Shown here: positions 1 to 64,000 of the stretch, one piece after another | How the letters are laid out: every line of letters begins with the position of its first letter | Numbering within the stretch: the first letter of the stretch is position 1 | Origin: Lepidodermella squamata | Taxonomy: Eukaryota; Animalia; Gastrotricha | NCBI GenBank assembly: GCA_047495785.1 | Contig: JBLDXI010000066.1 | Location: forward strand, 682,001-746,000 | Length of the DNA stretch: 64,000 bases | Direction of reading: 5' to 3' | The notes under the pieces: generated by a model | The model's input: the letters and a program-made list of their open reading frames with translations, nothing else | Database searches by the model: none | Told to the model about the DNA's origin: nothing | Position numbers and translations under genes: made by a program

Positions 1-559
1 CCGAGTAATCTCCAAGTACGCGGTATACCGTGAAATCTAACTGGACGAGTCCGCAACTTATTGAGTAATTAAAAGAGTAATTTGCGAAAAAGGTAAAGTC
101 GTAATGTGTCACCGTGGATTTTTTAATTAATTTAATTTAATTTAATTTTGTAACATGGACAAAAGAGAAAGCTGCGAATAACTTTCTGGCTATAGCTGCG
201 TAATTTTGCTCAATTCGCCCCTGGCAGAGGGCGACTTAGACAGTAATGCCGAAGTTATGAGGTGAATAATAGTTATTGCAAATATTTGCTTATGGAAGTT
301 TTATTAATAATACAACTTTTGCTATGATCATCTTTAATATTACTATTATTATTATTTTACCGTTGGTGCCTGCGAAAAATTAATGCTTATCCGCCCCCAG
401 CACAACCAAGTTGTTTTTCGGCGGAGCGTATGCTCAGTTGTCAATCTAAATATAACTCTTTCCAAAAAACCACAAGAAGCTCCAACGGCCGAATTGTCTT
501 CTAGTCATTCATCCGCATTTCGCTTTATAATCTACCGTGAATTGCAATTTTTTCAAAAG

Positions 560-3320
560 ATGAGTTTGAGACTGGCTCTTCTCGCAGCGACCTTAGGCAT
601 CGCCTGCAGTCGTGGGTTTCCGCCTCTATCATCAATCATTTTAGATCATGTCTAATTTTCCAGAAAATAACACAGCTAGCAAGTTGGTCGAGTGCTCGAA
701 TGAAACAATTTCAACCGGCACCGGCGCTACCTTGGCCGTGACATTGTCCGCACTTGCCGATCATCGCATCTACTGCGCTGCCGGCAGCTACCTGAGTTCG
801 TGGTGGGGCGATGTTAGAGGAGCGATGGGAAATCCATCTCTATTCATGAGCATGGGATTCAAGTGTTGTAAGTCCTCGGTGGTTGGAAAATGCTATCAGG
901 TTATCACCAACCGCACGGATGACTCTAAGCTCGCCTATCTGGCCAAACAGGATGTCAAGTGCAACGGCAATGAAGTTCTGCAAGGTTTCAAGTCGACCAG
1001 TCAGAACGGTCAGATGAATTACAACTACACTTGTTGCGTGGTAAGTATCAATATCATGACGACCAAATTGAAATTACTGCCAGTAAAGCTTCGCTGACAA
1101 CAAGAGCAAGATTCCTATTTCAGGGGGTATCCTGGGAAATGGCCTCAAAATCTTGTAAACCTTTAGTGCCAGCTTGATCAATTCGGCCCGTGGTTATAAG
1201 TTATAAACAAGGTAGATTCTTTGTGAGTTTCCTGTGCTTGCGTAAAGTATCCTGGCGAAATGCTCCCTGTAAGCCGATTTTAAGTTTGCTGTTCTAGAAC
1301 TTGGTGGCTTGGATTTTCTTGTCTGGTTCGGCCTTTGCCAGGTCTTCAAAAACCCCTAGCACTTTGGCGACTCCGAAAATTCTTTGCCAGGCTGCGACGC
1401 CTAGCGATTTCTTCCATTTTTCTAATTTTCAGTGTGGGAAAATCTGCTAAAAAATTCAAACATTTTGCGTTCAAGCAATCAAATTTCTTCAAAATTTACA
1501 GCATTTTCTTTCATAATTTCTTCAAAATTTAAAAGAAATCTCACCCACAATTTCGGATGGTTTTCAGTCGGATAACATTGGATGCGAGCGAAGCGAGCTT
1601 TAGCTAACGCTATTTTTCTAGATTTTTCCCCCTTCAGGGTTCGCGACCCTCAGTTTGAGAAACCCTGGTCTTTGCTGTCATTATAATAGGTCCACCCAAA
1701 ATAAGCTTTTTTGCGGAATCGGGCACGTGATATTTAGAAAATAAATATAAAAGCCCCAAGGTAAGAGATCGAAGGGCTCACAAAGATGACCTGAGATCTC
1801 TCCTACTAAGGGCTATAAGGGGGTGCTAAGGCGTCGTAGGGGCAAAAAGTCGATTTTTCCGACCTAATGGTATAGGAACGGTTTCTCGGTAATTCAACCG
1901 CGCTGGATTCAACGAAATTTAAAGAATCGAACGAACGAAAACCCGTTGCTACTGTAAACAAAATATATAAAATATCGTATTTCTTACAAATTTCTAACAA
2001 ATGTAATTAGCAGTGAAAAACGCGAAATTTGATTACTGTATACTGTATACCTACTAATTTTCGGTGGTCATTAATTTTCGGTTTGATCTTTGAATTCGTT
2101 GTTTTTGCAAAAATACCGAAATTAAAACCACCGAATATTAATTCTAATTAAAATAAATCCATTTTTCCTCAGCGGCCAACTTAAAACCGAATTCAAATCC
2201 ACCGAAATTTAATGTACTGGGCCAAAATCTCCGAAACCGAAAATTAATGACCACCGAAAATTAGTAGGTATACAGTATCTCGTTGTTCAGTTTCCTAGGG
2301 AAGGGGTGGGGTCCGCAAATAAGGCCAAAATACCGCACTGCGCACACGCTACAATGGCACAGACTTGTGAATGAACCTTATTATTTGTTGTCATTCATTT
2401 CACCAACTTTCCAGGTTGAAGGAAGATTTACTGTTAACACCAGGGCGCTAACAACCAAATACACGTCGAATAATCAAGGAATGGCGTTCTTTAATGGCAA
2501 CAGCGTCTCTTGCGGCAACGGTGAGATTCTGCAGAGGTGGCACTTACAAAGCGATGACAGGACAGGCCTGGCACGCTTTGAATACTTTTGTGGTAGCATC
2601 GCTGCTTTGCCAGCGAACGCCGTCGTCAATCCTCAGCTGGAAACCTGCCGTAAGTCGGAAGGCAACTATTTTTAATCAAATAAAGCTGCTTTCATGTAGC
2701 TGCCAAGTGGTACCAGAAGTGCTCGGAGGACATCCTGAAAACCGTGGAATTCATGGACATGGAAGTCAAGGTCACCTCGGTTCTTGCGCATCTTCCTGTC
2801 CAATGTCCCAGTGGGAGTTACATAACTTCATTTGCACTGCGCAGGCCTGGCGGCGTCCAGTACTGGTACACGTGTTGCGCTGCCCCTATCACTTCGTCGT
2901 GCCGCGATGTCACTACCCAACAGACCCCTGGCTACTATGGAGACACCAATTTCCTCGACAGGCAAAATGTCCAGTGCAATGCTGACGAGGTCATGAGCAG
3001 ATTCGTGCTAAACTGGGAAAGTATTGGCGAGGGTAGAATCAGCTACACCTACACTTGCTGCTCGGTGAGAACTTTAAACATCAAACTGCTCTAGTTAATA
3101 ATGTGTATTTTGCCAGATCGTGGGTAGGTTCAGCACAGGTAACTTTGTAACTGGCTATGCGGATGAACAGGGAGCAAAAACGTTTTCCCTTGTCAGCCAT
3201 CGCCCGACCTGCCCCAATAGCTCGTTTTTGCAACAGTTTCAACTGAAGCGCAGTGGCAAAGGCACCCACCGTTATGAGTTCACCTGTGTCAGGACCGATA
3301 ACGAGTCCTGTGCCCAGTGA
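560..3320 (+). CDS. Secreted cysteine-rich protein with 6 repeats (2 x 3) of ~50 aa; 5 exons (560-611, 664-1040, 2415-2649, 2700-3064, 3117-3320), 410 aa
   Basis: Signal peptide MSLRLALLAATLGIACS; GT-AG sites join in phase to 1233 nt; repeats of the form L-x-x-(H/Q)-x-V-x-C-x3-(E/S)-h-L-x2-F-x-L...Y-x-Y-x-CC. Confidence 0.85.
1635..1667. mobile_element. Possible hAT(Charlie)-like terminal remnant
   Basis: cagggttcgcgaccctcagtttgagaaaccctg resembles the typical Charlie-type 3' end; no partner end found. Confidence 0.3.
2043..2275. mobile_element. MITE with TA target-site duplication (Tc1/mariner-type) in intron 2 of the first gene
   Basis: ~40 bp perfect terminal inverted repeats CTGTATACCTACTAATTTTCGGTGGTCATTAATTTTCGGTTT / complement, flanked by TA on both sides. 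Confidence 0.8.
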
Positions 3321-3490
3321 ATTTCGGAGGCGGTGCCGCTTGCAGATAAGTCGGCGGCTGGGCAGTGAGAATTGAGTGATGTGTATGAGAACTTGCTGAA
3401 GAGACAGATTAACGTTGAAGTAATAAAGCGAAACCTCGGAAATGACCACAAAAATCCCTGAATGATGAAAGATGAAAGATTCCACAGTTT

Positions 3491-3648
3491 GCGTCGTTCG
3501 CGTTCGACTTGTACCTTGTACCTTCGCCTACCCTGAGCCGCCGTAAAAACAAACTCTAATTCCGAGTTCTGAGGTGACCAACGACGCTAAATCAAAATCC
3601 TAAATGCAAGGCGCTTCCTGTTTCTTACACTATTAAGCTCTTTTCCAC
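3491..3648 (+). repeat. Dispersed ~160 bp non-coding repeat, copy 1
   Basis: Shares ccctgagccgccgtaaaaacaaactctaattccgagttctgaggtga and gcgcttcctgtttcttac-ctattaagctct with 7973-8136. Confidence 0.85.
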
Positions 3649-4168
3649 GATGCTATAACCACCACGATGCATAGCCCATGATAAGGAGACAATTCGCCAG
3701 TTTTAATGTTGCATTTTATTTTTTTTCATTCGTTTCAGGTTCTGTCTTTTAGAATACGTTTTTGCAAAATTATAAATATTGTGCAAGTGAAAGCGCGCTG
3801 GCGCAGAAGATATAATTCTAGCGTGCAAATAAATAATTGCATCGCTTCAATAAACCAACAAACTTTCTTTTTTAGAGGCCGATTGGTGGTTTATCAAAGT
3901 TGCAGAAGATCAGGAACCTAATCATTCATCCCATTCCTACTACATAAATAAGCTATATGGTTTGCTCCATATCAAGTGCTTAATGCATTCTCAAAGAATT
4001 AGCCGAATGTTACAGAAAGTTTTTCCTGGATCCAAATGTTTGAATCTTTGAGGCCTATTGAGGCTCATTGAAGTATCGGAGGAGAATTTTCGTATTTAAT
4101 GGATTGCCCTTCCCAAAACTTAATGAAGAACGATTCCGGTTCCTGCGACCTCGATCACTGGAAACTTT

Positions 4169-5016
4169 TCACTTGTCCATAACCGGACTGTCGCTGTCCT
4201 GTCGGAACAACACCGCTACGTACACCTCATCTGACAAATTGATCTCCATAGCGATGTCGTAAGGCCGTCCATAGGAGTAGGCCGAGCCATTCGAGTCTGC
4301 CTTCGTATACACGAAGCTCTGCCAGGTACCACGGTACAAATTCTCGAACTTCTGTTTCAAGTAATACGCCACGGCTTGCCCAGATTTCAAACCGAACTGC
4401 TGGAAGGCCTCGTCGAACGCCTGAATAGCTGCTTTTTCGACTTCGTCCGGGAGTAGCTTGTCTTTTGATACAGTCTTCGCTGCTGACGGTAATAATGAGT
4501 ACGACATACCAGCAGAAGTCAAATTTAGAAGCTTTCCCAAATCTAAGCGGGCAATACGAAATCGGTAAAAACTTGTGTTGAAGTCCAGAATCCGGCAAAC
4601 TCACCATCTGAAACTGCAATATCCGAGGAACTTAGCTGGTCCAATTCTGGCAGGAAATTAAAATAAGTATTTTTCATCAAATAAGTTTAAAAGAGGAATC
4701 ATATCGAATTCAAAGGTTACGTATCAAAAAACATTAGGTAACTATTTAATTCTGGTACGCCAGAAAATGAGATCTAAGAGAACGGGTTCGCGAGATTTGG
4801 AGAAGAAGATAAGTAAATAGTTTTCCTCAAACTTTGGTAGTTTCACCGTGTGGGTGTTACAATGTAACAAGTGTGTATCATGCTTATCATGCTATACTGT
4901 ATAAGTATCTCACGATTTTCTATTGCTGGTATTGAGGTTTCGAGGGAAATGGAGACCGCATCTGCAGCGCAGCACATTGTCAATAGAGCAAAACTCAATA
5001 GGGCTGGCCAATGCAT
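4169..5016 (-). CDS. Signal peptide + microexons + dynein light chain (LC8)-like domain; exons 5016-4914, 4646-4605, 4542-4510, 4461-4169; 156 aa
   Basis: MHWPALLSFALLTMCCAADA signal; 42 and 33 nt phase-1 exons; last exon AAIQAFDEAFQQF...VAYYLKQKFENLYRGTWQSFV...VAVLFR parallels LC8 (IAxxIKxxFDxxYxxTWHCIV...AILLFK). Intron 3 (48 nt) is in frame with a weak acceptor, so it may be retained. Confidence 0.7.
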
Positions 5017-5066
5017 TTTGGACATTTTCAAATAATAAAAAACCTAAAATAGAGATAACATTCTAA

Positions 5067-6006
5067 AGGTGGATTCACTAATGTGCGAATTTTCGGATAC
5101 GAATATTTCGCGTACGACCGTCGCACTGTCGGGTGCGAAAATCGCATCGTTGTTCATATACTATCCGACGTTGTCGCGTGTCGTACCGTCGCATCAGCGT
5201 TTCGTACGACAGTCGCACCGAGTGTTCATAAACGCTAGTCAGAGAACAATGTGCGCGTGCGACAAGATTCGACTAGGGCGCGCGCACTCAAACAATGGAT
5301 TTTGTCGCATGGACCTGGCCTGTCGCATCGCACGCGCGATTTTGGTGGAATTTCGCGTGTGCGACACGACAGCTTAGAATCGTCCGACAGCAGGGAAACA
5401 ACGTCCTAGTTCGGTCCACTTCAAGCGCGCAATCGAAGAGTATTAGTGGACTTGTGCGCGAAACTTGGAGGAATAGACAACGCACTATTACTCTAATGCG
5501 CAAAACAGCACATCAAAATTTTTAACAAAACGGTGGCCGCGCGCACTAATGTCAAAAGGCTAATATCGAAAACAATGGCGGCTTTTATACCAAATTAAAA
5601 CTCAAACAATTCTCTATCGAATGACTACGAATTTCTTGCTTAATAAATTTACATAAAAATTTGTTGGCGCCCTCAATAATCCGCGAGGTGGTGCCGTGCT
5701 AAGTGAAAATAGTTAAATTATAAAATGTCGATGAAAATACGCGGAAATAGGGTAACTGATGCCGAAAATAATGATTTTTCTGGTTAAAAGCTTGGTTGGA
5801 CAAGTTTTGTGCAAATTTGGTTTCCTTTCATATAAAAATTAGCCGCGCGCGACACTGTCTCAGCACCCGCGCGTGTCATTGTTTTGTGCGCATACGACTG
5901 TGATATCCCTCGGCTGTCGTCCGCGGATTTGATGCGACAGAGCTGCGACAGTCGCATGCGACGGTACGACACGTGTCGTACCTGTCGCACATTAGTGAAT
6001 ACACCT
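5067..6006. mobile_element. Non-autonomous PIF/Harbinger-like element (940 bp)
   Basis: TIRs AGGTG(G/T)ATTCACTAATGTGCGA; TAA on both sides (5064-5066, 6007-6009); repeated subterminal TGTCGCA/TGCGACA motifs; absent from the paralogous site near 17495. Confidence 0.85.
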
Positions 6007-6009
6007 TAA

Positions 6010-6607
6010 CAAAAATAAGGAATTCTTCCTGGTAAAGGAGCTGTTTCCATAGATTGGTGTCCGCTGATACCGAAGTCGTGAAGAAGAATGTTTTGAGTGT
6101 AAATGATCATCTGGCTGCGATTCAGAATTCATGCACATCACTTCAGCTTAAGCTGTGAGCCGCGCAAAATGAAGCTGCTGCATTGCTTTAAGTAGTAAAC
6201 AGTGAATAATGCAGTTAATAAATTCGACCATGCTGTTTTGCATGAAATTTGATCCACTATGAAATTTTCCCAATCTAACTTGCAAATTAATGAATTTAAA
6301 ATGTGTTTTTGAATTGTAATTTTTTCTGTTTTACAGCCAATTAGTCGATAGATGGTGCCCTTTTCTGCTTCTTTGCTGTTGAATTCATTTCATCATCAAC
6401 CTGACAGGTGAAACAATGGATTAATTGGCCTTGCATCCGCCGACCGTGAAAAATGGTCGTTTCCACTAGAGCGTATCTCATTATCTCCATAGCGAACATA
6501 ACGAACCTATATGGCTCAAAAATATATATGGTTTTTTTGGTATTTTTAAAGAATTCAACAGAATTTGACCGGGCAATTGGAATTTGACTTTTCAGCCAAT
6601 TCACTTT
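6010..6607 (-). promoter_or_regulatory. Upstream region conserved with 17500-18267 (putative shared promoter of the two cassette genes)
   Basis: Colinear similarity, e.g. ttgctttaagtagtaaacagtgaataat and aattggccttgcatc-gccgaccgtg-aaa in both copies. Confidence 0.55.
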
Positions 6608-6915
6608 TCAGTCAGTATATTATCGGAAATATATTTTTCTGTGCTTGTTGGTAGAATACTGCATCCCGATGATGCCTGACTCGGTGTTCGCAGCAGCGAT
6701 CTGGGGGAGAGACACTGGCTTCGAAGCCGACCCCATACTCCGATCATCCCCCAGGACTGCACAGCTACGTGACGAAGTTTTGGTTGGATATCGGAGACCG
6801 TCTCACTAGTCTCACGGAGACCGTCATTTTGGACCTCGATCTTGGCGCCCCATTTTGAGATGTAAAGCAACCCTATCAACAGCGGTATCAGGGAAATCAC
6901 TAACCTTCTCATTGT

Positions 6916-7360
6916 AGCTATTTTTGCTGGTTTTCGGCTAATCTGCCATTCTTCTGCCACGGTTGGCTCTTTCGGAAAATGTTTGAAAATTGTAGAAAAA
7001 TTAGTTTATCCATATTGAGAATTTTCTCCATCCAACGATATAAAATTTGTGTGGTAATTAATTAATTTTGATTTTCCGATATTTTTTGGCTTGAATAACG
7101 ATTTCTTTTTCATGCAACTTGGACTTTGGATTCTCTCGCCGCGTTGCTTTTTTCAGAGTTGTTCGCAGCGAAAAATCGTTATTCAGGCCAAAAATATCGG
7201 AAAATCAAAATTAATTAATTACCACACAAATTTTATATCGCTGGATGGAGAAAATTCTCAATATGGATAAACTAATTTTTCTACAATTTTCAAACATTTT
7301 CCGAAAGAGCCAACCGTGGCAGAAGAATGGCAGATTCGCCGAAAACCAGCAAAAATAGCT
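6916..7360. repeat. Foldback / long inverted repeat (~190 bp arms, ~65 bp spacer)
   Basis: 6916-~7105 is the near-perfect reverse complement of ~7172-7360. Confidence 0.9.
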
Positions 7361-7972
7361 GTTTTCACTAAATTCTAGAAAAATAACTATGCGAGCCTAC
7401 AAGATGTACCTGGGCTCATTCGATAGACCCTGAAATCAAGTATTTATCTACCGAAACTTAAAAAACTAGAAAAGGGACTATTCGGTCGGTCGATTTTTGA
7501 AATTAATTAAAATTATAATGGGTGGATAGGGCGTTGAGTGGCATAAAAAGTGGTCGCGTGCCGCACTCTTTGCAATAACAGCTCGAATAAATTCACTATA
7601 GGAAGATCGTTTGCGTCCTATCTGTTACAGTGTTGTCTATGCTTGATAGCTTCCTGATTATACCGGCGTTTGGAACAACTGTTTTTGGCGTCCAAGGAAT
7701 CAGTGCGGACAAGATCTGCATCGCCGAGCCCCGACCCGATCCCTTCAAAATGCTAAGAGGGCATATTAGTTTACAGTAGCTTTGCATTAAGCCGGACATA
7801 TTGGCCTTACAATGCGACGATTGATAGGTAGCAACGTCATAATGATTTATCGTTATTGTGTTTTCATAAATGATGATGGAATGATACGACAAATTATTTT
7901 AAATAATATGCTGTGTTGAATTACAGTAGAAGCGCTTGTCTGCTTTTCTCTTCTTATCGCAATGATGGAAAC

Positions 7973-8136
7973 GCGTCGTTTGCGTTTGACTTGTCAACCT
8001 TCGCCCACCCTGAGCCGCCGTAAAAACAAACTCTAATTCCGAGTTCTGAGGTGATCAACGGCGCTATGCGCTATATCAAAATCCTAAACGGCGCAACAGC
8101 GCTTCCTGTTTCTTACTCTATTAAGCTCTTCTCCAC
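7973..8136 (+). repeat. Dispersed ~160 bp non-coding repeat, copy 2
   Basis: Direct repeat of 3491-3648; ~140 bp upstream of the nuclear receptor ATG. Confidence 0.85.
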
Positions 8137-8277
8137 CCTTCAAAATCGAATTCAATAAGCACTGAACTTAGTGACACCTTATACTTGCGGCTAATATTTA
8201 ACTTGCATTTGACTCATTTTATCACTGTATCATCTATCATCTAACACATATCACTCCGCTGTCCTAATATTTCAAAG

Positions 8278-9592
8278 ATGATATCCCTGCCCTCTCCGAA
8301 ATGTAAGGTTTGCAACTGCCCCGTTGTGCCACGGGCTTGCTATCAACCGAGAACTTGTACTGCTTGTCAGAAATTTTTCCGCCGCAACTGTGAGAACTGG
8401 CAGCGATTGAGGTGCACCCATAATTGCGATGATTCACCCATTTTGAAGGAGAGAAAACCTCGGAATTGGTACAAATTCGGTTGTCCGAAATGTCGATTCG
8501 AAGCATGTGTTCGCGCAGGTCTTAAAAGTAAGTTCGTATAAAATATAAAAAGGCCATTTGTTGAATATTCCATTAAATAATTTAGGCAAGTACTATATGG
8601 CGTCTGAAACAGAGAAAAATCCTTCGGATTCGCCCTCCAAAGAACGAAGCAGCCAGTGTACTCCGATACAAAACCCGACGGTTTACAATGGCGAGGACGT
8701 CGAGAACATCATACGGCTGGCAATAACGGCACTAACTTATCTTCACCAGCTTGAATTCGTGAGCCTCTCGATTTTCTTCTTCATTCGAGGATGAAATTGA
8801 CGTTTTTAAGCTTCCTTTGAGGGAACAAATCAGTATTGAAGATGTGCACAATCCTCAAATTTTCTCGCAAATCTTGGTGCGGAGCATCAGTGAAGTATTG
8901 TGCATAGGCCTTGAATTCTCAACATTCTTGAAAGGTTTGCTAACCCTGGCGCTCAATATTACGTGCAATTGAAACGAGATGCGTTAGATTCATTTTCAGA
9001 TACCTGAAAATGACGTCCCAGCAATGATGCGTGGTAGCTGGAAGAAAATACATTTGGCTTACTCAGCTCTGCCATCAACTACAGGCAGCATGTTAATAGG
9101 ACCGAACAATCTGGACAATTTTTTGACCTTGGATCCTGAATTGCGGGTTCGTTTGAAAGGAAACAAACTGAATCCTACTATAAAAAAAACCTTTCCCAGT
9201 GTGTTGTTGAGGCCGAAGAAGAGGTTGCGTCTGAAATAAGTAAATGGGGCCCTACGCTGCCGGAAATCGCAGTCTTCAATCTTCGGCTGTTCTTGAAAAG
9301 TAAGACCGGAAATTCTCTAGAAAATTCACTTCTGATCAAAAATGGGGTTCTCTTAACAGATGCGATGGCATGCAGTTATCATTCTCGCCGTCTCAAGCAG
9401 CGAGTGGATACAGCATTCTCAATGGTTTGCTCAACGCGATTCAGGGAGAATCCTGGTAAAGCTCTCGTGCAGGTGGGTGCGGTCGAGCGACTGCTCGCCG
9501 TAGAAGCAGACCTAATGAACCGGGGTGCAGCGGCCGTTTCGGCAAGGCGTCGGTTGGATGACCAGTCCTCCGACTATTTTCACCGGTTTTGA
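8278..9592 (+). CDS. Divergent nuclear hormone receptor (C4 zinc-finger DBD + degenerate LBD), multi-exon
   Basis: CKVC...CTACQKFFRR...CTHNC...CPKCRFEACVRAGL; exons 8278-8527, 8586-8758, 8811-~8934 join in phase; later exons (ENDVPAMMRGSWKKIHL; TLPEIAVFNLRLFL) resemble LBD helices; 3' junctions not fully resolved. Confidence 0.75.
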
Positions 9593-9684
9593 TAATGGGG
9601 CGGTTATTTCTTTTTCTTATTGCTCCTGAAACAATGACTTGAGATGAAATAGAATGCGAATTATTAAATAATTTTCTATATGGA

Positions 9685-9907
9685 CATCTTAGTCCGGATT
9701 TTGCGGAGTCAAAGTCCAACTACGTGTTGCTCTGATGGTCGATATGATAGCATCAATGGGATCAATGGGGCTTGGCAGCACGCGATTCTATCAATTGATT
9801 AACATAGTGTGAAAAAAATCACACCCACCAACCCGACCAGCCCCACTATCGCGACCGACCCAGCAACAAGTAGTTGGACTTTGACACTGCATATCCAGAC
9901 TAAGATG
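9685..9907. mobile_element. Degenerate MITE-like inverted repeat
   Basis: catcttagtccggattttgcggagtcaaagtccaactac pairs imperfectly with gtagttggactttgacactgcatatccagactaagatg. Confidence 0.6.
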
Positions 9908-10632
9908 GATCTATTCTCACTAAATATTCTTGAGTCTGAAGAATGGTAATCGCACACTGAATTGTTTCAAGAACGAATCTGTGAGGCTATAGGTAATTTA
10001 TTCTCCAATTTTCTGCGACTGGTGATAGGCACACTAGGAAATGATGCATAATCAATTGGAACAGCTGGATGATTGCGCATTCGAAATGCGTGGGATGCAA
10101 AATGATTAGCTTGCGTTGTAGGGTGGTGATCTAGGAGGGGGCGCTAGAACAGAATCGAAGTTCGCCTTTGGTCACTATGCAAACAAGAAGAGTATGAATT
10201 AAATTGTAATAGCATCATTGCGCTGATGTCAAAGGGCAAATAATTTCGAATATTGCCCTTGCGAAATGGGGACGCTCACTACTTCACGCATGAAATATAC
10301 CGCCGCATAAAACATAAACATAAAAATCTTTTATTGTGTCCCCGTTAGCATCTTCAATAACTCAGCAGCAATAAACAACAACAACAAAATAAAGTAGAAG
10401 GAGAAAAATACTAACAAGGCACGGGCCAGCTATGGAGAGCCGCGCTCGTCGACGACGGTGCGCGCAAATACACAGATGGGTGAGCAGAGGAGAGAGGGAG
10501 AGGTAAGGCGGGGTAGTTATCAAAAGCATGGGAGTCAAGGTAGAAGCAGCGGTAAAGTATGAGGGAGAAGGAGGAGGCAACAAACAAAGACGGAGAAATT
10601 GGAAGAAGAAAGGGGGAGAAGGTGAGGTATGG

Positions 10633-13494
10633 CTAACCAAGAAAGGTAGGAAGAGGACCAAGAGGAAGCCGGCTATTCAGCAGTACGAAGGGTGAACGGG
10701 GTGGGGGCTGAGGCGACAGGCGGACGCTCTCGAGGTCCTCGCGCAGAGGCAGGACAAACTGGGCAGCATTGGTAGCATATCGCCGTTGGCACTGCGCAAA
10801 GAAGGCCGCCACACCTGGAACACGGCAGCGGCTTTCCAGCTCGGAGACACTAACGCGATCGTCGCGGCGGACGCTGAGGATCGCCCGAAGACAGTCATTC
10901 TGGAGGACAGAGAGCCGCCGCAGCTGCTGCTTCGACGCGGTGGAGAGGCAGATGTTGCCGAACGACCAGATCGAACGGATCAGCGTGAGGTACAACATCC
11001 GCCGCCAATGACGAGAAAGACCAGGGGCGTGCAGGGCACGCCGGAAAAAACCCATGTTCTCGTGGCAGCGAGAGACTACGTGATCGATATGAGCTTTCCA
11101 GGTGAGCTTGGGGTCCAAACGTACGCCGAGCACGCGCATCGAGGAAACTTGCGGAATGCGCGAACCGTTGAGACGGAGATCTAGCGGAGCCTGGCCGAAA
11201 GGCATGGCCTCGCTTTTCGCAGGGTTGAAGTGCTGGCGCCACTTTGACGCCCATGACGAGATACGGATAAGTTCAAGCTGCGTACAGCGTTGCGCCGCGT
11301 TGAAGGACCGCCCTTCGCCCACGACGGTAAGATCGTCGGCGTAAGCCTGAAGCAGGGCACCATCGACACTGGGCGCCGAGAGAAGGTCGGCAGTGTACAG
11401 AATATACAAAAGCGGAGAGAGCGGGGAACCCTGTGGGACACCGCAGTTAACCGTGACCTGTCGACTGAGGGAGCCGGCGACACGGGCCTGGAGGCGGCGA
11501 TCGCGTAAGTAGTCGGCCATCCAGCCAACAAGGTTTCGCGGCAGCGGCAGCAGGGAGAGCTTGTGGATCAGACCCGCATGCCACACAGAATCATATGCGG
11601 CCTGCACGTCGAGCCCAGCGAGGACAGTCTTCCGGCGACGAGACCGACTGTGAAAGACACGGTGAACAATCCTAAGGGGCACGTCGGGGGCTGAACGATG
11701 GGAGCGAAACGCATACTGCTCTTCAGGCAACAGATGACGATCATCGAGGAAAGTCGTCGTCCAGCGGGCGACGACGGCCTCAAGCAGCTTCGCATCAGTG
11801 GGAAGCAGAGAGATGGGGCGCTGAGATGAGACCAAGTCACGGGGCTTTCCGGCCTTAGGGATGGGGACGACGATGGCTTCTTTCCAGGCAGCAGGCACGT
11901 AGCGACTGCCAAGAGACATATTGTACAGGCGGCGAAGATGCGACTGCAGCACAGAACCTCCCCACTGGATGAAAATGTTCTGCACACCGTCCGCCCCCGG
12001 GGCCTTGAAGGGTCGAAGACGACCGACAGCGTCAGCGAGCAGCCGTTGACTGACACTGAATTCTCCAGGGCCAGGCAGACGAATCGTAGCGGAGCAGTGT
12101 AGATTGCTGTCGGCAGTGGAGTCAGCCTCCAACTGATGCCACCAATGGCGTGTGGCAGCGTCAGCAGCGGGATCGGAGTATGGGGACATCGGTCGCACAA
12201 AGTGGTCGAGCAGCGCGTCGGCGAGGGCCGTCGAAGGTGGCAAGAGCCGCCCATCGTCGAGCTTCATGTAGGCGATAGACTGAGGCTGGTGACGTTTGTC
12301 GAGGCGACGCAGGCGAGCATACGCCTCGCGGTAACGGTGCTGAGCAGACAGGGCTTCCACGTAGCGCAGGTTTGAGACATCACGCCGCAGTTGATGAGCA
12401 GCCTTGGCAGCGCGAAATTCAGCGTCAACTACCCGCAGCCGCTCGCGGAGGACAGGATCCACGTGACCGCCAAGTGCTCGTTCGAGGACTCGTTTCTTCT
12501 TCAGACAGAAACGCATCTCCGCAGACATGGCGATTTTCTTTAGCTGGGACTTATCGGCGAGAGGAACGTGTTGGCGACGAGCTTCGACGATTGCGGCGTT
12601 GATGGCGGCGCGATAGACAGCGATGAGACTAGTAGGCTCGCCAACAGCAGGAAGCGGGATTGCGCCAAGCAGACGGCGAAGAGTGCGGAAGTAGCCGAAA
12701 CGATCAGCGCGCGAAACATCAAAGCGAGGCGCCGGATCCGTGAGCTCGAAAAGGCGGGACGGGCCGCCAACCGGCGCCACGTTCAGTGTGATTGACGTGC
12801 AGAAATGGTCACTGGTGAGACGGTCGCCAACAGAGACACCGCCGGCGAGGAGTCGCAGAGCGGAATCATTGAGAATCCAAATGTCGAGCGTCGACAGCGA
12901 GCCAGTTGCAATGTGCAGATGAGTGGGCTTCGGCGACCGGAGCACAGACAGACCAAGGCGGTTAGCGAGTTGTTGCACGGAAAAACCATTGGAAGTCCAT
13001 AGATCACGACCCCACAAAGGCGACTTAGCATTCAGATCGCCACTGAAGAAACACGGCATACCGGCCGCAGTGGCCTCGGTAAACTCGGACTCTAAGAAGC
13101 GAAGGTCCAGGGAGGACGACGGAGGGCAGTAACCAGTGACAAACCGCACCACAGGGCCGTGGGGTGACGGAACGAGATCCAAGCGAAGCCATTCGCTGAG
13201 CTTGCTGCCGGTCAGAGCCAGCCGCCGCTCGGCGACCACGAGAGCGCCCTCCTGAACTAGAATTGCCGAACCACCACGAGCACCACTGAGCAGGAGGTCC
13301 TCTGGATCCTGTTCGCGATCACACCTAAACACTGCATATTTGCTAAAGACAACACTGGAGAGAGAGTAAAGAAAAGTTTCATTGAGAAAAAAAGCAAGAG
13401 GATTATAGGTGTCTAGTTGCAAGTTAAGTTCAAAGTCCTTATCATTGATACCGCGAGGGTTCCACTGGACGACGACGTGGGACGTACTAGCCAT
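10633..13494 (-). CDS. LINE ORF2: apurinic-type endonuclease + reverse transcriptase (953 aa from MASTSHVVVQWN)
   Basis: APE motifs QWNPRG, LNET, GDLNA, LDI, SDH; RT motifs KAPGADG, RPISLL, QYAFR, DVQAAYDSV, GVPQGSPLSPLLY, YADD, LGVRLD; no RNase H seen. Confidence 0.95.
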   Translation of the reverse strand: MASTSHVVVQWNPRGINDKDFELNLQLDTYNPLAFFLNETFLYSLSSVVFSKYAVFRCDREQDPEDLLLSGARGGSAILVQEGALVVAERRLALTGSKLSEWLRLDLVPSPHGPVVRFVTGYCPPSSSLDLRFLESEFTEATAAGMPCFFSGDLNAKSPLWGRDLWTSNGFSVQQLANRLGLSVLRSPKPTHLHIATGSLSTLDIWILNDSALRLLAGGVSVGDRLTSDHFCTSITLNVAPVGGPSRLFELTDPAPRFDVSRADRFGYFRTLRRLLGAIPLPAVGEPTSLIAVYRAAINAAIVEARRQHVPLADKSQLKKIAMSAEMRFCLKKKRVLERALGGHVDPVLRERLRVVDAEFRAAKAAHQLRRDVSNLRYVEALSAQHRYREAYARLRRLDKRHQPQSIAYMKLDDGRLLPPSTALADALLDHFVRPMSPYSDPAADAATRHWWHQLEADSTADSNLHCSATIRLPGPGEFSVSQRLLADAVGRLRPFKAPGADGVQNIFIQWGGSVLQSHLRRLYNMSLGSRYVPAAWKEAIVVPIPKAGKPRDLVSSQRPISLLPTDAKLLEAVVARWTTTFLDDRHLLPEEQYAFRSHRSAPDVPLRIVHRVFHSRSRRRKTVLAGLDVQAAYDSVWHAGLIHKLSLLPLPRNLVGWMADYLRDRRLQARVAGSLSRQVTVNCGVPQGSPLSPLLYILYTADLLSAPSVDGALLQAYADDLTVVGEGRSFNAAQRCTQLELIRISSWASKWRQHFNPAKSEAMPFGQAPLDLRLNGSRIPQVSSMRVLGVRLDPKLTWKAHIDHVVSRCHENMGFFRRALHAPGLSRHWRRMLYLTLIRSIWSFGNICLSTASKQQLRRLSVLQNDCLRAILSVRRDDRVSVSELESRCRVPGVAAFFAQCQRRYATNAAQFVLPLREDLESVRLSPQPPPRSPFVLLNSRLPLGPLPTFLG

Positions 13495-14559
13495 TGGACG
13501 ACGTGGTGGCTGGGGCGAGCGAGCAGAGCTTGACAAAAATGCGGTCGACAGCGTGTTCAACCAAGGAGAGACGATGAACAAACGACTCGTCGAACCGCTG
13601 AAGACGATCCTCCATATACCCGAAGAGTCGAGCACCATCCGGAGACAAAAATTGATGACGCAAAGCAGGGGCAGCAGGCGGGAGCTGGAGCGTGGGAGGC
13701 GTCCCGGGTTGGCGGGTGGGCCGCGGGCCAGCAAATTCGCGAGTATTCAACAGATGCGTCGGTCCACCCTGGAGATGGGGCGGTTTCACGTGGCGTCGTT
13801 GCTCACGCTCAGCAACTTTCACTTCCTTGGCTTCACTGACGGCGCGACGGCGGGCGGTCTCCTTAGCCTGGGCTACGGTAGGAGCTGACGCAGATCATCG
13901 GCGGAGTAAAAGCCTGGCAGGCGATACGAGATAACACTGCGCTTGTCGCGGGCGATATGAGGGGACACGGGCTGCCGAGGATCGGACTCGCCCGGACGGT
14001 GAATACGAAACTCGGACTTGGCGAAAGCATCGGCAGGAAAGCCATCCCTTTTAAGCAAACGGTCAGCGTCAGTCGCAGTCGCACACTTTACACGGAGACC
14101 GCCACTCTTCATGACGTCGACGGCAACGGGCGCAAGCCAATCCGCAACTCGGGCGAGTTCAGGCTCAAGCTGGCGACGATTCATAGTCGTGATGTTATCG
14201 ATGATAACGACGCGGTATTTGTTAGGGCTGGGAGCGGCGCCTGGCGGACCGCCGAAGTCAGGTGCAGCGGTACGCGGGGTCTTGACCTTGCGGGACACTT
14301 GGCGCCAAGGGTCCGTCGAGGCCCCCACAGGTGGTGGTGGTGGTGGCGGGACCGCGCCATCGACAACCATGCCCTCAGGCGGCTGCGCCGGAGGCTGGCC
14401 AGACGGCGGCACAGCGGAGCGAGCCGTACGCGCGGCCCGGATGGTGACGAGGAGCTGCATGACCGCCTCGAGTTCGTCGAGAGCGAGATCGGCAACGTTC
14501 AACTTCTTAGCTCGTTCCTCTTGAGTCATCCCAAACGGCCGCTTCTGTGGCAAGGCCAT
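13487..14559 (-). pseudogene. LINE ORF1 (gag-like), frameshifted near 13880
   Basis: MALPQKRPF... ends at LRQLLP*; a second frame (APTVAQAKETARRR...TTSSNG*) continues to a stop overlapping the ORF2 ATG; no CCHC knuckles present. Confidence 0.65.
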
Positions 14560-14781
14560 TCGTGACGGTTTGTAAGCTGTCTCAGAGCAGTGGCGCAAAG
14601 AGATCAGCAGATATAAATTGTGTCGCTGGTTAGCACAGACGAACACCAACAATTGTAATGTAAAAGCACAACCTCAGAAAATTTAATATTCAATCGCAGA
14701 TATTCGCAATATTCAAAAGTAGCCCTTAGACAGTTTTAGTCAACTAGTTCATTTTACCTTGACATGATGCGATTTGATGTA

Positions 14782-17457
14782 TCAGCATGAAGACTTCTGA
14801 CGAGTTGCACCTCGCGCCATCAGTAGCTTGGCAATGGCATCCTGATCCCAGCAGACAGCGTAGTCCAGTGCTCCTCTGCCAGCCCTACTTAAAACTTGTG
14901 GGTTTGCTCCTTTCTCCAACAACAATCGTACAGCTTCGATAGGCCCATAGCTAGCGGCCGTTGTTAACGCCGTTTCGCCGAAAAAAGTAATAGCGTTGAT
15001 TTTCGCGTTGCGTTGCATCAAATACCGCAAAATGTCGATGTGCCCATATCGAGCCGCCATAATCAATGCTGTCATGCCGTCGGTCTGCTCAGCGTCGATA
15101 TCCGCGTTACGATCGAGCAGAAGTCTCGCCGCTTCAACGTGATTATACGCGGCCGCATAATGTAGCGCCGTATAGCCATAGCGTTCCTCCTTAGCATTGA
15201 CATCAGCACCTCGATCCAAGAACATGCGAGCAACTAGCAGCCGCTGGTTCCGAAGCCGATTAGCACACTGCATCAAGCGGTGAAGCAGCGTCCCCTTTTG
15301 GTTAGAGCCCGCCCCACACGTGTTATAGGTATTGGGGTCACGCCAGTTTGGATCGAATTTGCGGTTTGTCGCAGCGTCAATCTTCGCCACTAAATGTCTC
15401 ACCTCGTCCACATCCAGCGTCTCGCCACAAGCAGTAGACAACCGCTCATAAAGCCAGGGAACCTAAATGGCAGGAACGACAACATATTACAAGCTCAAAG
15501 CTATAATTATACGGTGAAAACCGAGAGAAACGCACGATAGCATTGATATGATGTTTTCTGAATATCAAGTACCCAGGAAGGTTTTTTCACCAGCAGTACA
15601 AATGCACGTAAATTGAGCAGTTAGTATTTCCTGAATTTTCCTAAAATTTCCCGAAATTTCCTTAATTTTCTAAATGTTTTGTAAATTATGCTGAATATGT
15701 TCCTGAAATGTTGATGACATTCAAATTAGCACGTCAAGAACATCCATATCATCTAGTAACATTTCTGAGATTTTCCAAGTTACACGTTACACTGTATATT
15801 TTTGGCTAATCTATTGAGCCTAATTTCGAGCGTGAGCGACATTGTGTAAGCTACAACCAAGTCCTGGCCGGGCGAAAATTCTGAATATTACTGTAAGTAG
15901 CTATATTACAAATATTTTGGCTACAGCAGCATTATTTCCGGCTACCGCCAAGTCCAGTGCTGTAAGGCCTTCTTTTGACCTTGCCTCCCTATTCGCCCCT
16001 TTCTCGAGCAAAAGCAGAACACTGTCGACGTCCCCACGATTGGACGCGGCTAACAGCGCCGTGAAGCCGGTGTCACTCTTGGCCTCGATATCGGCGCTGT
16101 GATCGAGCAGCAGTTTGACTGCATCAGCTTGCTGCTTATCGGCCGCTATAATCAACGCCGTTTCGCCAGCTCTATTCTTAACCTCTGTGTTAGCGTTGCG
16201 GTCGAGCAGCATACTCGCTGCTTCGACGTGCCCATTCTCGGCCGCAAACATCAACGCCGTGTAGCCGTAATATTTCTCCTTTGCATCGACATCAGCGCCA
16301 CGATCTACGAACAGGCGAGCGATTTCCAGCCGCTGCTCCGGAAGCTCGTGGGCACACTCCATCAAGCGGTGAAGCAGCGTGCCGTTGTGTATATAGCCAA
16401 AAATACACGTGTTGTACTTATGACTCCAGTTAGGATCGAAGTGGCCATTTGTTGCTTGGTCGATCTCCGCAACCAATCGCTTCGCTTCGGCCACGTCCAG
16501 CTCGTCTCCTACGGCGTCCGATAGCTTCGCGTAGAGCAAACGAATCTATCCAGGGGGAAAAGTTCAAACAACTAACATTAAGAAAAGCTAAACTGATTAT
16601 TCTTAGCAGTAAGACATGGAATATGCCTTGCCTCTAGCCCTAAGCAGATCTAGTATCTAGTATCAAGTAGACTAGCAGCTGGTTTACCGTTCGGCCGCAG
16701 TCATATCCAGCCCAGTCGGCAGCACACTTACACGAGTTGGGAGCGTAGCAGAAGCCGCCATTCAAGCATTTCTGCTCGCAAACAGCTAAAATAATCAAAA
16801 ACGAATTATTGGAGAACTTTCAGCGCGAACTAAGCACACGTACGCAGTCTGCTATGTATCGCGTCATTAGTCGATCGAAGCTTGGCCAGCTCTTATGTTA
16901 GGGACAAGAAAATCAGCATTTGGGTTTTTTAGAAATAAGACAAATTCACCTCCTTGAGTTAAATTATCTGCGGAGCTTAGCTTTGCCAGCTCTAATTCGT
17001 GATTAGAAAGTCAAAAATTATTGACGCCCAGAAAGTATAGATGAATATAGAATACATACCCTCAGAAATCAAATCAAGAAGCTTTCTCAAATCTAACGAG
17101 CGATAAGGAAATCGGTAAAAATTGGTGTTGAAGTCCAAAAACCGGTAAACTAACCTTCAGGAACTGCATTATTCGTGGAATTTAGCTTTGCCAGTTCTGG
17201 CACAAGAAACGAAATGAGTCATTGGCATAAATAAGAGGAATCATATCGAATCTCTTTATGAAGCATTCAACTATTATTATGTTTACAATTTTGGAACAAC
17301 GCAAGAAGCAATACCTAATATAAGAGAAGAAAATATTAGCGAGTTACAACTCACGATTTTTTATTGCTGGAATTGAGGTTTCGACTGAACCCGAGACTGC
17401 ATCTGCAGCGCAGCAAATTGTCACGAGACTAAATATTAATAGGGCCGGCCAATGCAT
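14782..17457 (-). CDS. Signal peptide + 4 microexons + EGF + two ankyrin-repeat blocks; exons 17457-17355, 17196-17155, 17092-17060, 16991-16950, 16891-16844, 16785-16688, 16545-15910, 15462-14782; 560 aa
   Basis: All junctions GT-AG and phase-compatible (1683 nt); signal MHWPALLIFSLVTICCAADA; EGF CEQKCLNGGFCYAPNSCKCAADWAGYDC; ANK motifs GYTALHYAA, GMTALIMAA, GETALIIAA; neither ANK ORF has its own ATG (ORF track starts at TTG). Confidence 0.8.
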
Positions 17458-18833
17458 TTTCGAATTAAAATAGAAAATTCTAAACGAGAGAGCATTCTTA
17501 CAACAACAGGATATTCTATTCTTAAAAATCTTTCTTGAAAATTAAAAATGCGGACGCTCACAAAAACGAAACTTAACGAAAGCTTAGCCGTTAAAGGGTC
17601 AACCAGTTTAATGAATTATCAGCATTTCTGATGACGGAAAATGTGAGTAAATGTGTAATAGACAAGAATGTTTCCGGAATGATACAATGCGAACCAAAGC
17701 TGTTTCGTTCGATTGGGCCAAAGTTGATGCCAAAAATGTGAATTAAGAATGTTTCGATTGTAAATGATCTTCGGACGGCGATTCAGATATAATGCCCGTC
17801 ACTTCATCACAATCTGAACGCTGCGCAAATGAAGCCGTTGCGTTGCTTTAAGTAGTAAACAGTGAATAATACAGTTAATGAATTCTATCAAACTATTTTA
17901 CATGAAATTTAATCCACCAGGAATATTTTGTTTTTTACCGTGCATATTAATAAATTTACCATTTTTTAAATGTTAAATTATTCTAACCAATGGCTGATAA
18001 CTGGATGGATAATGCCCTTCTATGCTGCTTACATTGATTTCATTTAACCTTTAACCTGATCGTTGAAACAATGAATAAATTGGCCTTGCATCTGCCGACC
18101 GTGGAAAATAGTCGTTTCCGCTAACGATTATTATCTCCAATTACGAAGCGAAAGTTTAAAAATGAAAGCGGTAATATATGCCGTTCTGCGTTCTGTGTTT
18201 TTTTCATAAAATCAAACAGAGTTTGAAATGGGCACTTGAAATGTAAGATTTCAGGAATTTCGACTTTATCTGGGTCTCATGAATAAGACGTGCCGCCCTA
18301 GGGGCGCTTTGTTTGATTTTTGATGGCAATAATATCAGCTTTCTTAAATTCTGCGCCATGTTGCCAGTCCATACTAGCCGCGAAAAACCCTTCTTCCGTT
18401 ACTTCACCCCGTTGCACAAAGAATCAAATCACGCATGAAAATGTTTTAATGGGTGTGAAAATCGCATTAATATAATTAACACGACTAACATCACTCAATA
18501 TTTAGAAAATCGAGGTATCGCGCACTAGCACGATTGCGCAATGTAGGCGTTTGATAAGCGGCTAGACGCGGTAAAAGCGCACTGCACGCGTTAAAAATGG
18601 CTAAAATCCATACCTGCGAGGGCAGCTTAAGCTTGAGCTTGCGTTATTGCCTCTATTTTCGGAGCGCAAAGCTGCTTCATTGTTCATATGTAGGGCAAAA
18701 GTACGTTGTCTCCGCCAAATCGCGCGCGTGGGCAGGTGGCAAGAATCGACGAAGCGACGACTGAAACCGTGAGGCGTACGCACCATAGACTGAAAATTAA
18801 TGCCTGTACTTTCGCACTATATAGTCTTTTGAG

Positions 18834-21181
18834 ATGGAGAGTTTGTTAAGATTCAAGGTTTTCTTCGCATTGATCTCCGCTAGCTTGGAAAGTAAGTGAT
18901 TTACTGCGAGTACGTTCTGAGAATCTATTCTATTAGTATCTGTAGTACTTACCCTTTCAACTTAAAATAGTTGAATTGAATGTGCCAATTGCAATCAATA
19001 TCAGTGCGCGGAGTAACGGGTAACGGGGGGAATGGGCTCTTAGTTCACTTACCGCGTTTAGTTACCCCGCTTAATACGACACCCCGTTGCTCCACTTTGA
19101 CCCTCTCCGCTATTATGGGGGATAGTATTTGAACATCGGAAACCATCGCGTAAGCTGCGCCCAACCATGTTTCAGCGTTAAAACAAGGTGTTTCCTCGTT
19201 GGGGGTCAAGGGGATTAGTGGGTATCCCTTCAAAGTGGCGCAACGGGGTGTCGTATTAAGCGGGATAATACGGTATATCATGGAATGTTAACCTGGTAAA
19301 TTTATCAACGTTGAATATCAGTTAGAAGCTACGCAAGCGCCCAGTACCCATTTTTGTTTTTGTATTTGTTGTTCGTTGCTGTCGCCCTCGCGCACATGGC
19401 TATACTTTCCTTACCACTGATCGTTTGCAATTCGGATGGTAACCGGGCGCAAATTTGCAATCTACCGTTAATTTACGCATTTATTTTACCGAACCGACTC
19501 ATAATTGATGATATTTCGCCGTATTAATTCCAAGCAATAAGTATACAATAGAAATGATTGACAGATTTCCCAGCAACATTTCGCACGCGATTCGTATTGC
19601 GTAGTGCTGTACGTTACCTAATAAAGTGCGCAGTTATCGATGTTAGATGCTTCGATTTCGTCTACTGCACTGATAATTAATAAATAATTCGGACAATTTT
19701 GAATCAATCATTTTAAAAGTGTCGATTCATTTCAAACTTTTCTACGTATTTACCAGTTTGCGTTCCAGTGTGCCAGCAGAGAAATGGCTTTTGTAACAAC
19801 GCAACCAATACATGCACATGTCTGGCTCGATTCACAGGTACGGATTGCTCGCAAGGTTTGTTACTTATCCCTCTCGAAAACGTAATCCTGACTTCGGTAC
19901 CTACAGCCATCGGAATGCCGCTGTTCGATCCAAGAACATATTCGCCCGATTTTTCCTACCTTAACGACGGAAATTATCGTAACCCCTCGCCCCAGGCTTC
20001 AGCATTACGAATTTACTGCTATTTTTTGTAGAAAATAACTGGGAATATGCCAGTACCGCGGTCTACCCCAATGTCGGCCCGAACAGCGAGATAATTCTCG
20101 CCACGAGCCAGCTCAACAACGAAGCGAGACTGTCGAGCAGAAAAGTAAACTGCCTATTAAATATCGGATATTCAACATAATTTCATTTCTTCCAAGCCCT
20201 TTCTGGTTGCTGATTTTTCAATCAACGTGACAATGCATCTCGATGGAGCTGCAGGATCCACGCTCGATATATACTCGATATCTGTTATATCGAATTCTTC
20301 ATTCAACTACTCAGCATCTGGCACTTACAAGCCGATTGATAGCAACAATTTCGCCGGATTTAATTTTAAGTACAACGGCAATTTACAGCGCTTCACCCTG
20401 TTCTCGTCCCCATTACGAACAGTCTTAGGCACCTCGAATTCGGTGAGCTTTGGCAAGGAGCTCACCCGAGGCCGTATCAGCGTTGGCATTGTAGTTAGAC
20501 GTGGGGCGAAACTGTCGGCTGATGTTTGCTCGCCAACCCAGTGCTCGGCAGTTTATAGCGACATCGACTCGCCGGGGTTCTTGCCCATCGATCCTACCAT
20601 GGAACTGCCCATAATTCATGTCTTCGGGGGGAATTACGGCTCTTCGAACCCTATCAGAGTGGTAGACATACGCACGTACCTATTTTGTAAGCAGCTTTCT
20701 GCTCATTCATACAATAGCTTAATCGTGATTCCTATATTCATAGATGATAAGCCCAAATGCGATCCTCCGTGTAAAAATGGGAGATGCTACGGGTTAAACA
20801 TGTGCGCCTGCAAAGCTGGTTGGACTGGAGCTTCGTGCAACAGGCGTGAGTATTGGAGCTTCATAATAATACAAGCATTTAAGGCTCATTTTGATTTTTG
20901 ATTTCATCAGAAATTTGCGGATCTGTGATTTGTCCTACGACAGCTTACTGCACCGCACCGAGCACAAACACCTGCACCTGTTTCGACAAGTGGAGAACCG
21001 GGGCTGATTGTTTAACAGGTTGATTCTTTACCAAGTTAAGGAGATATGAATCATTGCTGATAATCGTTTAACAGCAATCTGCGACTGTACGGTGGCCCGG
21101 CGATGTCTGTATAAGCTGTGCGATTGCCCGGACGGTTCTCAACAGCATGATTGCAATAATCCGACGCTTGGTGAATTCTGA
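18834..21181 (+). CDS. Secreted multi-exon protein with EGF-like domains flanking a central beta-rich domain
   Basis: Signal-like exon MESLLRFKVFFALISASLE|gtaagt; EGF exons CVPVCQQRNGFC...CTCLARFTGTDC, CDPPCKNGRCYGLNMCACKAGWTGASC, CPTTAYC...CTCFDKWRTGADC; last exon ends PTLGEF*. Confidence 0.7.
19062..19269. mobile_element. MITE-like inverted repeat in intron 1 of the EGF gene
   Basis: ccgcttaatacgacaccccgttgc-ccactttga vs tcaaagtgg-gcaacggggtgtcgtattaagcgg. Confidence 0.7.
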
Positions 21182-21591
21182 ACGAATTGTTTTGAAATAA
21201 CAACGAATTATTCAATATAATTATGATGCAATGCTTGATATTCTTTACGTTATGGACTAATCTCCACTTCTCAATATTCATCATTCTGATCTATTGACAA
21301 CTTTTTATCAATAAATCCCTTCTCAAACTTTGATTGCTTGAGGTGAGGGAATTTTCATCAGAAATCACCCTGAACTAACGAGTGAAGAGTGAAAGCCATA
21401 GCTTGGGATGGGAAAAATTGCTGAATTTTCCCAAATTACTTGATTTTAAACAAACCTGTTGCGTTGTAATGCCGGTCCCTTATAAGTCGCAACTCATCCG
21501 ACATGTGCTTGAAAAAGTTGACCCAAATGATGAAAATCCTCCTTAATGTTTCATATTATCTTTTTATTATCGAGAATGCACTGTTATCAAG

Positions 21592-22177
21592 TCACATTCG
21601 AGGATGAGTCATCATGTTAGGCTTTCGTGTTGTGATCTTATCTGAAAAGCCGTCGCAGAAAATGGTCAGGGCTTGCATTATGGCATTGCACTTGTCCATT
21701 GGCTTCATTAGCATGAAAGTTGCAGTAGCAAGATTCTCCTCAATATCTTGAGAAGAGTTCTTAGCAGCAAAATGGCTCAGGCCACAGTTGTCAACGCTGT
21801 TACAGTGATCGCCACCACAGGTACACATAAACTAAGCAGCTAAAATAAATTTAAACTCTTGAGAATAGCAAGATTTTCACCTGGACAGATCCGCCATTTC
21901 TCGTATATCGAATAGTCGCTTTAGCTTCCATGTCTCCAATCATAAACATTTCGCAAGTAAAAGTATGTTGCCAGGGTACCAGCAGCTGAAATCCGGACTC
22001 TCGGCGGTATGAACAGTAGTCGCAGTTACTCAGTGTGCTAATATTGTTATAGGTCACCCTATTGCTTATAACGCTATCGGAATGCGAAAGCATCGTCCCA
22101 TGGTAACATGTAAACGCGTCGATTGATTCGAAGAAGAGAATGAGTAATAAGCTTGAGATCGGAATTAGAAATTTCAT
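21592..22177 (-). CDS. Ly6/uPAR (three-finger)-like secreted protein; exons 22177-21881, 21831-21592
   Basis: Signal MKFLIPISSLLLILFFESIDA, FTCYHG, CDYC, CTCGGDHCN. Confidence 0.7.
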
Positions 22178-22408
22178 CTCAAATTTAGAGCAAAAGAACT
22201 TTGAGGTGAAAAACAATGGAACGCTAAGAGGGACAAAAATATACCTACTCACCTTAATGATAGGTTATTTTTGAGGTCGAGTAAACATTGAAATAAACTG
22301 CAATTTACAGCGTCGTGATAATTACTGCCTTGAGGTTGAAAAGCTGTGCAACAAAATTGTTGAAAGAATAAACAACAAGAATACTTTTTTCTCGGAGGCT
22401 TTTCCACC

Positions 22409-23024
22409 ATGTTTCGATTGGTAATTTTCTGTATACTTCATTTTACTGTGATTATTCGTAGCCAAAACATTGATGGTGAGTTGGTATTCGTTGGAAACTG
22501 AGGAAGCTACTATTTTCTCTAATTTTTCTCAAGGTATATCCTGCCATAGAGGCACCCTTAATGGCGAGATAGTATTTGGCAATCCACTGGACTTGGCTGA
22601 GCATAATATAACAGCAGTTCACGGCTGTACTCACTGCTTGAGGACAGAATCTGTCAGCCTGGATACAGGGGTTAAAACACTAAAACTCGACTGCAGCGGC
22701 ACACAGCCTCAAGAATCCGTTAGCATGACAAAAACTTCAACAGAATACGAGGTAAAACCAATTGATATTTCGCTTTTTCCCTTAATTTTTCTTTAATTTC
22801 AATAGATTACATGTTCTTGTGTTTATCGATTCTGCAATGGTTTATCTCGTTGTGGCAATGATGATTTGTTGCCGCAATCGGCCAAGAGTGTTTTGACCAA
22901 AGTTGTCGACACTGGTGCTGGAATTTCGGGTCGTATCGCGACGGCAAACAAAGACAAATGTATCGCATTGGTCGTTGGAATGTCCCTACTATGTCCTTCC
23001 CTTGAACATTTAATCTCGGAGTAA
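22409..23024 (+). CDS. Ly6/uPAR (three-finger)-like secreted protein, 3 exons, divergent partner of the previous gene
   Basis: MFRLVIFCILHFTVIIRS signal, ISCHRG, CTHC, CSCVYRFCN; tail DKCIALVVGMSLLC parallels DKCNAIMQALTIFC. Confidence 0.7.
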
Positions 23025-23109
23025 CAAAGAAATCATGCGCTTGATTAATCTTCAAATTTGAAATAAACCCACTTTGTTTTGGCTTGGCGAGGCAGCTTGA
23101 TCGACTATC

Positions 23110-26100
23110 TTACCTTTTTCTGTACTCTTGAAGCAACAGAAGCGAAAGCAACACAAGAAAACAGAAATGCGTGGCAAATCAAATTTTCCCCGAACACGGT
23201 TTTGCTAGCCTCAACTTATTCCCCCAAAACTTACTATCACATTCAAATAGGCCAAAGTTCCACTTGCTAGCCAATCCACAATTGACGGTGATGTATCGCT
23301 GCTGATTCCATGGTGTTACCTGGAATTAAGAAAAAACTGATCAAAAATAGCAGCGACCTTAAAATCTGACTCACGGTATTATTCGGGCAGTACAGATAAG
23401 TCCAAGATGTATATGGGAAGAACGGTTTCGATTCGTTGGTGTAAGACATCAAATCCTGCCATTTGCCATTGATTAAAACTGGAACTAAACGATCCGGCTT
23501 CCTGCATCCGAGCGAGTTGATGTAAACCGAGGCCGTGATGCGACTTCCAGGCCGTGGTAATCGATTGCCGCAGTACAGCCGGCCCTCAGGGTGCGGAACC
23601 CCGGCTTTCGAATCGTCACAATCACTCGAACACTCTGATTCATCAACCAGCTGAGTTGAAACAGGTTTCGACTTCAAGCAGAAGCAGTAAGACGTGGTTA
23701 GGGCGCAATACGCTGTTTCGTTGTACATGCAGGCCTCGCGGCATAGCCGGGCAAGGTCAGCAGTTAACAGGCTGACATCCTGCCCAGCCGCAGCGCTAGA
23801 CAAGCGGAAAGCCCCGTCTTTGTAGGCAGCCGAGGAGAGATACGCCAATTCGATTGCTAGGCTGATGTCTGAAGTGTCTAGAGCCGTACATCCTCGGTAG
23901 TAGGTGCTAAGCTGGCAGCCCCGTACAGGTTGGGTGACATTAGTCGCGTTGGACGAGGCCGGTACCCAAGCGCCGGCTGTCGAGCATCGGATAGTTTGTT
24001 CATAACCGAGGAAGATCGCTGAATCATCATCGCCTATCATCAGCTCATTCCCACTCAAACAGCGATAGTTGACATAGGAGCGGAAAAATCGATAGGTCCC
24101 ATTATTTGTCGAATTGGCTACCTCTGGGAAAGGTGGGCAGCTCTTAACTGTGAAGAAATGAATGTAATATTAAGTAAAATCCAGCTTAAAACTGAATCAT
24201 ACTCGAGCATTGGAAGGGGGTAGGTTTCCACGCGTTACTTCTGGTTGAATCATCGTAAACACAATATCGCAAGGTTTCCCGGTCTTCAACCCCATATTTG
24301 ACCTCATAGCCAGGCTCTATTAGGAAAATTTGATATTACTCTTCAAAAAATACCAAGTAATATTACGGCATGATAGCTTCATCGAGCTCAAATAAGCCGG
24401 GAAAACAGGATCTGTTGTCGATGACGTAGGAGTGATTGCATACAACGCTGGGTGGAAACCTGAACAGTTTTGTCCTTGAACGTAATTTTTAGTAAATCCT
24501 CAGTTAATAAGTGTCAAGCCTTACGAGTGCAACCCTGAATCGGTGGACTCCAGGTTCCATTAGTAGCAAAGCATTTCGAAGTTATCGATAGCGAGTTGAA
24601 ACCAGACGGGCAGGTGAAGGCGTTGACAGCTTGATTTGTGAACTGGTTGTAGTAGCTATTAGCCATTGACGTTGGTATTTTATAAGTTTTCTGGTCCACA
24701 AGCGGGCAACTGGTCTCGATCCACCGTTTTTCAGCCTTCGAACACCTGAGATCGACCCTGAACCCAACACTTTGATCAGCGATTGCAGGATTAGCTGGAC
24801 AGAAGAAGAGATAGGTTGCCGAAAGGTTATACTGAAGTTGAAACGGATAATAAGCAGAATAGCCAAAATTAGGGCAGGGTGGGGTAGGCCTGGGGCATAG
24901 ATCGGCCCCGCATGGCTTAACACAGCTATGCGGTATTTTGCACACCATAGCGCGCGCTTTTGCTACAGAATCCCACATGGTCCTGATTGTAGGTGGGGAT
25001 GTGAAGGTTGTCAATAAAGAAGGCAGGTCATCGAGTTTCCCTGCAAACAAGCTCTCATTCTGCCAACGCCCTGGAGGAAGGCTATACGGCAGTGTGACAT
25101 TGTTCGCCAATCTCCAAACTGTATTATCCCACAGGACTGAAACGAAATCCTATTAAGAAGCAAACCAACATAGGAAAATTAAGCTTACAATCATTCCGCC
25201 ACGTTGAGACGTTTTTGCATGATGTCTGAAGGCCTTTGATATCTCGCAATGATAAATCGGTTGAATAGAGAGCCACGCAGGTTAGTTGGCCTCGGAAAGC
25301 TCCTAACGCGACATTGATAGCGTCGATTGATAGCGAACTGCTGAAAACGGCATTTCCACATTTAGTTGCATTCACAAACGCCCCAGCTAGTCCATTTGCA
25401 AAAACGAGCATGACATGAGTCCAAGTATTGTTCGGCAGCACACAGTCGCTCATAACGACTCTAGTGGTATTAACGTTCAACACCAGCGACAAGTTTGACA
25501 ACCCCAGGGCAAAGGAGGAACGGGGAATGTTGAGAACTATCCCATTTGCCGAATTGAGCGGTTTCACGTACATCGACAGAGTGAGGCGGCTTAGGACTGG
25601 GCTGAACCACAATTGGGTGTCATAGGAGAAATTGGACAGTCTATTGAATTCGTAAGAGCCATTTGACCAGGGTCCAGTGCCGTAGCTCATCTCGCCTGAG
25701 TCTCGAGGTTTCGAGGCAGCTGCAACGTAGTTGTTCATTACATCAGCAGCTCGGTAGTGCTCATTCAACGGCCAGTAACCAATTGCGTAATCAATGAGAT
25801 GCACGTCTTTCAGAGGCCCTATAACAAAGGATATCAGTAAAGATTCAATTGAATAAGGGTGAAATACGTGAAAATTTGCAATTCGATGAGCAATATCCTA
25901 AATTGCCGTCGCACTGCTCCCCGGCCTCCTGCCGGCCATTCCCGCAAACTGGCCTAGGCTGGGCAGGCATTTCGCAGAAGAAGCTATAGGACTGATTGAA
26001 AGCTTCCGCATTAGCCCATTGCCACTGGTATCCAACACGGTTTATACTGGCTAGGGCGTAAACATTAATGGTTTCTGCATTTGCCGTTGCCGCGTCGAAG

Positions 26101-29100
26101 ACAAATTGCGGCTGTTGCCAGTTCATGTAAACCAGGCTGGCATTCCCAGTCAGGGCCGAATCGTACCTTCCAACATACATTTTGTAGGTAAGAGGGTTCC
26201 TTGTCTGACGAACACCAGTGTAGCCTGAAATCATGATTCAATCTTAAAGGTCCTGATCATTCACTCAAAATTACCAAGCATGATAGATTCGTTTCGCTGG
26301 AGCAGTAGCGGCCTGAATGTGTTGAACAGCCACGATTCGTGGGCAGCACTGCGTGGAACTGCGACAGAAGCGCCTCTCCTACGACAGTATCGCCACACGT
26401 GGCCGTAAGCGCGGGTCACGTTGGCGAAAGGCTCGAACAGGTAGCAGTAGCCATTGTAAGGAACAAAGTCAACAGGGCAGGCTGGAAAGTAAAGGTGAGC
26501 GGGAAATTTCTAGTTTTAATAAAACTTACTACTAAAGCGACGGCAATTGTTGTACAGTTCCCATGAATCTACTATACGTCGGTGCATTGAGAAACAGGCG
26601 ATCGATCCGACTATGCCGGGGGTTGACCATGCGCCAGGCTGCCATCCAATTGTGGCGATATCACGCGACGAATTCGGAATAACAATTGCTGCTTTTGGCT
26701 GCAATTGTAAGGTTACCGATCCACTGCCTACCATACTGCACGTGACTGTCCTCGAGTTGGGATCCCATTGATAGGTTATGTAGTAAAATCTTCCGGTTTC
26801 GATGTTATTCGACACCGGCAAGGTATGCTCTGTGCCCTCGACGTGCCTTATTACAAAATAAATCGTAATCCTGGATCCTGCTGGACGTGCTGTTTCTACG
26901 GTGTCATTCAACGGCGATGGTGAAACTAGCCCGGGAGTTGGTGCCGTTGAGCGAGTAGTAAAGACTACATTCGAGTCAGCCCTCTTCTTACGCCTATTTG
27001 GGTTGGAAGCAGCTTGGCTGCCGGAAGTTTGGCTGCTTGCAACTGCAGTGATCGTGGTGTAGTAACTTATGGTTATCACTCCACTAACGTTTAGTCTGGA
27101 ATAAGGAAAGATTAACGGATGAAAATTTGAGTGATTCTATCTTACATAGAATGTGTTTGCGAGTCGAGCCGTGATATCAGCATGAAGAAACCAATCGTCA
27201 GCGGTTGATTCGGGTTGAAGTCGTAGTTCGGCCACAGTGCTCGCGGGACAAGCCTCACAGACGTCCATTGCGTGAACTGAGCCGTCTCAGCATTGACAAT
27301 CCACCGCTGCCTGTTCACTGCAGTGTCGTAGAGCCCGCCGAAGGAGTAGGTCAAATTGCCGTAGACTAACTCGCCAATTCCTCGTTCGTAACCAGCATCC
27401 TCTAGACGGTACTGATCGGTCAAAGGCCAGAGCCCGATAAGGTCGTTAGCTGCTGGGAATTTGGCAAGATTCCGGCCTTCGAGGCGACAACGGGGTGAAC
27501 ATCCGTCGCCTGCCATCGAATTACCGTCGTCGCACTCTTCGAAGTTCGAACGCACTCCGTCTCCACAAGACTCGGCCCCGGATGACACCATGCGTTCGCA
27601 CGACTCGCGAAACGATGCCCGGAGATTGAAGGTCACGGGTTGATTATACAGGGCAGCACAAGCGACTGGACCCATGAGTCCACGACCGATCCGCAACACA
27701 AGGTCAGAGCTCATCCCAGTCAGATTAACCTAGAAAAATAATTACATATGTGAGGTGTGATGCTCGTAACTAACCTGGCCTGCCCAGTTGTTTAGCGGGC
27801 CGTAGTCTGACAAGATTCGAATATGCGTGCTATTGACGTTGATCGCAAGAACCTGCCACTTGTCGAGAATCACTTTAGCTAACGAGTCATTGCCAGAGCC
27901 GAAGTAGTATGGTGCAATGGCCTCTTGAGTCCCTTCGTTCAAGAGGGCATCTCTTTCGTTCGCAGAATCACCGGAAATGAACCCGATCCAGTTGTCATAG
28001 GACGGGTAGCAAAACCTTCCCGGGGGCCAAGTTGTGATATTACTCACCGCAGCTTTTCGCGGCACCATTTCAAAGAAGCACGCGCGAAAAGGTGAGTACC
28101 AAGCTTGCAAGACTGTATCGAAAGTTGACGGTTTGGCATATATTAGAAACGAGAAAGGGACTCCCAGCTTCAAGCTTCCCATTACGTTCGTTAGATCGTG
28201 GAAATTGCTGTACACGAAACGGCATAATTTAAGCAATCAAATTAGCAATGTGAAGTGAAATAGTGGAAGAAGAACGATCCGTATCAATTAAGGATGGTTT
28301 TTACTACGTCCAGCCTAACCAAAAATCTCGCTCAAACTTCGTCATATATGCAATTTCGAATTTTCCTGAATTCCGACACTATATTATCGGCACAAATTCA
28401 GAAACTTCAGAGCTGGAAAAACTCTGTTACACATTAAGACCCAACTTATTATGAAATCGGAATTGCGGATAGCGAGTATAAAACATCGAAATACGTACTA
28501 ATTAGTGAAGTAGGCTACACGAGCCGTTAGTGACCATGGAACTGAGGTGAAAGTTGGCACGCCGCCAACAAATCCGCCATGACGTTCAAGTCCGCTAACA
28601 TCCGGCTCGAGAATCCGATCCTCAGAGTAGACCCAAAAGCCAAGAGCAAACGTCGCCCATGGGTAAAGCTTTACCAAAGCAGCGCGGTAAAGTTGCGCCT
28701 GACTGGCGTAGTATTCTGTCTTAGGCACCAGCAACCCGGCTATGTCAGTCAATTCAGTGGAAGTTTCCACGTAAACTGGCGAAGCTGGTTGCGGCAGCGA
28801 CGTAGCGCAAATAGAGAATGGGTCTCCCCAGTTAGCAACTGGTCGCTCGCTGATGTGGTAACAATTTCCCCGCCATTTCACAAAGCCAATAGGGCAGCAG
28901 TTTGCCGACTCGATTTGGCACAAATCGGAGCAGCCGTCTAGCGAATCAGTATTGCCATCATCACACTCCTCGTCAACTTCAACCACCCCGTTGCCGCATT
29001 GCCCAGAGAAACCTTGAGTTCCCAAAGTTGAGTAATCAGTGCAAACGGGTCGCAGGGTCATCATATCAGTCTCGTCGAGTAGGGTTGAGTAAAAAGCAAG

Positions 29101-32100
29101 GCATTTAACAACCAGAGTCGAGTTAGGTGCATTTGCGTATACCCCAACAGGACCTGTTAAGGTAAGTGGTAGCTGAATCCTTTCGAAGAAGCTGAAATTT
29201 GCGATTTGATTGTTGATATAAAGCCTGGCAATCAGGCTGTCCAAATCAAAGGTGAAAGTGATGTGGGCAGGCATAGCGATTCCAGATAGGCTGCAAGTAA
29301 GCTGCTGAGGATTAAAGATAACCTGGAAGCGAAATATTTTAACAATGGAAATCCAGCTTAACAATTGAAAATTGAATTTCTCACATCTCTTTGCAGACTA
29401 ATGATTAAGCTGGATTCTGTGACATTCATCAAGAAGGACGCATTAGGGCCGATTGTTAGCAAGCGGAAAGGTTCAATAGCATCTGGAAGGAACGAATTAT
29501 CCAGGTAAAAGGAAATGCTGATCGCCTTGGTTATGTTGAAGCTATCTTGAGAGAATTCTTCACTGACGTAAGCTGTATCATTCGGAGGGAATGATACCCA
29601 CTCGTAATTATTTCGAGATCGATCGATTGGGCCGTAAATACCCGTGAAAGGCCAATATGCAAGCAGGGACTCGACTTTCGGTAAAGCAGCTGCAAAAAGA
29701 CATCAATCCGAGTTTATAATCGGAAAATTGAACTTACAGTACAAGACATTTGCTGGTCGCAACTCATCAATTGGCTGGCCTATCAGTGAGCAATTAACAG
29801 CTCGAAGGCCGGTGATTAGCCCAGCAATGTCGATGGCAACACAGCCACTTGAGGATTCAATAGCCGGCTCCCCAGGTAGCCAAAATGAGTCATCAACAGC
29901 GGCGCCAGACTGCGACCAGAAAAAGTTGCCCTTATTTATATCAAATGCAGCCCCAAGCCAAAAATAACGCCGGGATACGATCTCAGGGGGCGTCGCGAGT
30001 TTCAGAGCATCAGCTATCACTGTAAAGACATCCGGGTCTGAGAGTTGGGCGAGTTTCCTATTCCCCCGATTTCGGGCCGAAAACCCATTCACTGCGTCGG
30101 CTGAGAAGGAGTAGCAAGTCCCGCCAAGGCTGAGTGCGTTAGACCCGCATTCACTCGTGTTCGCAGTGGATCGAAGCACGCAAGCGTCAACACATCGATC
30201 TATGCCGGTCCAAGTCCCATCGACCTGGCAGGTGATGGCGGTTGTATTTAGGCCGGATGAAATGAAAACCCAGTTGGGATCCGAGCACTGGAGGTTTGCT
30301 GTAGCGCCTGGGTAGTAGGTCGGCTCCGTACAATCGAAATACATTCGTAGCTGATTTTGCTCTGAAACACTCGGGATAGGGCAAAGGGGTGCTAAAATTA
30401 GAGATAAATCAGGACATTTCTTAACAAGTCCAAACATTGCTATGGGAGTGGCTCACAGTAAGCAGCTGGTTTAGCAGCTTGCGAAACATTCAGACGCCTA
30501 GTTGTTGGGCTTGAAGCTGAGATTTTGCATGCAGTCTGGTAAGAGCTACTACAGTCGCCCATTTGAAGCTGATTATTAGCATCCAGATAGGTACATTGAT
30601 CTAAATTTCTTGGATCAGCAATTGCGGGATGTTAACTCTAAACTTTACTTTCAACACATAGCGGCAAGTCACTCCAACCGGTCGAGTTCATGCAAGCGAT
30701 TTGTTTATTCACAGCTAGGTCCAAGAAGCGAAAATTCCCATCACAACGAATCGTTATGACAGCCTCTGTGTGCGCAAAAACCTTACAAGGCTTCATATTC
30801 AAAAATTTTAAGGCTTACGGTTAAATTTGTTCGAGTTGAAAACTGCATCGATAGTTGGCTTTACCCAAGCGTTGGTGGAATAATTGTAGATTTGGTAGCC
30901 ATTTATCAACAACTGGCGACCGCTGCATTTGGCTCCGGTATTCGGGTTATTCTTACTTTCTGCCTGGCCGTAGTTTGAGGTGCTATCTATATGACAGCCT
31001 GGGTTTAGCGGTCGTTCGCACACGAAAAACCGATTCTTAGTGCAGTTGTCTGCGTACCACAGCCCGTCGATTGAGTTGAAGAAGTAGCACGACCCGGGTT
31101 GTGTTGAGGTTGCAGTCGGGGCTAGGTTGTCATATTTCGTTGGCAATGTAACGTCCTCGTCCGTGTAAGACCACATAGGCCGAGTCATAATGTTGAAGAC
31201 TAGGGAAGAGCGAACATAAACGTAGTCTCAGTAAACAAGGTGGAACAAACTGTTTGGTATTGAATCTCCGGCCACTGAGCACAAAGCGTTGAAGTTAGAT
31301 GTGTTGTAGAGTACCCGGCATGCAGGGTCGTCAGACATTAGCCATATGACCCAAGTCTTGTCTGCTCTTACTCCAAATGACGCGAAATAGTTACCTCTAG
31401 GTGGGTCTATATTGCAGAAATCGAAAACACTGGCATTCGCAAGTACAGCGCTGACAAAGGACGAGTTCGATGGCGAGGATTTGTCATCAGCCCAGAAGAA
31501 ATTCAAGACACTGAGTGGCAATTGCCGGAAAGGCCTCATACTGCCCTCTGGCACAAGCTGCGAGCCATCAGGCCACGCGGTGACTGTGGGAGACAACTGA
31601 AGCAGTGACGGGAATATATACCAGTGTCGACCTCCGGGCGGCACATATGTCGCAAAGCCGAGATTCAGCAGAGTCGACGCAATATAGCTGGCCTTTTCAA
31701 TCACGATTTTATAACTGAAAGCAACAAATTACCAGGGCTTACTTGACTGGCAGTGTCAATGCGCAGCCAGTTTGATGTCGAGTCGTTACAGATCTGCTGA
31801 TAATTTGACAAAAGTGACGTATACCAGACAGATGGTCTGAAACATCTCCCTTCAACGGGCACGTAATCGAGCGGACAATCTATGTCTAAAATCTTACATG
31901 CCTTATTGCTTTCAGGCGATCAATTTTCAGCTTACATTTAGAAACCACGTCTCGCCAAACAGCGGTGTTCGGCTCGATAACTGGCTCTGCCTGGCACAGA
32001 GAAAACGATGGACTGTATTTATTATCTGCGACTGAGTCGATGAGCAAATAAGCTCGATTCCAGTGAGCTACCGCCGGTAGCGAGACTCTCACAGTCTCGT

Positions 32101-35100
32101 TAGGCCACGAGTCATTGTAAGCGCTGTTCCCCACGTCAATCGGCATGCCATTGGCCCATTGCAAGTAAAGAGGCGCCAGAACTGGGTCTCGGACGTTGAT
32201 TGTTTGGGTTGCTGTTGCCCGGGAGAACAGGCCTATCGCCAAGCTCCATGTTGCATTGCTAGCTACAGCCTGAATGAAAGTGGCCTGGGCCTTATTCGCC
32301 ACAACGGGGAGAAAACCGCGAGAAAGGTTCGCACACAATTGCGCATGTACATTGTAACGCAGACCACTTGAAACGTAAACTAACCGATAACACGTATCCG
32401 CAGCAGGCACGTAGAAGTAACCATCAGGACATCGAACTGAAATAAACAGGATAACACTTTAGAATCAATGTAATTTAATTGCCCATCTCATGATAAAGTT
32501 GTCATATAAATATGAAAAATGTTTACCTTGCCGATGCACCAAACTTATCCAAAACTTGTCGTACATATCAGTCAAAACACCGAACAACGCAGAGTTTTCG
32601 TCCGCCGTCTCAATGTGGGCCAGGTAACCACCCATGCCGTAACACGTATCCATTGCATACTGCCAAGTACCAATATTTTCCATACCTAGAATATAGCAAA
32701 TCAACTGGAAGTTCTCAGGCTTTCGCATGGATCAAACCTGGGACCCAGATGCAAGTGTTTTGGAATACGGCCCAGTCGTCAGGGCACGGGCTTGTGCAAA
32801 CGCCAAATGGCTTGCTCTCGCAGATCAGCGAACCCATAGACAGGGAAAAGTCTGTACTGGTGCCTGGGTATGATGTCAACATTCCATCTCGACCGATCCC
32901 TAGGAACCGTTCTGCATTACTCCGCAAGGGGTTCACATATTGGCCGAGTCCAAGCAGGGGAGACAATGGTTCGTCATCAATAGGCCAATATCGCTTGCTG
33001 AAATCAGCCGGATTTCCCATGCTGAAAGTAAGGAAGTTGTTCGTTGGCAACACAGTCCAATTCATGCCATGCCGGTAGAATTCCTTTGTGGCGAAGCACG
33101 ATTTGAATGTTGAACAACCTCGACCTGGCGTGAGCCGTTGTTGACCGATTGCCGCTCGAAAATACCGAGCGAAAAGCATTTCCTCCTTAGAAAAAGAATT
33201 CGTGAAATCAAATTAAGGGGATTTATTGAAAAATGCCTCTGAATTGATGCTAATCGGCCAAGCGGAACCGTGGCGCCACCGGTCACGTGACTCAACATGG
33301 CACCGATAATTAGCCGCGTAGAAATTCAATGGGGTGGCGAAAGAGAAATAAGGTGTAGTAGTGCGGTAACAGCTCGAGCCGAACATAGTCCAGCCATTGG
33401 GGCAAACGCGTGCCATCGTGCTTCGATGCAAATAATTCCGTTCGATGGCGTATTTTGGAGTATCGAACCCGGAGCATTGATCAGTCAACCACATATAGTT
33501 GTCCGATTTACCACTCATGTAAACGCAAGAGGCGTTGTTTTGTGGGTCCAGCATTTCAGCACCGGTTTGCTCTAGGGATTGGCCGCTGTTAGGCTCACGT
33601 AAGTCGGCGTTCCAAACCCAAGATGCCAGCTCACCTTCGGTTAATGAATTATTTGGCTGGAGGCCGAGCCACAGCTTAACGTTTTGGTGCCGGATAAACG
33701 TTGCCCGAATGTGCTGAAGAAAATGTAACTCCAGCCAGGACTCAATACTGATCATCTGCCCGTTATCAATTCTGTTTGCATCTGAATTTCTCAAGGTATT
33801 CCAGTCTCTTGTTGAATCAGTACTCACTAAAAACACCAGAAATGGATACATCGAACTTGGAGATTCAAACCGTCCCTCTGATCCCAGAGAGGCTAAAACA
33901 AAAATTGCTTATCTGTTTCACCCGGAATTACACCGAAAAAAATCAATATATTGTCGGTAAATGTTTCGATTTTTAGGCTTCTTTTTCGTAGTCAATTCCA
34001 ATTTTATGATCACAGACCATGTATATTCTGCTAACCCCCAAGTAAGCAGTAAATTAACCAAGTCAGATTTTTTTGCTTACTTCCGTAACAGTGACCGCCA
34101 AAGTAGAACCAATCCCTGCTCGTGCGCTCGCAAGCAACGGCTACCCCAAGTGGGTATAACGGCACAGGGCTTGGAATGCGGATATCGCAAATGAATGCTG
34201 AAATCAGCCGAGAGCTGCAATTCTGTTGGTACCAAAAGCCATTCCGTGCAGCCATCGCAAGGCAAAGATCGGGTATGATGCCGCTGTTATTGATGTAGGC
34301 TTCGAAGAACGGTGAGTATCCGGGCCAATCCATGTAAATAGTTTCGGCGTTTCTATACCTATGGGTTGATGAGATGAGTATTATGCAAGCTTATTCGATC
34401 CAAATATTATATAGTTAAGGTTATGATTCAGGTAATTCATCCTGATATCAAAAAAGCTCAATGAGTTTATATGAAATTATTTACCACCATGCTTGGTTAC
34501 CCCCAGTCGTGCGGGCGTTGATCCAAGCCCAATTGATGCCATTTTGTAAGAGCCACTGCTGAAGTATCATATTCTGCTCGAAAGTGAAAATCTGCGCGAT
34601 ATTGGCGCCAAATCGCTGGGCGCACTGACCTGCCGCTTCTGCCCACGTCGCGTTGTAATTCGTAACAACTCGATAGCAATGGCCTAATACGTACAGCCAC
34701 CCAGCATAGCATGACGTTTGATTCAGCCACATAGTTCGAAGTGGGGCGTTGAACTGCCGTCGGTAGTTGGCGATGAACGAGTAGTCATCCTCGGTTGCTA
34801 GGGACATTACAGAAGCTCGGCCGACGTTGGCACAGTTGGTCACCGCAGTGCTCATTGTCCCCATGAGCGAGGCTTGGTTATTTGCGCCAATGTACCTATC
34901 CCGTAAATCAATGACTTTCTATTCACTAAACAGCGAGTGAACTCACCACAAGGTTTCGCCACGGCGGATCCAGTTGAAGAACACGTGGGGCCAACTGCCC
35001 CAATAAGTACCGTTGTACCTTGGCGCCAGAGAGCATGATGAGGGTAGGATAGTCACAGTCCCAATACGTGTGTTCGGGTTCATAGCCATAGAATCAGTGA

Positions 35101-37100
35101 GATAGGCGAACCCAGAGGTCGTCAAATAGCCGGAAGGAGAGTTAGCAGCAGTCTGGGTAAGACTGAGCAAACGCCCATCCGGCCAGTAAATATGGCCGTG
35201 TATGTTAGAAAGGGTTGGGCCGTAGTAAACTCCAGGCATCATTGTCGAAAGGCTAAGGTATGAATCACGGCCTTCTAGCGACACCCCGGCGAATTCGGTT
35301 AATGTAGGCGGGCGTGGCGAGGAAGTTGTGATTCGAAGGCAAGCCGATGAACCATCCGGAGCTGTAATTTGGGCCGAGCCTCTAGAGCAGCAAGATTGCC
35401 TATGCTCACAGATGCTTGTGAGGTTTTCGGTGCAAAGGCCTAACGTGGTTTTCTGAAGCTGGGCCGAGAAGCGAACGCAATATATTATATCCGGGACAGA
35501 TGAATATGATGCGAACGCGAAGCTGTTATTGCCATCGAGCGGAACTGTGACTATGCGGTTCCTCACGTCCACCACTGTGGCAATTCATTAAACTCTGAAA
35601 AAGAAAATCGAAACAACTCACGTGGGCCCCACATGTAGGTGACGCCAACCGGTGCGGGGGTTATGGCCGGGGTGTAGTAGCCGAGATGGAGGTCACTAGT
35701 AATACGAGCCCGTTTAACTGCCGCGATTATCAGTGCCCAAGCCATGTCGTTCAAATTAAAGTTGATCGGACTTGCGAGTACTGCGCCTTGAGCTTCACAT
35801 GCAAGTTGAGCCTCAAAGAAACTCGTCGATCTGTTGTTCACCGTATAAATGGCTCTAGCATCCGCCAAAGCATCGCAATCATTTACTGCAATTTCAATGG
35901 CTAAAATCGGTCGAAAATAGGTTTCACATCAACTTACGAGTTGCTGGAATGTAAGACCGTTTTCTGACCATCATTCGAACTTCGGTAATTCGATCCGTGT
36001 AGTTCGTGACTTGCAGGGCAGTTCCGATCGAACTGGCGCAAGTGCCATCCCACCATCCTGTTGTAGCCGAGCCGCAATTCGGTAGCGGAGCGTCCGAGGT
36101 CGCGAAAGCCCCGCATGCAGTGATCGACCCTCCCGTGCAGTTGAACAACGGCGGCAGGCCACTTGGGTTGCAGATCAGATTCATTGTTCCTCCGTTCGGA
36201 GGCGAGATGGCGTAACGGTCCCCAGGCGATCCAATGACAAAGTTGTCGAACATTTGCCAGGAGTAACGACCAACACTGTCTGTTATCTCGACTACAAGGC
36301 TGAATCCAGGCTGCCCAGCTAGGTAGAACAGCTTGTCATTTCCGAGCCAAAAATTTCCGGATAGCTGGCCGAAACCGGCTTTGTAGTCAGCCCAGGGTCT
36401 TTCGAATGAAACAGGGCTTGAGCTAAGAGTTGATCGTTTCATGATAACTGTCCAACCTCCGCCTGTTTCAAAATCAAGGTTTGAACAACTTGGAAAGGAG
36501 GTTGATATCCTTACCGAATTTATCCATCTCGCAAGGGACAGGGAAAGCCGATGCCATGGTGTTTGGCTGGATCTGGTACGTTCCACTTGGCGAAGCTCCA
36601 TTCGCAAGTAGAATCTGTTCACAGTCCGGCGGAGCTGAAACCGTGCATGCTGGAAGGACTGAAATAGGAACAAAACTATTTTCATCATTTTATTCAAATT
36701 ATTATAGTTTTTTTCTGAATTGAATCCCTGATTCTCAAAGCAATTTGGAACCTTCAAAAATTCTCTCAGATATTCGCTATAATCTGACTGAAATTTCGAA
36801 TTTTTGTGAATTTCCAAAATAATTGACGTTCTAAGGAAAGTTTTTGGTAACTTCGAAGCTCGGGTCTCCAATTTAATACTTGAACCATGAAGTTAGTACG
36901 TTCCGTTAGCATGGTTTAGAGAATTTGGTTGAAATTAGGGCAAATTCTCATTTTCCTATCTTTGAGAAATAAGACTTATGTTTTAAAGGTTTCCTAGAAT
37001 CAACTGTTTTGTTAAGAAATTGCATACCTATTTCCACTTCCAGAGCCATAATAAGCATAAAAGAGTGAATTGCCCGCCTAAGCAGGCCAAAATCACTCAT
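23110..37100 (-). CDS. Giant mosaic extracellular protein: fibrinogen-related domain, multiple C-type lectin-like, sushi/CCP, LamG/pentraxin-like, CGxG..ExCDDGN repeats, WSC; >25 exons
   Basis: FReD GGGWTVIMKR..W.DYKAGFG...FWLGND; CTL NYNATWAEAAGQC, YLAHIETADEN, FWLPGEP; LamG IGYWPLNE..NTWTHV..FRGQLTCVALY; WSC YRGC..LCREAC..YCFC..EC..C; same-strand exons separated by short introns. First exon (37100-37028) and 3' end (~23110-23240) tentative. Confidence 0.8.
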
Positions 37101-37496
37101 TTTTCTATTCAGAACTGCAGGAACTTTGAGTATTAGCTTGAAGCAAACAAATGGCATTAGTTTTGTTCTTGCATCGGAATAATTTAGCGATTTTTGTTTT
37201 GCCTGTGTTGTGTAGATGTGTTCTGAGTTACAGCTTATAGCAACCGGTCACAGATGGCACGTCAATCACTCTGAAAATCGAATTCATCGCTGTTCGATAC
37301 AAACAGATTGGAACGAATGAAGTTCAAAATACAGATTTATTCAGTAAAAGCTAGACGATACATTAGCATCCACGGAAAATTATGCAGAAATAGGAAAAAT
37401 TTACTATTCAATTTGAAACTTCAAAATCCTAAATTTTCAGAATTTATAACAAAATGGCAGTCATAAATTGTATGAAAAATTCTTATGTCAATTATT

Positions 37497-37793
37497 TCAC
37501 TTGGGCAGCTCTCGGTGGATGTGGTGAACAGCCTCGGCAAATTCTGAAAAAAAATTCAAAAATTAATTAAAATTTCATGGAAAAAATATGAATAAATTCT
37601 CACCTTTAAAATCGATGCTGCCGTTATGGTTTTGGTCAACCTTAAGCCAGACAGCGTCGATGAGCGGCTCTGGAGCCGGGCGGCCCAGAGCCTCGCTAAC
37701 CGCCACAGCGAATTCCAGCTTGGAAATGCGCCCGGATTTGTTCTTATCCGCAGCATCGAACGCTTTCTTAACTTCAATGGGCGACGGGTTCAT
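37497..37793 (-). CDS. Small 2-EF-hand calcium-binding protein 1 (exons 37793-37604, 37543-37497)
   Basis: DKNKSGRISKLE and DQNHNGSIDFK|E loops. Confidence 0.9.
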
Positions 37794-38207
37794 CCTTAGT
37801 TTAAAATTTACGAACAATTATAAAAGAATAATTTTTGACGATATGATCACTCGGTCGTATTAACTCGGGTTTTTATATGGCTGGCTGATCCAGGTGTCGA
37901 TGGCGGAAATTCACCAATTATCGGCGGTGTTATTTGCTCAAAAAATACAGGTCCAATTTAGTATGCCACGCTACAGCCTTTACCTATATTGATTATCAGG
38001 TCAATATACAGGAAAAAATACAGGTTAATGAAACGGTAAGTGCGATTTATTTTTTTCTGTTCGACGATATATATACGATGATGCAGGAAATTAAAAGACA
38101 AATAAATTATTAAAATAACATTGACTAGAAAAAAATTAAATAGAGCCTATAATATAAATTATGGTGGTATGAACGAAAAAAATTATTTCAAGTCAATTTT
38201 TTTAATT

Positions 38208-38514
38208 TTAGTCCTTTTCATTTACGCTTGGCTTGCACCATATATGCTGAAGCCAATTGGCAAAATTCTGAAAAAAAAATTAAAAATTAAAAAAAATTTA
38301 TTAGAAAAAATGAGAATTTACCTGGGAAATCGATTGATCCGTCGTTATTTTTGTCCACCTTGCACCATAATTGATCGATAGCCTCTTCGGGCGCAGCGTG
38401 GCCCGAAATTTCCGAGATGGCCTTCTGAAATTCAGCTTTCGAAACTCGGCCGTTTCGATTCGTATCCATTTTATCGAAAACAACTCGCAGGGCAGCTGGG
38501 TTGGTCCGTTCCAT
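38208..38514 (-). CDS. Small 2-EF-hand calcium-binding protein 2 (exons 38514-38322, 38266-38208)
   Basis: DTNRNGRVSKAE and DKNNDGSIDFP|E loops; same intron position. Confidence 0.9.
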
Positions 38515-38808
38515 GGTTTTTGTCGAAAAAAATGCTTGCAAAAAAATATTCTAGAACATTTTAATATTATATATAGATACAAAAAAATAATTGTTTTATT
38601 TGCATATAATTATGCATGGGGTTTTAATTTATAATGGGGCGAAAAATAAGTACAAAATTTGCATGCTGTTATGCTGTTGTGCCAAAAGCAGAAACAAATG
38701 TGTTCTATTATTATTATTATTGCAGGAGACCCACGCTTTTGTTGTTTTTTATTACGGCAGACGCGTGGGTTTGGGGCGTATTTCCCGTTTGCGCGCAGTC
38801 GAGCTTTC

Positions 38809-39243
38809 CTAATGTTTCGCCATCATCATAGACTCAACGGCTTTGATCATGTGACAAAATTCTACAAAGGTTGACAAAAACAAAAACAAATCAGAAATTA
38901 CTCTACATTTCCGTGCTATTCAAGGCAGTGCTCTGTTTTCGTGACTTGAACAATACCCTATGGCGCTATTACTTATATTTCTTGAAATTGCGCCAAAAGT
39001 AGAACATTAAAGTGTGGAATAACAAAAAGGTTTAAACTTGAAAAAATGACCTTCGAAATCGACGGTTCCATTGCTGTTGCTATCAGCCTCGTTCCAGACG
39101 CGGTCGACGACATGTTGCGGCGGTAGTTCTTTCGTTACCTCAACAATAGCGAGTTGAAATTCTGTTTTCGAAATTTTGCCGCTTTTATTCTTGTCGAACG
39201 AATCGAAAGCTATTTTCAGCTGCGAAGACGAGAGTTTAGACAT
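38809..39243 (-). CDS. Small 2-EF-hand calcium-binding protein 3 (exons 39243-39051, 38861-38809)
   Basis: DKNKSGKISKTE and DSNSNGTVDFE|E loops; same intron position. Confidence 0.9.
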
Positions 39244-39982
39244 TATTTTTATAATGCGTAAAAAAAATTAAATTAAAATGAACGAAATTCAGTGCAAATA
39301 AAATTATTGTTTCAATCGTTTTTTTCTCCATCCAACGCCGCTGATCAAATAGAGTAATAATTTCCTTTTTTGTTTTCTTAGCCACGTCGTCTTAGGTGGC
39401 GCATGGAGGTAATAAAATTTCGCCTTGTTGTGTGTGTGCGCCAATTTTTTTTCCAATGCGCCACAATCACTGGGCGGATGCCAGCCTAATTATACCTTTT
39501 CAGGTCGCGACCTACTTAACGCCAGACGTGTAATCTGAGAGTGAAAATCGCACCTAAAATGGCATTGAATTCCTAACCCATAAATGCAAAAAAAATTAAG
39601 ACGGATTTTTTTTCTAATTTTTTTTCCATTTTATCGATTTTTTTCTCGAGTGCGTATTTTCACTTGATATGTGAATGATGATAATAAAAAGTGTCACTTG
39701 ATAGAATAAAATTCGATTATTCATATCTATAGTTTTATAGTTGATTGCCCGGACAAGAAAGAGGCCGCATCTAATAAATCTCAAAATTGAATTAAGTGGT
39801 GCATTAACGCGCGTGTGGGACACATCAAAGCAATAAAATAAAATCGATCAACCTCTTCAACGCTGAGATGATTGCTAAAATAAATTATTGGTCCTTCCAC
39901 TCAACAACCAAAAAAGCGAAGTGAATTTCGAAAAAAGTGGCTTCGAAATTTCAAATATTCTCGAATTTTCCTATAATTGAAA

Positions 39983-41080
39983 ATGATCGACATTTCGTTG
40001 CTTTTGATTTTTCTAAACTGTTCATCTTCGATCGCGAATGTCATTTTCAGTTGTTGGTGGGCTTTCGGTTATTTTGACGCGTCAACCTGCCTAAACGAGT
40101 GTTTCTTCAACACGAAACGCAACGCCCTCAAATTCTGGGCCTACCACCCGATTTATAACCCAGCTTCAGACAGCGCCTTGACCGAATGCAAAATACCTTG
40201 CCTCGACGCAGTTAAACCCACCTTAATGTCGAATTTCGCCGCAATTCTTCACCTATCAATCGTATTCGTAGTTTCGAGCAAATCGAAATTTCCTGAAAAA
40301 TCGGATAAAATGCTACGAAAATTCCTGAATATTACAGGAATAAGTCTGTTAGTCCTACAATTAGCCGCCTACGTCATGGCTAGAATTAACTGGACAGCCA
40401 ACGAAATTTCTGGAACTTTTGTCGAAAATTGGGTTCGAATTTTCCCGGATAAGGAACAGCCGATACTGGATATGGACGAAATTTTTCAAGCTGCTATGAT
40501 AACTACAACAATCGCGATAACATTTCACAGTCTAAGAGCTGTTGGGATTAATTCGAAGAAAAACGAACAAGACGCAGCCGTGAATCAACCGCAAAATCTC
40601 AAGTTTATTCTAAAACCTGAATTTTTACATAATTTATGCGCAGTTTTGACGTTGAAATTCTTTTTTTGCCTAATTTCAGCCGCGACTTGCATGGCATTAT
40701 CATTTGCCTGGTTTGTATCGCTTTACGGCTTGGTCGATCTTGGCCCTTTTACCCTAAATCTTTCATTGAGCAGGCAAATTTACAGTCGATTGGCGTTTTT
40801 TCTTGCGCATATGATGATTTTGAGTCTGGCATCGCCAATTTCGGTGTTTTACGCCGCCTTCTCGCAGGTTAGGTCAACGTTTTTGTTGTACGCCATCGAT
40901 TTTATTGTTCTGGCGTGTTTTACCGCCTATGTAATTATTGATCCGCTGTCGACTGGTGAGCAAATGATGTGCTACGACGCTGTGATGGGCGGTTTTAATT
41001 TGCTTATGCTTATCATCGATTTTGCGCTACATTCTTTTCCGGATATTCATCGCGGCAGCCGATCAATATTGGACTATTAA
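39983..41080 (+). CDS. Intronless ~8-TM protein, unnamed family, member A
   Basis: Hydrophobic segments; WWAFGYFDASTCLNEC, LASPIS..Y, DFALHSFP shared with paralogs. Confidence 0.85.
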   Translation: MIDISLLLIFLNCSSSIANVIFSCWWAFGYFDASTCLNECFFNTKRNALKFWAYHPIYNPASDSALTECKIPCLDAVKPTLMSNFAAILHLSIVFVVSSKSKFPEKSDKMLRKFLNITGISLLVLQLAAYVMARINWTANEISGTFVENWVRIFPDKEQPILDMDEIFQAAMITTTIAITFHSLRAVGINSKKNEQDAAVNQPQNLKFILKPEFLHNLCAVLTLKFFFCLISAATCMALSFAWFVSLYGLVDLGPFTLNLSLSRQIYSRLAFFLAHMMILSLASPISVFYAAFSQVRSTFLLYAIDFIVLACFTAYVIIDPLSTGEQMMCYDAVMGGFNLLMLIIDFALHSFPDIHRGSRSILDY

Positions 41081-42002
41081 CGATGAATAAATTTGCATTA
41101 TACACGTAGAAAATTCAAACAAAATGTTGTTCCATCTCTCAAACAGAAAATCCCAGAAAAACCACAGGGAACAATTAAGTGTCGATTCGACTTTGTTTCA
41201 TTTTTCGCTCTCCTCCAAAAAACGTCAAGAGAAATGGCTGTACGGCTGTATAGACCACTATAAATTTATTCAGGAGGACAAGAGCGCTCGGAAAAGTATT
41301 TTGACAGCATTTCTAGGCCTTATAACGGTTTAGAATTATATCTCATCGAAAATCACTAGGGTTTGGCGAATATTCTGACATCGGGAGATGTTGATGTCGC
41401 TTTCAAGATTCAAGATAATTGAACGATGAGTCGGACGATATTAAAAACAGGTTGATAGCCATGAGGGTTGTTGAGAAATTTGACTTTAAAGTTTACCATG
41501 CTAATTTCGAAAAAAGTTCGCCTGGGAAATTTGAGTTTTTATTGCATCAATTAACAATGTCCCACACAATAAATTCTAATATTTTTTGCGCTTTAGACCA
41601 TTATTAGGGTAATCTAACAAGGTGAGGAATTTCGCTAGATGTTCAAAAATTTTGGTTGAATCCAGCTAATGTCTCTTCAACAAGCTGAATAGATAGGCTT
41701 TTCAACAACACTTTGGGATTTCTCGTCTTTTAAGGAGGACGGGAGCCTCCTAGAGGTCGGAAAATTGAAATTTGAAACTGAGTAAGATCATTGGAAAATA
41801 CAGAAAATCCACCAAACCCCACTTTTCACTTGTAAACAGTCAAATTTAAAGAAATCATCAATATTTACTGCAAAATATTTCCATTATTACTGACAAATTG
41901 GTGCAGAAGGATGCAATCGCAGCGAAGTCGATTATTTCCAGAAAAAAGAGAAAAATTGCCATTAAAGCAAAGATCAGTTAGATATTCTCCTTGGCATCGG
42001 GT

Positions 42003-42335
42003 TTACATCTGAGGAAATTCTACGACGTCAAACGCATCAGTTATAACAATGCGTCGAATCTTCTGGTTAATCTGCTTAAGTTTCTTGCTCAGGAGACTGT
42101 TGAAGCCAGGCTGCTGCTGGTTGTTGCTGCTGAAATCCCTAGCAATTCGCGAGCGCATCGCCTTGAGGAAAATATTCAACCGAATCGCCGTGTCGATACT
42201 CAACGGTGTTTCTCCTTGTTGTTCGGGCTCATCGGCTTGAAGAACGTCGTCATTCAGATCTTGCAGAAACGCGTAAGAGGACGAGCAACAACTAATGAGG
42301 CTCGAAATCAAAAGGCAAGTCAGGAAAAGATGCAT
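42003..42335 (-). CDS. Secreted prepro-peptide (signal, acidic pro-region, basic amphipathic segment), 110 aa
   Basis: MHLFLTCLLISSLISCCSS; QDLNDDVLQADEPEQQ; RSRIAR; GFNSLLSKKLKQINQKIRRIV; conserved in paralog at 43866-44200. Confidence 0.7.
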   Translation of the reverse strand: MHLFLTCLLISSLISCCSSSYAFLQDLNDDVLQADEPEQQGETPLSIDTAIRLNIFLKAMRSRIARDFSSNNQQQPGFNSLLSKKLKQINQKIRRIVITDAFDVVEFPQM

Positions 42336-43865
42336 TTTATGGCAAAATACTTTCGATTCAGGATCAAGTTGCGAAAGAAATAGTAAGAAAAACTTCGAAA
42401 AGCGTAAGCGTGTACTAATTAGTGTCGTAATATTTGCCATGTTTATTGGCTGTTGGCTTGACATCATGTCCCAGGTGTTAAGTGAGAAGTGAGAGTCGCA
42501 CTGCTCAGATAGTTAGCAACGTTCACACTGATAAGCTGGATCGCGTCTCGAGGATGAATCAAAACTGACGTGACAAAGCATTTTGCGATTCATTTATGTC
42601 AAAATATATGAGGGATAGTGACGCTTACTCCTAAGGCTGAAGTAGCGAGAGGTCGCTTCATCGCAGCGAACTGCGATATCTCACAGTCATCCCTACATCC
42701 CTACAATTTGGGCAATAATTGAAGGCAATTCTTTAATATACACCCTGATTAATGCACTCATCATAGTCCGGGGTGACTCGCATGCGTCGACATTTTTGAA
42801 TATGATGATATTTATCTAATTTCAAATGCGACTTATTTAGGTGTCAGGTGACGGTTAGAACAATTCTATTATGATTGACTTCATATCTTTATCTGGTTAG
42901 TGTCTCGGAGTGCGACACCCCAGCACCCCTGTAATTCGCACCCTGTCCTTTACGCATTCGCGTCAATTTTACCGAAAAATAAGCAAATATAGCTAAGACC
43001 TTAGGTCGGTTGGGGTGCGCGTAAATCTTCCTCCCGGTAATGTTTCCTCAATAATAGTTAAGTTCGGCAGGCCAACACATCAAAAAACAGCAAAAAAAAC
43101 AGCAAAAAACCCACAGGGGACCCTTTGATTATGAATTTTGGGCCCGAAAATACCACCTAGTTCGAGGATCCTACTTCGCGCACTGCTCACTAGGTCACTC
43201 CGGGTTCACGAAGTCACTAGCCTTCAGTTGCGTCATCTTGGTTAGTCGATACATGCGGGGCAGTATTTGGTGACAGTGATTGTCTTCAACCTAACGGGCT
43301 TGAAAAATTCACTGAGCTGTAAACGATCTTTTTTTAATTGATGTTCATCTAAAGGGAGTTGCCCGTCAACTGTCAAAGGCGGACATGCTTTAACAAACTT
43401 GCTAAATTTATACCAAACAATAGTTCTGGCAACTTCTGGTACTCCACTGCTTTTTGTGTTATAATGGGGCTGATGCATGAGACTGATCCCCTTATTTGTG
43501 CCAACAGTCATTGTTGGCTGTGTTTTCACGATAAATAAATCAAACAGTTTTTTACTGGCCAAATTTTGTTTCAGAGAATCGCTCATCGATTGGCTCCGAG
43601 AGAATTGATCAGGGTCTTATTGGAATGGCGAAGTTATAAATGATAGCATTTGGAGGTTATATCCCCCAAAAAGCAGTTGTATGCCACAAATAATGCATGT
43701 TTTTATTTGTACTTGTTTGAGTTAAGTTAGTGCAGGTGGGAGGTGGGTACATGGTACATCAGTATTCCAGAAAAAAAGACAGCGGGTCAAAAAGTAAGTA
43801 ATGATATCACGAAAAGAGAAATTCTCTCTACATCAGTAACAATCCGCTTCGGAAGTACAATGCTG

Positions 43866-44200
43866 CTATTCAGGAATTTCAACTACGTCGAACGTCTCTG
43901 TTATAACAATGCGCCGAGTCTTCTGGTCTATCTGCCTGAGCTTCTTGCTCAGAATACCGTTGAAGCCGGGCTGCTGATTGTTGTTGAAATCACTTGCAAT
44001 TCGCGAGCGCATCAAATGCTCAATTTCGGTTGAATCGCTGAGATGTCGCGAAGCGATGTTCGCTCTTCAGACAGAGGCTGTTGTTGCTCGGGTTCATCGA
44101 CTTGAAGCACTTCGTCATTCAAATCCTGTAGAAAGGCGAACGAGGACAAGCAACGACTTGTGAGGCTTGAAATCAACAGGCAAGTCAAAGCAAAACGCAT
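43866..44200 (-). pseudogene. Frameshifted paralog of the prepro-peptide gene
   Basis: MRFALTCLLISS...QDLNDEVLQVDEPEQQ in one frame; MRSRIASDFNNNQQPGFNGILSKKLRQIDQKTRRIVITETFDVVEIPE* in another; upstream DNA (44345-44510) also matches 42500-42640. Confidence 0.7.
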
Positions 44201-44818
44201 TTTTCGAAATAAATTGTAAAATGAGGACCAAATAATTGAGAATGAAATCACAGTTGAAGTCGAAGGGGTCTATATAGTTTACTAATTAGGTAGTGTCGGA
44301 ATATAAGGTAGCAGTCATTTTTATGGTACAACCTTACATTTGAATTCACACTGTTCTATGTTATCAACGTCCACACCGATGTGCTGGATCGCGTCTCTGC
44401 AGGATGTATCAGCGCTGATGTGACAAGATTAAAGCATTTTTCGATTCGATTATGTTCCTATATTTCGTTTAAGGACTAATGACCCTTGTCCTACGATCGA
44501 GGCTTAAGTAGGCTGCAATACTAGGTGAAAGGACGCGGTGAATGTAAGTTTCATTACGTACTGCTCGAAAATTTGAGCGGCTTCAATCAAAGGCCAGCCT
44601 CCCCAATTACACTCTTACTTAAGGAGGGCGTGATTTTTGTGAGTGACAAAATTTATTTGATTTAAAAGCGCGACTTGATGTAATTTGAAAATCCCTAAAA
44701 TGTATGCATCAGCTGATATCGCGTCACAGTTCACTGAATTGTGTTAAAATTTGCCACATAACTGCACATTTATATATTTTTTTTAACCAAAGAAGATCTT
44801 CGCATTGTCAGTTATGAA

Positions 44819-45803
44819 ATGAATTGCAACACATATATCAGAAAATCCGTCTTCTTCGCAGGAGCGAAGGTGCTGCAATTCCTACATTTCAGCTCGGCAG
44901 TTTCGAACGCTCTTCTCGCCTTTTGGTGGGCCATCAACTTCTTCGACGCAACGTCATGCCTAAATGAATGCCATTGCAGAGAAGCAACCACCCCAGGCAT
45001 CGTCGCGATATGTTCAGCTATTCTGTATCTATCTCTTGTCTTCATCATTGAAAGCAGGCGAAATTGGGCCACAGAATGCAGAGAGCAGTATAGATTCCTT
45101 ATTGGCCTATATGCAACAGGCGCTTTGCTTCTAATTCCGATTATTCCCGCCCTGGTCATTTCACGTTACAAATGGATTAATGCGACTAGTAAACACGTTC
45201 CAGTCAACATTTTACCACGATGGCATCCGGACAATTTTCTATCGCTTGATAACATATTCCTGGCCACGATTGTGTCCTCAATCGCTTCAATCACGATTCA
45301 TCTCATTAGGGCGGTAATCACTTTGGATATGCAAAATCGCGAGATCGCATCGGAAACTGATTTCTTCATCTATAGGATTGATAAACTTCACAGCTTCAGA
45401 TCTCTGGCGATCTTAAAGTGTCTGCTGAGTTTCGTCCCGTCTGTAACCTGTATGATTTACGTTAAGAATAGTGTCATGTCAAAATTCGGCCTTCTCGATC
45501 GTGCTAGATGGCTTTACATTCAATCATATGCAAATACGGCTTTGTTCCACCGTTTCGCGTTTTTTCTAACGCATTCGGTCATATTCAGCTGGGCGTCTCC
45601 GGTTTCAGTCACGTATGAACGGCCGTTGCAGACGAAAACCGCTTTTGCTATGTTTTTGATCGATTCCTTCGGGCTAGCGGCCTTCTTGCTGTATGCGGTG
45701 CTTGAGCGTTGCCGTGTTGCTTCCCAGCTTATTGTACATGGTGCTAGGAGGACTTAATCTTGCAGTTTTATTCGTCGATTTTCTCCTCCATTCTTTCCCC
45801 TAA
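44819..45803 (+). CDS. ~8-TM family member B, frameshift near 45700-45730
   Basis: WWAINFFDATSCLNEC, WASPVSVTY; last helix LLYMVLGGLNLAVLFVDFLLHSFP* is in a shifted frame. Confidence 0.75.
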
Positions 45804-46122
45804 TCAGTTTGAAATTATCTCATTCCGTAATTTGCATTGAAAATAAAATATCTCACGAATGTACGGGAAGAGATTCCCTTTTTAGAAGTAGCTGGGGTTC
45901 AATTGTGCAAATTTGTAGACTGTATCGAATTTCTTAAATATGAGTAAAAATTTGGAAATCGATTGATTTGTTTGCCTTGAAGTGGGTAGCTGTCTACACA
46001 CATCTGAATCCGAGGCCACTCTTTTGGGGGTTTGGAGGGCTCTAACCAAATATTTGCTATTCAATCAAGCGCCACGCCGCAGAAGGTGATTTATTCATAC
46101 CGAACTTCTCTCAACTTCAGGA

Positions 46123-47413
46123 ATGAGGAAATTCTTAGAGTATATCCTTATTGGATTTGCTTTCCTAACTAGCGTAAGGAATGCTTCAAATAACCAAACC
46201 AAGGCTTTAATGGATGAGCTACAGAAAGAGTATATCTACAACTTTTGCCCGGTCGTTCTCTCGAAAAGTGTCCCGAGTGAGACTGTCATTCGCAACAACT
46301 TCACGCAAGCTCTCCGTGTTAAAGCTTCTGCTTACCTGTTCCGTTTTATTGAAATAAGCGACGTAGAGCAGCGATTGTCGCTGTTTCTATACTTCACCTT
46401 CCAATGGCCGTTTCCATGCCCGATTTATGAATGTAGCGAAATCGTCCATGATTCACCACTCTGTCAACTACCGAAAGATCGCGTGGAAAATTTGTACTTC
46501 TTGCTATCACCCGGCGAAATTTGGCACCCGTACCTAGCCCATATGAATGCGCACGAGATGCCGAGACCGTTCGAAAACGCAATCGATGGCGATATAACAT
46601 TCATTTTCCCTTTCTCAGCATCAGGGCCTCAAGCATATATTGGGATGTGCAGGCGGATAGATACATCCTGCCAGTCGTTTTCTTTCAAGAACTTCCCATT
46701 TGATACCCTGGAGTGCGAGATGAAGTTCGAGCCTGAGGAAAGCGTCGAATTTCTGTGGTATGATGTTGCCTTCTACGGCGTGGATCACTCGCTGAGTTCA
46801 AACCTAATAAGTGACACTGATGTTTGGGAACTCGCGTATCCTGACGATCTAGCAAAGACGTTCACTGGCGAGAGTCGAAATATCAGCGAATCCACCGGGG
46901 TTTTCTCTAGGATTGTCCTAACCAGTCGTTTTAGGCGCAAATACAACTACTACGTCGCTAGCATGATGATCCCGTCTTATGCTACATTTGTCCTCCAAAT
47001 CACATGCCTGCTGTTACCACCCAAGTTACCCGATAGGTAAATTTGAACTTCTCACCTTGTTTTTGGCTAAGATTTTACTTACCAGGCCTTCATTCGCTAT
47101 GACAGCTGTTCTAGCTAATTCTGTCCTACTTGCGATGGTTTTTTCAAGCATCCCTCCAACCTCAGAAACAGTCTATTTTGTGAATATGGTGATCATCAAA
47201 TTTATTGTTGGACTTGTAATAACAATGTACACTTTATTGACGGTCCCACTTGCTTGCTGACAGGCCAGTAAGTACAAAATCGTAATTTTTCGGTGGAAAA
47301 TCACTCGCATTCGTTTGGCTGATGCTCTCATCGCCTTGGCTACTGTTGTCATAGGATTTACTGCTGATGTTTACTATTTTTCCAGGCTGAGAAGTGAATT
47401 GAAAAGTGAATAA
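46123..47413 (+). CDS. Divergent Cys-loop (pentameric) ligand-gated ion channel subunit; exons 46123-47036, 47086-47413; in-frame TGA at 47258-47260
   Basis: Signal peptide; IWHP; CQSFSFKNFPFDTLEC; RRKYNYY pre-M1; IPPTSE M2-M3 loop; M4-like RIRLADALIALATVVIGFTADVYYF lies after the TGA. Confidence 0.85.
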
Positions 47414-47654
47414 AGCCGCTATCGACATGAACTCGTGACTGCAAAGGGGAGTTGGGCAGAAAGACAACACAAGCCCGATAACGGCAGTAATTCATCTCTA
47501 TTTCGGTTGATTAGCGCATGATTCACCACTTAGCTCGTTGGCTGATAAGAAGTTGTGAATAAGACTCTGCGGTATAAAAGCAGCCGCCACCACACCGCGA
47601 GTCATTATCTACTCAAACAAACAAACAAAATCCTTTTCAAAAGTCAAAAATCAC

Positions 47655-48928
47655 ATGGGTCTAAAATCGATTCAGCTGGTCCTTGACAAAGCCTCGGTCA
47701 AGCCGATCTACCAATCCAATGATGTGATCAGTGGCTCGTGCAACTACGTCATCAATGCCGAGCGGGGCCTATTCAACTGCAACACGCAGAACGAGCAGGA
47801 GCCGATTGTACTGGAAATCACGCTTCAGGGACTGTCGAAAGTTCATTGGACTGAAACTCGTACAACAACTGTTAGTACTGGGAAATCGACCATTACGACG
47901 ACTTATACGGTCTCTTACTCATCATCGCGAACTTTGGTTAATTTGGTGAGCAGGACCACTCTGAAGGACGAAAAACTCACCCCAGGGCAACATAGCATTC
48001 CCTTCCAGTTCAAACTTCCGGAGAAGGGGTAAGTCAAGCGAAAAAACGACCTACCAAATTTTAATCACAGCTCTCAATTCACAGGCTATGCACGTCCTTT
48101 GAAGGAGCTCATGGCTTTATTCGATATTCGATCACTGCCCAACCGAAAGCATCATGGTTTGGATCCTTTTTCGTTCCTAAATCGACCTTACCTTTGAAGG
48201 TCGTCCAACGCTTGTTTACTAGCAACGCGGCCCAGTTGAAACCTGTCACAGGTACGAATTCGAAGTCTGTCTGCTGCCTGTTTCTTCAATCCGGCCCGCT
48301 AACTGTCGATGCCGAGTGCGATAGGGCTGCTTGTTATTGCCTGGGCGATGTCGCTCATCTCACGGCTGAATTCAGCAACATGTCCTCTCGAAAGGTTAAG
48401 CCTTACGTGAAACTCGTCCAAACCTGCGTTTTCACAGCCGATTGCGGGAAAATGAGGTCGACAACGAAGAGCTTCGATTTACAACCTGTGAACCAGAATG
48501 ACATGGAAAGTATTACTGCCTCGCAGTTATTGAAGGGAGCTTCGTCGAACTGGAATCAGATGGCTTTCAAACTCCCAACAGTTTCCCCCTCGATTGCTAG
48601 TGGCAATATTTCGGTGGTTTATCACTTCGAGGTGGCCATGTCAATCCCTTGGGCCTTTAACCTTCGCGTCAATTTGCCGATTTTGATGGGAACAGTTCCG
48701 TGTAAGAAACAGTCTGAAGTTAAGCCTCGAAAGGTTGCTGATAAGGCTGGCGAGATGGATTCCCTTGTTAAGAGCAACACTTACAATGACGAGGCGCCAC
48801 CTAGCTATTTTGCGACATTTTTGAATCAACAAATTGCAATTCTTCCGGAAAACTTTGATGAAGATTCACAGGAGAAAAATGGCAAGAAAAATGGAGCAAA
48901 AGGTAATGGGAAAGTCAAAGCTAAATAA
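47655..48928 (+). CDS. Alpha-arrestin (arrestin domain-containing protein); exons 47655-48028, 48085-48928
   Basis: G.SKVHWTE, LTPGQHSIPFQFKLP, TSFEGAHGFIRY, LPILMGTVP, C-terminal PPSY (PPxY). Confidence 0.92.
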
Positions 48929-49411
48929 TATTCTATGGTGTCATATAATATGCAAATTACTATTTTGATTAATAAAATGCGAATATATATTACTTGTTGA
49001 ATTTTGACTTTTGTGAGGAAGGTTTTACCTGCGATTCTCTATTCCCAGAGAAAAACGTGCGATGGGTGCTTCGTGCTACTACGATGCTCCCTCACTGAGG
49101 AATGCGATAGGGTTCAAAGAATTCTAATAAGGATTTTTGGCCTTTCTTCGGGTTATCCCCGGTCAAATGTTAGATAATGGATACGAAATACCTATCACTG
49201 ACGAAAGATACCGGAACCCTACAAAAATCCCCTTACAATTTTTGTTCCCTTTAATCTCAAACAAAGTGGTCAAAGATTCAAATATTCCCAGGCAACAAAT
49301 TTCCTAGAGTTCTAGAAATAAATTCAATTTTCATTGATTTTTCGCTTTCCCCGTCGCGCTAATCTGCTAAAAAGCCATATTTATACAGGACATACAATAA
49401 AAAATTGGGTA

Positions 49412-50485
49412 ATGAAAATGTTGGGCTGTGCAAAATTCTTCGATATCCTACACTGCCTAGCAGCAACAGCCAGCGTTGCATTCACATGCTGGTGGGCATT
49501 TGGTTACTTCGACGCATCAACCTGCCTAAATGAATGCCACCACCACGTTAAGCACCTGCGAGTTTCTTCCGAAAAAGGGAACTACACTAGCACTGTCGAA
49601 AAATGCACTGCGCCATGCATCGAGGCCATCCGACCTATGATCATCGCAGTTTTCGTCAATTTCACCTACTTAGCCATAGTTTTCATTTCTTTCAACAAGG
49701 AGAAGCATTCTGAGATCGGCGGTCGAATATTCCGCAATTTGATAATGACGCTGGGGTTCTGTATTTTCTGGGCCGGACCAACTGTTATGGTAATCTCTCG
49801 GCGTAGATGGATCGAGGAGAATAGGCCGTCGATGCTGGTCGAACGCTGGTCGCATGTCTTCGCAAACCGGCAAGTACCAGTTCTGGACATGCAAGAAATT
49901 TACGAAAATAACTTAATGGCATCTGTAACCACAATATCCGTCCACATTCTGCGGGGTGTTATCATTTTAATCGAAAGCTTCAAATATTCTGAAAACAAAA
50001 CTGATACAGCTTTCATTTACAAACGAACAAATCACCAAACTTTTTGCTTTGTATTACTGATGAGGCTTGCTCTTTGTTTAACCGCCCTGTTTACCTGTAT
50101 GATATTAGCATCAGCTTGGTTTTTGTCATTGTACTTTACGGAAAGTCTTGGCCGCATTGCTTTAGATTCATCATTGAGTAGTCGAATTTACGTGAGGCTA
50201 TCGTTCTTTTTGACTCATTTGATGGTTATCTGTATAGCATCCCCTGTCTCGGCCTCATATGACCGCGCTTCTCGTGCTCATCTAGCATTTTTAGCCTATT
50301 TTATCGATCTCCTAGTTTTCATTGCATTCTTAGCTTACATTGTGAAAGAGCCTCTACCAGACGTTAGGTTGAGCTTTATTTACGACTTCTCATTGATTAG
50401 CATTAATGTAGTGGTTGTTGTTCTAGATTTTCACTTGAGGGCGTTTCCAAAGTTCAGTTGCAAAAATGAAACTGAAGATTATTGA
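49412..50485 (+). CDS. ~8-TM family member C
   Basis: WWAFGYFDASTCLNEC, IASPVSASY, DFHLRAFP. Confidence 0.85.
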   Translation: MKMLGCAKFFDILHCLAATASVAFTCWWAFGYFDASTCLNECHHHVKHLRVSSEKGNYTSTVEKCTAPCIEAIRPMIIAVFVNFTYLAIVFISFNKEKHSEIGGRIFRNLIMTLGFCIFWAGPTVMVISRRRWIEENRPSMLVERWSHVFANRQVPVLDMQEIYENNLMASVTTISVHILRGVIILIESFKYSENKTDTAFIYKRTNHQTFCFVLLMRLALCLTALFTCMILASAWFLSLYFTESLGRIALDSSLSSRIYVRLSFFLTHLMVICIASPVSASYDRASRAHLAFLAYFIDLLVFIAFLAYIVKEPLPDVRLSFIYDFSLISINVVVVVLDFHLRAFPKFSCKNETEDY

Positions 50486-50562
50486 TGCCATCAAAAAATC
50501 TCATTTCAAATCTATAAAAGTGCCAATTCCCTGGGGACACGTCATGTATTATGCCAAATGCA

Positions 50563-50870
50563 AAGAATCGAATTCAATGCTATTAGAAAAATCGGGCAAT
50601 GGGTTTTCTCATCTTCGCCTCACCATTATACGGCTGCGAGTTAGGGTTTCGCTAACTATGGGACATCTTCAGACCCGGTCGACAGGCAGAATCCTCCGAG
50701 ACGTGGCAAATCGCTTCGACCGCTGGCATTTTGGGAGAAATTAACGAGGTTGAACTCATCTATTCTCATGAAGCTTACAGAGTCCATCACATTGTCTATT
50801 TTTCAATGTTCATAAATAATGGTGTTACTTGTTTTGCGATTCGTAAGAGAATCTATGTTATAAGTAGATA
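50563..50870 (+). pseudogene. Deleted remnant of ~8-TM member D
   Basis: gaatcgaattcaatgctatta-aaaaatcggg-aatggg and tcttcagaccc match 53372-53530, with internal deletions. Confidence 0.7.
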
Positions 50871-51342
50871 TAAATAGCGTTATTCTGAGACATATTAGCG
50901 ATTTGGTGATGAGAACGTTGTGAGATTGAAACTCTCAACTGAAACTCATCATTCCACATTTCGCCAAGGGATCATCACTCAAATCAGACGTATCAGACCG
51001 CTCAGTCTGAGATTTGAGCCCAAATCAGACAAAGATCGCTAATAGAAGCATGCGCCAACAACACGACTGATAACTCTCGGACAGAGATAATGTGTATAAA
51101 TCAGCATTTTTCTGTAACCACGCAGTCAACAGATGCATCTCAGTTTGATCTTCCGGCAATCTAGCGGCAGACTACGGAAATAACTTCAGAAATTAACACC
51201 ATTGAACACCCTTTTCCGCTCAATCGTTGCCTCCAAATCAGCATGAACTGGAACGGAAGACCATCCGCGCATATAAATTCCAGTGAAATCGTTATCAATA
51301 TCGTAGGAGAAATTATTTTTCAGTCGAATACATTTGAACGCG

Positions 51343-52565
51343 ATGAACAAATCCAAGGAGAGTTTGCCGCGAGCTGAGCTGGTTAACAGCGGATGGGTTA
51401 GAGTCGACCTTCCACAGCAAGGCTACGGCCACCCGAAGGAGTACTACATCGGCTATACACACGACCTATCATATCGCGGCCTGCCTGATCGTCTCATTTA
51501 TCCAATCATTGTGGGGCTTTTGTTGGTTGCACTGATAGCAGCTTGCATAGTCAATATATTTATCTACGTACGACGTGGGGTGAAGCGAGACTTCCTGATG
51601 CTAGCAACCATCGCCCACATTCGCAGCATTTCATTCACAACTAGCATGCTCATTTTATACATCGGGCCAGTTGCAACTGGCGGGTGGGATTGGCCTGATT
51701 GGACCTGCAAATCTTCTTTCGTTGGGGGTTGGATCGCTGGAATTTACGGGACCAACATCGATTCTTTGATATCGTACGAACGGCGACTTTGCTTGTCCTC
51801 AAAATCGATCAATTATCGAGCGAATACCCTAAAAATTCTGGCTATAGCTTTCGCTCAGTTGACTTATTGCACCTTGATGAGTTTAGCTTTCCTAGTTTGG
51901 CCATTCAATACAGCCAAAGTCGTGCGGTTGATTGTTTCAGGCGTGAATGATGATAAACCATTCGCCATCTGCACACAATGGGACTACAACTTCATCAACG
52001 ATTTCGACACCTCGTTTTTGATGATTGTGTATTACGCATCAAACTATAGCTCTGCGATTCCCTTTCTGGCCTACAACTACTGGAAGGCGTTCAAATCCAT
52101 CGCGAAATTGAAGGCAAGTGAAAGCCACTTCAGCACACAAGCCATTACATTGCAGTCAACAATGTCTGGCAACTTGAAAGCTATCCCGCGATGGCAGCGT
52201 CGAGAAATCTACCTGATGAAGATGTCCATACTAATGTTTGTCATTTTTGTCATCACTTTCTTGCCCGCATTTTGGTCCAGGTATGTGTCGATTTTCTGAA
52301 AACTCAAAATTAACCTAACAATTCATGTCATTGTTTTAGCTTCGCTATAGCAACTTGGAGACTCGGTTCGTTTGTTGTGGAGATAGCTTGGTTCCGCAAA
52401 TTCGCAATATGCGTTGCAATCTCCGGCTCGCTTGTATCCACCATTTTGCAATCTCTCTCACCGTCGTATCTCGAAAAACGATTTGACGCAATTGGCGATT
52501 TGTTTTCACGCATGAAAATTAGGATTTCAAAAGCATGTCGAAGCAACGCTGTTGCCTATGCTTGA
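51343..52565 (+). CDS. Rhodopsin-like (class A) GPCR 1; exons 51343-52280, 52340-52565
   Basis: GGWDWPDWTCK, ISYERR (DRY equivalent), ECL2 Cys, FVITFLP; 7 hydrophobic segments. Confidence 0.9.
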
Positions 52566-53187
52566 GGCTTGAAGTCCCGCCTGATGTTAACCGCCTGAGT
52601 TGGCAGTTTAGCGAGTGAACTTCCTAGTCAAATGTTGTGGAGTTGTAGTTCTATTGAGTTTCCTGGGATAGTTATTTATTCGCGAAAATTACTTTTCACA
52701 ATAGTCTAGCTCTTTGTCGGCCAGGGTGCGATCTTCGATCTCCGAGCTCCCGGGGATGGAAAAATTTTTTTGTTGTTTTTGTCAAAAGACTAATAACCGG
52801 TAATAACCGAGCGAAGCAAGAAAATTTTGGAGATTTTCCACTATAACACGCCCCAGAACCTTCCAAATATAACAAAACAGTGGGATAAATTCTCATTTTG
52901 TTGTCTGGCCCGGCCGAGCTGGGGGGATGATCCCCCCATCCCCCCTGAAAGTCGCACACTGTTTGTCGGTTTCAACCTTGATGTGTCACATGGCAACTAG
53001 TTAAATGCTAATTTTAATAGTTGGTATTTTTGGAATAAAACATGGTTCTCTCTCTTGGTCGAAATTCTTCATTCCTTATGTTTTACCATTTCGTACGTAA
53101 TATTAAATGAATCATTAATTATCTTTTTATTACGGCTCGCGAGGATGAAACATCTGTGTTCACGTTAAGTAGTTAAAAATGTCGAAA

Positions 53188-53270
53188 TCTGTTAATGTTG
53201 TAGTCGTATTCATAGATTTTCGCTTGAGCGCGTTTTCCAAGTTCAGCTGCATAAATGACACTCAAGATCA
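53188..53270 (+). pseudogene. 3' fragment of ~8-TM member C
   Basis: gttaatgttgtagtcgtattcatagattttcgcttgagcgcgttttccaagttcagctgc matches 50402-50480. Confidence 0.7.
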
Positions 53271-53384
53271 ATTTCTTTTGCGATCAAAAAATGGCCTACT
53301 CTTGGGATAGTCAAGTCTAATAAAAATGCGAATTCCCAGGGGAAATCTCATGTATTTGTATTATGCCAATAAGAATCGAATTCA

Positions 53385-54365
53385 ATGCTATTAAAAAATC
53401 GGGAAATGGGTTTCCTCATCTTTGGCTTATCATTCTACCTACGTTTCTTGCATTGCACTACAGCGGCAACAAACTTGGTTCTTCTCTATCTATGGAATAT
53501 CTTCAGACCCGATCGACAGACAGCATCCTCCGAAATTTGGTTATTCGCTTCAGCCGCTGGAATTCTTTACACATCTCTAGTTTTCGCTCTATCAAGCTGC
53601 GTCGATAACCAAGAGAGGAAATACCGACAATTTCAACTGATTTTGTACATAATTGGAGCCGTTCTACTAGCAGCAATGATCGTTGCTCCTGTAATCATAC
53701 GGAATGAAGCAATCACGGATGAAATAACTGAAATTGAACGGATTAATTATCCTGATTCAAGAGCTTACAGAACCCATCGCGACATTTATTTTTCAATTTT
53801 GACAAACGGACTGACTTCTTTTGCGATTCATTGCATTAGAGGGGCAAGAATCGTTGCCTACAAACATCAATCGCCCGAAATTGTTGACCCACGAGTTCTA
53901 CCGAGGCGGAAAATGTTCGTTTACCGTCCGAAAATCTTACAAACTTTCTCCTCAGTTGTTACTGGTAGATTGGTCGTCTGCTTCGCTGCTTCACTTACCT
54001 GTTTCTACGCTTCAGCGGCTGTTTTGAATTCGCCTTACACGGTTACCTTTAACTTACAACGCAACTCCAATCCGAAATACATTTTGCGCTTAGCCGGTTG
54101 GTGCCTCCATTTGATGATTATTTCATTCGCATCACCTCTTGCGGAGACTTATGAAAGACTGCATCAGGTATATGTTACTTTCGTGCTGTATGGGATCGAT
54201 ATCATCTTGATAATTGGTCTTGTGACTTGTTGCTACCTCAATCAAATTAGTTCGACTCGGCAAATCTTAGACTTGTCCCTTGCCGCAATCAATGCAGTCA
54301 CCGTGCTTTGTGATTTCTCGCTCCACTCATTTTCGGAGATTTTCGATAGCATGAATCACAATTAA
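53385..54365 (+). CDS. ~8-TM family member D (lacks the Cys-rich first loop)
   Basis: FLHC, AIHCIRG, FVYRP, LHLMIISFASPLAETYER, DFSLHSF. Confidence 0.85.
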   Translation: MLLKNREMGFLIFGLSFYLRFLHCTTAATNLVLLYLWNIFRPDRQTASSEIWLFASAAGILYTSLVFALSSCVDNQERKYRQFQLILYIIGAVLLAAMIVAPVIIRNEAITDEITEIERINYPDSRAYRTHRDIYFSILTNGLTSFAIHCIRGARIVAYKHQSPEIVDPRVLPRRKMFVYRPKILQTFSSVVTGRLVVCFAASLTCFYASAAVLNSPYTVTFNLQRNSNPKYILRLAGWCLHLMIISFASPLAETYERLHQVYVTFVLYGIDIILIIGLVTCCYLNQISSTRQILDLSLAAINAVTVLCDFSLHSFSEIFDSMNHN

Positions 54366-54870
54366 AAATTTGCCAAATTTCACATCGGAATCGATCTTTG
54401 AAGGACTGATACGGGTTTTAGTTACCTAGATCTATTGTCTAAACGCGATAATGAGAAAATTTTAAATTCAGGGAAGGAGTGAAACTCACATATTTTAAAC
54501 AAATTTAGAGAGCTACAGACTGAAGATTAGTGCTGGATACCTGGATTTGGGGGAAAACGGGTCACACCTTTAACGCGAAATAATTTGTTTGAGGATGAAT
54601 GAACCGAGTGTTTACAATTTCTTTCTTTCGGCACCGGATATATCTTGCAACTGTGAGCTCACAGCGATACTTGCAATCAATCTCGCTAAGCGTAGCAGAG
54701 CATGCACAGGCGCACTTGTTTCACGAAGCGGCAAAGAAAATAAACAAAACAAGAACAGGAAGAGGCGAAAAAGCAAAGCAAATGGAGCGTAAGTAACTAC
54801 TACCTCAAAACACACACACAAAGCATTTCCTTCCGATTTTGATTGAATACAGCGAATCACCTGCAGGAAA

Positions 54871-56088
54871 ATGAGCCCAGAACGAGTTCCGATGTACCGA
54901 AGCAACAAACTAGCGACTACAGTTAAAATTTTCAAGTCGATCCTCGCGATTCTTCAACTTATCTTCATCTGGTGGGCGGCGTTTGGCTATTACCGAAATT
55001 CAACCTGTCTGAAGAAATGCATGGCCGAATTCGAACCAGCCCTCGAAAACCCGACGTGGCAAGCTTACGACGAAATGAAGAACGAGAGCGATGACAATGA
55101 AACGCTGGCAAAAATCGAAAGAGTGCTGCGAAAAACTATTGGTGAACCCGGTATCGAGACGCTAATAACTGTTTCCGAACAAAAAACTGTTGAAAAAATC
55201 GAAAATCTACGTGAAGAATGCCGCGTTAATTGCGCCTCGACTATTCTACCTTTGAGATACTCTCTAATAACTAGTTTGGTCCATTTGTGCATTACTTTCG
55301 GATTTTTAGGGAAAACTCAATATTTCCATCATCTTGAATACATTTGGATAGGACTGTTTTTCGCTATCGATGGGCTACTTTTAATCATATCGATGTCCTC
55401 CCTTTTCATTGTCTCTGTAAACAGTTCTGAAGACTATAAAGGTCCCTTCGATTTCATTAGCGAAGTACAATGTGGTCTGCCAACGTTTGCTGTACCATTT
55501 TTAGTTCAAATTGCGTTCTTGCTAACCTCATTTTCGTTATTTATCCACGTGATTCAAGCTATTAATTTAAAGCCGATTCCCCACGATGTTCCGCCGATCA
55601 TTTCACAAAATCCTGTCTATCTGTTTCAATGCTTCCAATTTCACGGCTTTGTCTCTGGTTTGAAACTGATCAACTGCGCTTTGCCAATTTTGAGCTGCTC
55701 TGTTTCTTCGATCATGGTATTTCAAGCTCTTTACGTCCACGGCAGATTGTCGTTCGATCCCAAGTTATGGGCTGATATTTATGTCAATTTTAGCCTGGCT
55801 GTTTTCTTTCTATGGCACGCTGCATTTTGCTCGGCTATCCTGCCTCATACGACCTATTACCTGAGTAAGGTGGAGGTGAAAATAACTCTTGCTTTATACG
55901 TGCTGGAAACATTCTTGTTCGCGAATTGGCTCGGCTTTTTTGTGCTGATACGACTGACTGAGGACAGGTGGTTCACATTGGCAAATTTAGCCATGGTTAA
56001 TTTCGGCTTTTGGGTAATCGACTTTTCTTTGCATGCTTTCCCTGGCGAGTGCTGTTCTAAATGGGTTGGATGTAATCGGAGTGAGTGA
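54871..56088 (+). CDS. ~8-TM family member E (long first loop)
   Basis: WWAAFGYYRNSTCLKKC...CRVNC, FIHVIQA, DFSLHAFP. Confidence 0.85.
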   Translation: MSPERVPMYRSNKLATTVKIFKSILAILQLIFIWWAAFGYYRNSTCLKKCMAEFEPALENPTWQAYDEMKNESDDNETLAKIERVLRKTIGEPGIETLITVSEQKTVEKIENLREECRVNCASTILPLRYSLITSLVHLCITFGFLGKTQYFHHLEYIWIGLFFAIDGLLLIISMSSLFIVSVNSSEDYKGPFDFISEVQCGLPTFAVPFLVQIAFLLTSFSLFIHVIQAINLKPIPHDVPPIISQNPVYLFQCFQFHGFVSGLKLINCALPILSCSVSSIMVFQALYVHGRLSFDPKLWADIYVNFSLAVFFLWHAAFCSAILPHTTYYLSKVEVKITLALYVLETFLFANWLGFFVLIRLTEDRWFTLANLAMVNFGFWVIDFSLHAFPGECCSKWVGCNRSE

Positions 56089-57114
56089 AGAATAAACTAA
56101 GCGGGGATTGAAAATTTTCTCTTCGTAGTGAGATGTTTGGGTTTCAATTTCAGAAAAGTTTCAATTTGTTGACCTGGACCGTTGATTTTACGCCCTTTGT
56201 TGTTGTCAAAAGTACAAACAAATGCTGAAATATATACAGCCAGTTAGTCATGAGGAACATCACTCCACAGCGTGTTCCGAAAGTTGCGTGACCAATTAAA
56301 CCTACCAGAAGAATCTTTGATCCTCAAAGGATCCTTAAAGGCCTGGAAAACATGCAGAAATGGCGCACATGGCGCACGCATGTGGGGGGAGGGGGAATTT
56401 TCGAAAAATGACAGGAAATTGCTGGAAAATTTGCTGAGAAGGATCACAACCAGCGGGAAATTTCGCAGGTTTTGCAGCCCTGGATCCTTTACCCGCGAAT
56501 TTACTTTAGAAATGTTGACAATTTACTGGAGAAAGCTCGGAAAAACCCGATGGTTACGGGTTCTGCACTGAATTACAAACGACATTTTACCGGGGTCGAT
56601 AACAATTTCTCGGGCGTTTTATCCCGTTGGCAAGTGACAAACTATTCGCATGGCAATTTTCTACGATTTTTCTGGCTAAGAGAGATATGGCTAATATTTA
56701 ATGTTTCAGAGTCTAAGATCCATTCGGCTCTATTGCTTTGTACCTGTGTTCTCTATGGGAAAACGAAAATAGAGGTCTGTTCTGATTCAACGACGACGAT
56801 ATAACAATTTCCGATGTCCAAATCAGAATTCAGCATTCCTTTTGGTTACCACGCATTTTAGCGGCTGAATGTCACTTACATCTTCCGGGGGAAAACGTCT
56901 TGTATTACATCAAATCACTTTGATCAATAAACAGGATGGAACGCCCTTTTCCTCTCATACGTTAGCCAGGTTGCACTTCGTCAGATTTTAGGAATTGCTC
57001 CGTGTATGCCTATCTACACAAAATGTTTAGGGCTTAGGGTGACACTGTTTTCAATATCGCCTATAAAACGGATCGAAATCGGTACAGTCACTTAGTCCTA
57101 TACATTTGATCGCG

Positions 57115-58341
57115 ATGAACAAGTCTCAAGAGAGTATTCCTCGGGCTGAGATGGTTAACAGTGGTTGGGTAAGAGTCGACCTCCCACAGCAAGGCTACGG
57201 CCACCCAAAGGAGTACTACATCGGCTTTACTCACGATTTGTCATCTCGTGGCCTGGCAGATCGTATCATATGTCCGATTATAGTTGCGCTTTTGCTGGTA
57301 GCGCTGGTAGTGGCTTGCATTGTCAATCTAAAGATGTTAAGGCGACGTGGGGTGAAGCCGGACTTTTTGATGCTGGCAACAATTTCACACATACGCAACA
57401 TTTCCTTCACTTTAGTCATGCTGATTTTTTACATTGGGTCCATTGAAACCGGAGGATGGGAATGGCCAGATTGGACCTGCAAAGCTCTTTTCGTATTCGG
57501 CTGGATAACAGGCATTTACGGAACAAACATCGATTCTTTGATATCTTACGAACGGCGATTGTGCTTGACCTCGAAATCGATCCATTATCGATCAAACGCT
57601 CTTAAAATTCTGGCTATAGCGCTTATTCAGTTGATAATTTGTACTTTGATGAGTTTAGCCTTTCTAGTTTGGCCATTCAATACGGCGACGGTTAAAACTT
57701 TGATTGTCATTGGCGTGAATGATGAACAACCAATTGCATTCTGCACACAATGGGACTACAACATGATCAACGATTTCGACACTTCGTTTTTGATGATTGT
57801 GTATTACGGATGTAATTACAGCTTCGCTATTCCCTTTCTCGCCTACAACTATTTGAAGGCGTTCAAGTCGATTGAGAAGTTGCAAAACAGTGACAGTCAT
57901 TACAGTAGCGGACAAACCGCTTCATTGCAGACAACAAAATCTGGCCACCTCAAGGCTGTTCCACGGTGGCAGCGTCGAGAAATTTACCTCATGAAAGTAT
58001 CTGTGCTGATGTTTACCATTTTCGTCATCACTTTCTTTCCAGCATTTTGGTCCGCGTATGTAGATTCAATTTTCTGGAATTTCAAATTTCACTTTTATTT
58101 TTGTCACAGATTAGCCACTGCAACTTGGAGACTCGGTGGGTATGTAGTGGAGGTAGGGTGGGTGCGCAAATTCACAATGTGCTTCGCCATGACCGGTTCG
58201 CTTGTATCTACGATTGTGCAAGCTCTCCCGCCGTCGTATCTCCAAAAACGATTTGATAGTGTCGGAAATTTGTATTCACGCATGCAAAGCGTTATTTCAA
58301 AAGCGTTTCATCGCAATGTTGTGTCCGTAGATCTCACCTAG
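57115..58341 (+). CDS. Rhodopsin-like GPCR 2; intron 58056-58109
   Basis: Close paralog of GPCR 1; the 54 nt intron is in frame without a stop. Confidence 0.9.
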   Translation: MNKSQESIPRAEMVNSGWVRVDLPQQGYGHPKEYYIGFTHDLSSRGLADRIICPIIVALLLVALVVACIVNLKMLRRRGVKPDFLMLATISHIRNISFTLVMLIFYIGSIETGGWEWPDWTCKALFVFGWITGIYGTNIDSLISYERRLCLTSKSIHYRSNALKILAIALIQLIICTLMSLAFLVWPFNTATVKTLIVIGVNDEQPIAFCTQWDYNMINDFDTSFLMIVYYGCNYSFAIPFLAYNYLKAFKSIEKLQNSDSHYSSGQTASLQTTKSGHLKAVPRWQRREIYLMKVSVLMFTIFVITFFPAFWSAYVDSIFWNFKFHFYFCHRLATATWRLGGYVVEVGWVRKFTMCFAMTGSLVSTIVQALPPSYLQKRFDSVGNLYSRMQSVISKAFHRNVVSVDLT

Positions 58342-59487
58342 TCCTTGTGCCTGTTTTCTCTAATTGAATACTTCTCAATTCCCACATTGTACTCATTCAA
58401 CGAATTTAGCGATCAATAATCAATGTAGTCACCAGTCACCACTCTGTTTGTCACACCGGTCATTACCGACTAATAAAAAAGCTTTCCAGTGTAACGACCT
58501 CTCCGCCTTGATTGTAAAACATAATCTAAGTAAAGCTAATATCAGCCTGAGTGAACACCTGACGGCTGGCTGATTCGAAATATAACGTAAAGGATGCTCC
58601 CAAGATCAACTCCCGAAGCTCGAAGGCTCAAAGGTTCGAGGCTCATGAAGCCCAATTAGACAATATAAGCCTTACTTACATTTCAGGCTGCGGCATCCCG
58701 AGCTTCTGAGACAGGCTTCCTTTGGGGGGTCCAAATCCCCTTTTTTGAAGCGTTGTAAGGCGCTTTTCAGCATAAATTCTGGTAAAATATCGCTAGCTAA
58801 AGCTCGCTACGCTCGCACATATCGGATAACTAGTACCTTTCTCTAGCGACACGAGCGAAATATTCAAATACCTTCGCCAACTGAATTGGGATTGGTGAGT
58901 AGGTAAAAGAGTTCAAGTCGGAAAATTATCGTTTTTCCGGCGTTCACAACGGATGGCATATAAGGTCGACCCGGATGCCATTATGGTGGCGTATTGCGGA
59001 AAAAGTTTGCGAACCGCTGTTCTTCAGGGTTCCGAGAACGAACAGGCGAACTGAAACAAGGGCAGCTTCTTTGGGATAGACTCACGCGCAAGGGCTGCAG
59101 ATCCGTAAGGCATAGTGAAGGCGCGGTTTGCGCTTTCATGTCTGCTTTCTTGTACGTTTTTTTTTGTCTGCGTTTTTCTATGGCCGAAAGTGAATTCTCT
59201 TTAAGTTAAATTGCAACGCCTGACATTTCCGATGTCCACAGAAGAATTTAGCATTTCTTTTGGTTACCACGCATTTTTACAGCTGAATTTCAGTCATATC
59301 CTCCGAGGTTTGCGTCACATCACTTTCGATCAAATAACAGGATGTAGCGTCTTTTTCCGCTCAAGCGTTAGCCATGACTGCCTCTTCACTCGAGTAGCTC
59401 ACGGTGACATCGTTTTCAATATCAACGAAAAAATTGGTTAAACGTGGCCCAATCACTCTTTAGGACATTCTTGGACATTTCATCGCG

Positions 59488-60712
59488 ATGAACACGTCTC
59501 AAGAGAATATTCCCCGAGCTGAGGTGGTTAACAGTGGTTGGGTGAGAGTCGACCTCCCACAGCATGGCTACGGCCACCGGAAGGAGTACTACATCGGCTT
59601 TACTCACGATTTGTCATCTCGTGGCCTGGCAGATCGTATCATATGTCCGATTATAGTTGCGCTTTTGCTGGTAGCGCTGGTGGTGGCTTGCATAGTTAAT
59701 CTAAAGATGTTAAGGCGACGTGGGGTGAAGCGTGAATTTTTGATGCTAGCGACCATTTCGCACATACGCAACATTTTCTTCACTGTAGTCATGCTGATTT
59801 TTTACATTGGGTCAATTGAAACAGGCGGCTGGGAATGGCCAGATTGGACCTGCAAAGCTCTTTTCGTATTCGGCTGGGTCACAGGCATTTACGGAACAAA
59901 CATCGACTCTCTGATATCGTACGAACGGCGATTGTGCTTAACCTCGAAATCGATCCATTATCGATCGAACACCTTCAAAATCCTGGCTATAGCACTCGTT
60001 CAGCTAATCTCATGCACTTTGATGAGTTTGGCATTCATAGTTTGGCCGTTCGACACGATAACGGTGAAAACCTTAATTGTTACCGGGGTGAATGACGACA
60101 GACCAATCGCCTTTTGCACGCAGTGGGATTTCAACTTCATCAACGATTTCGACACCTCATTTTTGATGATTGTGTACTATGCATCAAATTACAGCTTCGC
60201 TATTCCCTTTCTCGCCTACAATTATTGGAAGGCGTTCAAATCAATCGCGAGGTTGCAAGCAAACGAAAGCCAGAAAAGCACACAAGACATTACATTGCAG
60301 ACGACGAGATCTGGCCACGTAAAAGCTGTTCCACGGTGGCAGCGTCGAGAAATTTACCTAATGAAAGTATCTGTGCTGATGTTTGCCATTTTCGTCATCA
60401 CTTTTTTCCCCGCATTCTGGTCCGCGTATGTCGATATTCCGGTATTTTTATATTTCGCTTAACTATTGTATTTATTCCAGATTAGCTACAGCAACTTGGA
60501 GACTCGGTGGGTATGTCGTGGAGGTAGGCTGGGTGCGCAAATTCACAATGTGCTTCGCCATGACCGGTTCGCTCGTATCAACGATTTTGCAGTCTCTCCC
60601 GCCGTCATTTCTCGAAAAACGTTTCGACGCTATCGAAGGCTTGTATTCGCGCTGGCACCGCAGCAAATCGCACCGGAGCAACGTTATTTCAACTGTTTTA
60701 AGTAATGCTTGA
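59488..60712 (+). CDS. Rhodopsin-like GPCR 3; intron 60426-60480
   Basis: Close paralog of GPCR 2. Confidence 0.9.
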
Positions 60713-61202
60713 TGTTGCATAGATATCTTAAATTATTCATTTTTAGGTTTCTTTGATTGTTAGATTGATGTTGGTTGCCTCTTAATTATTGATAGAAGTT
60801 ATTATCATGAAAAGTGAAGGATGAATAAAAATATGTTCTATTTGTTAAGTCTTCTGCGCTTATCTGTTGAATTATTCCAATTAATCGAATTTCTCATGTT
60901 GTTTACAATTATTTGAGCAATGTTTGAACTGTACTGCTTTTTTATAAATAATATAATCTATTCGTAATTCATCACTTAGCATTCGGCCCCCTTGGAAGAC
61001 ATTTTAGTTTTTTCCACTATTAGTTAAATGCCTTCTAGGTGCTGTGCGGTTTTGCTTTCCTAGTTAGGAAATCCTGCTCGAGCAACGAATCGAAAGACAG
61101 CCCCGCATAATTGATCTGCGCAAAAAGCTTCCGGTGACATGATGACATTCGGGGATATCGCTGACTTTGCTAGAGGCAAGATTCAGTCGAATCGATTCAA
61201 AC

Positions 61203-61307
61203 GCGATCAACAGGTCCAGGGAAAATATTTCGTGTGCTGAATATGTCAACACGGGCTGGGTGAGAATCGACCTTCCATAACAGGGCCGCCGAAAGGAGTA
61301 CTTTATC
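61203..61307 (+). pseudogene. 5' remnant of a fifth GPCR copy
   Basis: Start codon mutated (gcgATCaac), VNTGWVRIDLP* then RRKEYFI; matches the GPCR N-termini. Confidence 0.7.
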
Positions 61308-62293
61308 CCGATCGCCTCATATTCGCCATCATCATGAGACGCAATTTTGGGGTCACTATACACATCTGTTGCTTTAACTCAGAACGCCAGTCTGAAAAGG
61401 TGAAATAAGCACTCAACCTTAATCAACCCTAATTGCTCTGGCTCCAACCGTTGAGCAGCCAACAACGATACGATGGATGGACAATATCTGCAACCGCAGA
61501 AAGGGACCTGCGCCAGTTCCCATTCATATTGTAAATTACCTAGGGCCAGGGACATGAGGCATAGCTATGACGCCGCTTGTTTACGAGAACGAAGCGGTGG
61601 CCCTTAATGAGGATCAAAGTTCAATTTTCTAGTAAATCACCCCGCTTTTAATGTATTCATCCTTAGTCATTGCCAACATTTTGAATACATTGCAGGTTTC
61701 AAGTCTCGGTGTTATAACTACGTCTCATGCTCGGGGACGGAAATTACTAAGAGGTTTCTCATGGCTCATTGTGTTACGGAGTGTCCCAAAACACAACTTT
61801 TACTTCTTTATCCCCTGTAAACAGAGAAGTACAACGCCACTTGAAGAGCTACGAGAACGAAGTGTAGCATATGTTGGCTGAGACCCAACAGCAAGTGAAG
61901 AAGATCACCTTAGGGAGGAACTGTCCGAAAATTTTCGAGGTTCAAGGCAAACACAGCACGGAATCCCTAACACAGGATAATGTAGAACTCCCCACGCAGA
62001 AGTGAATTATGTAGAAAATGAAAATGTCCTTTGTGATTTCATCCTTTCTTTTGCTGGCAGGCATTTTAAAGGCTGAATTTCAGTCCTGTCTTTCCGGCAA
62101 TGGAGCGGCTAGCCAGCCTGGGTAGGCTTGAGAAATCATTTTTCATCAATTAAAAGCACTGAAGAATGTCCGCTGCTTCCGCACGCCTGCTTTCAACGTG
62201 ACCAATAATAAAAGCCTTACCACGCATAAAGCATCTGATGACACCAACTTCTCTATCGCAGAGAAAACACTCATTATCATTCATTTCAAGGCG

Positions 62294-63520
62294 ATGAACA
62301 GGTCACTGGAAAGTATTCCGATAGCCGAGAAGGTTAACAGTGCTTGGTTAAGGGTCGACCTCCCACAGCAAGGCTACGGCCACCCAAAAGAGTACTTTGT
62401 GGGGTATGCGAACGACCTATCAGCTCGCGGCCTGTCTGATCGTCTCATATTTCCGATCATAGTGGCCATTTTGTTATTAGCGCTGACAGTAGCTTGTATA
62501 ATCAACCTAATTATCTACGTACGACGTGGCGTTAAACGGGACTTTTTGATGCTAGCAACCATCTCCCATATACGCAGCATTCTCTTCGCAATTGACATAA
62601 ACATTTTATACATTGGGCCACTTGCAACTGGCGGGTGGGACTGGCCTGATTGGACCTGCAAAGCTGTTTTCGTTGGAGGTTGGATGACAGGCATTTACGG
62701 CACGAACATCGATTCTTTGATATCTTACGAACGGCGATTGTGCTTATCCTCGAAATCAATTACCTATCGATCAAACACCTTGAAAATTCTGGCTATAGCT
62801 TTCGCTCAGTTGATTTCTTGCACTTTAATGAGTTTGGCCTTCCTGGTTTGGCCATTCAATACAGCTGCAGTAAAAACTTTGATTGTTACAGGTGTAAATG
62901 ATGATAAACCATTCGCCATCTGTACGCAATGGGACTACAACTTCGTCAACGATTTCGACACTTCATTCTTGACGATTGTTTATTACGCATCAAATTACAG
63001 CTTCGCGATTCCATTTCTGGCTTACAACTACTGGAAAGCGTTCAAATCCATCGCGAGTTTGAAAGCAAGTGAAAGCCAATGCAGCACGCAAGCCATTACA
63101 TTGCAAACAACAAAATCTGGAAACGTCAAAGCAATTCCGCGATGGCAGCGTCGCGAAATCTACCTGATGAAGATGTCAGTGCTGATGTTTGTCATTTTCA
63201 TCATCACCTTCTTACCCGCATTCTGGTCAACGTAAGTCGTTTCGTTTTTTTTGGAAACGTTCAGATTAATATTTATGTTTATTTTACGATTCAGTTTCGC
63301 TCAAGCAACTTGGAGACTCGGTGCGTATGTTGTGGAGGTAGCTTGGGTGCGTAAAGTCTCCATTTGCATCATGATTTTCGGCTCGCTTGTATCAGCTATT
63401 TTGCAATCTCTCTCGCCGTCATATCTCGAAAAGCGATTCGACAGCATAGAAAGCTTGTTTTCGCGCTTTCAAAGCAGCATTTCTAAAGCGTTTCAGAGGA
63501 AAGTTGCCCCCACAGCTTGA
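62294..63520 (+). CDS. Rhodopsin-like GPCR 4; intron ~63232-63294
   Basis: Close paralog of GPCR 1. Confidence 0.9.
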
Positions 63521-64000
63521 AGCCCTTCTTTTCCGTTAGGAGAATAATGTGTAATGTTCGTTTGAATTTACTTGATTGATAAGTGTGGCTAGTTGCTAGT
63601 TCTGTCGACCTTTCTCTCGGAACATCTTGTCTTGTTGCATTCTTGGCGAAATTTATTGAGCCAAGCAAATCCGTGTCTTTTGTCGTCATCAATTCAGTCA
63701 CACTTCTGTTTTTCACCGTAGTCATCTTCAGATATTAAAGGCAGCATGAATCGTAGTTAACCTCAGCAACCATAGCCGGAGCAACATTTCATGTCCATAT
63801 TCCGTATTTGGTGAAAATATTTGTATTTTTTTTTAAATCAACGGAGCTACGCATTGTGTTATTTCTATTGAATATGCGCAGTTTTCCGTGAAACGTTTTT
63901 GTAAAACCGTGCTCCGTAACTTGAAAATAAACCATATTCCGTAAAAAAGCTTGAAAAAACAAAATAATTAAAAAATGTTTTTCACGTGTTCTTGCTCGAA

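Follow-up and report, generated by a model that had tools for sequence, protein, structure and literature searches.

A probable chimeric gene joining an EGF-ankyrin leader to an LC8-like domain in the gastrotrich Lepidodermella squamata

Ankyrin repeats and LC8 are folds that are almost always cytosolic, and LC8 typically acts as a cytosolic hub, a dimer that binds TQT-type peptides. In the toxin superfamilies of cone snails, a conserved leader precedes a diversified mature part. The same arrangement has been described for the small secreted salivary gland proteins of the Hessian fly (PMC2955719, PMC2990301). Other systems of relevance here are the micro-exon genes of schistosomes (PMC4350168, PMC4671649) and the chimeric new genes that arise by partial duplication or illegitimate recombination, such as Hun in Drosophila (PMC1463047), which have been reviewed together with partial duplicates (PMC3449122).

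We analyzed a window of 64,000 nucleotides from L. squamata, in which two genes on the minus strand, gene A (5016-4169) and gene B (17457-14782), lie 12 kb apart and begin alike. According to our preferred reading, which we consider likely, gene A is a young, one-off chimera of two parents, the front of gene B and an LC8-like gene that was already secreted. Gene A shares with the described chimeric duplicates two identifiable parents, the fusion of copied 5' regulatory and coding DNA from one gene with the body of a second, and a breakpoint in formerly non-coding sequence that has become coding, the frame being intact. It differs from them in what was recruited at the 5' end, a secretion leader that replaces another signal peptide, and in its parents, each of which is a member of a lineage-specific secreted family. 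Like the Hessian fly and cone-snail genes, A and B have promoter-proximal DNA, a signal exon and an intron that are conserved as well as or better than the downstream coding sequence. In those systems, however, many members share a leader and their mature parts diverge by rapid substitution, whereas gene A reflects a single mapped recombination.

The front shared by genes A and B

Exon 1 has a length of 103 nt in both genes (5016-4914 in A and 17457-17355 in B), with 86 of the 103 positions identical (83%). It contains the start codon and a predicted signal peptide, MHWPALLSFALLTMCCAADA... in A and MHWPALLIFSLVTICCAADA... in B, and ends in phase 1; in B the hydrophobic peak is confined to residues 3-25. 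Microexon 2 is 42 nt long (4646-4605 and 17196-17155; 31/42 identical; LAKLNSTNNAVPE in B, flanked by AG and GT), and the following intron 2 is 62 nt long in both genes (52/62). The 33 nt of microexon 3 in B (17092-17060, LRKLLDLISE) correspond to 4542-4510 in A, where 27 positions are identical. All of these leader junctions are GT..AG, and exons 1-3 are all in phase 1, both microexons being of the 1-1 type. The likeness includes about 35-40 nt directly before the ATG and, farther upstream, a second block of about 290 nt (6327-6039 in A and 17984-17698 in B, both on the minus strand), which is 75% identical over 292 nt (E 4e-49). The BLASTN E values of the shared blocks, from 1e-30 to 1e-37, are far past chance. 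Because the likeness covers introns and upstream DNA, the leader is a copy made at the DNA level. At the protein level, exon 1 of A is nearest to that of B (79%, as compared with 30-61% for the other family members).

Beyond the leader the two genes diverge completely. A continues into a domain recognized by Pfam as Dynein_light, and B into a six-cysteine EGF-like exon and ankyrin repeats. Both the shared front and this divergence had been described in the earlier note on this DNA, and both were confirmed. Each product has one N-terminal hydrophobic segment and no membrane span further on. The signal peptides are predicted from this hydrophobic core, from the small residues that precede the presumed cleavage point and from homology to the family members.

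Two mobile elements lie close to these genes. A 952-bp non-autonomous element (5061-6012) with 28-nt terminal inverted repeats, 89% complementary, is located 45 nt upstream of the ATG of gene A and has pushed the second upstream block away from the gene. At least 10 full copies of it exist with 93-96% identity, and its DNA depth is 600-1700, as against about 35-40 nearby. A non-LTR retrotransposon on the minus strand (10633-14652), with ORF1 at 13873-14652 (259 aa, open) and ORF2 at 10633-13734 (1033 aa, open, with reverse-transcriptase motifs recognized by eye), is located between A and B just behind the stop codon of B, and belongs to neither gene. Both elements are insertions unconnected with the ends of the shared block, and the block is not flanked by terminal repeats, by target-site duplications or by a transposase.

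Gene B and the genomic distribution of the leader

Following microexon 3, gene B has two more microexons, one of 42 nt (16991-16950) that repeats microexon 2 and one of 48 nt (16891-16844, LAKLRSTNDAIHSRL) that is kept in the paralogues on contigs C36 and C42; both are of phase 1-1. The EGF-like exon (16785-16688, 98 nt, phase 1 to 0) is 61-77% identical to the equivalent exon of the paralogues. Its matches, EGF_PEAR1L at 5e-6 and EGF_2 at 0.0019 (18.9 against a cut-off of 22.1), are all under the Pfam cut-offs; its six cysteines with CxC spacing are kept in the paralogues. Two exons with tandem 33-residue ankyrin repeats follow (Pfam Ank, E 7e-27 and 1e-32), and they are probably spliced in series. 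The first is an internal cap-ankyrin module (16545-15910, phase 0-0) with the donor ATTT/gtaata, whose position is the same in the C36 paralogue. The second is a terminal module (15462-14782) that ends in the tail ...RGATRQKSSC and a stop codon, and this tail, including the last cysteine, is common to the terminal modules of the paralogues. Support for this exon chain comes from the paralogues in which it is conserved rather than from reads. For B, the earlier note's chain stood in its leader exons and is extended here by the microexons of 42 and 48 nt and by the two ankyrin exons.

The structure of gene B recalls that of the schistosome micro-exon genes, in which a signal exon is likewise followed by symmetric microexons of the same phase (33-48 nt in B, multiples of three) that yield a variable extracellular segment, and in which the number of microexons differs among paralogues, as it does in the family of gene B. 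With 42, 33, 42 and 48 nt, all in phase 1-1, the microexons of B are within the schistosome-type range of symmetric exons of 6-81 nt. They encode, however, a short linker (55 of 560 residues) and not most of the coding sequence, and there is no sequence relationship between the two systems.

As part of the two-parent explanation, gene B would be an ordinary member of a lineage-specific secreted family with a signal peptide, (E/Q)LxKLxS microexon repeats, an EGF-like exon and at least one cap-ankyrin module. The numbers of microexons and ankyrin modules differ among the members, and at least 150 cap-ankyrin modules are present in the genome. A comparison of the N-terminal half of the cap with 1.84 billion representative proteins brought up no relative. 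With a HMMER profile of the cap (88 positions), other proteins were matched over the last 35 or so positions only, which are an ankyrin repeat; two longer matches (P0174 and P0264) proved to be plain ankyrin arrays and were dropped. In a word-index search of proteins, the terminal ankyrin exon matched generic ankyrin proteins only, with the repeat part covered and at most 46% identity.

A search of the 121-Mb genome with a profile of the signal exon yielded about 12 copies, and matches to the microexon pattern were confined to the signal-exon loci. All inspected copies of the leader except that of gene A, including loci L013-L021, precede EGF and cap-ankyrin modules; one conserved architecture is thus found in about 11 genes and an unrelated domain in one, gene A. 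One native payload family with one exception corresponds to the outcome for which the earlier note reserved the term one-off chimera. The earlier note had proposed a mobile cassette of promoter, signal peptide and helical leader that repeatedly captures diverse domains and so builds a repertoire of secreted effectors or toxins that vary at their C-termini. It is true that one leader precedes two different C-terminal domains, and that microexon and ankyrin-module counts vary inside the EGF-ankyrin family. However, the signal-exon profile and the microexon pattern occur solely at EGF-ankyrin loci and in gene A, the profile and pattern searches brought up no payload behind the leader beyond the EGF-ankyrin modules and the LC8-like domain, and the shared block has none of the marks of a mobile element described above. 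We therefore consider the cassette very unlikely.

The junction and the LC8-like domain of gene A

In place of a separate microexon 3, gene A has a long last exon (4542-4169), which comprises the former microexon 3 (33 nt), 27 nt of exonized intron and junction, the LC8-fold domain and a stop codon, in an open frame of 123 aa. A third intron had been proposed here (4509-4483). It would have a length of 27 nt, which is below the size of metazoan introns; it is a multiple of three, free of stop codons, and partly aligns with the coding sequence of the LC8-like paralogue on contig C34. An in-frame acceptor preceded by a pyrimidine tract was not found further down in gene A. For these reasons, exon 3 most likely continues unspliced to the stop at 4169, and of the exon chain proposed earlier for A the leader exons are retained and the third intron is not. 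The strong donor GGTATGT persists inside the reading frame. The predicted product, from a message that would lack introns of 267 and 62 nt, has 172 aa. Gene A has kept its start codon and its four splice sites, and the 178 nt of leader exons align with those of B with no indels.

The two homologies meet at 4504-4485: that to gene B extends down to 4504, and that to the C34 gene starts at 4485. The join is not one of exon to exon, as the earlier suggestion of phase-1 exon shuffling implied; the breakpoint falls some 5-25 nt into the former intron 3, the remnant of which is read as coding sequence. From 4485 to 63 nt beyond the stop codon, A and the C34 gene are 86.6% identical over 380 nt, and identity is 79.5% over another 249 nt of the 3' flank, in a gapped homology (4168-3664) that includes a common AATAAA. 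The whole is a copy of about 0.8 kb whose relative, the intronless C34 gene, is the closest LC8-like paralogue (81% at the amino acid level).

The fold of this domain is that of LC8. The match to Dynein_light (PF01221) has 31 bits against a cut-off of 29.1 (E 3.3e-7), with only positions 5-58 of the 86 in the profile aligned. The AlphaFold model has a mean pLDDT of 79 and the element order E-H-H-E-E-E. The 50 PDB structures that match it best consist exclusively of LC8-type dynein light chains and DLC-like domains (best probability 1.00), and the first among them have a TM of about 0.8 (target-normalized) and an rmsd of 2.2-2.7 Å, about 2.3 Å for the best. The domain retains the Trp that is conserved in the (T)W motif. 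On the other hand, the domain is only 14-20% identical to solved LC8-type chains, Gln replaces the His after the Trp, and the protein has a predicted signal peptide and N-glycosylation sequons (residues 55, 133 and 150 of the gene A product). The signal peptide argues for a cellular place other than the cytosol of LC8. When the LC8-like exon was used in the word-index search, it had zero matches, a blank of little weight because the collection seems to lack this genome and its relatives. Likewise, a 903-aa exon of an RNA polymerase I subunit from this genome has an 82% relative in metagenome assemblies only; its best named matches, at 44-48% identity, are scattered among echinoderms, annelids, molluscs, cnidarians and lancelet, as expected of an animal that lacks close annotated relatives.

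The LC8-like paralogues on contigs C34, C38 and C7 each consist of one exon and encode a predicted N-terminal signal peptide of their own, and the canonical LC8 is a separate gene on contig C13. Since these paralogues have signal peptides of their own, the LC8-like payload family, as judged from its sequences, was already secreted before the leader was exchanged. The earlier idea that intracellular-type payloads had been recruited into secretion is not borne out by these predicted signal peptides, nor by the ankyrin modules, which are a family of at least 150.

Expression, constraint and origin of gene A

The stretch is present in only two sequencing runs, X1, which is small and probably RNA (0.19 share of words), and X2, which is DNA. 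A GT..AG joint seen in a neighboring gene indicates that X1 contains RNA. In X1, contigs cover exon 1 (depth 13) and the last exon (on 4157-4396) of gene A at similar depth, and the depth is zero at 4474-4875. The two outer exons are thus covered and the introns bare; no exon joint of gene A was present among the X1 reads and contigs, and the microexons are too short for those contigs. We infer that the message is spliced as modelled and the protein secreted. A different reading is that the LC8-like frame starts alone at the ATG at 4507-4505, giving a cytosolic protein and leaving the leader exons as a dead remnant. This ATG is in frame within the 27-nt junction stretch, and the joint to the leader exons was not seen in X1. 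Exon 1, however, resembles the last exon in X1 depth while the introns have none, the relatives in the LC8-like subfamily are all predicted signal-peptide proteins, and frame and splice sites are kept in the leader exons, which makes an internal start highly improbable.

An X2 contig of 1524 nt (3548-5071) crosses all of gene A and its junction with no differences and at the same single-copy depth as the flanks, which indicates that the join is not an assembly artefact; X2 may be the assembly's own sample, and this support is accordingly not fully independent. That the assembler wrongly joined the two halves is a general risk in repeat-rich gene families, and in view of this contig it is extremely unlikely here.

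The dS value was 0.34 for the leader (A against B) and 0.39 for the LC8-like part (A against C34), and this similarity fits one period of origin. Pairwise dN/dS, which averages both lineages and does not describe A alone, was 0.56 for the leader and 0.23 for the LC8-like part, in which all fold-defining segments are kept. It is possible, but in our view rather unlikely, that gene A is a non-functional chimeric duplicate with low transcription and no useful protein, now decaying. It is a single copy, its RNA depth is low, the in-frame donor could cause mis-splicing, and a recent transposon interrupts its proximal promoter, so that its expression could be weak or otherwise driven. Against decay, 172 codons have stayed open at a dS of about 0.35-0.39 with start codon and splice sites intact, the LC8-like part combines the low dN/dS and kept segments with a confident model, and both the first and the last exon lie under RNA contigs.

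The two-parent origin that we favor would have proceeded as follows. A DNA copy of about 0.93 kb from the front of gene B would have supplied the leader; besides some 0.5 kb from upstream, it would have included the first three exons with introns 1 and 2 and the initial few bases of intron 3. The second parent would be the intronless, already secreted LC8-like gene closest to C34, whose 5'-truncated copy of about 0.8 kb would have lost its own signal peptide and about 17 more residues. The two would have been joined just within the former intron 3, about 5-25 nt in, with the frame kept by chance, and translation would now extend through the former donor and some 27 nt. The 172-aa product would then consist of a B-type signal peptide, a short, N-glycosylated, flexible leader and the LC8-fold domain. 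The LC8-like part, for which either of the C34 and A loci may be the parent, may have moved as DNA or as a retrocopy: it is 5'-truncated and ends about 40 nt past the common AATAAA, and neither a poly(A) tail at the end of the homology nor a target-site duplication was found there.

On this corrected reading, the proposed mobile cassette would not exist, and the LC8-like domain would already have been an exported module in the animal. The exchange would then have altered where, when or with which partners the domain is exported, and would not be the first secretion of a cytosolic protein. Gene A would be a clean, mapped case of the birth of a new secreted gene, with both parents identified, the breakpoints narrowed down to about 20 nt and what was once an intron donor now coding. 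A bolder view, which we regard as quite improbable, is that ankyrin and LC8 folds were converted wholesale to extracellular building blocks in this deep-branching animal, that gene A is a rewiring of the secretome caught in the act, and that the leader is a sorting or assembly tag and not a signal only. On that view, capture of the EGF-ankyrin promoter, signal peptide and (E/Q)LxxLxS leader would place an LC8-like module under co-expression, co-packaging or co-assembly with the ankyrin proteins. The more surprising biology is that of the background families, the cap-ankyrin modules, at least 150 in number, and the several LC8-like genes with predicted signal peptides, and gene A links both.

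Leader and exon structure of genes A and B

Gene A (minus strand, 5016-4169) and gene B (minus strand, 17457-14782) begin with a common leader and continue into an LC8-like domain and into EGF and ankyrin modules, respectively. The bases identical between them were 86 of 103 in exon 1, 31 of 42 in microexon 2, 52 of 62 in intron 2 (62 nt long in both) and 27 of 33 in microexon 3. These identities, together with the BLASTN E-values of the shared blocks (1e-30 to 1e-37), indicate that the likeness is real and far beyond chance, and confirm the earlier note's description of a shared signal exon, microexons, 62-nt intron 2 and upstream DNA before divergent bodies. The homology reaches 35-40 nt 5' of each ATG, and a second upstream block of 290 nt (6327-6039 versus 17984-17698) is 75% identical. 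The two upstream pieces of gene A are separated by a 952-bp non-autonomous DNA element (5061-6012) with 28-nt terminal inverted repeats, 45 nt upstream of the ATG. At least ten full copies with 93-96% identity in the genome show that the element was active recently; its depth in a DNA run was 600-1700, against about 35-40 nearby.

The exons of gene A lie at 5016-4914 (103 nt), 4646-4605 (42 nt) and from 4542, most simply as far as the stop codon (4169). Gene A retains its start codon and all four splice sites, and the leader exons carry no indel relative to gene B; intron 1 differs by 109 nt. A third intron (4509-4483) had been drawn in gene A. It would be only 27 nt long, versus 52-267 nt for the other introns here, and it is a multiple of three, has no stop and aligns in its 3' part with paralogue coding sequence, so that read-through is likelier. 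Downstream of 4483, no acceptor was found that is in frame and has a pyrimidine tract. In the simplest reading, exon 3 continues to the stop, giving a predicted product of 172 aa.

In gene B, the 103-nt exon 1 (17457-17355) is followed by microexons of 42 nt (17196-17155), 33 nt (17092-17060), 42 nt (16991-16950) and 48 nt (16891-16844), an EGF-like exon (16785-16688), and an internal (16545-15910) and a terminal (15462-14782) ankyrin exon, all with GT..AG borders. In the size and symmetry of its exons, though not in its extent, the microexon linker resembles schistosome micro-exon genes (PMC4350168, PMC4671649). The EGF-like module has six cysteines and is conserved among paralogues, with scores under the Pfam cut-offs. 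Each of the two following modules consists of an 86-residue 'cap' and then ankyrin repeats. In this family, a conserved phase-0 donor closes internal modules and ...RGA...C, with a last cysteine, closes terminal ones; because the ends differ in this way, the two ankyrin exons are probably spliced in series, to give 560 aa without a stop. Each of the two predicted proteins has its only hydrophobic segment at the N-terminus and carries several N-x-S/T sequons.

A non-LTR retrotransposon that appears intact (10633-14652, minus strand), with a 259-aa ORF1 and a 1033-aa ORF2 containing endonuclease and reverse transcriptase, lies directly 3' of the gene B stop. On the opposite strand, some 3 kb upstream of gene B, an open frame (20227-20901, plus) has an EGF-like end (CDPPCKNGRCYGLNMCACKAGWTGASC) that matches the EGF exon of gene B in type. 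At 24500-37000 and 39977-63235, genes encoding extracellular or membrane proteins are densely packed, and most have a single exon. Among them are a fibrinogen-related domain (35924-36871) and a Cys-loop receptor-like N-terminal domain (46123-47040), as well as multi-pass membrane proteins in two tandem families.

The LC8-like body and its junction with the leader

The last exon of gene A matched Pfam Dynein_light barely above the cut-off (31 versus 29.1 bits). The model from six paralogues showed an LC8 fold (mean pLDDT 79), and its top 50 PDB matches were without exception LC8-type dynein light chains or DLC-like domains, the best with a target-normalised TM of about 0.8 and an rmsd of 2.2-2.7 A. 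The first 17 residues of the exon, including the junction stretch, had low model confidence, as expected of a flexible linker. The genome search gave LC8-like paralogues on C34 (81% amino acid identity), C38 and C7 (39%); the canonical LC8 is encoded separately, on C13. The earlier note had supposed that a normally cytosolic LC8 domain was recruited to secretion. That is not supported, since the C34, C38 and C7 genes, which are single open frames, already have their own, unrelated predicted signal peptides.

Gene A and the C34 gene are 86.6% identical in DNA from 4485 through the stop to 4106, and 79.5% in a second stretch (3895-3664); the homology ends about 40 nt past a shared AATAAA, near the stop of a convergent kinase gene on C34. 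At its 5' end, the C34 gene has an extra 112 nt, encoding the signal peptide and about 17 residues, where gene A has the B-type leader instead. The homology with gene B passes the microexon 3 donor and extends to 4504, that with C34 starts at 4485, and the approximately 20 nt between resemble both. From this meeting point, the crossover is placed just inside former intron 3, at codon 36-38 of the LC8-like gene. The proposed phase-1 exon shuffling was thus not borne out: judged by its sequence, the junction is an illegitimate or microhomology-level joining and not an exon-to-exon shuffle of symmetric exons, and the frame seems to have been kept by chance. Mis-assembly of the two halves of gene A is barely credible, and a 1524-nt contig (3548-5071) from the DNA run X2 covers the whole gene at single-copy depth.

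Gene A is therefore best described as a likely chimeric gene of a gene B front and a truncated secreted LC8-like body. About 0.93 kb of DNA from the front of gene B would have been duplicated at a distance of 12 kb and joined to a copy of a secreted LC8-like gene that was truncated at its 5' end, exchanging one predicted signal peptide for another and adding a short predicted glycosylated leader. Chimeric genes born of partial duplication are a well-described class (PMC1463047, PMC3449122), and the mechanism proposed for gene A is of the same class.

The leader and the cap-ankyrin family in the genome

The window lies on contig C66 of an animal genome assembly (121 Mb, 151 contigs). RNA polymerase I second-largest subunit was found in a single 904-codon open frame (L022, C25:1666257-1670402); the closest relatives with a name share 44-48% identity, and one at 82% occurs in metagenome assemblies only, which points to an animal lineage that lacks any close annotated relative.

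By DNA search, only the leader copies of genes A and B were found. A protein search with the signal exon, followed by a six-exon profile, gave about 12 places genome-wide: C66 (two, genes A and B), C36, C42, C60, C43 (five) and C32 (two). Of these, the loci on C36, C42, C60 and C43 were read. Those on C36 and C42 have exactly the plan of gene B, and those on C60 and C43 encode a signal, a long ankyrin array, (E/Q)LxKLxS coiled-coil microexons, an EGF and a short cap-ankyrin module. One of the C43 leader copies is a decayed pseudogene and another is a duplicated signal exon standing astray; both C32 matches lie 2-3 kb upstream of cap-ankyrin matches. A pattern of the acceptor and first 19 nt of the 42/48-nt microexon hit family loci only, the other matches being an unrelated dispersed repeat. 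This census indicates that the leader is native to one family, with gene A as the sole member with a different body. Of the earlier interpretation, a common leader before unrelated domains stands; a mobile cassette of promoter, signal and leader recruiting varied domains is very improbable, gene A being the one exception among the roughly 12 copies. The likeness to Hessian fly salivary proteins (PMC2955719), a secreted family with a conserved leader, is superficial, since many unrelated mature parts were looked for behind this leader and were not found.

Two EGF-ankyrin loci, L013 (C36:812000-821999) and L014 (C42:435000-444999), share 92% identity across 7.2 kb, intergenic DNA included, which makes them either haplotigs that have diverged or copies from a recent segmental duplication. 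The stray signal exon on C43 (L019:2865-3180) is followed, about 590 nt downstream, by an intact family gene, and in the decayed member (L021:1134-2540) the cap-ankyrin frame is broken; to judge from these two, 5'-end partial duplications are not rare in this family.

The cap with its first repeat occurs at least 150 times genome-wide (e.g., C4:1.4-2.1 Mb, C64, C73 and C43), and in the window precedes short ankyrin arrays at 14782-16545. Its pattern is LY..L....G..L.V.....LV..ID.AT.G.FDPNW...Y..C....NGTLLHRL..C...QRL.IA.LF.DRGADV. One cap cysteine is invariant and one nearly so; terminal modules add a second, covarying pair and end in a cysteine. Such pairs would be in keeping with folding in the secretory pathway. 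For the N-terminal half of the cap, no match was obtained in Pfam or among 1.84 billion representative proteins.

Constraint, expression and meaning of the probable chimera

The dS values, 0.34 between the leaders of A and B and 0.39 between the LC8 parts of A and C34, are compatible with one period of origin. In pairwise dN/dS, which averages both lineages, the leader gave 0.56 and the LC8 part 0.23; the comparison of L005 with L006 gave 0.24. That gene A is a decaying by-product is unlikely.

A neighbouring plus-strand gene (383-3400) encodes repeated cysteine-rich units (…YTCC… motifs), and its 52-nt GT..AG intron (3064-3115) was confirmed by a 1207-nt contig of the sequencing run X1. This spliced joint indicates that X1 contains RNA. 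On gene A, X1 contigs were obtained at 4157-4222, 4280-4364 and 4328-4396, and the depth was 13 in the exon-1 bin and zero over 4474-4875. No splice joint inside gene A was recovered in X1, the microexons being too short for contigs to anchor. Expression of the LC8-like domain alone, from the ATG at 4507, is highly improbable.

For the chimeric gene, the swap would most likely alter the cell type in which the exported LC8-like domain is expressed, or the timing, and also its N-terminal context; the later transposon insertion 45 nt 5' of the ATG may have changed expression again. Gene A would represent a well-resolved origin of a secreted chimera and would connect two unusual extracellular families, and these background families are more interesting than the chimera itself.

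Follow-up and report, generated by a model that had tools for sequence, protein, structure and literature searches.

The locus described here raises the question of whether an animal gene can send ankyrin (ANK) repeats out of the cell that makes them, joined to an EGF-like module on the same side of the membrane. ANK repeats are classically cytosolic and are the textbook intracellular protein-binding module of animals. In a stretch of 64,000 nucleotides of Lepidodermella squamata DNA (the window), one gene appears to place a leader peptide and an EGF-like exon ahead of two ANK exons. The reading preferred here, with a probability of about 0.7, is that the gene is genuine, is expressed and has as its product a soluble secreted protein of ~560 residues, whose ANK modules would act as extracellular binding heads.

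Gene structure, splicing and topology

The gene occupies 17457-14782 on the minus strand of the window, with an ATG at 17457 and a TGA at 14784-14782. Its eight exons encode ~560 residues laid out as a signal peptide, four ELAKL stalk mini-exons of 11-16 residues, one EGF-like exon, and two ANK modules of a single exon each:

Exon 1, 17457-17355, minus strand: start codon and 34-codon leader (MHWPALLIFSLVTICCAADA, then VSG), ending in phase 1; assigned from sequence.
Exon 2, 17196-17155, minus strand: stalk mini-exon QLAKLNSTNNAVPE, phase 1-1, with one N-x-T sequon; assigned from splice sites and phases.
Exon 3, 17092-17060, minus strand: stalk mini-exon DLRKLLDLISE, phase 1-1.
Exon 4, 16991-16950, minus strand: stalk mini-exon ELAKLSSADNLTQG, phase 1-1, with one N-x-T sequon.
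Exon 5, 16891-16844, minus strand: stalk mini-exon ELAKLRSTNDAIHSRL, in which L, L, N, I and L are spaced much as in heptads.
Exon 6, 16785-16688, minus strand: single EGF-like module, C-x3-C-x5-C-x5-C-x-C-x8-C, of the MEGF/PEAR1/nimrod type.
Exon 7, 16545-15910, minus strand: ANK module 1, 212 residues, a cap and then five ANK repeats.
Exon 8, 15462-14782, minus strand: ANK module 2, 226 residues and the TGA, with a cap as in exon 7.

The introns are GT-AG throughout, and the phases at the exon ends (1, 1, 1, 1, 1, 0, 0) are compatible. In the translations, exons 2-6 hold no in-frame ATG, so the EGF module is translatable from exon 1 only. The predicted protein has four N-x-S/T sequons, two of them in the stalk. 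Exon 8 finishes with paired cysteines typical of the family (...AVC, 22 residues, then SSC and the stop), its end ...YAVCWDQ...ARGATRQKSSC following the family C-terminal cap pattern ...A-[IV]-C...R-G-A-x-R-x(3,4)-C. A retrotransposon adjoins the gene directly on its 3' side. An Rfam search of 14450-14800 gave no match. Elsewhere in the assembly, no COX1 was found, and an intron-less HSP70 matched a metagenome protein at up to 86% identity and full-length named proteins of molluscs, arthropods and a tardigrade at 77-78%, without a rotifer among the 120 matches listed.

Splicing could be followed in contigs from a public sequencing run, X1, which is tentatively taken to be RNA and whose organism label differs from that of the DNA run. 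In these contigs exon 5 runs directly into exon 6, exon 6 into exon 7 and exon 7 into exon 8, each where predicted (16785/16844, 16545/16688 and 15462/15910), and the joints have CT..AC ends, equivalent to GT..AG on the minus strand. The two peptide junctions proposed in the initial annotation, ...YDCGRT/IRLLYAKLSDA and ...AKIF/VPWLYERLSTA, are exactly those in the contigs. X1 coverage spans exon 8 and falls to zero inside intron 7; upstream, depth is 3.6 in the exon 4 bin and low at exon 3. Exons 1 and 2 have no X1 coverage, and their link to the rest of the gene therefore rests on phase, splice sites and conservation among paralogues. The genome may use spliced-leader trans-splicing, in which case 5' ends would be unreadable from DNA alone. 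The same annotation had suggested shortened isoforms. In-frame stops do occur 15 codons past the exon 6 donor and two codons past the exon 7 donor, but no reads supporting intron retention were seen, and the EGF-only and one-block forms built on these stops are unsupported speculation.

The leader has a hydrophobic core, PALLIFSLVTICCAA, followed by ADA/VSG, a small-x-small motif with a likely A-x-A cleavage site, as in a signal peptide. Hydropathy was taken as the maximum Kyte-Doolittle mean over 19 residues in each exon; like all searches and the folding, it was run exon by exon. The leader reaches 1.98; the two ANK exons reach 1.18 and 0.89, and the EGF exon 0.12. The highest value after the leader, 1.18, falls within an ANK helix, and there is no further hydrophobic segment of transmembrane length. 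Since the X1 contigs carry the joints 5-6, 6-7 and 7-8, the ANK exons follow the EGF exon directly once spliced, without a hidden membrane exon in between. The earlier proposal that no transmembrane segment separates EGF from ANK thus holds: X1 crosses both junctions, and the leader alone has a hydrophobicity sufficient for a membrane span. For the observed transcripts, the joints and the hydropathy together rule out a hidden transmembrane exon between the two.

Four results support a protein that has a signal peptide, lacks a membrane span and carries ANK immediately after EGF: RNA-like contigs cross the junctions, hydropathy finds no span, paralogues repeat the layout, and Sushi or LDL-A modules precede the same cap in other paralogues.

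Domains and the cap-ANK family

Both ANK exons score far above the Pfam cut-offs. The Ank model gives 91.8 bits for exon 7 and 110.6 bits for exon 8 against a cut-off of 21.1, while Ank_2 reaches 90.1 bits in exon 7 and Ank_4 reaches 113.5 bits in exon 8 (cut-offs 21-27 bits). Aligned over 214 columns, the two exons show 51% identity (E 8e-71), and the cap motif is common to both. The EGF exon, which is short and single, has six cysteines at positions 2, 6, 12, 18, 20 and 29 of its 32 codons, the spacing of an EGF module, and scores below every Pfam EGF cut-off (EGF_PEAR1L 26.8 against 37.5 bits, E 5e-6; EGF_2 18.9 against 22.1; EGF 17.1 against 21.5).

The AlphaFold2 model of exon 7 (pLDDT 96.3, pTM 0.92) is a continuous ANK stack in which the cap forms two helices and a beta hairpin carrying the FDPNW motif, followed by the five ANK repeats. 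In a Foldseek search of the PDB, exon 7 matched 6ne2_B with a TM score of 0.82 over 208 of 212 residues and an rmsd of 2.0, the cap included. A profile of 36 caps searched against 1.84 billion protein representatives found no relative; it gave five weak matches, and the two that were inspected are unrelated repetitive proteins. A word search with exon 7 returned generic ANK proteins only, mostly with 50-70% query coverage and never covering the cap, and the ESM Atlas gave generic bacterial ANK clusters only. The cap had initially been called novel, which is correct for its sequence but not for its fold. The model and its structural matches rule out a new fold and indicate a diverged extra ANK-like repeat, so that what is new is the cap sequence, while the modelled fold is of a known ANK-like kind.

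The gene is one member of a very large lineage-specific family and not a one-off. At least 222 cap-ANK matches occur in the genome, some with internal stops (broken copies), and family members are arranged in tandem. The module is usually a phase-0 exon behind signal peptides and EGF, Sushi or LDL-A modules, and an AG acceptor stands exactly at the cap start, in phase 0, in 28 of 39 caps. At this phase-0 exon start the family pattern is Y-x2-L ... I-D-x-x-T-G-G-x-F-D-P-N-W ... C ... N-G-T-L-L-H. Both modules of the window align with 34 paralogous caps, in which Y5 and F36 are invariant and I28, D29, T32, P38, N39 and W40 are at least 90% conserved.

Each part of the gene recurs elsewhere. Two paralogous loci, C36 and C42, repeat the whole leader-stalk-EGF-ANK-ANK layout at ~50-55% protein identity. 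Homologous leader exons lie upstream of both, exon 5 is 75% identical to its equivalent there, and the EGF exon is 80% identical to the EGF exons that precede their ANK blocks. ELAKL-type mini-exons recur ahead of the EGF exon in paralogues. The neighbouring gene at 4172-5031 shares exon 3 and has a homologous leader exon at 79% identity. More than 150 exons in the genome match the EGF exon, and the order EGF then cap-ANK is found at 11 loci besides the studied gene. Other paralogues have signal-peptide-like first exons and Sushi or LDL-A modules ahead of the cap, as well as protease- or trypsin-like starts. At one locus (L040), a partial Sushi module and cap-ANK lie within one uninterrupted open frame.

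Cysteines of the modules follow a pattern of pairs. Each of the two cap cysteines is found in 28 of 33 modules. Among 27 distinct C-terminal tails, 13 have both C-terminal cap cysteines and eight have neither, and four of the five tails with only the C-terminal cysteine have a second one 3-4 residues before it. The pairing gives a Fisher p of 0.004, although the sequences are related and not independent. This fits C-terminal cysteines that would be gained and lost in pairs, compatible with a disulfide. Over 257 repeats, entropy is highest at repeat positions 13, 10, 5, 14, 3, 16 and 2, the canonical binding face, and framework positions are nearly fixed. Variability of the binding face is a general property of ANK families and is therefore no proof of a recognition repertoire.

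Proposed function and rival explanations

It is proposed that a cleavable signal peptide would carry the protein into the secretory pathway. There, the heptad-like ELAKL stalk with its two N-glycosylation sequons would probably space the molecule and may oligomerise it, and one disulfide-bonded EGF-like module would carry a tandem pair of ankyrin modules, in each of which five ANK repeats come after a family-specific N-terminal capping repeat. These two modules would be the working parts, with a concave face that varies across the family on an almost invariant framework, and the paired cap cysteines would probably staple the fold for extracellular life, with predicted bonds Cys47-Cys64 in module 1 and Cys204-Cys226 in module 2. 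In the proposed history, the cap-ANK exon would have been shuffled behind EGF, Sushi, LDL-A and protease-like starts within a large lineage-specific repertoire. Most probably, the protein would recognise or bind ligands outside the cell, as part of humoral defence or of matrix and secretion biology.

A bolder form of this proposal, entertained only tentatively, is that the cap-ANK family makes up a natural DARPin-like humoral recognition repertoire, with hundreds of secreted, disulfide-stapled heads on EGF, Sushi and stalk scaffolds. It would include diversified faces rich in aromatic residues, some coupling of protease or complement type, and an ankyrin-based system of extracellular recognition or immunity.

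Among the rival explanations, an unlikely one is that the exported protein works within cells that belong to a different organism, be it prey, host or competitor, in the manner of a venom or effector, so that its ANK repeats would meet cytosolic targets after delivery. In the literature searched, pathogen effectors and latrotoxin are the secreted ANK proteins described; the family has the large size, rapid diversification and tandem arrangement often seen in effector and venom families; and the organism label of the transcript-bearing run differs from that of the DNA run. However, Pfam finds no pore-forming, translocation or toxin domain in any exon, the EGF, Sushi, LDL-A and trypsin-like partners are typical of extracellular cascades and matrix rather than of delivery systems, and the paired cysteines argue for an oxidising environment.

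It is considerably less probable that the protein is tethered to a membrane, whether by a leader that serves as an uncleaved anchor or by a signal of transmembrane or GPI type, encoded in an exon that escaped recognition or at an alternative 3' end. Read in frame 0, introns 6 and 7 include hydrophobic stretches (19-residue hydropathy of 2.0 and 1.9), and the cleavage site of the leader is putative. The X1 contigs nevertheless skip both introns precisely, with the depth of intron 7 at zero, and frame-0 read-through would meet the stops after 15 and two codons already described. The C terminus, ...RQKSSC, is hydrophilic, and most paralogues conserve it as the point where the open frame ends. With a signal anchor, too, the EGF and ANK modules would lie outside the cell.

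Slightly lower odds are given to the gene being a decaying or non-translated by-product of exon shuffling, transcribed into an RNA whose protein is unmade or functionless. The very large size of the family, the stops inside some of its matches and the retrotransposon next to the gene are in keeping with such a fate, but the eight exons all have open frames in compatible phases, the transcript is accurately spliced, and positions of the framework, the cap and the cysteines are kept even though the paralogues are only ~50% identical. Least probable is capture of the ANK exons by horizontal transfer from bacteria or fungi, which would have placed them after an EGF cassette of the animal: of the best public matches, most are metagenome ANK proteins and some are named bacterial (27-50% identity, mostly 35-45%), and the nearest language-model clusters are bacterial ANK families, yet ANK repeats converge on their consensus, which makes such likeness uninformative, the outside matches cover consensus repeats only, the cap is without an outside relative, the modules have conserved phase-0 spliceosomal introns across their many genomic copies, and their G+C of ~0.50-0.55 equals that of neighbouring animal coding exons. 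Thus, nothing points to the horizontal transfer that had been raised for these exons.

Under the preferred reading of a soluble secreted protein, hundreds of ANK modules would enter the secretory pathway with EGF, Sushi and LDL-A partners, and evolution would have recruited the fold for binding outside the cell. The literature searched contained no account of an extracellular ANK family in animals; it is a limited open-access collection, which makes this weak evidence. The studied gene is a compact member of the family with partial transcript support, as RNA-like contigs lie over its EGF-ANK junction. It exemplifies the shuffling of the phase-0 cap-ANK exon and is a suitable entry point for work on secretion, glycosylation, disulfides and ligands.

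Comparison with known systems

Notch resembles the predicted protein in combining EGF-like and ANK repeats in one animal polypeptide that enters the secretory pathway. Notch itself contains LNR and RAM modules, tens of EGF repeats and a transmembrane helix, with the ANK domain on the cytosolic side, whereas here one EGF module is spliced directly to ANK with no span, which leaves both on the same side of the membrane. Pfam finds no LNR or Notch family in the gene, no transmembrane segment lies between EGF and ANK, and the gene does not belong to the Notch family.

Latrotoxins, from widow-spider venom, are likewise ANK-rich animal proteins whose site of action lies outside the cell that makes them. 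They are not known to have a classical signal peptide, and they carry a large N-terminal pore-forming wing/body domain and ~20 repeats. In contrast, the studied gene has a classical leader, an EGF module and two six-repeat modules; only leader, stalk and EGF precede its ANK repeats, and Pfam finds neither a toxin domain nor any other family there. The secreted ANK effectors of pathogens (bacterial Ank and oomycete proteins) share export from the producer, and the phrase "secreted ankyrin" occurs in the searched literature in the context of pathogen effectors only. These effectors are delivered to the host cytosol through secretion systems or host-targeting signals, and they are without EGF, Sushi or LDL-A modules and without paired cysteines.

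A similar logic of leader, coiled or heptad stalk and variable head is seen in collectins, ficolins and the repeat-based VLRs of lampreys, though as an analogy only. Like humoral recognition proteins, the family is large and diversified, with some members linked to protease and Sushi modules in a complement-like manner. The head is ANK instead of a C-type lectin, fibrinogen or LRR domain, and oligomerisation, somatic diversification and an immune role are without support in the studied family.

The closest likeness in structure is to DARPins. Designed proteins of the DARPin type give the best structural matches, the framework stays very close to consensus, and the diversity of the family falls largely at the repeat positions randomised in DARPin libraries. 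DARPins are artificial and cysteine-free, with designed caps, and they too bind extracellular targets; the cap-ANK proteins, by comparison, form a natural family with an FDPNW hairpin cap, paired cysteines, N-glycosylation sequons and extracellular animal modules. If the family is indeed extracellular, it would be a natural counterpart of the engineered DARPins.

Gene structure and the EGF-ANK junctions

The predicted secreted protein is encoded by eight open exons on the minus strand (17457-14782), whose phases are mutually compatible and whose GT-AG introns measure 58-447 bases, giving a coding length by coordinates of 1683 bases (560 codons and a stop). Each exon was searched separately.

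Exons of the EGF-ANK-ANK gene
17457-17355 (-): exon 1, begins with ATG; leader with a hydrophobic core, then A-D-A before V-S-G
Exons 2-5 (-): stalk mini-exons of 33-48 bases, symmetric phase 1-1
16785-16688 (-): exon 6, 32 in-frame codons with six cysteines in EGF spacing
16545-15910 (-): exon 7, one complete ankyrin (ANK) module
15462-14782 (-): exon 8, one complete ANK module

ELAKL or QLAKL opens three of exons 2-5, and N-x-T sequons occur in two. Exons 2-6 contain no in-frame methionine, thus the EGF module can be translated only from exon 1. Both ANK exons, whose blocks are 51% identical, score far above the Pfam threshold. The EGF exon matches Pfam EGF_PEAR1L, EGF_2, and EGF, all below their cut-offs, as is often the case for a single module of 32 residues.

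The initial annotation placed EGF and ANK in one protein with no membrane exon between them, and transcript evidence bears this out. Contigs from a public run of 2015 (X1), tentatively taken to be RNA and mostly at least 99% identical to the window, skip 16785/16844, 16545/16688, and 15462/15910, with CT..AC ends on the plus strand at each joint, coinciding exactly with predicted introns 5, 6, and 7. Depth in X1 is zero within intron 7 (15570-15803), and a DNA run matching the assembly (X2) covers the region evenly in one 4.4-kb contig. The joints at introns 6 and 7 therefore place the EGF exon directly before ANK module 1 and module 1 directly before module 2; neither ANK exons with their own start nor a hidden membrane exon appeared in the X1 transcripts seen. 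Since X1 coverage declines toward the 5′ end, being thin over exons 3-5 and absent over exons 1-2, the use of exon 1 in the mRNA is suggested by splice sites, phase, and conservation. The organism code of X1, the source of the spliced transcript at 99% identity or above, differs from that of X2; possible causes are a difference in naming, mixing of the sample, and cohabitation of two animals. HSP70 sequence matches place the animal of the assembly among bilaterians that lack close sequenced relatives, with no rotifer among the matches listed.

The predicted absence of a transmembrane segment also held. The 19-residue hydropathy maximum is highest in the leader (1.98), followed by ANK module 1 (1.18), ANK module 2 (0.89), and the EGF exon (0.12). 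Introns 6 and 7 do contain hydrophobic stretches in frame 0; X1 contigs skip both introns, and frame-0 read-through meets a stop after 15 codons in intron 6 and after 2 in intron 7. The hydrophilic C terminus (...RQKSSC) speaks against a GPI signal.

The cap and the paralogue family

The motif noted at the start of both ANK modules is conserved over 36 aligned caps, in which Y5 and F36 do not vary and conservation is at least 90% for I-D, T, and P-N-W. The initial annotation called this cap novel, which stands for its family-specific sequence and fails for its fold. An AlphaFold2 model of the ANK module, built on a 33-sequence paralogue alignment (pLDDT 96.3), places helices at residues 2-15 and 18-31 and a beta hairpin at 41-56, then five regular ANK helix pairs. 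Foldseek aligned designed six-repeat ANK proteins over 208 of 212 residues (TM 0.82), and a language-model search with residues 1-75 also matched ANK clusters. A new fold was therefore rejected, and the cap is, as modelled, a diverged extra ANK-like capping repeat. Its sequence appears to be lineage-specific: public matches in a word search cover consensus repeats only, and when 1.84 billion representative proteins were searched with a profile of the 36 caps, five weak matches came back, the two inspected being unrelated repetitive proteins.

Exon 7 matches the 121-Mb assembly at least 222 times; many of these matches begin at query residue 1-5 and thus include the cap. The best EGF-exon matches sit immediately upstream of cap-ANK modules. 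On contigs C42 and C36 a homologous leader exon is also present, so that the full leader-stalk-EGF-ANK-ANK layout is common to both, and the EGF exon directly precedes cap-ANK at further loci on C43 (three), C60, C32 (two), C3 (two), and C85. The closest paralogues, L013 (C36:816500-823500) and L014/L015 (C42:431000-447000), are near-identical copies that may represent haplotypes left uncollapsed or else segmental duplications of very recent date; the second ANK block has an extra copy on C42. Three loci (L017, L020, L021) additionally carry a long divergent ANK array between leader and stalk, and the window gene, lacking this array, is a compact member. Long cap-ANK members hold roughly 15 to 28 near-consensus repeats in a single exon.

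Other members combine a signal-peptide-like first exon with a Sushi module (L038, 29.4 bits; L032 and L040 weaker), an LDL-A module (L041, 38.5 bits), or, by eye only, a start resembling a trypsin-like protease (L026, L030, L031). At L040 a partial Sushi and cap-ANK share a single uninterrupted open frame. Of 39 caps, 28 have an AG acceptor with a pyrimidine tract, in phase 0, at precisely the homologous base; the cap-ANK unit thus looks like an exon-shuffling module.

The partner domains EGF, Sushi, and LDL-A are all disulfide-rich extracellular modules, and the ANK modules carry paired cysteines of their own. Each of two cap cysteines is present in 28 of 33 modules. Cap-ANK frames typically terminate in ...A-[IV]-C ... 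R-G-A-x-R-x3-4-C; among 27 distinct family tails, 13 have both of these C-terminal-cap cysteines, eight have neither, and five have only the C-terminal one, four of which bear a replacement pair (C-x3-C or C-x4-C) at the very end. This co-occurrence (Fisher p = 0.004) is indicative only, as the sequences are related. Exon 8 holds both pairs, and exon 7, the internal module, the cap pair only. Paired gain and loss is the expectation for disulfides, which are accordingly predicted from sequence here. Over 257 distinct repeats, entropy peaks, with many aromatics, at repeat positions 13, 10, 5, 14, 3, 16, and 2, the canonical ANK binding face, and is minimal at framework positions. The variable face is compatible with diversified ligand binding, yet the pattern is generic to ANK families.

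Neighbouring elements

4172-5031 (-): gene with the same 5′ cassette (leader exon 79% identical; stalk exon 2 and 3 homologues)
8278-8541 (+): open frame with the cysteine pattern of a nuclear-receptor C4 zinc-finger DNA-binding domain
10633-14652 (-): non-LTR retrotransposon immediately 3′ of the EGF-ANK gene
14673-14704 (-): 32-base piece ending ...TTTCTGAG, then GT, at the 5′ edge of the retrotransposon
19768-21023 (+): gene with several EGF-like exons of the same C-x-P-x-C...NG-x-C type

Exon 3 of the first gene runs on into a dynein-light-chain type 1 domain (PF01221; 31 bits, cut-off 29.1), placing a signal peptide before another normally cytosolic module. The EGF-like exon type has more than 1000 candidate genome matches, with dense arrays on C24, C73, and C30. 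The retrotransposon has open frames of 259 and 1033 residues (the second, by eye, endonuclease and reverse transcriptase), G+C of about 60% against about 40% genome-wide, and a DNA depth about three times that of single-copy sequence. The 32-base piece, at a depth of about 100,000 in both X1 and X2, has 508 genome copies, many about 8.46 kb apart in rDNA units, where they lie on the strand of the 5S gene, between it and the SSU start; in the LSU-SSU spacer of one such unit (L051, G000:C2:2917576-2920607), the 5S rRNA gene is encoded on the opposite strand. Rfam gave no match, and the piece is a candidate spliced-leader exon, whose retrotransposon copy may derive from trans-spliced RNA.

Proposed function and known systems

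We propose that the leader would route the protein into the ER for secretion, with the stalk as a spacer that may oligomerise weakly. Its segments are heptad-like and interrupted by Pro and Gly at exon joints, which suggests short helices and no long coiled coil. The EGF module would act as a rigid disulfide-bonded adaptor, and the two six-repeat ANK modules as extracellular binding heads for a putative ligand. An exported effector or venom-like role is less likely, as the gene encodes neither a delivery nor a toxin domain and the partner modules belong to the kind used in extracellular cascades. It is also unlikely that the gene is a non-functional by-product, given its intact frames and its conservation against paralogues about 50% identical. 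Horizontal transfer of the ANK exons finds no support: outside similarity is confined to consensus repeats, spliceosomal introns are conserved in the modules, and the modules have the same G+C as the coding exons around them. A membrane tether conflicts with the transcripts and with the hydropathy scan.

Text searches of an open-access literature library returned only oomycete and bacterial pathogens for "secreted ankyrin" and only a latrotoxin review for "extracellular ankyrin". In Notch, EGF and ANK likewise occur together but on opposite sides of a membrane, and this defining feature was absent from the window gene when tested. Latrotoxins, which are exported ANK proteins, have an N-terminal toxin body that sets them apart, likewise absent here when tested. 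The ANK modules come closest to DARPins, both in structure and as a functional analogy, and collectin, ficolin, and VLR-type repertoires would be alike in architecture only, by analogy. The fold and domains are already known; the novelty lies in how they are put together, in where the protein is predicted to reside, in a cap peculiar to this family, and in how far the family has expanded. The window contributes a compact member, RNA-like contigs over the EGF-ANK junction, cysteine-pair covariation, and a structural reading of the cap.

Follow-up and report, generated by a model that had tools for sequence, protein, structure and literature searches.

The 64-kb window (the whole stretch of DNA that was analysed) contains a tandem gene array encoding a family of multi-pass membrane proteins of about 330-400 residues. 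The family is real, selectively maintained and lineage-restricted, and it expands and contracts via tandem duplication and gene loss. Five paralogous ORFs of 312-405 codons lie on the + strand, at the positions given by the first-pass annotation. Searching the 64-kb window with tblastn and a family HMM returned these five ORFs, two decayed family fragments that the annotation had not picked up, and nothing else.

Coding potential, duplication and decay of the array

The array consists of the following parts, with the genes lettered by position.

39983..41080, + strand: gene A, intact, 365 aa from ATG, with eight hydrophobic segments; first loop of 52 aa with twin CX3C; AATAAA 6 nt past the stop.
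44819..45803, + strand: gene B, recently broken; ORF 44819-45757 stops after helix 7, while helix 8 and the DF-x-L-H-x-FP end lie in another frame, through the stop at 45801-45803; AATAAA 39 nt past the shifted-frame stop.
49412..50485, + strand: gene C, intact, 357 aa from ATG; first loop of 46 aa with twin CX3C.
50403..50842, + strand: duplicated segment, copy 1, spanning the 3' end of C, a spacer and the 5' part of a D-like gene.
50587..50841, + strand: decayed fragment with similarity to the 5' part of D, interrupted by stops and internal deletions.
53173..53307, + strand: decayed fragment with similarity to the 3' end of C, covering helix 8 and tail (67% identity over 27 aa).
53192-53829: duplicated segment, copy 2, with 70-74% nucleotide identity to 50403-50842 (blastn).
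53385..54365, + strand: gene D, intact, 326 aa; first loop of 13 aa, with the cysteines and the WW-GYF motif lost.
54871..56088, + strand: gene E, intact and, at 17-23% identity, the most divergent copy; 405 aa; 90-aa first loop containing twin CX3C plus three N-x-S/T sequons.

At a GC content of ~42%, a stop is expected about every 17 codons, and an open run of at least 326 codons has a chance of ~2e-9 per position (an estimate by arithmetic). The ORF lengths are far past chance, and the ORFs are therefore not accidental. In a full-length alignment, the five proteins shared 17-35% pairwise identity, and the nearest paralog of C was A (34%). Nucleotide identity in all ten pairs was highest at codon position 2 (0.44-0.64), intermediate at position 1 (0.30-0.49) and lowest at position 3 (0.26-0.39); synonymous sites are saturated between the paralogs. 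This ordering of codon positions, together with motifs that are kept at 17-35% identity, indicates long-term constraint at the protein level. The family is a clean case of multi-pass membrane proteins whose relatives are undetectable, yet which are kept by selection.

None of the five ORFs contains an intron donor/acceptor pair of the local type, whereas the neighbouring 7TM genes carry one 54-63-nt GTATGT...CAG intron each. This bears out the earlier description of the family as intronless. These neighbours form a second orphan 7TM family, four copies of which are interleaved and co-duplicated with the genes studied here; kinship between the two families was considered and rejected (hhalign probability 0.2%). 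Pieces of a Cys-loop channel gene and of an arrestin-domain gene lie between B and C, and high-copy repeats are present between A and B. There was no X-box (ciliated-neuron) motif in the 64-kb window, and no 8-mers were shared upstream of the family genes.

Gene B is not intact: it carries a real 1-nt frameshift near 45735-45745, ahead of its last helix. The letters of gene B are identical in an independently assembled contig from a public run, with no differences. An intron as the cause of the frame change was ruled out, as the homologous residues are contiguous in the DNA. The decayed fragment at 50587..50841 was delimited by tblastn with D, three-frame translation and a nucleotide match to the D region, and the one at 53173..53307 by family homology searches and three-frame translation. 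The match between 50403-50842 and 53192-53829 indicates that a multi-gene unit was duplicated in tandem, with reciprocal loss afterwards. Birth-and-death evolution, as first proposed from the paralogs, is thus supported by a copy that was frameshifted recently, by the two decayed fragments and by the duplicated segment. Because this history of duplication and loss is readable directly from the locus, the array is useful for studying the origin of a new membrane-protein family.

Protein architecture and proposed topology

A 19-residue Kyte-Doolittle scan identified eight hydrophobic segments in A, C, D and E, and seven in the ORF of B, where the eighth is in another frame. The termini are very short and family members have no soluble domain. 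The ORF scan, the alignment and the Kyte-Doolittle profile together confirm the initial picture of same-strand paralogs with shared motifs and about eight hydrophobic segments.

Helix 1 is followed by the motif WW-x-x-GYF-x4-C-x3-C in A, B, C and E, of which D has a degenerate version. After helix 6, ASP-x-S-x-x-Y is found in A-D, while E keeps only its P and Y. The end of helix 8 carries DF-x-L-(H/R)-x-F in the four intact genes and, past the frameshift, also in B; in place of the His of this helix-8 pair, C has Arg, with a His two residues before it. Invariant residues include a His in helix 4 (H184) and another in helix 6 (H278), numbered on the 367-codon ORF beginning at 39977, and one intramembrane Cys, with acidic residues nearby.

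The first loop is shortest in D (13 residues) and longest in E (90), with 21 residues in B and 46-52 in C and A. Its variable length, already noted in the first pass, is upheld by this range. Twin CX3C is present in the first loop of A, C and E, reduced to one pair and a single Cys in B, and lost from D. Small Tim proteins also possess twin CX3C, in which two disulfides link two antiparallel helices. Both arrangements consist of two C-x3-C pairs and a spacer, a motif analogy only, with no homology. Small Tim proteins are mitochondrial, whereas the pairs described here flank a membrane-anchored, probably extracellular loop of very variable length.

We propose a topology in which the N- and C-terminus are both cytoplasmic and an extracellular loop joins helices 1 and 2. 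With both termini cytoplasmic, helices 2-8 would have the outside-to-inside orientation of the helices in a 7TM receptor. Under this topology, Lys and Arg make up 15% of the proposed inner loops versus 11% of the outer loops, N-glycosylation sequons number 8 outer versus 3 inner, and the four paired cysteines all fall in proposed outer loop 1. In A, C and E, the C-x3-C pairs, one just past helix 1 and the other just before helix 2, may staple outer extensions of these helices into a hairpin with a tip of ~27 to ~70 residues; D would lack the hairpin. The inner half of the membrane would hold a polar network. Helix 4 would contribute His-x-x-Arg at its inner end, helix 6 a His and, at its inner end, Ser-Pro...Tyr, helix 7 an Asp/Glu, and helix 8 Asp-x-x-x-His/Arg, again at the inner end.

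Pair identity was 34% in the inner helix halves versus 25% in the outer halves (p = 0.15). An asymmetry of variable outside and conserved inside was rejected as not significant, and the outer loops were no less conserved than the inner loops. The suggestion that the proteins are two fused 4-TM units, such as a double tetraspanin or MS4A, found no support in the sequence: aligning helices 1-4 to helices 5-8 with hhalign (columns 31-262 versus 276-440 of the five-sequence alignment) gave a probability of 0.2% and an E-value of 0.31. A low-confidence model showed two four-helix bundles, which carries no weight at its pLDDT of ~50.

Searches for relatives

The family had been called unrecognised, and no relative was detected by sequence, profile, language-model features or fold in the databases searched. 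Scanning the five proteins against Pfam-A with hmmscan at E-values up to 1 yielded noise on D only. Word-seeded searching of 5.8 billion clustered proteins gave no relative, whether C alone or the five-sequence alignment served as query. A full HMMER profile scan of 1.84 billion representatives returned two matches, neither of which is a relative, as both are translated tandem repeats that sum many weak matches to the WW and helix motifs. Nothing meaningful was found among PDB sequences at E-values up to 10, whether the query was the profile or any of the proteins A, C, D and E. The best feature similarities in the ESM Atlas, 0.83 (C, all clusters) and 0.77 (A, named clusters), were within the range of shuffled sequences. 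Back-translated patterns of C and A, scanned against metagenome and viral contigs respectively, likewise revealed no relative, and a second species of the same sequencing study contained nothing at 80% likeness or more. We did not find a description of such a family in the literature, and the genes may already stand in public annotation as hypothetical proteins.

AlphaFold2 produced no usable model from the five-sequence alignment, with pLDDT values of 49.8 (A first) and 45.9 (D first), which illustrates a limit of structure prediction from five divergent sequences. Fold searches with these low-pLDDT models (VIA-align against 48,161 PDB chains, Foldseek against PDB and an Atlas shape search) returned generic helical bundles or noise.

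Candidate functions

We tentatively read the family as lineage-specific, environment-facing surface receptors of the chemoreceptor kind, a reading that is plausible though far from assured and that draws only on evolutionary behaviour and gene neighbourhood. Its turnover is fast (17-35% identity between neighbours, a broken copy, fragments and duplication), as in sensory and environment-facing families. The co-duplicated orphan 7TM genes, the nearby Cys-loop channel and arrestin-domain pieces, and the lack of a match to housekeeping families point in the same direction. The outer hairpin and outer helix ends would meet the ligand, and the conserved inner polar network would relay the change to a cytoplasmic partner or gate an ion path. 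Several observations argue against receptors. Leaving the loop-1 indels aside, variability on the outer face does not clearly exceed that on the inner face. The set of two invariant intramembrane His, an invariant intramembrane Cys and two acidic residues is as compatible with a metal, proton or catalytic site as with a signalling switch. At 10-15 residues, the cytoplasmic tail is short by the standards of G-protein-coupled receptors, and neither an X-box nor a shared upstream motif was found.

Known chemoreceptor systems offer partial parallels. Like single-exon arrays of vertebrate odorant, T2R and V1R receptors and of nematode serpentine receptors, the family has intronless coding regions, same-strand clusters, low identity between neighbours, pseudogenes or fragments among intact copies, very short termini and, under the proposed topology, a seven-helix run from outside to inside. 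Those receptors have seven helices and GPCR motifs, whereas the family has eight segments and neither a GPCR motif nor a Pfam match. With insect-type 7TM channels (Gr/Or and GR-like proteins) it shares a cytoplasmic N-terminus (as proposed here), a length of ~350-400 residues, extreme divergence, tandem arrays and a most conserved motif in the last helix. These channels have seven segments with the C-terminus outside, in contrast to eight segments and a C-terminus that would be inside. No 7tm_6 or 7tm_7 match was obtained and no OR or GR chain was among the fold matches; the gustatory-receptor motif TYxxxxxQF, earlier reported as missing, is indeed absent from all five proteins. Should they prove to be receptors or channels, the few known classes of animal chemosensory receptor would gain a new protein family, which would also provide a handle on how micro-invertebrates sense their surroundings, an almost unexplored field.

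An alternative that we regard as unlikely, if worth weighing, is an ion channel or a transporter of small solutes, metals or protons, whose path would be lined by the inner-leaflet His/Asp network of helices 4, 6, 7 and 8. Such a protein could be an oligomeric channel or a carrier, and a sensory role as an ionotropic receptor could be accommodated. The invariant His in helices 4 and 6, the acidic residue in helix 7, the Asp-x-x-x-His on one face of helix 8, the very short termini and the absence of a soluble signalling domain are consistent with this. Conversely, the helix-8 His gives way to Arg in C, with its His two residues earlier, and no transporter or channel family matched by sequence or profile. 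The fold matches to MFS, ferroportin and TMEM175 were noise (TM-score at most 0.37, Foldseek E-value above 0.3). Otopetrins have twelve helices in two six-helix halves, a layout at odds with eight segments in 326-405 residues, and had no Pfam match.

We consider it rather improbable that the proteins are intramembrane metal- or heme-dependent enzymes, such as lipid-modifying hydrolases or reductases, with a His/His/Asp/Asp active site near the cytoplasmic leaflet. Their few invariant positions do include two intramembrane His and one Cys, with acidic residues close by, and the zinc sites of PAQR/ceramidase-type (CREST) proteins lie at a similar membrane depth. CREST hydrolases have seven helices and the zinc-site motifs S-x3-H, D and H-x3-H. 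In the family, helix 4 has [S/T/A]-x3-H and H-x3-H is absent from the conserved core, while heme proteins of the cytochrome b561/ferric reductase type have four conserved His on four helices, making two bis-His heme sites, where the family has two invariant ones (helices 4 and 6). Neither the CREST/PAQR motifs nor the four-His set of cytochrome b561 is thus present as such, and neither group had a Pfam or PDB match, even at E-values of 1-10. Moreover, membrane enzymes are mostly conserved across phyla and rarely occur in fast-decaying tandem arrays.

Equally improbable in our estimation is a highly derived GPCR in which the 7TM core is preceded by a variable ectodomain and, before that, by one more N-terminal helix or a signal anchor that is not cleaved. 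Wntless/GPR177 has this layout, with helix 1 and a luminal domain followed by a GPCR-like seven-helix bundle; as in the topology proposed here, it has eight helices, both termini in the cytoplasm and its main outward element between helices 1 and 2. However, that element is a folded domain of ~200 residues in a single-copy protein conserved across animals, whereas the family loop has 13-90 residues and is dispensable (D); Wntless has no sequence similarity to the family. No Pfam-A match to GPCR families (7tm_1 to 7tm_5, nematode Sr*) was found for the five proteins at E-values up to 1. As first noted, the DRY and NPxxY motifs are absent, [DE]R[YFHW] occurring only as ERW in C and DRW in E, both in outer loops. 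No Cys is present in the loop that would have to form the TM3-ECL2 disulfide, hhalign against the neighbouring 7TM family gave 0.2%, and a Ste2 fold match fell under the noise level for helical bundles. Conserved polar residues in helix 1 argue against a plain signal peptide.

Still more doubtful is a bolder version of the receptor reading, namely a new animal sensory receptor class that has a fold of its own and no kinship with GPCRs, insect-type 7TM channels, ionotropic glutamate-type, Cys-loop or other known receptors. It would have originated in Rotifera or a neighbouring lineage. Its disulfide-stapled variable hairpin would be the ligand side and its inner-leaflet His/Asp network the gate.

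There is a slim chance that the proteins are membrane organisers or accessory subunits of the claudin/PMP22, tetraspanin or MS4A kind, perhaps partners or chaperones of the co-duplicated 7TM genes. Claudin/PMP22/LHFPL proteins resemble the family in a Trp motif followed by two cysteines in outer loop 1, and in similar loop lengths in helices 1-4. The claudin signature (a PROSITE pattern) is G-L-W-x2-C-x7-9-C, compared with the spacing G-Y-F-x4-C-x3-C in the family, which has four extra helices and has lost the motif in D; none of the five proteins had a Pfam match to this group.

Least credible by far are decaying or functionless ORFs such as mobile-element remnants, a reading that would fit the one frameshifted copy, the two fragments and the high-copy repeats between A and B: a viral or mobile-element relative was not found, and four ORFs of 326-405 codons have stayed open at 17-35% identity with a coding-type substitution pattern.

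Gene set, constraint and relatives

The genes A-E form a genuine family of eight-helix membrane proteins that is constrained, restricted to its lineage and subject to rapid turnover. All five are on the same strand, as the first-pass annotation had it:

A: 39983-41080, +, long ORF with ATG start
B: 44819-45757, +, long ORF with ATG start
C: 49412-50485, +, long ORF with ATG start
D: 53385-54365, +, long ORF with ATG start
E: 54871-56088, +, long ORF with ATG start

In a multiple alignment, these ORFs between 39.9 and 56.1 kb align over their full length at 17-35% pairwise amino-acid identity, with A and C the nearest pair and E the farthest member. At a window GC of ~42%, the calculated chance of an open frame of >=326 codons is ~2e-9 per position, so the ORFs are not accidental. 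A, B and E have an AATAAA 3-39 nt downstream of the stop. Querying the 64-kb window by tblastn with each protein, and with a family HMM on six-frame stop-to-stop pieces, recovered the five genes and two fragments, and no additional members.

Because synonymous sites are saturated between the paralogues, dN/dS was unusable and we instead compared the three codon positions for nucleotide identity in a protein-guided alignment. In all ten A-E pairs, identity was highest at position 2 (0.44-0.64), followed by position 1 (0.30-0.49) and position 3 (0.26-0.39, near random). This is the signature of long-term protein constraint.

The family had been proposed as unrecognised, and the searches agree. 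No family match was found in Pfam, and no relative by two word-seeded searches of 5.8 billion clusters, in PDB sequences (by profile and single proteins) or in metagenome and viral contigs. The best scores of an ESM Atlas feature search (0.83 and 0.77) were within noise. Neither these searches nor the profile scan described next returned even the window's own proteins, and "no relatives" refers to sequences outside this genome and its nearest kin. A HMMER scan of all 1.84 billion representatives with the family profile matched only two proteins, both translated satellite repeats. These, P0001 and P0002, were rejected as relatives, their E-values of 8e-33 and 2e-5 being sums of 26 and 7 weak repeat matches. 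Both are predicted proteins from the public library rather than the window and consist of translated tandem repeats, which can yield false positives in profile searches.

Helices, topology and fold

In A, C, D and E, a 19-residue hydropathy scan picked out eight hydrophobic segments each, matching the roughly eight counted earlier by eye. The termini are short, with 7-33 residues ahead of helix 1 and 10-15 past helix 8. Numbered on the 367-codon ORF from 39977, seven columns are invariant in the five-sequence alignment: F97, G121, H184, C238, H278, P287 and Y292.

Conserved blocks of the family
Helix 1, outer end: WW-x-x-GYF-x4-C-x3-C
Helix 2: ILYLS-x-VF
Helix 3, outer end: V-I-S-R
Helix 4, inner end: S-I-x-I-H-x-I-R-A-V
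Helix 5: T-C-M
Helix 6 and following loop: FFL-x-H-x-M-I-x-S-x-A-S-P-x-S-x-x-Y
Helix 7, start: T-F-x-L-Y-x-I-D (Glu in E)
Helix 8, end: D-F-x-L-H/R-x-F-P

Inner and outer sides are assigned by taking the N-terminus as cytoplasmic. Under this topology, Lys and Arg make up 15% of the inner loops versus 11% of the outer loops, N-x-S/T sequons number eight in outer versus three in inner loops, and all four paired cysteines lie in outer loop 1, between helices 1 and 2. These placements are compatible with a cytoplasmic N-terminus and fall short of proof. A cleaved leader followed by seven helices would orient helices 2-8 identically, although the conserved polar residues of helix 1 (L-H-C...N) count against a plain signal peptide.

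AlphaFold2 models from the five-sequence alignment contain eight long helices, whose packing is untrustworthy at their pLDDT of 49.8 for A (pTM 0.43) and 45.9 for D (pTM 0.34). With the low-confidence model, Foldseek found no PDB match below E 0.3 and an Atlas shape search gave TM-scores by query of <=0.37. With models of such low pLDDT, missing fold matches do not make the fold new. The suggestion of two fused 4-TM units finds no support in the sequence, as the halves lack similarity (hhalign probability 0.2%). The family lacks at least one tested defining feature of each of these groups: gustatory-receptor-like proteins, claudins, MS4A or tetraspanins, cytochrome b561, otopetrin and CREST.

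Neighbouring genes, introns and turnover

The family is clustered with a second orphan 7TM family and with pieces of a Cys-loop channel gene and an arrestin-domain gene, both between B and C:

46123-47040, +, Cys-loop channel piece: partial ligand-binding domain and first membrane helix (Pfam E 8e-6)
48194-48928, +, arrestin C-terminal domain (E 1e-15)
51343-52565, +, 7TM-looking gene, intron 52281-52339
57115-58341, +, 7TM-looking gene, intron 58056-58109
59488-60712, +, 7TM-looking gene, intron 60426-60480
near 61200-61307, fifth, short 7TM-family fragment
62294-63520, +, 7TM-looking gene, intron 63232-63294

The channel and arrestin ORFs are probably exons of multi-exon genes. The four 7TM paralogues (74-87% identity) had no Pfam match and no relative among 5.8 billion clusters. 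Three of them seemed truncated or frameshifted as plain ORFs; translating the spliced two-exon products showed these to be intact, at 389-393 aa. Each contains one phase 2 intron of 54-63 nt after the sixth helix, poorly conserved between well-conserved exons. In the local splice style, introns start with GTATGT or GTAAGT and finish with a T-rich tract and CAG or TAG. None of the A-E ORFs contains such a donor/acceptor pair at a spacing of 40-160 nt, so by this measure their coding regions are intron-free beside intron-bearing neighbours, as had been claimed; UTR introns are possible. A GTAAGT ~85 nt and a CTGCAG 5 nt upstream of the E start codon could delimit a 5'-UTR intron of local size (~54785-54866).

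High-copy interspersed repeats lie between A and B (41300-41900 and 42900-43300), where the summed depth of contigs climbs from ~60 to several thousand and short, divergent contigs are numerous. ORF pieces with WSC, DUF4215, Sushi, C-type lectin and fibrinogen-C domains (23267-36871, - strand) probably belong to at least one multi-exon secreted or surface protein.

The birth-and-death evolution proposed earlier is borne out by B, two decayed fragments and a tandem duplication with reciprocal loss. B carries a 1-nt frameshift near 45735-45745 and its ORF stops 12 codons on. Helix 8 and the D-F-x-L-H-x-F-P end run uninterrupted in another frame (stop 45801-45803), and this stretch is 65% identical to A. 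An independent Logan contig from public run X1 spans 43159-45900 with no differences at depth 62, so the frameshift is present in reads and is no assembly error. The DNA leaves no space for an intron that could explain it. The frame must have been lost recently.

50587-50841, D-like gene, 5' part: decayed copy riddled with stops
53173-53307, C-like gene, 3' end: remnant

Nucleotide identity is 69.6% over 378 nt between 50403-50730 and 53192-53564, and 74% between 50772-50842 and 53762-53829; 50403-50842 and 53192-53829 form an old tandem duplication at 70-74%. The order is C, D-remnant, G1, C-remnant, D, E, G2, where G1 and G2 are 7TM genes. Read from sequence, this is what tandem duplication of a C-type, D-type and 7TM unit would leave after reciprocal loss, with each 8-TM type kept as a single intact copy. 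As the order matches such a unit, the two families must have duplicated together.

Polar residues, loop 1 and possible functions

The inner end of helix 4 carries H184 and R187. H278 lies mid-helix 6, with S-P...Y at the inner end of that helix; D308 is ~9 residues into helix 7 from inside, and helix 8 has D348 and H352 at its inner end. Under the proposed topology, all fall in the inner membrane half. Such a cluster would suit a catalytic site, a signalling switch or a path for ions or metals alike. Evolutionary behaviour, neighbourhood and the lack of a housekeeping relative tentatively suggest a receptor-type function. A channel or transporter is unlikely, and a membrane enzyme more doubtful still. 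Equally doubtful is assignment to the GPCRs as a derived member: helices 2-8 have GPCR orientation under the proposed topology, and conserved polar residues at the inner ends of the TM3-, TM5- and TM7-equivalent helices are a positional analogy only; as noted at first pass, the family has no GPCR motifs, nor does it match a GPCR profile. An accessory or organiser subunit is improbable.

With loop-1 indels set aside, the variability of the outer face did not significantly exceed that of the inner face. Loop 1 itself spans 13 (D), 21 (B), 46 (C), 52 (A) and 90 (E) residues. The variable, Cys-bounded first loop described earlier holds for its wide length range and for the cysteines of A, C and E. 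In A, C and E, a C-x3-C opens the loop right after helix 1 and another closes it ~8 residues before helix 2; B has the first pair and one Cys, and D none. By analogy with twin CX3C hairpins, which these paired motifs resemble, we infer that two disulfides may staple helices 1 and 2 together through their outer extensions, with the variable insert as the tip.
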